32,000 bases of DNA, from positions 180,001 to 212,000 of the forward strand of contig NZ_LN885086.1 of the NCBI RefSeq assembly GCF_001458695.1, given 5' to 3'. The stretch comes from Candidatus Nitrospira inopinata. Lineage in GTDB: Bacteria > Nitrospirota > Nitrospiria > Nitrospirales > Nitrospiraceae. A program made the position numbers and the translations under genes. The notes under the pieces were generated by a model. It was given only the letters and a program-made list of their open reading frames with translations. It made no database searches and was not told where the DNA came from. Positions 1 to 32,000 of this stretch are shown in pieces. Each line of letters starts with the position of its first letter. The first letter of the stretch is position 1.

Positions 1-41
1 CTGTCAATCCGATCATGCTTAACAATAAGGAGGGTCATGAG

Positions 42-452
42 ATGAAACGGATGCGGTCCATCACGGTTTTGCTGTGCGTCATGTTCATCGCGGTCGTCGG
101 TTGCCGCGGCGGAGGGCAGATTTATAACGTAAAAGACGCGCCGGTCGCGACCGCCACCGGCAAAGAGGCGACGATGGATCAGATCACCAAGGCCATCGTC
201 GAGGCCGGATCGGGGCTGGGGTGGACCATGGCGGTGGTCAAACCCGGACAGATCGTCGCCACGCTTCACATCAGAAGCCACACGGCGATCGTCGAGATCC
301 CCTACACGACCAAAACCTACAGCATCATTTACAAGGACAGTACGAACTTGAAATACGACGCCGAAAAACAAACCATTCACGAAAACTATCGCGGATGGAT
401 TCAGAACCTGGATAAAGCCATCAAAAGCCGCTTGTCCGGGTTGGGAGTCTGA
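42..452 (+). CDS. Small lipoprotein of unknown function
   Basis: ORF 15..452. The internal ATG at 42 is preceded by AAGGAGG (27-33) with an 8-nt spacer. The N-terminus MKRMRSITVLLCVMFIAVVGC has a signal peptide plus lipobox (VVG/C). No family recognised. Confidence 0.7.
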   Translation: MKRMRSITVLLCVMFIAVVGCRGGGQIYNVKDAPVATATGKEATMDQITKAIVEAGSGLGWTMAVVKPGQIVATLHIRSHTAIVEIPYTTKTYSIIYKDSTNLKYDAEKQTIHENYRGWIQNLDKAIKSRLSGLGV

Positions 453-472
453 CCGCGCCTCGTTTCGCCGCT

Positions 473-1279
473 CTACTTCCGCAGCGGCGTGACGGACGCC
501 CGCTCGCCGTAATGGCGGCGGTCGGGCGTCCGCCCGCCGAGGCGCCGATGCAATAGGCGATACAATCCCACCGGATACATCCCTCGACCGACCAGTTTCC
601 ATGCCACCATTCTGGTGATTCGTACAATGTCCAGCAACGGCCGAAAGTGACTGGGGCTTGACGCTGATCGGCGACCGACGCTGACGGCCACGCTTTTGAT
701 CACCATCCCTTGCCTGGCGGCTTCGATCAGGATTTCACTCTCGTACACGAAGCTTCGATCCGGCCCATGCGGGATCTTGACCGTCTGAAGCAACCGGGCC
801 GGATACAGACGAAACCCCGACTGGCTGTCTTCAATCGCTTGTCCCGACGCCCAACCGATCCAAAAGTCGGCGATGCAGTTGGCAAGGTAGCGTCGAAACG
901 ACGCGCGTCGATGATCTCGCCGCCTGGCGCCGATGAGAAAGACGTTCGGATCGTCCTGAGACCGCTCGATGAATGCGGGAATCTCTTCCGGCGCGTGTTG
1001 CCCGTCCGCATCCAGTGTAATAATCCCGACCGCCCCTCGGGACAAAGCATACTCAAAGCCTCTCGCCAAGCTGCCGGCCTTGCCTCGATTCGCCTCGTTG
1101 CGCAGCACCGTGACGTCCAAACCGGCCAGGGCTTGTTCGGTTCCATCGGACGACGCATCATCCACCACAATGACGTTCGGACAACGGTGCCGTGCGCGCG
1201 CGGCCACATCACGAATCGTCGCCGCCTCGTTATAAGACGGAATAACCACCCAATACGCCTCACGTGCCACCTTCGACAT
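473..1279 (-). CDS. Family 2 glycosyltransferase, last gene of the APE-like operon
   Basis: The N-terminus VVIPSYNEAATI...VVDDASSDGT and the DxD-type motif ITLDADGQH are typical of GT2 (DPM1-like) enzymes. The ATG at 1279 lies 3 nt after the upstream stop. Confidence 0.85.
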   Translation of the reverse strand: MSKVAREAYWVVIPSYNEAATIRDVAARARHRCPNVIVVDDASSDGTEQALAGLDVTVLRNEANRGKAGSLARGFEYALSRGAVGIITLDADGQHAPEEIPAFIERSQDDPNVFLIGARRRDHRRASFRRYLANCIADFWIGWASGQAIEDSQSGFRLYPARLLQTVKIPHGPDRSFVYESEILIEAARQGMVIKSVAVSVGRRSASSPSHFRPLLDIVRITRMVAWKLVGRGMYPVGLYRLLHRRLGGRTPDRRHYGERASVTPLRK

Positions 1280-1282
1280 CCT

Positions 1283-2008
1283 CTACGCCATCCCGCCGTT
1301 GATCCCGATGACCTGGCCGGTGATGTAACCGGCTTGCTCCGAGATCAAAAAAGAAACCAGCGCGGCGACTTCGTCAGGCGTGCCCGCCCGTTTCATGGGC
1401 ACCAGCGCTTCGATCTGTGGCCGGGTGAACGACGCCTCGACCGAAGGAGACTCGATCAGCCCCGGCGCCACCACGTTGACTGTAATGCCGCGCGACGCCA
1501 CTTCCCTCGCCAACGACTTGCTCGCGCCGTGTAAACCGGCCTTGGCCGCCGCATAGTTGGTCTGGCCCCGGTTTCCGATCACGGCGGCCACGGAGGAGAC
1601 GGAGACGATTCGCCCCCAGCGCGTCCCGATCATCGGCAGCAGCAACGGCTGCGTCACGTTGAAGAACCCGTTGAGCGAGAGATCGATGACTCTCGTCCAT
1701 TGATCGCCGGTCATACCGGCCATGGGTGCGTCATCGTGCAGTCCAGCATTGTTGACGACGATCTGGATCGGCCCGTCGTTCAACAGCGATTCCAGCGCGC
1801 TTTTGGTTGCTTGCGCATCGGTCACGTCAAAATACACGCTCATGGCCTGTCGGCCCATGGCGAGAATCCTTTGCGTCACCGCCTCGGCCGATTCGCGGTT
1901 GCGGTATCCGTGCACGATGACTGAATGCCCGTCCGCGGCCAGCCGTTCGGCGATAGCCGATCCGAGCGTCCCGCTCGCCCCCGTGATTAACGCGCGCGCG
2001 TTCGCCAT
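1283..2008 (-). CDS. 3-oxoacyl-ACP reductase (FabG-like SDR ketoreductase)
   Basis: Rossmann motif TGASGTLGSA, NNAG motif, and Ser...YxxxK catalytic signature (SSVAAVIGNRGQTNYAAAKAG). 241 aa, a typical FabG length. Confidence 0.9.
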   Translation of the reverse strand: MANARALITGASGTLGSAIAERLAADGHSVIVHGYRNRESAEAVTQRILAMGRQAMSVYFDVTDAQATKSALESLLNDGPIQIVVNNAGLHDDAPMAGMTGDQWTRVIDLSLNGFFNVTQPLLLPMIGTRWGRIVSVSSVAAVIGNRGQTNYAAAKAGLHGASKSLAREVASRGITVNVVAPGLIESPSVEASFTRPQIEALVPMKRAGTPDEVAALVSFLISEQAGYITGQVIGINGGMA

Positions 2009-2448
2009 GCCGGTTCCGATTCCAAGAATATCGAGAGCCGCCCGCTCAGCACCTTCCGCCCGCCGGACGAAAGAGCGAACCGGTAGAGGCTGCTTCTGTC
2101 GTCTCCGAACAGACGCGCCGCGTCGATCGTGAGATCTTCAAGACAGTCGTCGAGACGATCCGCTTCGAATATCACATCCCGCAATCCGCCGACGACTCCG
2201 ATCGACTTGCCGGCCAAGGGCCTTCCGGCAAGGAGGCCCATATGAACGCCGACCGCCTGAGCCGCGTATTCCAGCCCCACGACCGCGTCAAGCCGTTCCC
2301 CGTGCCGCAGGGGGTTCGCCGGATCGCGATGCGATCGCGTCCGGCATCGAATCGCCTCGTGATCCCACCGCTCCACGCAATCCAGCAGACGCATCGCCCC
2401 CGCGTGCGGCAGCAATTCGCCCAGTTCGTCTTTGTTCAGCATCGGCAT
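1987..2448 (-). CDS. Hotdog-fold 3-hydroxyacyl-ACP dehydratase-like protein (APE-type)
   Basis: The N-terminal LLPHAGAMRLLD motif and a size of about 150 aa are typical of the FabA/FabZ-like dehydratase partner in aryl-polyene clusters. It overlaps both neighbouring genes by 13-22 nt. Confidence 0.7.
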   Translation of the reverse strand: MPMLNKDELGELLPHAGAMRLLDCVERWDHEAIRCRTRSHRDPANPLRHGERLDAVVGLEYAAQAVGVHMGLLAGRPLAGKSIGVVGGLRDVIFEADRLDDCLEDLTIDAARLFGDDRSSLYRFALSSGGRKVLSGRLSIFLESEPAWRTRAR

Positions 2449-3251
2449 GGCTCGATGGTCAGTTGAAGCCGTTGGTTCTCAAGCCAAGCAAGCGCGACGG
2501 TCCGCGGAACGGCGGCCGCGACGGCGCAGAGAAGAGGCAGCGATCGAGCCGCGGGGTTATTCAGCCGAAGCCGCTCCAAGGCGTCATCGGCAAGACGCTC
2601 GGGAAGACACGCGGATCCGCCGACGGGCGCTTGTTCCAGCCGCAATCGCAGGATGACGGTTGAATCGCGGGCGGGAGGGCTCAACACGAACGCCGCGGCG
2701 AATCCCTCGGTGATGGGCCTGGCCTCGTCCAATGGAGCCGGCACGGCCAAATCATAGGTGACCAGCAAGACCGGCCGTTGCTCCTCTCGCACCGTCGCGA
2801 CCGCCTCCACCAATCCCGCGGCGAACGAATCATCGTAGCAAGAGAGCGCGGTCGAGGATTGCTGGCCGGTCGTGGCGATCCCCCAATAGCCGGCGGCCGT
2901 ATTATGCACGGATTGATGAAACAGGGTGGGGGAGACCAGGCGCTCCTCCGTCGCCAGCACGCGGCACAGTTGATCGAAGATCGACATCTCCCCTCCGGAT
3001 GACGCGAAGACGGTCGGGACGTCGCGAGGGTCCAACCCCGATTGCTCGATCGCTTCCTGCGCGACTTGGACGGCCCATCGGACGGAGTCGCTGCTGCGGC
3101 GCCGTTCGTTCGGAGGAAGAATCGACGCCTCCGGAGAGGGAACGACGGTCGGTCGGTAGGGACGATCACCGGCCAACACCACGCGGCTTTCCCTCCAGCC
3201 GGGCAGGCCCGGCGCGAGCAGCCCGATACCGTCAATTGCGACGTCCGTCAC
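2436..3251 (-). CDS. Ketosynthase-like chain-length-factor protein (KS N-terminal domain, no active-site Cys)
   Basis: The reading frame of ORF 2436..3491 has KS-like sequence (FHQSVHNTAAGYWGIATTG) but lacks the TACSSS cysteine motif. I place the start at GTG 3251-3249, which overlaps the KS stop TGA 3250-3248 (GTGA coupling). The longer ORF-track start would overlap KS by 240 nt. Confidence 0.7.
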   Translation of the reverse strand: MTDVAIDGIGLLAPGLPGWRESRVVLAGDRPYRPTVVPSPEASILPPNERRRSSDSVRWAVQVAQEAIEQSGLDPRDVPTVFASSGGEMSIFDQLCRVLATEERLVSPTLFHQSVHNTAAGYWGIATTGQQSSTALSCYDDSFAAGLVEAVATVREEQRPVLLVTYDLAVPAPLDEARPITEGFAAAFVLSPPARDSTVILRLRLEQAPVGGSACLPERLADDALERLRLNNPAARSLPLLCAVAAAVPRTVALAWLENQRLQLTIEPCRC

Positions 3252-4465
3252 AGTTTCCCCAACACCAAGCTGCAATTGTTTCCGCCGAATCCGAAAATGT
3301 TGCTCACGACGCAGGACAGCGCGCCGAACTGATGGTCGCGGACGACCCGACATTGCAAGGCGGGGTCCACCCGCCGACAGTTGAGGGTGCCGGGAATCAG
3401 CCCCTTGGTCAGGCACAGCGCCGAAATGACCGCTTCCGTGATGCCCGCCGCGCCCAAGGTGTGGCCGGTCCACCCTTTGGTCGAGCTGCACGCCGGCCGA
3501 GCTCCGAACACGCTGTACACGGCCTTGTCCTCCACCTCGTCGTTGGCCCTCGTGGCCGTCCCGTGCAAGTTGACGTATTCCACCGCCTCCGGGCGGATGC
3601 CCGCGCGCGCCAGCGAATCCCGGATCGCCCGGACGGCGCCGGCTCCCTCCGGATGGGGATGAGACATGTGGTAACCGTCCGTGCTCTCGCCGTAGCCGAG
3701 CAGCGCCACCGCCCCTCGCTCGCCAGCCCGCTCGACCCGCTCCAGCAACGCGTAGCCCGCGGCTTCGCCCAATGACAGGCCGTCTCGATCTTCATCGCAG
3801 GGACGGCACGGATCGGACGACAGGAGTTGCAAGGCGGAAAAGCCGTAGAGCGTCGTATGGCAGAGACTGTCGGCTCCTCCCACCACGGCGGCGTCGCAGA
3901 ACCCGGCCCGTATCAACCGGGCCGCGGTCGCAAAGACTTTGGCGCTGGATGAGCAGGCCGTCGAGACGACCATGGCCGGCCCCTCCAAACCGAGACACGT
4001 CCTGACGAAGTGCCCCAGCGAAAACATATTATGCGTATACCGATATCGGGAAACGTACCGGGCCGGAAGCGCCCCTGTCCGAGGATCGCGCGCCCGATAG
4101 GCGTGTTCCGTTTCAAGAATACCGGAGGTGCTGGTGCCCATGACCACGGCGATTCGATGCGCGCCGTAGCGCTGCTTGGCCTCGGCCACCGCCACCGTGA
4201 ATCCGTCCTGCTGGAGACCAAGCCAAGCCAGTCGATTGTTGCGGCAATCGAACGGCCGCAAGTCATGATCAAGAAAAAAATCCTCAAGCCCCGCCACCCG
4301 CCCGATAGACGTTTTCAACGCGACGTCTTCGAAGTCGCACGGTTTCAGCGCCGATCGGCGGGCCAGAATCGCGTCCAACACCGCTCCCGTCCCCCTGCCG
4401 TTGGCGGTGACCAGCGTATAGGCGGACAAGACGAGCGGCTCCATGGGGTCGACGTTAGGCGGCAT
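3248..4465 (-). CDS. Beta-ketoacyl-ACP synthase (FabF/FabB-like KS of a type II PKS/FAS)
   Basis: Active-site VSTACSSSAKV (Cys), NLHGTAT (His) and STKGWTGHTLGAAG (Lys/His). Start chosen at ATG 4465 (MPPNV), preceded by GAGGAAGGAAG. Alternative starts are 4501 and 4444. Confidence 0.9.
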   Translation of the reverse strand: MPPNVDPMEPLVLSAYTLVTANGRGTGAVLDAILARRSALKPCDFEDVALKTSIGRVAGLEDFFLDHDLRPFDCRNNRLAWLGLQQDGFTVAVAEAKQRYGAHRIAVVMGTSTSGILETEHAYRARDPRTGALPARYVSRYRYTHNMFSLGHFVRTCLGLEGPAMVVSTACSSSAKVFATAARLIRAGFCDAAVVGGADSLCHTTLYGFSALQLLSSDPCRPCDEDRDGLSLGEAAGYALLERVERAGERGAVALLGYGESTDGYHMSHPHPEGAGAVRAIRDSLARAGIRPEAVEYVNLHGTATRANDEVEDKAVYSVFGARPACSSTKGWTGHTLGAAGITEAVISALCLTKGLIPGTLNCRRVDPALQCRVVRDHQFGALSCVVSNIFGFGGNNCSLVLGKL

Positions 4466-6776
4466 GATCTTCCTTCCTCGCCGCCACGGCCGAAAAGGCA
4501 AGGCAACACAGCGCCCCGCAGGCGGCGGTCATGCCGATCGCATGGAGGGCCGGCGTCTTCGAGAAAGCCAGCACGCCGAACACCGCAATGGTGGTCCCGC
4601 TGCAGACGAGCAGCCCGAAGCTCGTTCTCAGCCGTTCTTCTCCTGTGCACTCCGGCCGGTTGAGAAACAGCGCGTAATCCAACCCCAATCCGACCACCAG
4701 CAGAAAGGTCGCCACGTGAAAGAGGGACAGCGACTCTCCGATGCCCCGCAACAGCGCCGCCACCACGAGAATCGCGCAGAGAATCGGAGTCAACACTCGC
4801 GCGACCAGAACGGCGGATCGCAATCCGATCCCCAACACGATCGCAATCGCCGCCACCCCCCACCCCAGCAACTGCACCGTTCGATCGCGATAGGCCGTCA
4901 TGATTCTGTTCGACTCTTCCTTGAGATCCAGGTACCTGACCGCCCCGTCGCCCCATCGCTCAACGTACCCGGCCAACGAGGCGCGATCCTCGACGCCGCT
5001 CAGCGGCACGACGGCCATCCATCGCTCTCCTTGCGGGAACAGCAGAGACTCCAGCTTGACTCCCAGCATCGTTCCCGCGAACGCCTCGGGACCGACCGGT
5101 TCGCGGCGTCGAGCCGCCTCGACGGCTTCCACGAACGGCGCAAACAGGCCGGGCGCGAAGGGCAATCCCTCGAGCGCCGCTTTCAGGTTCCGCTCGAGGG
5201 TCTGCCGATCGGGCAACGCTCGTTGCCGTTCCGCTTGCGTCCGGCGGCTGGGGATGTAACGGGATATGATGTCGTAGCCGGCCAACGCGCGGTCCTCCCG
5301 GAGACGTTCGAGCCGCACGGCCACGGTTTCCGCCTTTTGAAGCAAATCCTCGGTTGTCGCCTCTTCAATGACCAACAGGTCCCGTACGTCCGGAGCGCCC
5401 AGCTCTTTCCGCAATTGTTGATCGAACCGCTTTTTCTCCTCCGGCAACGGGCTGAGGCGTCCCACGTCCTGCTCCCACATAGGCGTATCAGACCATACCA
5501 AGACCGCCGCCGCAAGGATAAGCGCGACCACCGCCGGAATACGTCCCGCTGACGACAGGTCAAACCTCGACCACAACCCGACATGAGCGTCACGTGGAGC
5601 GAAGCGATCTCCCATGCAGGCCGGTACAACCCACTTCGTCGCCAGGGCTCCGGTCACAAGGCCGACCAGGGCCAACAATCCCAGTTGCGCCAAGGCCGGA
5701 TAGCCGGCCAGCAGCAGCGATGAAAATCCGATCGCGGTCGTCAGCATGCCCAACCGCATGGTCGGCCAGATCGCCTGCATGGTCGATGACGGGGATTCGC
5801 GGCCCGTCAGATGGCTGAACAGATGAATCGGATAGTCATCCACGACTCCCAACAAGATCACCCCGAACCCCAGCGTAATCCCGTGGACAAACCCGAACCA
5901 TTGGTTGACCGCGATCACACCGGCCACGATACCGGTGGAAATAGGGATCAACGTCAGCAGCACCAGCGCCAGGGATCGATAGCTGACGAAAAGAAGCGCG
6001 ACGACCAGCCCGGTCGCGACGGCGGACAGCCGCCACGCTTCGGCCTCGATCGCCCGCTGAGCCTCGACCGCAAAGACGCCGGGGCCGCTCATGCGCAATC
6101 GCGCCGCGGAGCCTGTCTTTTTTACCGCCTCGCCGAACGACGCTCGGATCGCCCGATGAAGCGATTCCTGCTCGTCCACGTCGAACCCGCTCCCGCGGGC
6201 CTCGACGAGCAAGAGGGCTCGCGCGCGGTCCGGCGACATCCACACTCCTCCATAGGTCGACGGCCCATCCCCCACGGACCACGATCGCAGGAGATTCCAT
6301 GTTTCGCCCGTCGGATCGGCCGGGATCGACTCCTTCACGACGGCCCCCAGCGGCGAGCGAAGATCATCCAATCTCCGTTCGAGAGCGGCGCGAAGCCCCG
6401 ATTCGGAAAACGTGTCCGCCGTCACCGTCGGGCTAAGCAGGTAGCGGAATTCGTTCGGCAACGCCAGTTCCTTCTTCGAACGGACCTCCGCGCCGTTGGC
6501 GACCATGCCGACGCGTTCGTCGGCGCGAAGGGACTCCGCCAACGACCGGCTGAGTCCGGCCAATTCGGCCGGCGACGCGCCCTCCACCGCCAGCAAGATG
6601 AGCCGGCCCGACAACCCCTTGCGCGCCTGCGACAACAAGATCCGCTGTGTCTCCGTCGCCCCTTCCGGCAGGAGGTCGCTGAGATCGTTGCGGACGGACA
6701 GTTTCTCGGCTCCGTACCAGATTCCGCAGAGCATGAAGATCAACCAAAAAGCCGGAACCAAGCGACGTGCGGTCAT
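4455..6776 (-). CDS. MMPL/RND-superfamily membrane exporter
   Basis: About 773 aa with two hydrophobic multi-helix bundles separated by large soluble loops, as in MMPL-type exporters of APE clusters. The ATG at 6776 overlaps the upstream stop (ATGA at 6773-6776). Confidence 0.8.
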   Translation of the reverse strand: MTARRLVPAFWLIFMLCGIWYGAEKLSVRNDLSDLLPEGATETQRILLSQARKGLSGRLILLAVEGASPAELAGLSRSLAESLRADERVGMVANGAEVRSKKELALPNEFRYLLSPTVTADTFSESGLRAALERRLDDLRSPLGAVVKESIPADPTGETWNLLRSWSVGDGPSTYGGVWMSPDRARALLLVEARGSGFDVDEQESLHRAIRASFGEAVKKTGSAARLRMSGPGVFAVEAQRAIEAEAWRLSAVATGLVVALLFVSYRSLALVLLTLIPISTGIVAGVIAVNQWFGFVHGITLGFGVILLGVVDDYPIHLFSHLTGRESPSSTMQAIWPTMRLGMLTTAIGFSSLLLAGYPALAQLGLLALVGLVTGALATKWVVPACMGDRFAPRDAHVGLWSRFDLSSAGRIPAVVALILAAAVLVWSDTPMWEQDVGRLSPLPEEKKRFDQQLRKELGAPDVRDLLVIEEATTEDLLQKAETVAVRLERLREDRALAGYDIISRYIPSRRTQAERQRALPDRQTLERNLKAALEGLPFAPGLFAPFVEAVEAARRREPVGPEAFAGTMLGVKLESLLFPQGERWMAVVPLSGVEDRASLAGYVERWGDGAVRYLDLKEESNRIMTAYRDRTVQLLGWGVAAIAIVLGIGLRSAVLVARVLTPILCAILVVAALLRGIGESLSLFHVATFLLVVGLGLDYALFLNRPECTGEERLRTSFGLLVCSGTTIAVFGVLAFSKTPALHAIGMTAACGALCCLAFSAVAARKEDHAA

Positions 6777-7405
6777 GGCCCCGATCCCGGCGACAACGTC
6801 ATCACCGACCGGTCGCCGTCCGCGGTCAGGACCGTGATCGCGTTGATGCGGCCTTCCGAGCCGGACAGTTCGACGAAGTCGACCGGTGCGCCTCCGGCCT
6901 GATCGCGGGGGCGCACTCGCAAGATCCACCGGCGCTTCGTTCCTTCAAGAGCCGCGTCGTACTCCCGCGTCAGCCTTGCCGCGTCCCCGTCCAGCACGGC
7001 CCGAAACGTATCGACGAACCACCGCAGGCCCGGATACCCATCCAGCGAAACGGTTTTCGTCACGTTCCGCCGTTCGCTCTCGATCGTCACGAAGTCGCCG
7101 TCGATAACGTACCGCTCCCGATAGGGCTCCCGCACCTCCTTCTCCAACCTCGACGGAGGAGTGAACCGCAAGACTCCCCGCGTGATCAGCGGTTTCGTCA
7201 AGAGCGAGGAATACGTGGCTTCTTCAAACGACACACTGGGCTCCCGTCTTTCTTTCACGGAGGCCGCCATCTGCTCGAGGGTCCACGCAATCTCCGCTCG
7301 ATCGTCGGCAAGTCCCTGAACGGCGACGCCGATCACGCTCCAGATCATCGGCACCGCCCACACGAATGACGCCCGACTAACGCGTCTCTTCATTCCAAAA
7401 TTCAT
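6773..7405 (-). CDS. LolA-like outer-membrane lipoprotein carrier family protein
   Basis: Signal peptide (MKRRVSRASFVWAVPMIWSVIGVAVQGLA) followed by about 180 aa with a LolA-like pattern (FEEATYSSLLTKPLITRGVLRF...YVIDGDFVTI). The start is ATG 7405 or 7393. The longer ORF-track start (7537) would overlap the acyltransferase by 160 nt. Confidence 0.6.
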   Translation of the reverse strand: MNFGMKRRVSRASFVWAVPMIWSVIGVAVQGLADDRAEIAWTLEQMAASVKERREPSVSFEEATYSSLLTKPLITRGVLRFTPPSRLEKEVREPYRERYVIDGDFVTIESERRNVTKTVSLDGYPGLRWFVDTFRAVLDGDAARLTREYDAALEGTKRRWILRVRPRDQAGGAPVDFVELSGSEGRINAITVLTADGDRSVMTLSPGSGP

Positions 7406-8276
7406 AAAAATTAAACCAGTTGTCCGGCGCGAGGCGGCACGCTTCCTCGAGGCGGCCGGCGTATCGCTGGATGTCCCGATACAGAAGGGCTTCCTGCTGA
7501 TCGCGAGGCGCGCGGTCCCCGTCGCTGAACGGTTCAAAGTGCACGTCGTAGCGGTTCCCTCCCCGGTAGAATCCGAAAAACAAGACCACCGGCGATCCCA
7601 TAAGATGGGCCAGACGCAACGCCCCCGTCGGAAATCGGGCCTCGCGCCCGAAGAACGTACACCCTATCGTCCGGTCTCCTTGGGTCGCGCGGTCGCCCAT
7701 GACCCCGACGATTCCACCCCGCTCCAAACATTCCTTGACCTGCAACATCGCTTCCACTCCGCCGGCCTGAATGACCGTATCGGCCACCGTCCTGTTCAAC
7801 GTTCTCGTCAGACCGCGCATCAACGGCGCATTCCGCTCATCCATGAGGACTCGAACGTCAAGATGCTGCCGGAGCACCCCCGCCGCGCGAACCACTTCGA
7901 AACTGCCGAGATGAGCTCCCAACAACAGACAGCCTCGCCCCTTAGCCAGCCCGTCATCCAACGCCTCCAATCCGTGGAACCGGACGTCGAAGAGATCGAA
8001 CCGACATCGGAGAAAATACACGCGGTCGAGGATCGTCGCCGCGAAGGCGTAATAGTGGCGCAGCAGATCCGACCAACCGGTCGAACGATCGAGCGCCCGC
8101 TCGCGAAAACGGGCGATGGCCCGGTGAGCCGTCCGGGACGCCAACAGAAAGTAGACGCAAATCGGATAGAGCAGCGCGCGCGCGGCGGGACGTCCCAGCG
8201 TCAGCGCCACCCACGTCATGGCTCGAATGCCGATGCGGCTTCCCCGTTCCCGCTGTCGTCGCCACGCAAGACTCAC
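7377..8276 (-). CDS. Lysophospholipid/lipid A-type acyltransferase (LpxL/HtrB-like LPLAT)
   Basis: HX4E/D acyltransferase motif (GAHLGSFEV) and the conserved N-terminal W..QRERGS motif. Start placed at GTG 8276-8274, overlapping the upstream stop TGA 8275-8273 (GTGA). Confidence 0.75.
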   Translation of the reverse strand: MSLAWRRQRERGSRIGIRAMTWVALTLGRPAARALLYPICVYFLLASRTAHRAIARFRERALDRSTGWSDLLRHYYAFAATILDRVYFLRCRFDLFDVRFHGLEALDDGLAKGRGCLLLGAHLGSFEVVRAAGVLRQHLDVRVLMDERNAPLMRGLTRTLNRTVADTVIQAGGVEAMLQVKECLERGGIVGVMGDRATQGDRTIGCTFFGREARFPTGALRLAHLMGSPVVLFFGFYRGGNRYDVHFEPFSDGDRAPRDQQEALLYRDIQRYAGRLEEACRLAPDNWFNFYEFWNEETR

Positions 8277-8644
8277 GAGCGTTCCGTCAACGGCGATTCG
8301 GTCGCGAACTCGACGACGCCAGACGCCACAATCCGATTGTCCACTCGGCACACGAACGTGGCGCGCTCGGGGGCCGACCCATCCGATTCAGCGGCCGATT
8401 CAGCGGCCGACTCAGCGGCCGCTTCGACGGTCACTTCGACAGTGAGAATCTCGTCCGGCTTGAGTGGAGAGGAAAACTTGACCGTCGGCAGCCCCGCCAC
8501 GGACTTCACCTTCCCGATGGCGCCTCTCACCGTTTCCAACACCTCGCGAAGCACCAACACCCCCGGCACGATCGGTCGGCCGGGGAAATGCCCCGCGATC
8601 GCCGGATGGTCGGCCCCGATCGAGACGGTCCGCCTACACGTCAT
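8273..8644 (-). CDS. Hotdog-fold FabZ-like dehydratase/thioesterase with an (AAES)3 insertion
   Basis: FabZ-type motif HPAIAGHFPGRPIVPGVLVLRE. 123 aa. Contains an in-frame 12-nt tandem repeat (see the repeat feature at 8385-8420). Confidence 0.75.
   Translation of the reverse strand: MTCRRTVSIGADHPAIAGHFPGRPIVPGVLVLREVLETVRGAIGKVKSVAGLPTVKFSSPLKPDEILTVEVTVEAAAESAAESAAESDGSAPERATFVCRVDNRIVASGVVEFATESPLTERS
8385..8420. repeat. Three near-identical 12-nt tandem repeats (gaYtcagcggcc x3), with a degenerate fourth copy to 8432
   Basis: Read directly from the sequence: gattcagcggcc gattcagcggcc gactcagcggcc, then gcttcgacggtc. On the minus strand this encodes AAESAAESAAES inside the hotdog CDS. 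Confidence 0.85.
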
Positions 8645-9986
8645 GGCCGTTTTGCTCTTTCCATTGCCGAATCATCTCATGGACGGATTCGCGCGGCAGC
8701 TTCCCGGTTTCGTTCCGAGGCAGCTTCGGCACGCGGACCAGCGGACGCGGCAGAAAAACGGGATCGACGTGCGCGCGCAACCGATGCAGAATCTCCTCGC
8801 CGCTTTTCTCCGGCGCCACGACGAACGCCATCAATCGAGTCACCAGCCCCGTTTCCTCGTCCGGCAAAACGAAGACTCCGTCGCGCACCCCTTCGATCTG
8901 CAACAATTTCGCGTTCAAGTCGCCGAGCGACACGCGATGTCCCGCCACGTTCACCTGGTCGGCCTTGCGCCCATGAACGACGAAGGTGCCGTCGGAATCG
9001 ATGGAAAGATGGTCCGGCACGGGAACCGGATCGGGAAGATACGGCGCCCGTACCACGCAGGACGTCTCTTCTCGGATCACGCGCACGCCATCCAGCGGTT
9101 TCCATCGGTCACCCGCGATCGTGCGTCGTTCGGCGATGCTGCCCGCTTCGGCGAAGCCGAAAATTTCATGCACCGCCGACTGAAATTGCCGCTCGACCCG
9201 CCGCGCCAGGTCAAGGGCCAGCGGAGCCGTCGCGGACAACACAAGCCCGCCGGGCGGCGCAAGGACGTTTTCGGTGATACAGGCTCGCAGGTGGAGCGGC
9301 GTGGTCACGAGCACCCAGCGCCCCGCCGCTTCGGCCAACACGCTCTGAATATCGGCGGGAAAGAGGGGACGTCCCGCATGCATCGCCAGCCCGTGCACGA
9401 TCGGCAACATCACGGAGGCTTCTAGCCCGAACATGTGCTGATGCGGCACGGTCGCCACCACCGTCACGCGATCCCTCTCCTTGATGCCGAGCCGTGATCC
9501 CGCCGCCCGGGCCACGGTCGTCAAAGCTCCCCATGTTTTCCGATTGGGAACCGGCTTTCCCGTGGTGCCGGAGGTAAACGCCACGGCCACGACTTGGTCC
9601 AACGGAATTCGTGGAACGACCGTCGGCGGCGGCATGGAAGAGGACGCCTGCTCGATTTGTATGGGGATCGACTCGATTTCCTCGCGTTGCTCATCCCGAT
9701 CGGTCAGCGCATAACTTCCGGGAAAGTCGTCGGCAATGCGACGGAGGGCATGGGATGCCCGGCTTTGCGGCAGCAACGTGACTTGGCCGCGGACGATGGC
9801 CGCGGCGAATCCCACCAGAAATTCATAGCGGTTCGAGGCAAGATTGAGGACCGTGGAACGGTCGGGCAAGGATTCGGCAAGGGAAAGCACGTGGGCCAAG
9901 AACTGGCCGGCCGTGCGCAACGCTCCCTGCCCCCACGCCACTACGTCGTCGGAATCGTAGGGACCGATCAACAACGTCTCGTGCAT
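8634..9986 (-). CDS. AMP-dependent synthetase/ligase (starter-unit adenylating enzyme)
   Basis: AMP-binding core motif AFTSGTTGKPV. About 450 aa, matching the short acyl/aryl-ACP ligases of APE clusters. ATG at 9986. Confidence 0.85.
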   Translation of the reverse strand: MHETLLIGPYDSDDVVAWGQGALRTAGQFLAHVLSLAESLPDRSTVLNLASNRYEFLVGFAAAIVRGQVTLLPQSRASHALRRIADDFPGSYALTDRDEQREEIESIPIQIEQASSSMPPPTVVPRIPLDQVVAVAFTSGTTGKPVPNRKTWGALTTVARAAGSRLGIKERDRVTVVATVPHQHMFGLEASVMLPIVHGLAMHAGRPLFPADIQSVLAEAAGRWVLVTTPLHLRACITENVLAPPGGLVLSATAPLALDLARRVERQFQSAVHEIFGFAEAGSIAERRTIAGDRWKPLDGVRVIREETSCVVRAPYLPDPVPVPDHLSIDSDGTFVVHGRKADQVNVAGHRVSLGDLNAKLLQIEGVRDGVFVLPDEETGLVTRLMAFVVAPEKSGEEILHRLRAHVDPVFLPRPLVRVPKLPRNETGKLPRESVHEMIRQWKEQNGHDV

Positions 9987-10001
9987 GGTCCGCGCCGTCG
10001 A

Positions 10002-10274
10002 TCACTTCGTGCGGTTTTTCTCGATGGCCTTGGCCAACGCCCGCAAGGACGAAAAGATGGCCTTGATCTCCGGGTCGCTCGACTTGAGCTGATAGCCGTA
10101 CGTTTGCGAAATGGCCAGCGAGAGCTCGAGCGCGTCGATCGAATCAAGCCCCAACCCCTCGCCGAACAAGGGCGCCTCCGGTTGAATGGACATCGGATCG
10201 ATCTTGAGCTTGAGCGTCCTGACGATCAATTCGGCGAGGTCTCCCTCGATCGGCGACGAACTGGAATGCTCCAT
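10002..10274 (-). CDS. Acyl carrier protein
   Basis: 90-aa product with the phosphopantetheine attachment motif LGLDSIDALEL. The ATG at 10274 lies 2 nt after the methyltransferase stop. The longer ORF-track start (10709) lies inside the methyltransferase gene. Confidence 0.85.
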   Translation of the reverse strand: MEHSSSSPIEGDLAELIVRTLKLKIDPMSIQPEAPLFGEGLGLDSIDALELSLAISQTYGYQLKSSDPEIKAIFSSLRALAKAIEKNRTK

Positions 10275-10276
10275 AC

Positions 10277-11077
10277 CTACACCTGCTCGGCTTCTTTCAC
10301 GGCCCGATAGTCGCGCAAGAGCCCGCTGAACCACTCCTTGACACGACAGTCGCCGAAACCCGATTCCCTCAGCGTTTCGACGATCATGGAGGGAGATACA
10401 CAGTGCTCCGTCGTCTCCCACCAGTACGCCATCAACCGTTTCAGATCTTGATTGCCGGTCCCGGCGGCAAACACCATTCCCAACACGTCCCTGATGTACC
10501 ATCGCAACAGCCGATACAAGACCATGGACCGAGGACGCGAAATCTCCAACAGCAGAACGATCCCTCCCGGCTTCAGCACGCGGCGATATTCGGCAAAGGC
10601 CGCTCGGAGATCCGACACGTGCCGAAGCGCGTACCCCATGCTCAGAAAATCGAAAAACTCGTCGGGAAACGGCAGACGCTCTCCGACCCCTCGCACGAGA
10701 TTGCGACACTGCCCCTTTTGGGCTTCACCCAACATGCCGATGCTGGGGTCGAGTCCGACGACCAAGCCGGACGGCCCCACCAGCCTCAAAGCGCATTGCG
10801 TCACCAGCCCTGGTCCGCAGGCGACATCCAGCACTCGCATGCCAGGCTTCAGCCCCGCCAGTTGCAACGCCTTTTTTCGATACCACAGGCCGGATCCGAA
10901 ACCGGTGGCTTTATCGATGCTCCGATAGTGAGCGGCGGTCCGATTAAACAACTCGTTGAGAAACCCCTGTCTGTCCTCGACCCTTTCGTAATATCGCCGC
11001 AGCGGGGGATGGGGCGCGACGGATCGATCATCCGAACTCGTGCCGCGCTGACTTTGCCGGTCGGCGGATCGAATCAT
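10277..11077 (-). CDS. Class I SAM-dependent methyltransferase (UbiE/MenG-like), first gene of the APE-like operon
   Basis: SAM-binding motif I VLDVACGPGLVT and the post-I acidic residue (VVGLDPS). ATG at 11077. Confidence 0.85.
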   Translation of the reverse strand: MIRSADRQSQRGTSSDDRSVAPHPPLRRYYERVEDRQGFLNELFNRTAAHYRSIDKATGFGSGLWYRKKALQLAGLKPGMRVLDVACGPGLVTQCALRLVGPSGLVVGLDPSIGMLGEAQKGQCRNLVRGVGERLPFPDEFFDFLSMGYALRHVSDLRAAFAEYRRVLKPGGIVLLLEISRPRSMVLYRLLRWYIRDVLGMVFAAGTGNQDLKRLMAYWWETTEHCVSPSMIVETLRESGFGDCRVKEWFSGLLRDYRAVKEAEQV

Positions 11078-11157
11078 ATGAGAAACCTTGCCCTCCGCTT
11101 TTCAACCTTTGTAGCAGGACGTTTCGTCGTCGGGCAAGAGCAGGTCCTTTTTCGTCT

Positions 11158-13104
11158 TCAGAAAAACATGTGGATCGCAAGCACCACGTCGTTGTCGCGA
11201 TCACGATGGGTGTACTCCAGTCGGGCCGCCCAATCGCGAGCCAGCGTATAGCGCGACCCGACATGCCAGCGAATGTCGTCGGATCGGTCGCCGAGCGGAT
11301 ACCGCAGATAGGAGCCCGACCCCATGAGCTTCCAGCGATCCGTCACGTCCACCAACAGGCCCATCGTCACACCTCCTCCCACCCGATGAAAATCCCGGTA
11401 GGCTGGACTGACGTTGGCTTCGGCTTCGGCGAAGAGATAGAACACTTCCCGTTTGAAAACGGCGGCCGACTCGACGGCCCCGCCGACCCCTCCGCTAAAC
11501 ACGCCGTTGCTGCACAACCGACAGCCGCCGTGCCTGATCGTCTGCATGCCCACGTTCACCCTCCACGAGGGCGCGCGGAAGAGTTCATCGATCGGAGCAA
11601 GCGACAGGACATTGATCAACGTGGCCCGTTCGACCCTGGTCTGCTCGGCTCGATTGTAATGCCGCACCGTCAGGCCGAGCGCCTCGATCTGGGCATCCGG
11701 CGTGTATCCCTCTTCAGGATCGAGAAGATCGTGATAGAGCGCCCGGACGGACGCTTCCTCGAAGGTATCCTGATTCCGCCATCCTCCTCCCATCGTCGCG
11801 CGCGTCGTCCGGTGCCCCGCGTCCGGACGTTTCGTATAGGGGGGAATTTCCACGTCCGGCGACGGGATCGGCAATCGGCTCCGCTCGGTCAAGATGCGTC
11901 TGTTGCGCTCCTTATGGACAGCCGTCTCCGGATCGTCGCTCTCGCTCTTATAGCGCAGGTAGTCCGACACGACATCCAGCGCCAACACACGCCTGGGCAT
12001 CGGCAACTCCTTGAAGGAGGCGTCGCCGGCGAAGTCCGGATCCTGCGCCAGCTTCTCGACCAGCTTTGATTCATCGGCCGTGAGCAGCGCCCGTTTCCGC
12101 TTGATGATCGTACTGCGGGACGGCCGATAGATTGCCTCCTTGACCAACCCCGGATAGTCCACGACCGCCCGCACCGTGTCCGCGGGAATCGTCCAGAAAT
12201 GGAACCGATCCCGCAGGCGCAATTCAGGATTCGCATATTCCAGGAGCGACAAAATGTGGTAAGAGCAATTTTCCTTGAAAAAAAAGTAATCAAAATAGGC
12301 GTTGCCCATCTCCCACGCGTGCATGAGCAGCCGATCAAGCTGAACGGGAGAGAGATTGAGCCGGTATTCCCACATGTCGCGATTCTCGATGTCTCGGTAC
12401 GTCTGGACCTTCAGGTAATAGGGGGGGGTGGAAAAAAACCCCTTGTAGCCCCCGAAGATCCCCATGAAGGCGAACTCCACCCCCGCGCCAGCCGGCACGT
12501 CCGCGGCATAGTCGATGGTATAGGCCAACAGCCTCGTCTGTTCCGTCTGACCCCGCTGATCGATCCGCAAGAAGGTATGGCCGAACATGGAAGCCGGATT
12601 GTTCAAGAACGCCGCGGGGAAGATCAGACTGACGCCCTCGGGATTCAGCTCGGCCCGCCATCGTTCATACCGCTCGCAAACCGGCGGTGGAAGCCGTTGC
12701 TCGTCGAACCCCAGTCGTTCCTTGAGCCAATGGTACCGAGCAATGAACGCGCACCGGGCCGGCTGTTTCGAGCGCCCGACCGGCTCGGCTGAGAAAAATG
12801 CCCGGATCGTCGCCTCCAATTCGGCCCGTGGATCGTATTTTCCGCGGGACGACAAGAAAAACCCCGTGTCGTCTTCCTCACTGATCACCCTTCCCCACAG
12901 ATCCGTCCCGTAGTGAAGCAAGAGATGCCATTCCCGCTCATCGGCCAGACGGGAGAGAGCCGCCCGCTCGATCAATTTCCGTTGGTAGCTTTCCGGATCA
13001 AACGACTCGGCCACCTGGCGCCAAGACCCCGCGAGCAGCACGACGATGGCGAGTAGAAAGCGAATCACCGCATCAGAGGGGAACCATGACGGGGCTTCCA
13101 TCAT
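11158..13104 (-). CDS. DUF4105 (Lnb N-terminal-like) domain protein with a putative C-terminal beta-barrel
   Basis: N-terminal signal/anchor (IRFLLAIVVLLAGSW). The central region carries motifs I associate with DUF4105 (NNPASMFGHTFLRID, FDYFFFKENCSYHIL). The C-terminus has alternating amphipathic strands and ends in terminal Phe (LAIHMFF), like outer-membrane barrels. Confidence 0.65.
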   Translation of the reverse strand: MMEAPSWFPSDAVIRFLLAIVVLLAGSWRQVAESFDPESYQRKLIERAALSRLADEREWHLLLHYGTDLWGRVISEEDDTGFFLSSRGKYDPRAELEATIRAFFSAEPVGRSKQPARCAFIARYHWLKERLGFDEQRLPPPVCERYERWRAELNPEGVSLIFPAAFLNNPASMFGHTFLRIDQRGQTEQTRLLAYTIDYAADVPAGAGVEFAFMGIFGGYKGFFSTPPYYLKVQTYRDIENRDMWEYRLNLSPVQLDRLLMHAWEMGNAYFDYFFFKENCSYHILSLLEYANPELRLRDRFHFWTIPADTVRAVVDYPGLVKEAIYRPSRSTIIKRKRALLTADESKLVEKLAQDPDFAGDASFKELPMPRRVLALDVVSDYLRYKSESDDPETAVHKERNRRILTERSRLPIPSPDVEIPPYTKRPDAGHRTTRATMGGGWRNQDTFEEASVRALYHDLLDPEEGYTPDAQIEALGLTVRHYNRAEQTRVERATLINVLSLAPIDELFRAPSWRVNVGMQTIRHGGCRLCSNGVFSGGVGGAVESAAVFKREVFYLFAEAEANVSPAYRDFHRVGGGVTMGLLVDVTDRWKLMGSGSYLRYPLGDRSDDIRWHVGSRYTLARDWAARLEYTHRDRDNDVVLAIHMFF

Positions 13105-13132
13105 TCGACGGAAGCCCCGGGAATCAACGTGG

Positions 13133-13645
13133 CTAGTTCAACAAGGCTTGCGCCAGCAAAGGATCGGCGGCAATGCCTTCGTTCAACGTCTTGACCATGG
13201 AAGCCGGAGACAGATCGCCCGAGGAAACCATCGTGGCATAACGTCCCTGGGCCATGGCAAAGAACGCCTCGTGCTGTTGTTGAGGCACTCCCAGAAGAGT
13301 CGCCATGGAAGCCAGATGCTCGCCGCGCCCTTGCGCCATCTCCTGAGCCAGCGCGTCGGTGTTCAATTCCGCGAACATCGTGGCCTTCTGCTCCGCCCAC
13401 CATCGACCGTCGTCCGTGCATCCCATGGTTCCGGTGGAAATCCCGAAGGTCTGCGTGCCGAACGACCCGTTCGTCGTCGCCATCAAGATCTGCGCCCCCT
13501 TGGTCTTGGCGTGCGGATAATTTTGCCAGGCAAGCTTGCCCAACCCGCAGCCAGGTCCTGTATCCGGCGTGCCGGCGGCCAATGCGATCCCGCCTTGCGC
13601 CACCATCGCCAGCCCGATCACCGCAACCATGCTCAATTTCCTCAT
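13133..13645 (-). CDS. DUF3015-family secreted protein
   Basis: The ATG at 13645 is preceded by AAGGAGGA with a 5-nt spacer. Signal peptide MRKLSMVAVIGLAMVAQGGIALA. Motifs GPGCGLG, TTNGSFGTQTFGISTGTMGC and MAQGRGEHL match my recollection of DUF3015. Confidence 0.65.
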   Translation of the reverse strand: MRKLSMVAVIGLAMVAQGGIALAAGTPDTGPGCGLGKLAWQNYPHAKTKGAQILMATTNGSFGTQTFGISTGTMGCTDDGRWWAEQKATMFAELNTDALAQEMAQGRGEHLASMATLLGVPQQQHEAFFAMAQGRYATMVSSGDLSPASMVKTLNEGIAADPLLAQALLN

Positions 13646-13697
13646 TCGAATCCTCCTTGGTGAGAGTGAGAACCTCCTGTCGGCCATGCCCTGCGCG

Positions 13698-13735
13698 ATT
13701 ATAGACGAATCGCGGCCAAGAGCTACATTTTTTTT
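13698..13735 (-). promoter_or_regulatory. Candidate sigma70-type promoter for the DUF3015/DUF4105 pair
   Basis: Perfect TATAAT on the minus strand (13703-13698), about 50 nt upstream of the ATG at 13645. An A8 tract (13735-13728) sits at roughly -35 to -45, like an UP element. The -35 hexamer is poor. Confidence 0.3.
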
Positions 13736-13804
13736 CCTTAGCCAACCGTCGTCATACCGTGCCGATCGTCATCGCTCCGGTTTCGCCCATGACTTGTGAG
13801 CTGT

Positions 13805-14959
13805 TCATGGCTCCGCGGACAGGGGGACACCCAACGATGCCCGCACCGCCGCCCACTCGAAGGTGAACGGCACGGTGGACAGCTTCGGCATGGCCGCCAG
13901 CTCGGCCTTCAATCGTTCGGCCCGCCCCTGGCTCATCGGATGGGTCGAGAGCCACTCCATCCGTCCTTCGTCTGTTTCAGAGAGCCGTTCAAAGAAACTG
14001 ATCATGCCGGAGGGGTCGATCTTTGCCCGATAGAGGAGTTGCAAGCCGGTCACATCGGCCTCGGTTTCTTGTTCCCGACCGAATTTCAGCGTCATCAATT
14101 CCACGCCGAACTGTTTCATCAGACCGGCCAAGCCCTGTTGATCTCCAAACACGATGGACGCCGCCGCGACAAGGCCGACCCGCTTTACGATCCGCTCAAG
14201 CCCGTGCCGTTGCAAGACATGGTTCAGCTCATGACTCAGCACGCCGGCCACCTCTTCCGCGCCGGCCGCTTCTTTCATCAAACCGGTGAACACGACGATG
14301 TAGCCGCCCGGCAACGCAAACGCGTTCACGACGTCGCTCTTGACGACCGTGACTTCGAACTTGTAGGGGTTGTTTGGAATCTGCTCGACGAGGCGCCGCG
14401 TCATCTCTTGGACCGCCGACACGGCGGGACCTTCCTTGAGAATGGCCTGACGAGCCAGAAAATCTCTATAGGCCGACTCGCCTAGTTTTTGTTCCCACTC
14501 CGGCGGAATCCGCTCGACGGCCAGGGCGACCAGCAGGTCGCCTCCCCGCCACAGTCCCGCCGACAGGACCAGGATCGCGCCGGCGACGACGCCCCAGACC
14601 ATTCGGCGTCTCCGGCGAACCAGCCTGGCCCGCTCAGCCGCCTGTTCGAAGGGAACGTGCAACTGTTCCGGAGCCGATCGGCGAAACGATCGGATCAGAT
14701 CCGCATCCTTGAGATACAGGGCTCGTTCGCCTCGATCGCCGGTCCACTTGAGCACGAGTTGATCATGGTCCAATCCGCCCACGGACACCGAAAGAACCGT
14801 GAACGGAACCTCTTCCGACCAACCGACCGGCGACTCCGACACAAACGTGACCGTCAGCCCCTGTCCGCCGAGGCGAACCAGGCACGGAGCGCCGCTTGCA
14901 GGCAACTCATGGCCGAAACACAGTGCGTTGGGAGACGAAGACATCGGAGGCGCCGTCAC
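13805..14959 (-). CDS. M48-family zinc metalloprotease with N-terminal cytoplasmic domain and a single TM helix
   Basis: HExxH motif (SHELNHVLQRH) and a downstream third ligand region (EQETEAD). One TM helix (MVWGVVAGAILVLSAGLW) follows an N-terminal domain of about 125 aa. The start is GTG 14959 or ATG 14944. Confidence 0.85.
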   Translation of the reverse strand: MTAPPMSSSPNALCFGHELPASGAPCLVRLGGQGLTVTFVSESPVGWSEEVPFTVLSVSVGGLDHDQLVLKWTGDRGERALYLKDADLIRSFRRSAPEQLHVPFEQAAERARLVRRRRRMVWGVVAGAILVLSAGLWRGGDLLVALAVERIPPEWEQKLGESAYRDFLARQAILKEGPAVSAVQEMTRRLVEQIPNNPYKFEVTVVKSDVVNAFALPGGYIVVFTGLMKEAAGAEEVAGVLSHELNHVLQRHGLERIVKRVGLVAAASIVFGDQQGLAGLMKQFGVELMTLKFGREQETEADVTGLQLLYRAKIDPSGMISFFERLSETDEGRMEWLSTHPMSQGRAERLKAELAAMPKLSTVPFTFEWAAVRASLGVPLSAEP

Positions 14960-15032
14960 TTGTCATTCGCGCGGGAAGGATCGTCTTTCGCACTGTCCGT
15001 GATCGCGCATGACATGCGCCGAATGACCGTCG

Positions 15033-15716
15033 TCACTCGGAGACCGGGATAAACTGCCTGATCCAGGCGCCGAAGCCGCCGGGATTGCGACTCTGAATGT
15101 AGACGACACCGGGCCCGCGGAATCGGCACACGAACCCTTCGCCGGACGTGAGACTCGCCACCCATCCGGACGACGCCCGCTCGATACTGTAGGAAGTGGT
15201 GGCAGACCAGGCCACCATGTGGCTGTTATCGACGATGTATTCTTGATCCGGTTTCAAATCGATCCGGTGAATCGCTCCGAAACTGTTCAGGATCAAGGCG
15301 CCTTTCCCTCCGATCTTCAGAATGAAAAACCCCTCTCCACCCATAAGCCCGCGGGTGAAGCTTTGCATCTTACTCTCGATGCTTACCGTGTCGGCGCCGG
15401 CGAGAAATCCGTCTTTCTGCACCATGTACTCGTTGACCCCGTCGAGCTCGAGGACGACGATCTCGCCGGGCACCGTCGGCGCCAACAAGACCTCGCCCGG
15501 GCCCCGGCTGGCCCGCAACGTTTGAAAGAAGAATTTCTCTCCTGTGAGCAATTTTCTGGACAGCGCACCGAGAAAGCCCCCTTCCATCTTGCTCTCGACG
15601 TCGATGGTCGGCGATGCCCCCACCATGGCGCCGGACTCTGCCTTGATCTGCTCTCCGGCCGCCAGCTCGACGCGCACCATCGGAAAAGCCCCTGGATATA
15701 AGATCTCGCTTCGCAT
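15033..15716 (-). CDS. AIM24 / TIGR00266-family protein
   Basis: 227 aa with family-typical segments (AESGAMV, LLTGEKFFFQTL, GGEGFFILKIGGKGALILNSFGAI, IVDNSHMVAW). ATG at 15716. Confidence 0.8.
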   Translation of the reverse strand: MRSEILYPGAFPMVRVELAAGEQIKAESGAMVGASPTIDVESKMEGGFLGALSRKLLTGEKFFFQTLRASRGPGEVLLAPTVPGEIVVLELDGVNEYMVQKDGFLAGADTVSIESKMQSFTRGLMGGEGFFILKIGGKGALILNSFGAIHRIDLKPDQEYIVDNSHMVAWSATTSYSIERASSGWVASLTSGEGFVCRFRGPGVVYIQSRNPGGFGAWIRQFIPVSE

Positions 15717-15721
15717 GACCG

Positions 15722-15743
15722 TTGATGCTCCTTTGATGCTCCT
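15722..15743. repeat. Perfect 11-nt tandem duplication (ttgatgctcct x2) containing the Shine-Dalgarno of the AIM24 gene
   Basis: Read directly from the sequence. On the minus strand it is AGGAGCATCAA AGGAGCATCAA, ending 5 nt before the ATG at 15716. Confidence 0.85.
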
Positions 15744-15778
15744 TGTTTTACCCGGTTCTCGCAGTCACGGCGCCGGCG

Positions 15779-15808
15779 ATTGTGTGGAAAGGGAACGGAC
15801 TCTGTCAA
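15779..15808 (-). promoter_or_regulatory. Candidate sigma70 promoter for the AIM24-M48 genes
   Basis: On the minus strand: TTGACA (15808-15803), an 18-nt spacer, then CACAAT (15784-15779). It lies just downstream of the giant-protein stop at 15820. Confidence 0.3.
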
Positions 15809-15819
15809 GCCACATGCGA

Positions 15820-18800
15820 TCAGTCAGGCTTGGGGGTCATTGACGGCTTCGCCGACGCCGATGTCAATGCCGATACCCTGGAGGCGGGGATGGCCACCAC
15901 GACATCATATTCCGGATCGCCGTCTTGGTCTTTTCCGTCACGGCCGACGCTGTATAAGACTCCTTTGCTCAGATTCACCAACATCGGAAGCCCGGTGTAC
16001 GGGTCATAGAAATCTTGGCCGGCCTTGGCGATACGGGAAAACAGCTCGGCATCCGCCCCCCCGCGACGGATCCACGCCTGCAAGCTGGCGAGACGAAGGT
16101 GAGCCTCCGCATCGACGGCCATGCCATGGTAGCCGTCCCACGCCGGCAACGGATCGAGCCCGATGATATTTTCAATGGGATTCGCCAGCACGTCCGTCAT
16201 CGTCTCGGCCGGAGACCGACTAAACTCGCTCCGTTTCGGAAAGCCCCGGTGCCGCCCCTCATTGACCGCCTTGTACGAAGCGTCGTAATAGGCGGCGTAG
16301 CCGTTCAACCGACGTTGCTTGGGCAAGGGAAACCACGAGACAAGGGTTGCGTAGAATGAGTGCGCTTCTTCGGTCTCTGCTTTCAGTTGAGCGTCGTATG
16401 ACGCGGCGGCCCAAGCAAGCTCGCCGTGCATCGGCCAACGGATCGAGAGTTCGGCCTGGTTCAACGGCCTGAGCAGATGGGATAACCGGCCGACGTGTTT
16501 GGCGTCGAAATCGGGATCGGCCAAGAGCCCCGACGCCACCGTCGCGTCGTCGCGGACCGCTTGGATCGCCAGTGCCTTGATCGCAAGGGTTTTGGCCTGG
16601 GCCAACACGATCCGCCAAGCCTCCATGTCCGCTTCCAGTCTCTCTATGCCGACATCGGTCTGCTGAAGGAATCCCTCCGCAATATACAGATGATGGGCGA
16701 ACGTGATCGAATCGCACGGCGGAGCCACAGCCAGTCCGAATCCCCAGTCTTCAAACGACAGGCGTTGCCACTGTCTATACCGACCGAGCATCGCCTCTCC
16801 TTCACCGGCCCATCCATTGAGAAGACCGCGGTTCGCCTTCAATGCTCCGACCGGATCCCTCCCCCTGATCCATCCACTCAACACTCTCGCGGAGGCATGG
16901 CCATGATCGGTTGGAGGAAGTCCGTCTTGACCTCCGAGGCACGCTCTCGCTCGGTTGTTCGCACCTTGTCGCTCCGCATGCAGCCTCAATCCCGTCTGGA
17001 TCGGATCCTGCCCGGCTGGCGCATCGAATCCCAGCAGCAACAGATAGCCGTTCGTATGGGGATCCGACAAGGTACGAGGAGGAGCGGCCGTGAGACGTTG
17101 ATAGAGAGGAGATGGCGCTTCTTCCATCGCGACCCATGTCAAGCCGACCGCCACGATCCCTAACACAACCGCGACACAGGCCAGAGAAATCAACGCGACA
17201 AGGGACAGGACCATCGCGTTCGTCGTGGAGACGCAGGACCGAAGCCATTCAGAGACTTGAACCCCGACGCGACTCGGGAACCCCGGCCGTTTTGTCCTGA
17301 GCCGTTTCGTCGGCGAAGAAACGTCCGCCTTTCTACTTTGAGACTCGCCGGCCGTCTCAAACAGCACATCGACGGCCGCTGAAGCAGTCGACGTGAAAGT
17401 GTTGCGCTCTTGGTCATCCGCTGGAAGCCTCGGCCGAATTCTTCCTGTCGAGGAAATCGTCTCAATCGACGATCTGACCGGCGGTTCATCGGCCAATCGA
17501 ATCGGCCCCCAACTCGCAGCCGTTTCCTCCGCCCTTGACGACGGCTCACGCGGCGATTCCCAGGCCACGTCATCGGCCGGTTTACCAGCCGCTTCCTCGT
17601 CATTGAGGTCCCTGGTTGCCGGTCCCTCCGTCGCGCTATACAAAGGCGGCTCAGGCACAGCCTCACTCGCCAGGGGTGACGCGACCGTCTCTTCAAATTC
17701 CTCCGCTTCGAGTCGATCTCTTGACTCTTCAACCTCAACCGACGTCTCAGCGAGAACCGGCTGATCCGTCTCGTCCGCCGTATTGGAGGTCGCCGCTTCC
17801 TCCTCCGGCGGCATCGGAACCTCGATCGGCGCGGCCGCCGTTGACGCCCGTTCATCGATGACGTCTTCATCGAACACGTCGAAGACCGGCTTGTTGGTAT
17901 CGGTCTCTTTCGCACCCGAGTCCGTCACCGGAGCATCGGGGATCGCGCAACTCTGCTCCTCCACTTCCTCTCTTCTCTCCTCCGATTCTTCCGACAGAGA
18001 CGAGGATGAAAGGATGGCGAACGGAGGGGTTTCTCCGGTATCGGCGATCTCCGGTTCGAGAACCGGTTCAGGGTCGTCCGCTACCGACGACGCAGCGGCA
18101 ACGGAATCGCCGGGCGCTTCCGATGAATCGATCCGCTCCGCAACCGCAAGCTCGACGGACCCTGCGTCACGTTGTGCTTCGGGAATTTCGATCGTGGCAT
18201 CCGGAACTTGATCCCAGGGAACCGGCGCCTCCTCCGACGTTACCCGAATCGTTTCATCCTGCCAGGACGCCCCATCCGCTTCATTCGACTCATTCGACAG
18301 GCCTTCTTCTTCCACCATCGAGGCAGGGGCGTCGGCCTCAGAGTGAATAGAAAAACCTAACGGCTGCTCGATTGCATAGGACTCATCGGCCTCCGGAGAG
18401 GCGACTCCTGTGGCTGGTCTTTCTTCTATCGGGTCGGGAGGGGACGATTCTGGAACCGTATCCGGCATGCCGACCGCGTGGCAGTCCGCTTCGCCGACCT
18501 GCTCTCTCCCGACCGATGTGGTCGGATCGGTCTGACAATCGTCCGGTCCGGATGGATGCTCACATGGCCGAGTTGGCTCTTCTGTCGTGCGGCCGGACAG
18601 GGCATCGAGCGCAGTCTCTTCCACCATCGAAGGGGACAGGTCGTCATTTGAAAGGGCCGATGAAAGCGCCGACGGTGGTGTACCGGGCTCGGCGGCGCGA
18701 TTCACGTCGGTTGACAAGGCGAGCGTCGAATCGGCTGATTGATCGGAGACGTCGGAAACCGGCTCACAGGAGACCTCACCCTGTCCGTTCACGGTCACGT

Positions 18801-19815
18801 CCGGAACACTGACCGCCGTGCCGGACGGCGCCGTGAGCGCATCGCCGGCCGGTTCATCCGACGACCATTGCGCAGCCGTGTCAGTTGTCGCGTCTCCATC
18901 AAGCGACGACGATTTGGGTGATTCAGAATCGAAAGCGGCTTCTACGGCGTGGCCATTCGACTCCGACTCGACGGTCGATTGCCTCTCACCAGGCGATGAA
19001 TCCAGCAGCCATTCGGCGCCATTTGTTTCGGCACCGTTTGTTTCAGCCGGAGGCTCTTGCTGCCGAATCGCGTCGCGGAGGCCGTCGTCGATCGCTCTAT
19101 CACCGACGATTTCACCTCCATCGTCGGCGGTTTCACCGGAAACGGCGACGTCATCGGGACCGATGACGTCGCCCGCAAAATCATCGTCGCTCGGCGACGA
19201 ATCGTGAGTGGAAACATCCCCGGGCCTGGCGATGAGTTCCCCCGTTTGCGGATCAAAATACCGGTTCAAGCGGATGGCGGGGGGAGACGCCGGAGCAAGG
19301 CTCCTGATTTGTTGATACAGCCTGGCCGCGTGCGGGGGATCTTCGAGATCGGGATCTTCGATCAAGATGTCGATCGCCTTGGCATATTCGGCCACCGCAT
19401 CCAATATCTGCCCTTTGTCTTGGTAGATTGAGCCGAGTTTTTCGAGATAGGGAACACACCGGGGCCCCGCCGCCAAATATTCCCGCAGCAAAGATTCCGC
19501 AAGCCAATAGTCTTGCCGCGCAAACGCTTCATCGATGAGCGAATCAAACGCTTGTTTGGCTGGAATCAGACTGCCCAGGCGAAGGTGAAGGGTCGCAAAA
19601 AGCCGGCGCGCCTCCATATTATGGGGGTCCATCGCCAGCAATTCTTTCAGCGATGCCGACGCCCGCCCATACTTCCCCGCGTTCATCTGCGTGATGGCTT
19701 CTTCCAGCAGGGCGGTCTTCCTGCCGTAGCCGGAACCGGCCTGCTTCAGCCCGCGCACACGGCCGGTCTCGGTCTTGTCTTTCTCTTTTACTGTTCTTTT
19801 TTTATTCGGTGGCAC
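15820..19815 (-). CDS. Giant bitopic membrane protein: N-terminal TPR-like domain, roughly 650-aa acidic low-complexity region, one TM helix, 430-aa periplasmic domain
   Basis: Uninterrupted 1331-codon ORF with a GTG start at 19815 (AAGG 7 nt upstream). aa 35-165 are TPR-like helical repeats. aa 200-830 are D/E/S/P/T/A-rich with almost no basic residues. A basic patch (KRLRTKRPGFPSR) precedes the TM helix MVLSLVALISLACVAVVLGIVAVGLTWVAM (aa 868-897, nt about 17125-17214). The C-terminal domain belongs to no family I recognise. Confidence 0.8.
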   Translation of the reverse strand: MPPNKKRTVKEKDKTETGRVRGLKQAGSGYGRKTALLEEAITQMNAGKYGRASASLKELLAMDPHNMEARRLFATLHLRLGSLIPAKQAFDSLIDEAFARQDYWLAESLLREYLAAGPRCVPYLEKLGSIYQDKGQILDAVAEYAKAIDILIEDPDLEDPPHAARLYQQIRSLAPASPPAIRLNRYFDPQTGELIARPGDVSTHDSSPSDDDFAGDVIGPDDVAVSGETADDGGEIVGDRAIDDGLRDAIRQQEPPAETNGAETNGAEWLLDSSPGERQSTVESESNGHAVEAAFDSESPKSSSLDGDATTDTAAQWSSDEPAGDALTAPSGTAVSVPDVTVNGQGEVSCEPVSDVSDQSADSTLALSTDVNRAAEPGTPPSALSSALSNDDLSPSMVEETALDALSGRTTEEPTRPCEHPSGPDDCQTDPTTSVGREQVGEADCHAVGMPDTVPESSPPDPIEERPATGVASPEADESYAIEQPLGFSIHSEADAPASMVEEEGLSNESNEADGASWQDETIRVTSEEAPVPWDQVPDATIEIPEAQRDAGSVELAVAERIDSSEAPGDSVAAASSVADDPEPVLEPEIADTGETPPFAILSSSSLSEESEERREEVEEQSCAIPDAPVTDSGAKETDTNKPVFDVFDEDVIDERASTAAAPIEVPMPPEEEAATSNTADETDQPVLAETSVEVEESRDRLEAEEFEETVASPLASEAVPEPPLYSATEGPATRDLNDEEAAGKPADDVAWESPREPSSRAEETAASWGPIRLADEPPVRSSIETISSTGRIRPRLPADDQERNTFTSTASAAVDVLFETAGESQSRKADVSSPTKRLRTKRPGFPSRVGVQVSEWLRSCVSTTNAMVLSLVALISLACVAVVLGIVAVGLTWVAMEEAPSPLYQRLTAAPPRTLSDPHTNGYLLLLGFDAPAGQDPIQTGLRLHAERQGANNRARACLGGQDGLPPTDHGHASARVLSGWIRGRDPVGALKANRGLLNGWAGEGEAMLGRYRQWQRLSFEDWGFGLAVAPPCDSITFAHHLYIAEGFLQQTDVGIERLEADMEAWRIVLAQAKTLAIKALAIQAVRDDATVASGLLADPDFDAKHVGRLSHLLRPLNQAELSIRWPMHGELAWAAASYDAQLKAETEEAHSFYATLVSWFPLPKQRRLNGYAAYYDASYKAVNEGRHRGFPKRSEFSRSPAETMTDVLANPIENIIGLDPLPAWDGYHGMAVDAEAHLRLASLQAWIRRGGADAELFSRIAKAGQDFYDPYTGLPMLVNLSKGVLYSVGRDGKDQDGDPEYDVVVAIPASRVSALTSASAKPSMTPKPD

Positions 19816-20103
19816 CGTACAACCTTAGCAGACCATCTCGAAATTGTTGCGATCTTGCCGTGCGGTTTGCCTCCATCGTACAGAGGGCCGTGTCCGGTAG
19901 CGCGGCAGGGAAAAGAGTCTGATGATTTTGCAATGGGAATGCCTGATCTCGAGCCAGGTCATTCTCGAAGACGTCCTTGAAAATGAGCGGTTACCGCGCG
20001 TTAGTTCAACTTGATGAATAATGCCTTTCATTGCTCCCGCGGCCCGTACAAATAGGTGCGGATACCGACCCCGATTGAACGGACCGACCACGGAACAGAA
20101 GAG

Positions 20104-20478
20104 TTACCGGCACGGGGCATAATCATCCGGCTGGTCCGACGAGAAATGGAAGCCGATTTCATAGACGTAACCGGAAGAGAGTGTCCGCTCGTCGCCCCTC
20201 GACACTCTTTGGAACAAGGCCTTCCCGCAGCGCAGACACTGTTGCGCTCCTTCCCAGGAACGATTTCCCGCAAGGTGTTGGACCGGACGGTTCCTTTGGA
20301 TTCCAAGTTCCGGCATCAGCGCGTGCCTGACTTCGGCAATGAGTCGTTGCGCACGTTCCGCCGATCGCGCCTCGGTTTTTTCAAGAGCAAGAACAAGGAG
20401 GCCCAATGCCCTCACTGGGTCCCCATCGGCCTCCCACAGCAACCGCTGGACAAATGCCTGAAGGTTCCGTTCCGCCAT
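20104..20478 (-). CDS. Hypothetical small protein (weak call)
   Basis: Minus-strand ORF 20104..20559 (the track start is TTG). The internal ATG at 20478 gives a 124-aa product with a helical N-terminal half and a C-terminal CLRC pair. There is no clear RBS. A 165-aa ORF on the opposite strand competes with it but looks less protein-like. Confidence 0.3.
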   Translation of the reverse strand: MAERNLQAFVQRLLWEADGDPVRALGLLVLALEKTEARSAERAQRLIAEVRHALMPELGIQRNRPVQHLAGNRSWEGAQQCLRCGKALFQRVSRGDERTLSSGYVYEIGFHFSSDQPDDYAPCR

Positions 20479-20793
20479 TTTATTGGCTTGATCGAAGAAG
20501 AGACGTCTTGCCCGGCACCGTTCCCTTATCGGCAGATTGCAGAGAATAAATAAGAGCAAGAAGAGCCTGTCGGGACTCCAGATTCACCGAGTTCCTCTGT
20601 GTCCCCCGAAAGAGGATCGGCGGACGACGGGCATCCGAGTTATGGAACGGCCGCTTTTGGCTTTTGTTGTCTCGCCCATAGCCCTTGTGATACGGTCAGT
20701 CGTTGCGCGGCAACCGGTGCCCGCGTTACCATTGAAAGCTCTTGCAGGCGTAGAGGCGGGGGGGGCCGGTTCGTATTCCGCTAGGTGCAAGTC

Positions 20794-22311
20794 ATGAGAA
20801 GAATGGCGGCTGTTTGTGTCTGTGCGGGGCTATGCGCCCTGACGCTCTTGTGTCCGCAGGATCTGTGGGCCCAGGGAACCGGCGCTCAACCGGCCAAGGT
20901 CGCGCTTGACTTCAACGAGGTGGAGATCCCCGTTCTTGTCCGTTTTATCAGTGAGCTGACAGGAAAAAACTTTGTCCTGGATGACACAATCAAAAAGCAA
21001 GCGGGCAAGATTTCCGTCTACTCCCCCACCAAGGTCACGAAAGAGCAAGCCTACCAGATGTTCGTCTCGGCGTTGGAAGTTGCACGTCTGGCCGTTGTTC
21101 CCAAGGGCAACGTCTATCAGATCGTGCAAATGGGCGATCTGCCTCCCGAGCGCGGCGTCTTCGTCTATCGCCTCAAACACGCGAACGCCTCGGACCTCGC
21201 GGCCGTCTTGACCAATCTCGTGGCGCGCTCACAGACGGTCGCCCAAATGGCTCCCGGCATGAGACCGCCCATGAGACCGCTGACGGAATTCGAAGCGCCC
21301 GTCCAAGTCTTCGCCGACAAGGCGACGAATTCCATCATCATCAGCTCAACCAAGGCAGCCTATAGCCAACTGCAATCCGTCATCCGCGATCTGGATGTCC
21401 GACGCCATCAGGTGTTCGTGGAAGCCGTCATCCTTGAGGTGCAGGTCGACCGTCTAAGACAAATCGGAACCGATCCGACGCAAGTGCTCGGCGCCTGGAG
21501 GTCAGGATCCGCCCAAGGGCTGGGAGGGTTCAACCGGGCCCCGGAAGATCTTGCTTTGGTCGCCCAGGCCATCGCGGGCGGTGCGACGGGAGGAGCGTTT
21601 ACCGTGCTGAATACGGTCAATGTCCGCGCCTTCATGCAACTGCTCATGAACATGACCGACACAAACATTCTGTCCACGCCTCAGGTATTGGCGGCGGACA
21701 ATCAAAAGGCGAAAATCGTCGTCGGAGAAAATCGGCCGTTCCCGACCGGACAGGCTCAGGGCATCACCGGGGGCACCTTGGTCACGATCGAACGGAAAGA
21801 CGTGGGAGTCACATTGGAGATTACGCCGCAGGTGCTTGAAGACGACATGATTCGTCTGGAGATCAAACAAGAAATCACCGCCATATCGGAAGCCGTGGCC
21901 CAAACCATCGGATCGGGAACCGCCGCCATTCCCGTCGGCCCCACAACCACCAAACGTTCGATGGAAACCACGACGATCGCCCATGACCAGCAGACCCTTG
22001 TCGTCGGAGGGCTGGTCCGCGACAACATTACAGTCAACGAGCGAAAGGTGCCGTTTTTCGGCGACATTCCTTGGCTCGGCTGGCTGTTTCGGTCCCAAAG
22101 CCGGACGATGGAGAAGCTGAATCTTCTGGTCTTTCTCACTCCCCATTTGGTTCGGGATGACGTGGATATGGTCGAGCTGAACGCGAGAAAGGCAAAAGAA
22201 ATCAACGTGCTGCAACGAGAAAACCGCATCGAGGAGCCGACCAGACTGAAACAGGATGTTTTAGAGCGACTTGAGCGTCCCGATACCACACCTCTCGACT
22301 CTCAGCGGTGA
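20794..22311 (+). CDS. Short secretin (GspD/PilQ superfamily; N0 + one N1-type domain + secretin domain)
   Basis: Signal peptide MRRMAAVCVCAGLCALTLLCPQDLWA. N0-like segment (FNEVEIPVLVRFISELTGKNFVLDD). Secretin core (VFVEAVILEV, ILSTPQVLAADNQKAKIVVGENRPF, VGVTLEITPQV, VPFFGDIPWLGWLFRS, LLVFLTPHLV). ATG at 20794; the track start at 20785 is GTG. Confidence 0.85.
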   Translation: MRRMAAVCVCAGLCALTLLCPQDLWAQGTGAQPAKVALDFNEVEIPVLVRFISELTGKNFVLDDTIKKQAGKISVYSPTKVTKEQAYQMFVSALEVARLAVVPKGNVYQIVQMGDLPPERGVFVYRLKHANASDLAAVLTNLVARSQTVAQMAPGMRPPMRPLTEFEAPVQVFADKATNSIIISSTKAAYSQLQSVIRDLDVRRHQVFVEAVILEVQVDRLRQIGTDPTQVLGAWRSGSAQGLGGFNRAPEDLALVAQAIAGGATGGAFTVLNTVNVRAFMQLLMNMTDTNILSTPQVLAADNQKAKIVVGENRPFPTGQAQGITGGTLVTIERKDVGVTLEITPQVLEDDMIRLEIKQEITAISEAVAQTIGSGTAAIPVGPTTTKRSMETTTIAHDQQTLVVGGLVRDNITVNERKVPFFGDIPWLGWLFRSQSRTMEKLNLLVFLTPHLVRDDVDMVELNARKAKEINVLQRENRIEEPTRLKQDVLERLERPDTTPLDSQR

Positions 22312-22497
22312 AGGCCCGGTTCCGTTTCCCATTCCGCCATATCCTTCCACCGGCATCTCTATATCGAGAGAATCTTACACCGCGCCTCAGAGAAGCGTAT
22401 CCCTCTTTTTCGGCTTGCCCCTCCCCTCCTGAGAGGGATAGCTCCTTCAGGGTTGTCCCGATAGACTCCCTCGCAGACGATGCTTGAGGAGGAAGCC

Positions 22498-22896
22498 ATG
22501 CACGATTCGCGGTCATCGCGCCGTTATCCCGTCGCGTATCCGGTGATTTTCAGAGGCGCTCCATTCGTAGGCGAAGGAACGATCGCCGATCTGTCCCTCA
22601 CTGGCTGTTCCATCGTCTGCGATCGAACGGCTCTCGCCGACAGTGACATCAAGCTCAGTGTGATTTTCCCTGATCCGACTCTGTCGCTGTTCATCGAGTT
22701 GGGGAAAATCCGGTGGGTAAGAGGCAACGTCTTCGGCGTCGAATTTCTGCGGATGCCGACGATCACCCGTCACCGTATGGACCACGTGCTGCGACAACAG
22801 GGAAACACGTCAGTGAGCTCCCTGTCGGGCCAGGCTCCGCTCAGCAAGGAGATTCCATTTCCCCAGGGCCATTTCCTCTCTAAACGATCAGCTTAG
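22498..22896 (+). CDS. PilZ-domain protein (putative c-di-GMP receptor)
   Basis: The ATG at 22498 is preceded by GAGGAGGAAGCC. The sequence has an RxxxR motif (RSSRR) and a DxSxxG motif (DLSLTG) at PilZ-typical spacing. Confidence 0.75.
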   Translation: MHDSRSSRRYPVAYPVIFRGAPFVGEGTIADLSLTGCSIVCDRTALADSDIKLSVIFPDPTLSLFIELGKIRWVRGNVFGVEFLRMPTITRHRMDHVLRQQGNTSVSSLSGQAPLSKEIPFPQGHFLSKRSA

Positions 22897-22987
22897 GCAT
22901 CAACTACTCTCAGAGCTTGCCCGATGGAGATAAGGAGAAAGAGGAATAGACAGTGAGGAGAATGAGAATCGGAAGGAGAAACTTCCT

Positions 22988-23023
22988 GTCGCGTCCCCCA
23001 CCGCTTACGGTGAGGGACGCGAC
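22988..23023. terminator. Bidirectional stem-loop between the convergent PilZ and OMP genes
   Basis: gtcgcgtccc (22988-22997) pairs perfectly with gggacgcgac (23014-23023). An inner caccg/cggtg stem carries a CTTA tetraloop. There is no strong U-tract on either side. Confidence 0.5.
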
Positions 23024-23033
23024 ACCTTCTTAC

Positions 23034-23828
23034 CTATGGTCTGATATCAAAGTGGAGCGACAATCCCGCATGGACACTAATCGTTCTGATCGTGGATTCG
23101 TAATCATCTAACACGAGCGGGCCATTAAATGGAAGACCGGACTGTCCGAACCGATCCGTCCCGAGCGCGTCGTGAAAGGCATGGGTATATTTTGCTTCCG
23201 CAAAGGCAGCGACATATTTGATGAGAAACACCTTCACGCCGCCCTTCACCTGAAAAGCCGGAGCCGTGTCCCGCTGCGTGGTGAGGGGAGCCGAAAAGGT
23301 GGCCCCTCGAGCTCCACCCGGCCGAAACGCGAACTGATGAGCCCCACCTCCCACTCCGATGTACGGATGCCACCGCCCGTTAGGATAGGCCTCGGAAATC
23401 GCAAATGGCCGGCGAAGCATGATATTCCCGCCGATGTAGATTCCTTGTATTTCTGTTGTGGTGCCCTCAAAACCGTAGGACTCCATGCGCCCATTAACTC
23501 CCTCACGGCAGCATGCGATGTCCGGCCACCAGATATAGCCTTCGATTTCAGCACCGACATCAAATCCCACCAACTTGTTTCTGGTTGGAAACCAAATTCC
23601 CGCATTACCGCCGACCGACTGTTTCATCTGGTAGTCGACATCTCTCTCGACATCACCGTTACGAAATGTCGCGTCCTGACTGAACGGAATGGCGACGCCC
23701 GCCAAAAAGGACAGATAGGGCTCGATCGTCCCGGACGACATCGTGGGCAGCTCGGCCGCCGCGCGGGCGGATGAAGAGAAACCAACCGCACAGAGAAGGA
23801 CTATCATCGCCGCAATTCTCGTTTTCAT
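23034..23828 (-). CDS. Outer-membrane beta-barrel protein (OMP_b-brl-like)
   Basis: The ATG at 23828 is preceded by GGGAGGG with a 6-nt spacer. Signal peptide with AxA site (SSSARA/AAE). Repeated amphipathic strands rich in G/Y/F (GGNAGIWF, GFDVGAEIEGYIW, HPYIGVGGGAHQFAF, AAFAEAKYTHAF). Confidence 0.7.
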   Translation of the reverse strand: MKTRIAAMIVLLCAVGFSSSARAAAELPTMSSGTIEPYLSFLAGVAIPFSQDATFRNGDVERDVDYQMKQSVGGNAGIWFPTRNKLVGFDVGAEIEGYIWWPDIACCREGVNGRMESYGFEGTTTEIQGIYIGGNIMLRRPFAISEAYPNGRWHPYIGVGGGAHQFAFRPGGARGATFSAPLTTQRDTAPAFQVKGGVKVFLIKYVAAFAEAKYTHAFHDALGTDRFGQSGLPFNGPLVLDDYESTIRTISVHAGLSLHFDIRP

Positions 23829-24317
23829 TCATCACCCTCCCACGGTAAAGACTATTCGCCGCGTTGTGATCGCGAAGTCTGATGTGAGTCGGATTTCCAC
23901 GAGATTCAAGAGAGCGGAACAAGATGGCCGTGCCTTCATCACGCTCGAACGATTCCTCGTTTCCGCCGTTGCAGCCATCGACGTGCAAGTCCAAATAACC
24001 GTTGCCAAATATTTTTTTCCTTGCTGAAGACGGCGCCAACAGTAGCAACCCCTCCTTCATTTATTAAAATAGATAAAACGGATTAGAGGTATCGGTAAAT
24101 CCAATATTCCGACAGTGCGATCGCAGAGGGCAATACGACTGTTTCCGTGAGAATCGGGTCGGCATCCGCCGCAACTCATCCAACAACTTATTGCTAACAA
24201 CTTATATTGAAATACCTCGTGGCCGTGCGGCGAAGCCCGGAACGGACAGGAAATAGCAAGGAGCGCGACGGAACAGATGAAGGTACTACCGAGAAGAACC
24301 CGGCGGCCGTGGAAGAT

Positions 24318-25190
24318 TTATCGCCCCAACGCCTTTTTGACTGCTTGGCCGATTTCGGCCGGGTTTTTGACGACCGTCACACCGGCCGATTCGAGGGCTT
24401 TCATCTTTTCGGCCGCAGTGCCTTTGCCGCCGGAGATGATCGCACCGGCATGACCCATACGGCGGCCAGGAGGCGCCGTGATCCCGGCAATGAAGCTGAT
24501 GACCGGTTTCTTGACGTGCTGTTTGATGAACTCGGCCGCCTTTTCTTCCGCGTCGCCCCCGATCTCGCCGATCATCACGATGGCCTGTGTTTCCGGATCC
24601 TTTTCGAACAACGGCAGGACATCGACAAATCCCGTCCCGTTGACCGGATCGCCCCCGATACCGACACAGGTCGTCTCGCCCAGCCCCAAGGTCGAAAGCT
24701 GATGCACGGCTTCATAGGTCAGGGTTCCGCTGCGGGAAACGACCCCGACGACCCCGCGCTTGTGGATGAAGCCGGGCATGATGCCAATCTTGGCTTCGTC
24801 CACCGTGATGACGCCGGGACAGTTCGGCCCGATCAATCGGACGTCGCGACCACGCAAGGCCCGTTTCACCTTCACCATGTCGTTGACCGGAATGCCTTCG
24901 GTGATACAGATAATGAGTTTGATGCCGGCGTCGGCGGCTTCGAGAATCGCGTCGGCGCAGAAAGGCGGCGGCACGAAGATCAGCGAGGTGTCGCATTCGG
25001 TTTTTTTCACCGCTTCGAGCACGGTGTTGAAGACGGGAATTCCCTCGACCTCCTGCCCGGCCTTGCCCGGCGTCACACCGGCGACGACTTTCGTCCCATA
25101 AGCCTTGCATTGCGTCGCGTGGAACGAGCCTTCCTTGCCCGTAATCCCCTGCACGACCACCCGCGTGTTCTTGTTGACCAGTATGCTCAC
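24318..25190 (-). CDS. sucD: Succinyl-CoA synthetase alpha subunit
   Basis: Strong resemblance to SucD throughout ([28 protein letters not shown], phosphohistidine loop [10 protein letters not shown]). The GTG start at 25190 is preceded by GGAGAG. Confidence 0.95.
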
Positions 25191-25201
25191 GACGCTCTCC
25201 T

Positions 25202-26380
25202 TTACGCTGCTTTGCCGGTCAGTTTTACGATCTTCTGCGCCGCTTCCCAGAGATCATTGGCGACATCCAATTTCAAACCGGACTCGGCCAACAACTTGCG
25301 GCCTTCTTCCGCGTTCGTGCCTTGCAGCCGGACCACCAGCGGCACGGTCATCTGCACTTCCTTCGCCGCTTCGATGACGCCGTGGGCGATCCGCTCGCAG
25401 CGAACGATCCCGCCGAAAATGTTGATGAAGATGCCCTTCACATTCGGATCTTTGAGCAGAATCCGAAAACCGGCTGCCACGGTTTCTTTCGTCGCCCCGC
25501 CGCCCACGTCCAAAAAGTTCGCCGGTTCGCTGCCGGCCAGTTTGATGACGTCCATCGTGGCCATGGCCAACCCCGCGCCGTTGACCATGCAGCCGATGTT
25601 GCCGTCGAGCTTCACGTAATTCAAGTTGTTGGCCGTCGCCTCGATTTCCAACGGTTCTTCTTCGTTCAAATCCCGCATCTGCTGAACATCGGGATGTTTA
25701 AAAAGTCCGTTGTCGTCGAACGACACCTTGCCGTCCAACGCGATCAGTGTTTTCTCCTTGGTGATGATGAGGGGATTGATCTCGATCAGCGCCGCGTTCT
25801 TGTCCATGAACAGGCGATAGAGATTCTCCATCAACTTCACGAACGGATTGAGCACCGCCGGTTCAATCTGATGCAGCCCAAGAGCAAACGCAACGTTGCG
25901 TCCATTGTGCCCCTGGAAGCCGACCGCGGGATCGATCGCTTCCTTGATTATTTTTTCAGGCGTGTGGGCCGCGACTTCCTCGATCTCCATTCCCCCTTCG
26001 GTGCTGGCGATAAACGTGGGGTATCCGCTGTCCCGATCGACCAGGATCGACAAGTAGAGTTCCTTGGCGATGTTCGCCCCTTCCTCGATCAACAGACGGC
26101 GGACCACCCGTCCCTTTGGTCCCGTCTGATGGGTAACGAGGGTCTTGCCGAGCAATTCTTTGGCAAGACCGGGAACCGCGCCCTTGTCCTTCGTCAGCTT
26201 GACTCCTCCGGCTTTCCCACGCCCACCGGCGTGGATCTGCGCCTTGACGACGAAGACGGGCGTGTCGAGTTCATTCGCCCACGCCGTCGCGGCCTCAGGA
26301 GACGTGATTTCTTTTCCCTGCGGCACCGGCACGCCGAACTGGGCGAACAACGACTTGGCTTGGAATTCATGCACGTTCAT
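25202..26380 (-). CDS. sucC: Succinyl-CoA synthetase beta subunit
   Basis: Near-collinear with E. coli SucC as I recall it ([73 protein letters not shown]). Confidence 0.95.
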
Positions 26381-26529
26381 TCTCTACCTCACAACTCCTA
26401 CGGACGGCGGCGAAGGCGTTTCTCACTGCGCGGACTATTCCCACCCATCCCCTGAACGCACCGAGACGCGCCCTCACCCCCTGCGATCACCGCCCGATTG
26501 TTTTTACAGTCTGTTCGATCTTGCCTGCA

Positions 26530-26560
26530 CGGCGGGGGAACACAAGAAATGCCCCCGTCG
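26530..26560 (-). other. GC-rich stem-loop 10 nt downstream of the flavoprotein stop
   Basis: cggcggggg (26530-26538) pairs with cccccgtcg (26552-26560) around a 13-nt loop. One position is G.U on the plus strand and a C/A mismatch on the minus strand. No U-tract follows on the minus strand. Confidence 0.35.
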
Positions 26561-26570
26561 CCGCTCCCCC

Positions 26571-28154
26571 TCACCCGACTTTTCTGGTGTACGCCGGCAG
26601 GATCATCGGCGAGACGACACCGCTGAAGTTTCCGTGTCTCTTGGCCTCCGCCCGGAATCGCTCCAAATGTTTGAGCGTCAATTTTCCTTGCTTCATGGAA
26701 CCGGCCCTGGCGGCGGCGGTCAGCCCGGCCCGTTTCCCGAACACCATCAAATCAAGAAGCGAATTGCCCATCAATCGATTACGCCCGTGCAGTCCGCCGG
26801 AGGCCTCTCCCGCCACGAAGAGATTGTTCACTTCGGTTTCGGAATTGGTGTCGATCTTTACGCCTCCGTTTTGATAATGCAAGGTGGGATAGATGAGCAC
26901 CGGCTCTTTGCTGATGTCGATCCCGAACCGCTCGAATTGCCGAACCATGGCGGGAAAATGTTTCTCGACGGTCCCCGGCCCGTGCTCCACGTCTAGCAAC
27001 GGCGTATCCAGCCACACACCGACTCGACCGGACATCGTTCGAATCCCTCGCCCTTCTTCGCACTCTCGGATGATGGAGGATGACACGACGTCCCGCGTGT
27101 CCAATTCGTTGACGAACCGTTCGCCCCTCGCGTTGACCAGATGGCCTCCTTCGGACCGGATGCCCTCCGTCACCAACGCGCCGACCAACTGCTCCGGATA
27201 CACCGCTCCAGACGGATGATATTGGAAGGTGTCGATATGGGAGAGTTTGGCGCCGATACGGTAGCACAGACAAAGACCGTCTCCCGTCGCGCCGTAGTGA
27301 TTGCTGGTCGGAAAGCCTTGAATGTGTAGTCGTCCGATTCCACCGGTGGCCACGATCACCGACTTGGCGGCGACCACGACGTATTGTTGATTGTCCAGAT
27401 CCTTGAGAACGGCCCCGGTGCACGTTCCATCGCCGTCGCCGAGCAACTCGACCGCGGCGCAGAACTCCAGCAATTGAATCTTCCGGTTGATGACCTCGTC
27501 CTTGAGCACCCGCATGATTTCCAGGCCGGTGTAGTCCGAGCAAGTCAACAGGCGGGGCTTCGAGCTTCCGCCGCCCTTCTTCACGTGGAGATTGCCGTCC
27601 GCCTGTCGGTCGAAGAGCACGCCAAGGTCGATCAACCACTTCGCGATCGAAGGCCCTTCTTCCACCATCACCTTGAGCAGATGATGGTCGTTCTCCATGT
27701 GACCGCCCTTGAGCGTATCCAGAAAATGGGTGACCGGGGAGTCTTCCGGCGCGACGGACACCTGCATGCCGCCCTGGGCCATCACGCTGTTGGAGTCTCC
27801 CAGCCGAAGCTTCGTCGCCAAGATCACCTTGGCGCCGGCTTCATGCGCGTGCAACGCCGCCGCGCAACCGGCTCCTCCGCCGCCGATCACCAACACGTCC
27901 GTCTGATGATGGGGAATCAGGTCGACGCGATCGTCGAGCGGGCTGTCTCCCTCGAGCAACGTCGCCAGCTCGACGACCGTTTTTTCTCCTTCATTCGGAC
28001 CAAAGCGAAGGGGACGATAGGCGCTGGCCCGGTAATCGGGATGGTACTTATGAATCAGTTGATCGCGGTCGGCCGGAGACAATCGCGGGAACGTCTGTTT
28101 GCGCCTGGCATCGCGGGTTTGGTGGACGATTTGTTGCAGCGCGTGAATGTTCAT
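26571..28154 (-). CDS. Fumarate reductase/succinate dehydrogenase-like FAD flavoprotein (non-covalent-FAD type)
   Basis: FAD dinucleotide fold DVLVIGGGGAGCAAA. Catalytic region YHPSG...VTEGIRSEGGHLVN. C-terminal motif FVAGEASGGLHGRNRLMGNSLLD. The position of the SdhA/FrdA covalent-FAD histidine (RSHT.AAQGG) reads DSNSVMAQGG. There is an extra N-terminal extension of about 85 aa. Confidence 0.8.
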   Translation of the reverse strand: MNIHALQQIVHQTRDARRKQTFPRLSPADRDQLIHKYHPDYRASAYRPLRFGPNEGEKTVVELATLLEGDSPLDDRVDLIPHHQTDVLVIGGGGAGCAAALHAHEAGAKVILATKLRLGDSNSVMAQGGMQVSVAPEDSPVTHFLDTLKGGHMENDHHLLKVMVEEGPSIAKWLIDLGVLFDRQADGNLHVKKGGGSSKPRLLTCSDYTGLEIMRVLKDEVINRKIQLLEFCAAVELLGDGDGTCTGAVLKDLDNQQYVVVAAKSVIVATGGIGRLHIQGFPTSNHYGATGDGLCLCYRIGAKLSHIDTFQYHPSGAVYPEQLVGALVTEGIRSEGGHLVNARGERFVNELDTRDVVSSSIIRECEEGRGIRTMSGRVGVWLDTPLLDVEHGPGTVEKHFPAMVRQFERFGIDISKEPVLIYPTLHYQNGGVKIDTNSETEVNNLFVAGEASGGLHGRNRLMGNSLLDLMVFGKRAGLTAAARAGSMKQGKLTLKHLERFRAEAKRHGNFSGVVSPMILPAYTRKVG

Positions 28155-28231
28155 GTTTCGTGCTCGCCGACGGTCATTCGTATTTCATTATGATGAAGCC
28201 GGCCCAAACGCCCCCCGGCGACCGTCCGCTT

Positions 28232-28942
28232 CTACTTGACCTTGGCGCAGAGGTCCGTCAGTTCCTGTTCGTTCATCGAAAGGATCCTCTTCCACTCGTC
28301 GTCAAACCGGCCCTCTTTGATTTCCTTGATGCGCGTCTCCAATCCCGCCGGCTTCTCGGTGAAATGCGCGCCTTGCGCGCGGCTCACGTACAAAGCGACC
28401 AAGTTCGGGGCGATATCGGCGATGCAGACCGGCGTGCACATCCCGCACATCACGCAATCCATGAACATGTCCGAGACGCTCTGAAAATCGCCGAACACGG
28501 CTTTCCACACTCCTTCGCGCACGTCGATCTTTTGCGGACAGGCTTCGGTGCAGGCGTTGCAATTGCGACAGAGCGGAGCTTCCGGATAGAGGTTGAACAG
28601 GTCCTGTTTCGGATCTTGGAGCGTCCGAATGTCATAGACGGCTTTGCGCGCGGGAAACGGCGGCATCATCGTAAACGACATGCCGTCCTGAACCGCCGTC
28701 TGACAAGCCAGACAGGTCTTGACCTTCGGATCGTCCTTGGTCCGGTAGTACGTGGCGCAGGCCCCGCAAAACCCTCCCAAACACCCCACGCCCCTGACGA
28801 CCTCCTGGCCGACGTACCACATAGCCTTGATGACCGTAATGCCTTCCGGCACGGTGTATTGCTTGCCGGAAATCTCGATCGTGACCATCCGAGGCTTGAG
28901 CACTTCGGGTTGGTCGATCAGGTTGTCGTCATCCTGCGTCAT
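28232..28942 (-). CDS. SdhB/FrdB-like iron-sulfur subunit
   Basis: 2Fe-2S pattern Cx4Cx2Cx14C (CLGGFCGACATYYRTKDDPKVKTC), plus CRNCNACTEACP and CVMCGMCTPVC (both with a full Cx2Cx2Cx3C). No obvious SD precedes the ATG at 28942. Confidence 0.8.
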   Translation of the reverse strand: MTQDDDNLIDQPEVLKPRMVTIEISGKQYTVPEGITVIKAMWYVGQEVVRGVGCLGGFCGACATYYRTKDDPKVKTCLACQTAVQDGMSFTMMPPFPARKAVYDIRTLQDPKQDLFNLYPEAPLCRNCNACTEACPQKIDVREGVWKAVFGDFQSVSDMFMDCVMCGMCTPVCIADIAPNLVALYVSRAQGAHFTEKPAGLETRIKEIKEGRFDDEWKRILSMNEQELTDLCAKVK

Positions 28943-28970
28943 AATTCACGCGAGTCGGAGGAAAGGAAAG

Positions 28971-28994
28971 GCGTGAGGGGACCGTCCCTCACGC
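28971..28994 (-). terminator. Terminator/attenuator-like hairpin downstream of icd
   Basis: Perfect 9-bp GC-rich stem (gcgtgaggg / ccctcacgc) with a 6-nt loop, 18 nt after the icd stop. On the minus strand it is followed by the pyrimidine/U-rich run CUUUCCUUUCCUCC. Confidence 0.45.
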
Positions 28995-29012
28995 TCTCAT
29001 CCGTCAAGGCGA

Positions 29013-32000
<2,988 letters not shown>

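Follow-up and report, generated by a model that had tools for sequence, protein, structure and literature searches.

A gene of Candidatus Nitrospira inopinata encodes a 1331-residue inner-membrane protein that is real, conserved and previously unstudied. With confidence somewhat short of even, we infer that this protein, which is specific to the Nitrospira lineage, functions as a membrane-anchored scaffold or hub. By analogy, it would be a non-homologous counterpart of FimV/HubP with reversed polarity, and with the membrane polarity of PodJ. The gene lies on the minus strand of the window (the whole stretch of 32,000 nucleotides that was analysed), and its product has five parts, which are, from the N- to the C-terminus, a basic tail, a four-repeat TPR module, a polyanionic linker, a transmembrane (TM) helix, and an exported domain (Table 1). 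A preliminary description had read much the same architecture from the translation (TPR, acidic linker, TM helix, C-terminal domain), and composition, Pfam, and AF2 agree with it. The exact sequence is found in public records (CUQ65192.1/WP_162264677.1, Ca. Nitrospira inopinata), and the annotation of CUQ65192.1 is "tetratricopeptide repeat protein", with nothing further. No paper found in our literature search mentions a member of the family.

Table 1. Positions, in window coordinates, of the parts of the 1331-residue protein and of its neighbouring genes.
Feature	Residues	Positions	Strand	Basis and remarks
Whole gene	1-1331	15820..19815	-	GTG start 19815, stop codon 15820-15822; bitopic protein
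Basic N-terminal tail	1-34	19714..19815	-	Net +8 by composition
Cytoplasmic TPR module	35-190	19246..19713	-	Pfam, AF2, Foldseek; about four repeats, nine helices
Polyanionic linker, predicted disordered	200-830	17326..19218	-	Composition, AF2, family comparison
Linker motif 1, EAPVPWDQVPDATIEIPEAQ	529-548	18172..18231	-	Family consensus APMPWDQVQESxIxIPPAQ
Linker motif 2, WGPIRLADEP	769-778	17482..17511	-	Family consensus W-E-S-I-R-F-I-E-E-P
Linker motif 3, SAAVDVLFETA	812-822	17350..17382	-	Family consensus AAAVDVLFESS
Basic juxtamembrane segment	831-866	17218..17325	-	Positive-inside patch; conserved SCxSTT motif, C861
Single TM helix	867-897	17125..17217	-	Kyte-Doolittle 19-mer maximum 3.05
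Exported C-terminal domain	898-1331	15823..17124	-	434 aa; near-invariant tail FYDPYTGLPMLVN..LYSVG.DGKDQD
Context: orphan short secretin		20785-22311	+	Divergent; Pfam, NCBIfam
Context: PilZ protein		22480-22896	+	Divergent; Pfam, NCBIfam
Context: AIM24-family gene		15033-15716	-	Downstream; Pfam
Context: M48 peptidase		13805-14959	-	Downstream; Pfam

The ORF listing confirms an uninterrupted frame opposite many shadow ORFs, as described before; the strand had been left unstated. An annotation or assembly error, e.g., frameshift-fused genes or an untranslated spacer, would fit the high GC content of the window, the many long shadow ORFs, and the weakly conserved linker sequence. It is effectively refuted by the sequence comparisons, and we give it next to no chance. 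The arrangement of TPR, acidic linker, TM helix, and C-terminal domain of about 440 residues is uninterrupted in all 120 listed homologues, which come from independent assemblies including complete genomes, and the identical 1331-residue protein is recorded on 19 contigs. The reference for indels and dN/dS was a 93%-identical orthologue (L083). Relative to it, all indels are in frame (7, 6, 1, and 2 codons) and dN/dS is 0.155 in the TPR, 0.47 in the linker (hence below 1), and 0.075 in the C-terminal domain. The acidic region, whose absence or frame-shifting in close relatives would point to an artefact, is present and in frame there, and conserved islands lie inside it. The listed homologues belong to Nitrospira/Nitrospiraceae wherever the source names the organism.

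The basic tail is a family trait (median net charge +9 over about 32 residues in 112 homologues) and has an AF2 pLDDT of about 50. The TPR-like helices proposed to follow it are borne out by matches of residues 1-190 above the Pfam cut-offs for TPR_19, TPR_16, TPR_2, and TPR_8, and by nine AF2 helices between residues 32 and 183 with pLDDT above 90. Foldseek matches the module with probability 1.0 to consensus TPR, MamA, OGT, PilF, and KLC structures. Its fold resembles peptide-binding TPRs, including KLC2 with a tryptophan-acidic peptide (6f9i), although the likeness is that of TPRs in general (E about 1e-4 to 1e-3, 16-21% identity). Identity among 119 homologues reaches 86-98% at residues 41-120.

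Between residues 200 and 830 the linker has 150 D/E against 32 K/R (23.8% and 5.1%), with a net charge of -118, a pI of 4.05, and 65.6% of D/E/S/P/T/A. Acidity is not proteome-wide, since in twelve other proteins of the window D+E is 8-14% and balanced by K+R. For nearly all of residues 200-845, AF2 predicts no secondary structure and gives a pLDDT below 50, and the linker is thus predicted to be disordered, low pLDDT being an indirect sign of disorder. Composition and model together sustain the earlier view of an acidic, presumably disordered linker of about 630 residues with few K/R. Across 119 homologues its identity is only about 15%, with conserved islands, whereas the 120 listed homologues preserve its length (356-875 residues) and its net charge (-43 to -131). 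Judged from these comparisons, the linker is under constraint for length and charge and not for sequence, apart from a few near-invariant short motifs of Trp/Phe and acidic residues. Motif 1 has P533, W534, D535, V537, and I544 each kept in at least 109 of the 119 homologues, shows no non-synonymous change relative to L083, and alone among the linker blocks has a raised pLDDT (mean 66); residues 529-546 are the only linker stretch longer than a few residues at 50 or above. Of 174 long-linker proteins, 165 contain its core, [MLVIP]PW[DE], on average in 2.1 copies compared with 0.04 in shuffled sequences (about 50 times the expectation); of 25 short-linker relatives, just one does. The best-kept columns of motif 2 are W (100 of 119), I (110), R (107), and F (99), and those of motif 3 are V (108), L (111), and F (105); a VDVLFE-type motif 3 is found in 88 of the 174 long-linker proteins. 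The [MLVIP]PW[DE] motifs resemble in form the W-acidic motifs of kinesin light chain, a likeness judged from the general KLC motif rule and from the title of PDB entry 6f9i.

A single segment, at about residues 867-897, exceeds 1.6 in the Kyte-Doolittle scan, and a TM helix is found in all listed homologues. The preceding residues 830-868 carry seven K/R against two D/E (net +5) and include C861, kept in 116 of 119 homologues; an AF2 helix (residues 848-869) continues into the TM helix. An N-terminal hydrophobic segment is absent, and an acidic EE pair comes just after the membrane. Stand-alone paralogues of the C-terminal domain open with a signal-anchor that leads directly into the domain, which itself has two cysteines (C959 and C1034) invariant in 119 of 119 homologues. 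These observations support the N-in/C-out topology proposed earlier, with the TPR and the acidic region in the cytoplasm. The exported domain has an ordinary composition and is largely alpha-helical in the AF2 model, which has a small beta-sheet at the C-terminal end (pLDDT 81.9, pTM 0.81). Its identity across homologues is about 60%. Pfam, NCBIfam, and PDB sequence and profile searches gave no match for it, and Foldseek against the PDB gave no fold relative (best E = 0.17, TM at most 0.22), in line with the description of a domain of unknown kind. Among the terminal domains, only the generic TPR thus maps to a characterised family. No enzymatic family was detected in the 1331-residue protein, just as no enzymatic motif had been visible in the translation. 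The idea of a pseudopilin-like C-terminal tail found no support in Pfam, Foldseek, or PDB searches.

The claim that a polyanionic cytoplasmic region of this length is unusual in bacteria was overstated, because such regions define FimV/HubP. In these proteins a periplasmic LysM domain and a TM helix are followed by an extensive, poorly conserved, and size-variable acidic unstructured cytoplasmic region and by a terminal TPR that is the client interface, and they work by diffusion-capture (PMC12918733). Going out from the membrane, the Nitrospira protein shares with the gammaproteobacterial polar landmarks FimV/HubP/TspA the periplasmic anchor, the single TM helix, the acidic chain, and the distal TPR. 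The acidity is close to that of the cytoplasmic region of P. putida FimV (25% D+E, pI 3.75; PMC12918733), and in both cases the acidic region is weakly conserved and variable in length. In contrast, the polarity of the Nitrospira protein is reversed (TPR N-terminal, periplasmic domain C-terminal), it lacks LysM and the FimV-type C-terminal domain (Pfam, NCBIfam) as well as HubP-type acidic repeats, its periplasmic domain is a helical fold of about 430 residues without known relative, and the 80 listed loci of the family are all from Nitrospirota. Given the reversed polarity, the unrelated domains, and the different lineage, it is an analogue of FimV/HubP, probably a convergent one, and not a member of that family. 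Its membrane polarity is that of PodJ of Caulobacter crescentus, which has an N-terminal cytoplasmic scaffold, a charged IDR that binds a client, a TM helix, and C-terminal periplasmic domains (PMC8980812). Unlike the Nitrospira protein, PodJ has coiled coils in its cytoplasmic part and TPR and PG-binding domains in the periplasm; the Nitrospira TPR is cytoplasmic, no coiled-coil or PG-binding domain was detected by Pfam or NCBIfam, and its linker exceeds that of PodJ several-fold in length and is acidic throughout, where PodJ has blocks of opposite charge. Homology to FimV, HubP, or PodJ is absent from the profile matches.

Other accounts place the function elsewhere in the protein. The periplasmic domain could be the working part, doing the envelope job of its paralogue beside TonB-dependent receptor/FecCD-type import, e.g., by handling a ligand or by contacting the cell wall or a protein of the outer membrane. 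The TPR and the acidic region would then be a later regulatory addition that links the periplasmic process to a partner in the cytoplasm, for trans-envelope signalling. The domain is the most constrained part of the protein by dN/dS, and it is an independent module: uncharacterised stand-alone, signal-anchored forms of about 470-500 residues occur in Nitrospiraceae, with homology over the entire periplasmic domain (31-35% identity, E 1e-50 to 1e-70) and a common YDPFTGxPM...LYSVGxDGxD tail. They lack the cytoplasmic part and the invariant cysteine pair (no Cys stands among the invariant alignment columns), and in 73 of 78 loci they adjoin Peripla_BP_2-FecCD-ABC(-TBDR) genes; of the five loci that do not show this, four extend for under 1 kb upstream. 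With its paralogue linked in this way to an operon for metal/cofactor import, the domain may have a periplasmic activity that has nothing to do with a hub. Short-linker relatives with little acidity keep the remaining architecture, which makes the long acidic linker a derived addition, and two of them have a hybrid histidine kinase encoded upstream. However, the import operon never adjoins the long form in the loci compared, where the context is instead secretin/PilZ and AIM24/M48, the pairing of paralogue and operon is divergent and not operonic, and no ligand-binding or catalytic family was detected. The conservation of the TPR sequence exceeds even that of the C-terminal domain, which argues against a dispensable addition. 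We regard this account as rather unlikely, if credible. That bulk charge is itself the function, the protein serving, tethered to the membrane, to buffer cations or polyamines or to sequester basic DNA-/RNA-binding proteins as a nucleic-acid mimic, appears highly improbable. Charge and length are indeed conserved where sequence is not, and the conserved basic tail makes electrostatic interactions plausible, but the near-invariant aromatic motifs, the ultra-conserved TPR, and the need for a periplasmic domain would be left unexplained. Furthermore, the rest of the architecture persists in relatives whose short linkers are nearly neutral, and a repeat search gave no repeats or calsequestrin-like patterns, just four short two-copy tandem repeats of 9-15 nt. 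Cation binding and DNA mimicry, two of the linker roles proposed before, gained no support, while the protein-binding scaffold and the spacer did, from the conserved short motifs.

The gene neighbourhood suggests yet another account. The protein could be a dedicated accessory of the divergent orphan secretin, positioning, assembling, or gating its channel with c-di-GMP input via PilZ, as FimV promotes assembly of the PilQ secretin, a role in type IV pilus secretin assembly cited in PMC12918733. In the window, the secretin and PilZ genes lie immediately upstream, as they do in Nitrospira loci with proteins only 41-53% identical, they adjoin in L001, L002, and L083, and a PilZ gene alone is upstream in one distant locus (L087). 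The resemblance to FimV here is by gene adjacency only. The genes stand 0.5-1 kb apart, the secretin is not beside the distant short-linker forms L084, L085, L086, and L088, the ATPase, platform, and pilin genes of a T2SS/T4P were not found within the window, and the pseudopilin-like tail is unsupported. Moreover, the whole Nitrospira region is collinear, including unrelated rTCA genes, so the adjacency may be plain synteny. The functional link to secretin and PilZ is thus weak, and we consider a dedicated secretin accessory quite improbable. On the other side, the AIM24 and M48 genes are retained downstream in six loci (L001, L002, L054, L083, L085, L088), often with other genes inserted between. 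They make up a loosely conserved synteny block and probably a separate transcription unit; the 103-bp gap holds a sigma-70-like promoter match (15808-15779), such matches being no more numerous than expected by chance. The neighbourhood as a whole is rich in envelope functions: secretin, PilZ, an M48 BepA/LoiP-like protease, Lnb_N, and LolA/MMPL lipid-export genes.

As a membrane-anchored hub, the protein would combine these parts as follows. The periplasmic helical domain would fix a site in the envelope, and the single TM helix anchors the protein in the membrane. The acidic chain of about 650 residues may act as a self-repelling, extended tether between the membrane and the distal TPR, the short linker motifs as docking sites, and the TPR, a canonical array like those of kinesin light chain, MamA, and PilF, as a peptide-binding platform. 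The PW[D/E] motifs of the linker may themselves be ligands of the TPR, whether in cis or in trans. With docking motifs and a peptide-binding TPR on one tether, this Nitrospira-specific scaffold would capture cytoplasmic clients and position them relative to its site in the envelope.

The open reading frame on the reverse strand at positions 15820 to 19815 is uninterrupted in our scan of the window and encodes 1331 residues from a GTG start, with an AAGG on its 5' side that is a plausible ribosome-binding site. Shadow ORFs are numerous on the opposite strand and in the other frames, as expected at a GC content of around 60%, and the preliminary description was correct that the frame stays open despite them. 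The exact sequence is present in public records for Candidatus Nitrospira inopinata (CUQ65192.1, WP_162264677.1, UniProt A0A0S4KPS8). CUQ65192.1 is named there only "tetratricopeptide repeat protein", and searching papers for the three accessions returned no mention; the N. inopinata proteome table of PMC11410670 lists its proteins under NITINOP_v2 locus tags. A word-indexed search found 715 relatives of the full protein. The 120 listed relatives have 1048 to 1564 residues, and every one with a named source is from Nitrospira or Nitrospiraceae. All 120 share the same layout: an N-terminal TPR module, an acidic linker, one transmembrane (TM) helix, and a C-terminal domain of about 440 residues.

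We compared the gene at the codon level with its 93%-identical Nitrospira orthologue (locus L083). The indels, of 7, 6, 1, and 2 codons, are all in frame. The dN/dS ratios are 0.155 for the TPR module, 0.47 for the linker, and 0.075 for the C-terminal domain, values that are rough because dS is only 0.05-0.11. Together, the indels and ratios point to a linker that is translated and subject to purifying selection, relaxed but real. The conserved layout, the in-frame indels, and the ratio of the linker rule out a frameshift, and the chance that the ORF is an artefact of annotation or assembly is negligible.

The N-terminal module is the only part of the protein that can be assigned to a known group, the generic TPR superfamily. 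It is preceded by a basic tail (net charge of +8 over residues 1-34) that is conserved across the family, with a median charge of +9. In residues 1-190, four Pfam models exceed their cut-offs: TPR_16 (36.0 bits, cut-off 32.7), TPR_19 (33.9, 25), TPR_2 (31.7, 27), and TPR_8 (26.7, 25.7). AlphaFold2 (AF2) places nine helices between residues 32 and 183 with a pLDDT above 90, and Foldseek matches this model to TPR structures with a probability of 1.0. These matches are generic, including consensus TPRs, MamA, OGT, PilF, and kinesin light chain. The module is also the most conserved part in sequence, with 86-98% identity over residues 41-120 in 119 homologues.

The only strongly hydrophobic stretch spans residues ~867-897 (Kyte-Doolittle maximum of 3.05) and splits the protein into about 866 residues on one side and 434 on the other. 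A positive patch (net charge of +5 over residues 830-868) precedes this helix and "EE" follows it, the N-terminus has no hydrophobic segment, and the stand-alone paralogues consist of an N-terminal signal-anchor and the C-terminal domain alone. Hence, the protein is bitopic with an N-in/C-out polarity: the N-terminal 866 residues are cytoplasmic and the C-terminal domain lies outside. The structural reading of the preliminary description, with its TPR, acidic linker, single TM helix, and C-terminal domain, was right, and the composition agrees with that description almost number for number.

The last 434 residues have an ordinary composition. Two cysteines of the domain, C959 and C1034, are shared by all 119 homologues, which fits a predicted disulfide. 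The AF2 model of the domain (pLDDT 81.9, pTM 0.81) has some 20 helices, and the near-invariant tail FYDP[YF]TGxPMLVN..LYSVGxDGKDQD lies on a small C-terminal beta-sheet. Pfam-A and NCBIfam gave zero matches to the domain, including its stand-alone forms, and sequence and profile searches of the PDB found no relative (best E of about 1). Foldseek returned only noise from the PDB (best E=0.17, TM no higher than 0.22) and from BFVD, with no relative in the latter. The pattern YDPYTG...LYSVG.DG.D suggested a GspG-like type II secretion pseudopilin, a guess that proved unsupported: the tail has no Pfam match to T2SS_G or pseudopilins, Foldseek gives none, and a profile of its 53 residues found no pseudopilin in the PDB.

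Residues 200-830 contain 150 D/E and 32 K/R (23.8% and 5.1%), for a net charge of -118 and a pI of 4.05, and D/E/S/P/T/A make up 65.6% of the composition. In twelve other proteins of the window, D+E account for 8-14% and are balanced by K+R, which makes the acidity a property of this protein and not of the proteome. In the AF2 model of residues 1-870, residues 200-845 lack secondary structure and have a pLDDT below 50 almost throughout; the linker is thus predicted to be disordered. Its column identity is about 15% in the alignment of 119 homologues. Among the 120 listed relatives, it varies in length from 356 to 875 residues (median 686) and in net charge from -43 to -131, i.e., -0.09 to -0.21 per residue. 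A linker built of repeats, as in HubP, was ruled out, since there are just four tandem repeats, each of two copies, of 9-15 nt. One 15-nt duplication within the linker encodes AETNG twice and is an example of the slippage-type length changes that probably drive its variation in size.

Within this variable chain, three motifs are near-invariant (see the table), and two others, MPWE and GFSWESVF, occur in most relatives. The pattern [MLVIP]PW[DE] is found in 165 of 174 long-linker proteins, where it averages 2.1 copies compared with 0.04 in shuffled linkers, and in only one of 25 short-linker relatives. The stretch at residues 529-546 has no non-synonymous change relative to L083 and is the sole block of the linker with a raised pLDDT (mean of 66). 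Such features are characteristic of short linear interaction motifs, here set in a chain that is conserved for its length and charge.

We searched exhaustively with HMMER for the C-terminal domain and identified 393 representative proteins, which fall into three forms. In species-representative genomes there are 309 relatives, and the 80 listed are all from Nitrospirota. Some metagenome-assembled genomes encode a long copy as well as a stand-alone one. The stand-alone paralogue is divergent to an operon of Peripla_BP_2, FecCD, and ABC components, with or without a TonB-dependent receptor, in 73 of 78 stand-alone loci; of the five exceptions, four have upstream sequence shorter than 1 kb. The paralogue, as yet uncharacterised, is a candidate accessory for uptake of the siderophore, haem, or cobalamin type. 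The three forms, and the distribution of linkers and motifs among them, indicate that the long acidic linker and the PW[D/E] motifs were derived together as an innovation of the Nitrospira lineage, built on an older protein composed of a TPR, a TM helix, and a periplasmic domain. The family of the long protein is uncharacterised and lineage-specific.

Features of the protein, its family, and the loci. Positions without a prefix are in the window; L001 and L002 are Nitrospira loci with the long form, L084, L086, and L088 are loci of distant short-linker relatives.
Feature	Position	Size	Remarks
Form (a)		1200-1780 aa	TPR and long acidic linker
Form (b)		820-1120 aa	TPR and shorter, much less acidic linker; cytoplasmic part net -7 to -45
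Form (c)		470-500 aa	Stand-alone, signal-anchored
Stand-alone paralogue, example	L015:7953-9419		Import operon L015:1897-7445; no Pfam match; loci L003-L082, Nitrospiraceae
Linker motif 1	aa 529-548		EAPVPWDQVPDATIEIPEAQ; family consensus APMPWDQVQESxIxIPPAQ
Linker motif 2	aa 769-778		Family consensus W-E-S-I-R-F-I-E-E-P
Linker motif 3	aa 812-822		Family consensus AAAVDVLFESS
AETNG duplication	19012-19044 (-), aa ~258-268		
Secretin	20785-22896 (+)	508 aa	N0, one N1 (Secretin_N), and secretin domain; stand-alone PilZ follows, position spans both genes
AIM24	15033-15716 (-)		PF01987 / TIGR00266
Sigma-70-like promoter match	15779-15808 (-)		TTGACA, 18-nt spacer, CACAAT; 10/12
Lipid cluster	473-11077 (-)		FabA/ApeI-like dehydratase 8273-8644; ACP in ORF 10002-10709
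DUF3015	13133-13687 (-)	184 aa	E=7e-42
Shadow of DUF3015	13101-13745 (-)	214 aa	TTG start; no family match
TCA block	24318-31947 (-)		
sucD	24318-25190 (-)		Shadow ORF 24207-25619 (+)
Fe-S subunit	28232-28942 (-)		Shadow ORF 28160-29077 (+)
Amidohydro_2	L001:14098-16024; L002:14477-16361; L088:4039-5520		Between TPR gene and AIM24; with bAvd / 23S-rRNA-IVP gene in L001 and L002
Histidine kinase	L084:2731-4311; L086:494-2035		PAS-HisKA-HATPase-receiver hybrid

Upstream of the gene lie a divergent, orphan, short secretin, which scores 344 bits against the GspD model, just below the cut-off of 351, and a PilZ gene. We found no genes for a T2SS or T4P ATPase, platform, or pilin in the window. Downstream, on the same strand, are genes for AIM24, an M48 peptidase (BepA/LoiP-like), DUF3015, and an Lnb_N protein, and beyond the latter an aryl-polyene-like lipid cluster. 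This cluster encodes a GT2, an SDR, a KS/CLF-like pair, an MMPL, a LolA_3, an LpxL-like acyltransferase, a dehydratase, an AMP-ligase, a UbiE-type methyltransferase, and an ACP that forms the C-terminal part of its ORF. The longest ORF at the DUF3015 position must be a shadow, given the clear match of the overlapping ORF in another frame; shadows likewise cover sucD and the Fe-S subunit gene. The latter two belong to a block of (reductive) TCA genes, collinear with the corresponding region of other Nitrospira, which encodes both subunits (alpha and beta) of succinyl-CoA synthetase, the flavoprotein and Fe-S subunits of succinate dehydrogenase/fumarate reductase, a monomeric isocitrate dehydrogenase, and a protein with the aconitase C-terminal domain.

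The secretin and PilZ pair is conserved in the Nitrospira loci L001, L002, and L083, and gene order persists in Nitrospira genomes with orthologues of only 41-53% identity. Yet, the whole region is collinear in Nitrospira, including the unrelated reductive TCA genes. In the loci of distant short-linker relatives that we examined, no secretin adjoins the gene; AIM24/M48 or DUF3015/Lnb_N reappear farther away, and in one locus a PilZ gene lies upstream. AIM24 is the most persistent downstream neighbour, including in the distant L085 and L088. An operon with AIM24 and M48 was considered and rejected in favour of a loose synteny block, because several genomes have genes inserted and the gap holds a promoter-like site. 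The insertions include an Amidohydro_2 gene and, in L001 and L002, also a bAvd / 23S-rRNA-IVP four-helix-bundle gene, both absent from the N. inopinata window. The promoter match, within the 103 bp that separate the stop codon of the gene from the start of AIM24, suggests that the latter is transcribed separately, although the region has no more such matches than expected by chance. Given the collinearity, the insertions, and this site, we regard the neighbours as a synteny block with an envelope flavour rather than an operon. In two short-linker members, a hybrid histidine kinase gene is directly upstream on the same strand and could be a signalling connection in these lineages.

The closest analogues in design are FimV and HubP, in which a TM helix links a periplasmic LysM domain to an extensive cytoplasmic region that is acidic and unstructured (PMC12918733). 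In Pseudomonas putida FimV this region has 25% D+E and a pI of 3.75, and across FimV/HubP its conservation is low and its size variable (PMC12918733). Their terminal TPR is the client interface in a diffusion-capture mechanism, and FimV is cited as promoting secretin assembly (PMC12918733). Like FimV/HubP/TspA, our protein has a single TM helix between a periplasmic domain and a long acidic cytoplasmic region, predicted to be unstructured, whose conservation is poor and whose size varies. The claim in the preliminary description that such long cytoplasmic polyanions are unusual in bacteria was thus overstated, since FimV and HubP already have them. The differences are also marked. Neither the full protein nor its C-terminal domain matches a LysM-like or other peptidoglycan-binding domain in Pfam or NCBIfam at E<=0.1, and the AF2 model of the C-terminal domain is helical and has no neighbour in the PDB. 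The FimV models of NCBIfam (core and C-terminal) are absent from the NCBIfam output of the protein, which has only generic TPRs. The TPR of the FimV domain is C-terminal in an N-out/C-in protein, whereas here it is N-terminal in an N-in/C-out one. PodJ shares this polarity and a charged disordered region before the TM helix, which in PodJ binds a client (PMC8980812). However, PodJ has N-terminal cytoplasmic coiled coils and periplasmic TPR and peptidoglycan-binding domains, whereas our protein has a cytoplasmic TPR, no coiled coil, and no Pfam match to a TPR or peptidoglycan-binding domain in its periplasmic part; it is therefore not a PodJ. Without LysM and FimV domains, with reversed polarity and an unrelated periplasmic fold, it stands outside the FimV/HubP family, although by analogy it appears to work like its members. 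The mirror-image layout is probably convergent.

We tentatively regard the protein as a membrane-anchored scaffold or hub, a reading whose chances fall a little short of even. The C-terminal domain would fix it to a site of the envelope, the acidic chain would stay extended and off the anionic membrane while presenting docking motifs, and the TPR would capture clients. The TPR may also bind the PW[D/E] motifs of the linker itself, leading to multivalent self-association. The roles proposed in the preliminary description are narrowed towards a protein-binding scaffold or tether; that the linker acts as a bulk polyanion, buffering cations or mimicking nucleic acids, seems very unlikely. A better contender, albeit one we consider doubtful, is a mainly periplasmic function common to the import-associated paralogue. 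A dedicated accessory of the secretin and PilZ agrees with the adjacency of these genes within Nitrospira, but the linkage does not hold in the distant short-linker relatives, and we have therefore downgraded this improbable explanation to a rival.

The hub reading can be extended to a fuller scenario, which as a whole is unlikely to be correct. Nitrospira would have evolved a FimV/HubP-like envelope hub independently, with its polarity inverted and its periplasmic fold new. Its TPR would recognise multivalent PW[D/E] and LF[E/D] motifs on the linkers of neighbouring molecules, forming a membrane-tethered, self-associating network or condensate that organises envelope machinery, e.g., the adjacent secretin. 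Within the Nitrospira lineage, the long acidic linker and the motifs would have arisen jointly from an ancestor that was shorter and nearly neutral.

Nitrospira species are key nitrifiers, and one of them, N. inopinata, is a complete ammonia oxidiser. To our knowledge, almost nothing is known of their cell organisation, and their cell biology is essentially unexplored. Among conserved proteins restricted to the lineage, those of the family described here are some of the largest, and they are annotated only as TPR or hypothetical proteins. The C-terminal domain represents a new family of periplasmic domains that is found in neither Pfam nor the PDB, and a paralogue of it is tightly tied to TonB-dependent import operons. 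In layout, the protein reproduces the best-studied bacterial polar organisers, but its parts are unrelated to theirs and its polarity is opposite. If the protein is a hub, it would be an entry point to cell polarity and the placement of envelope machines in Nitrospira, an example in which the design of periplasmic anchor, acidic tether, and TPR has evolved convergently, and a natural system to study what long polyanionic tethers contribute.
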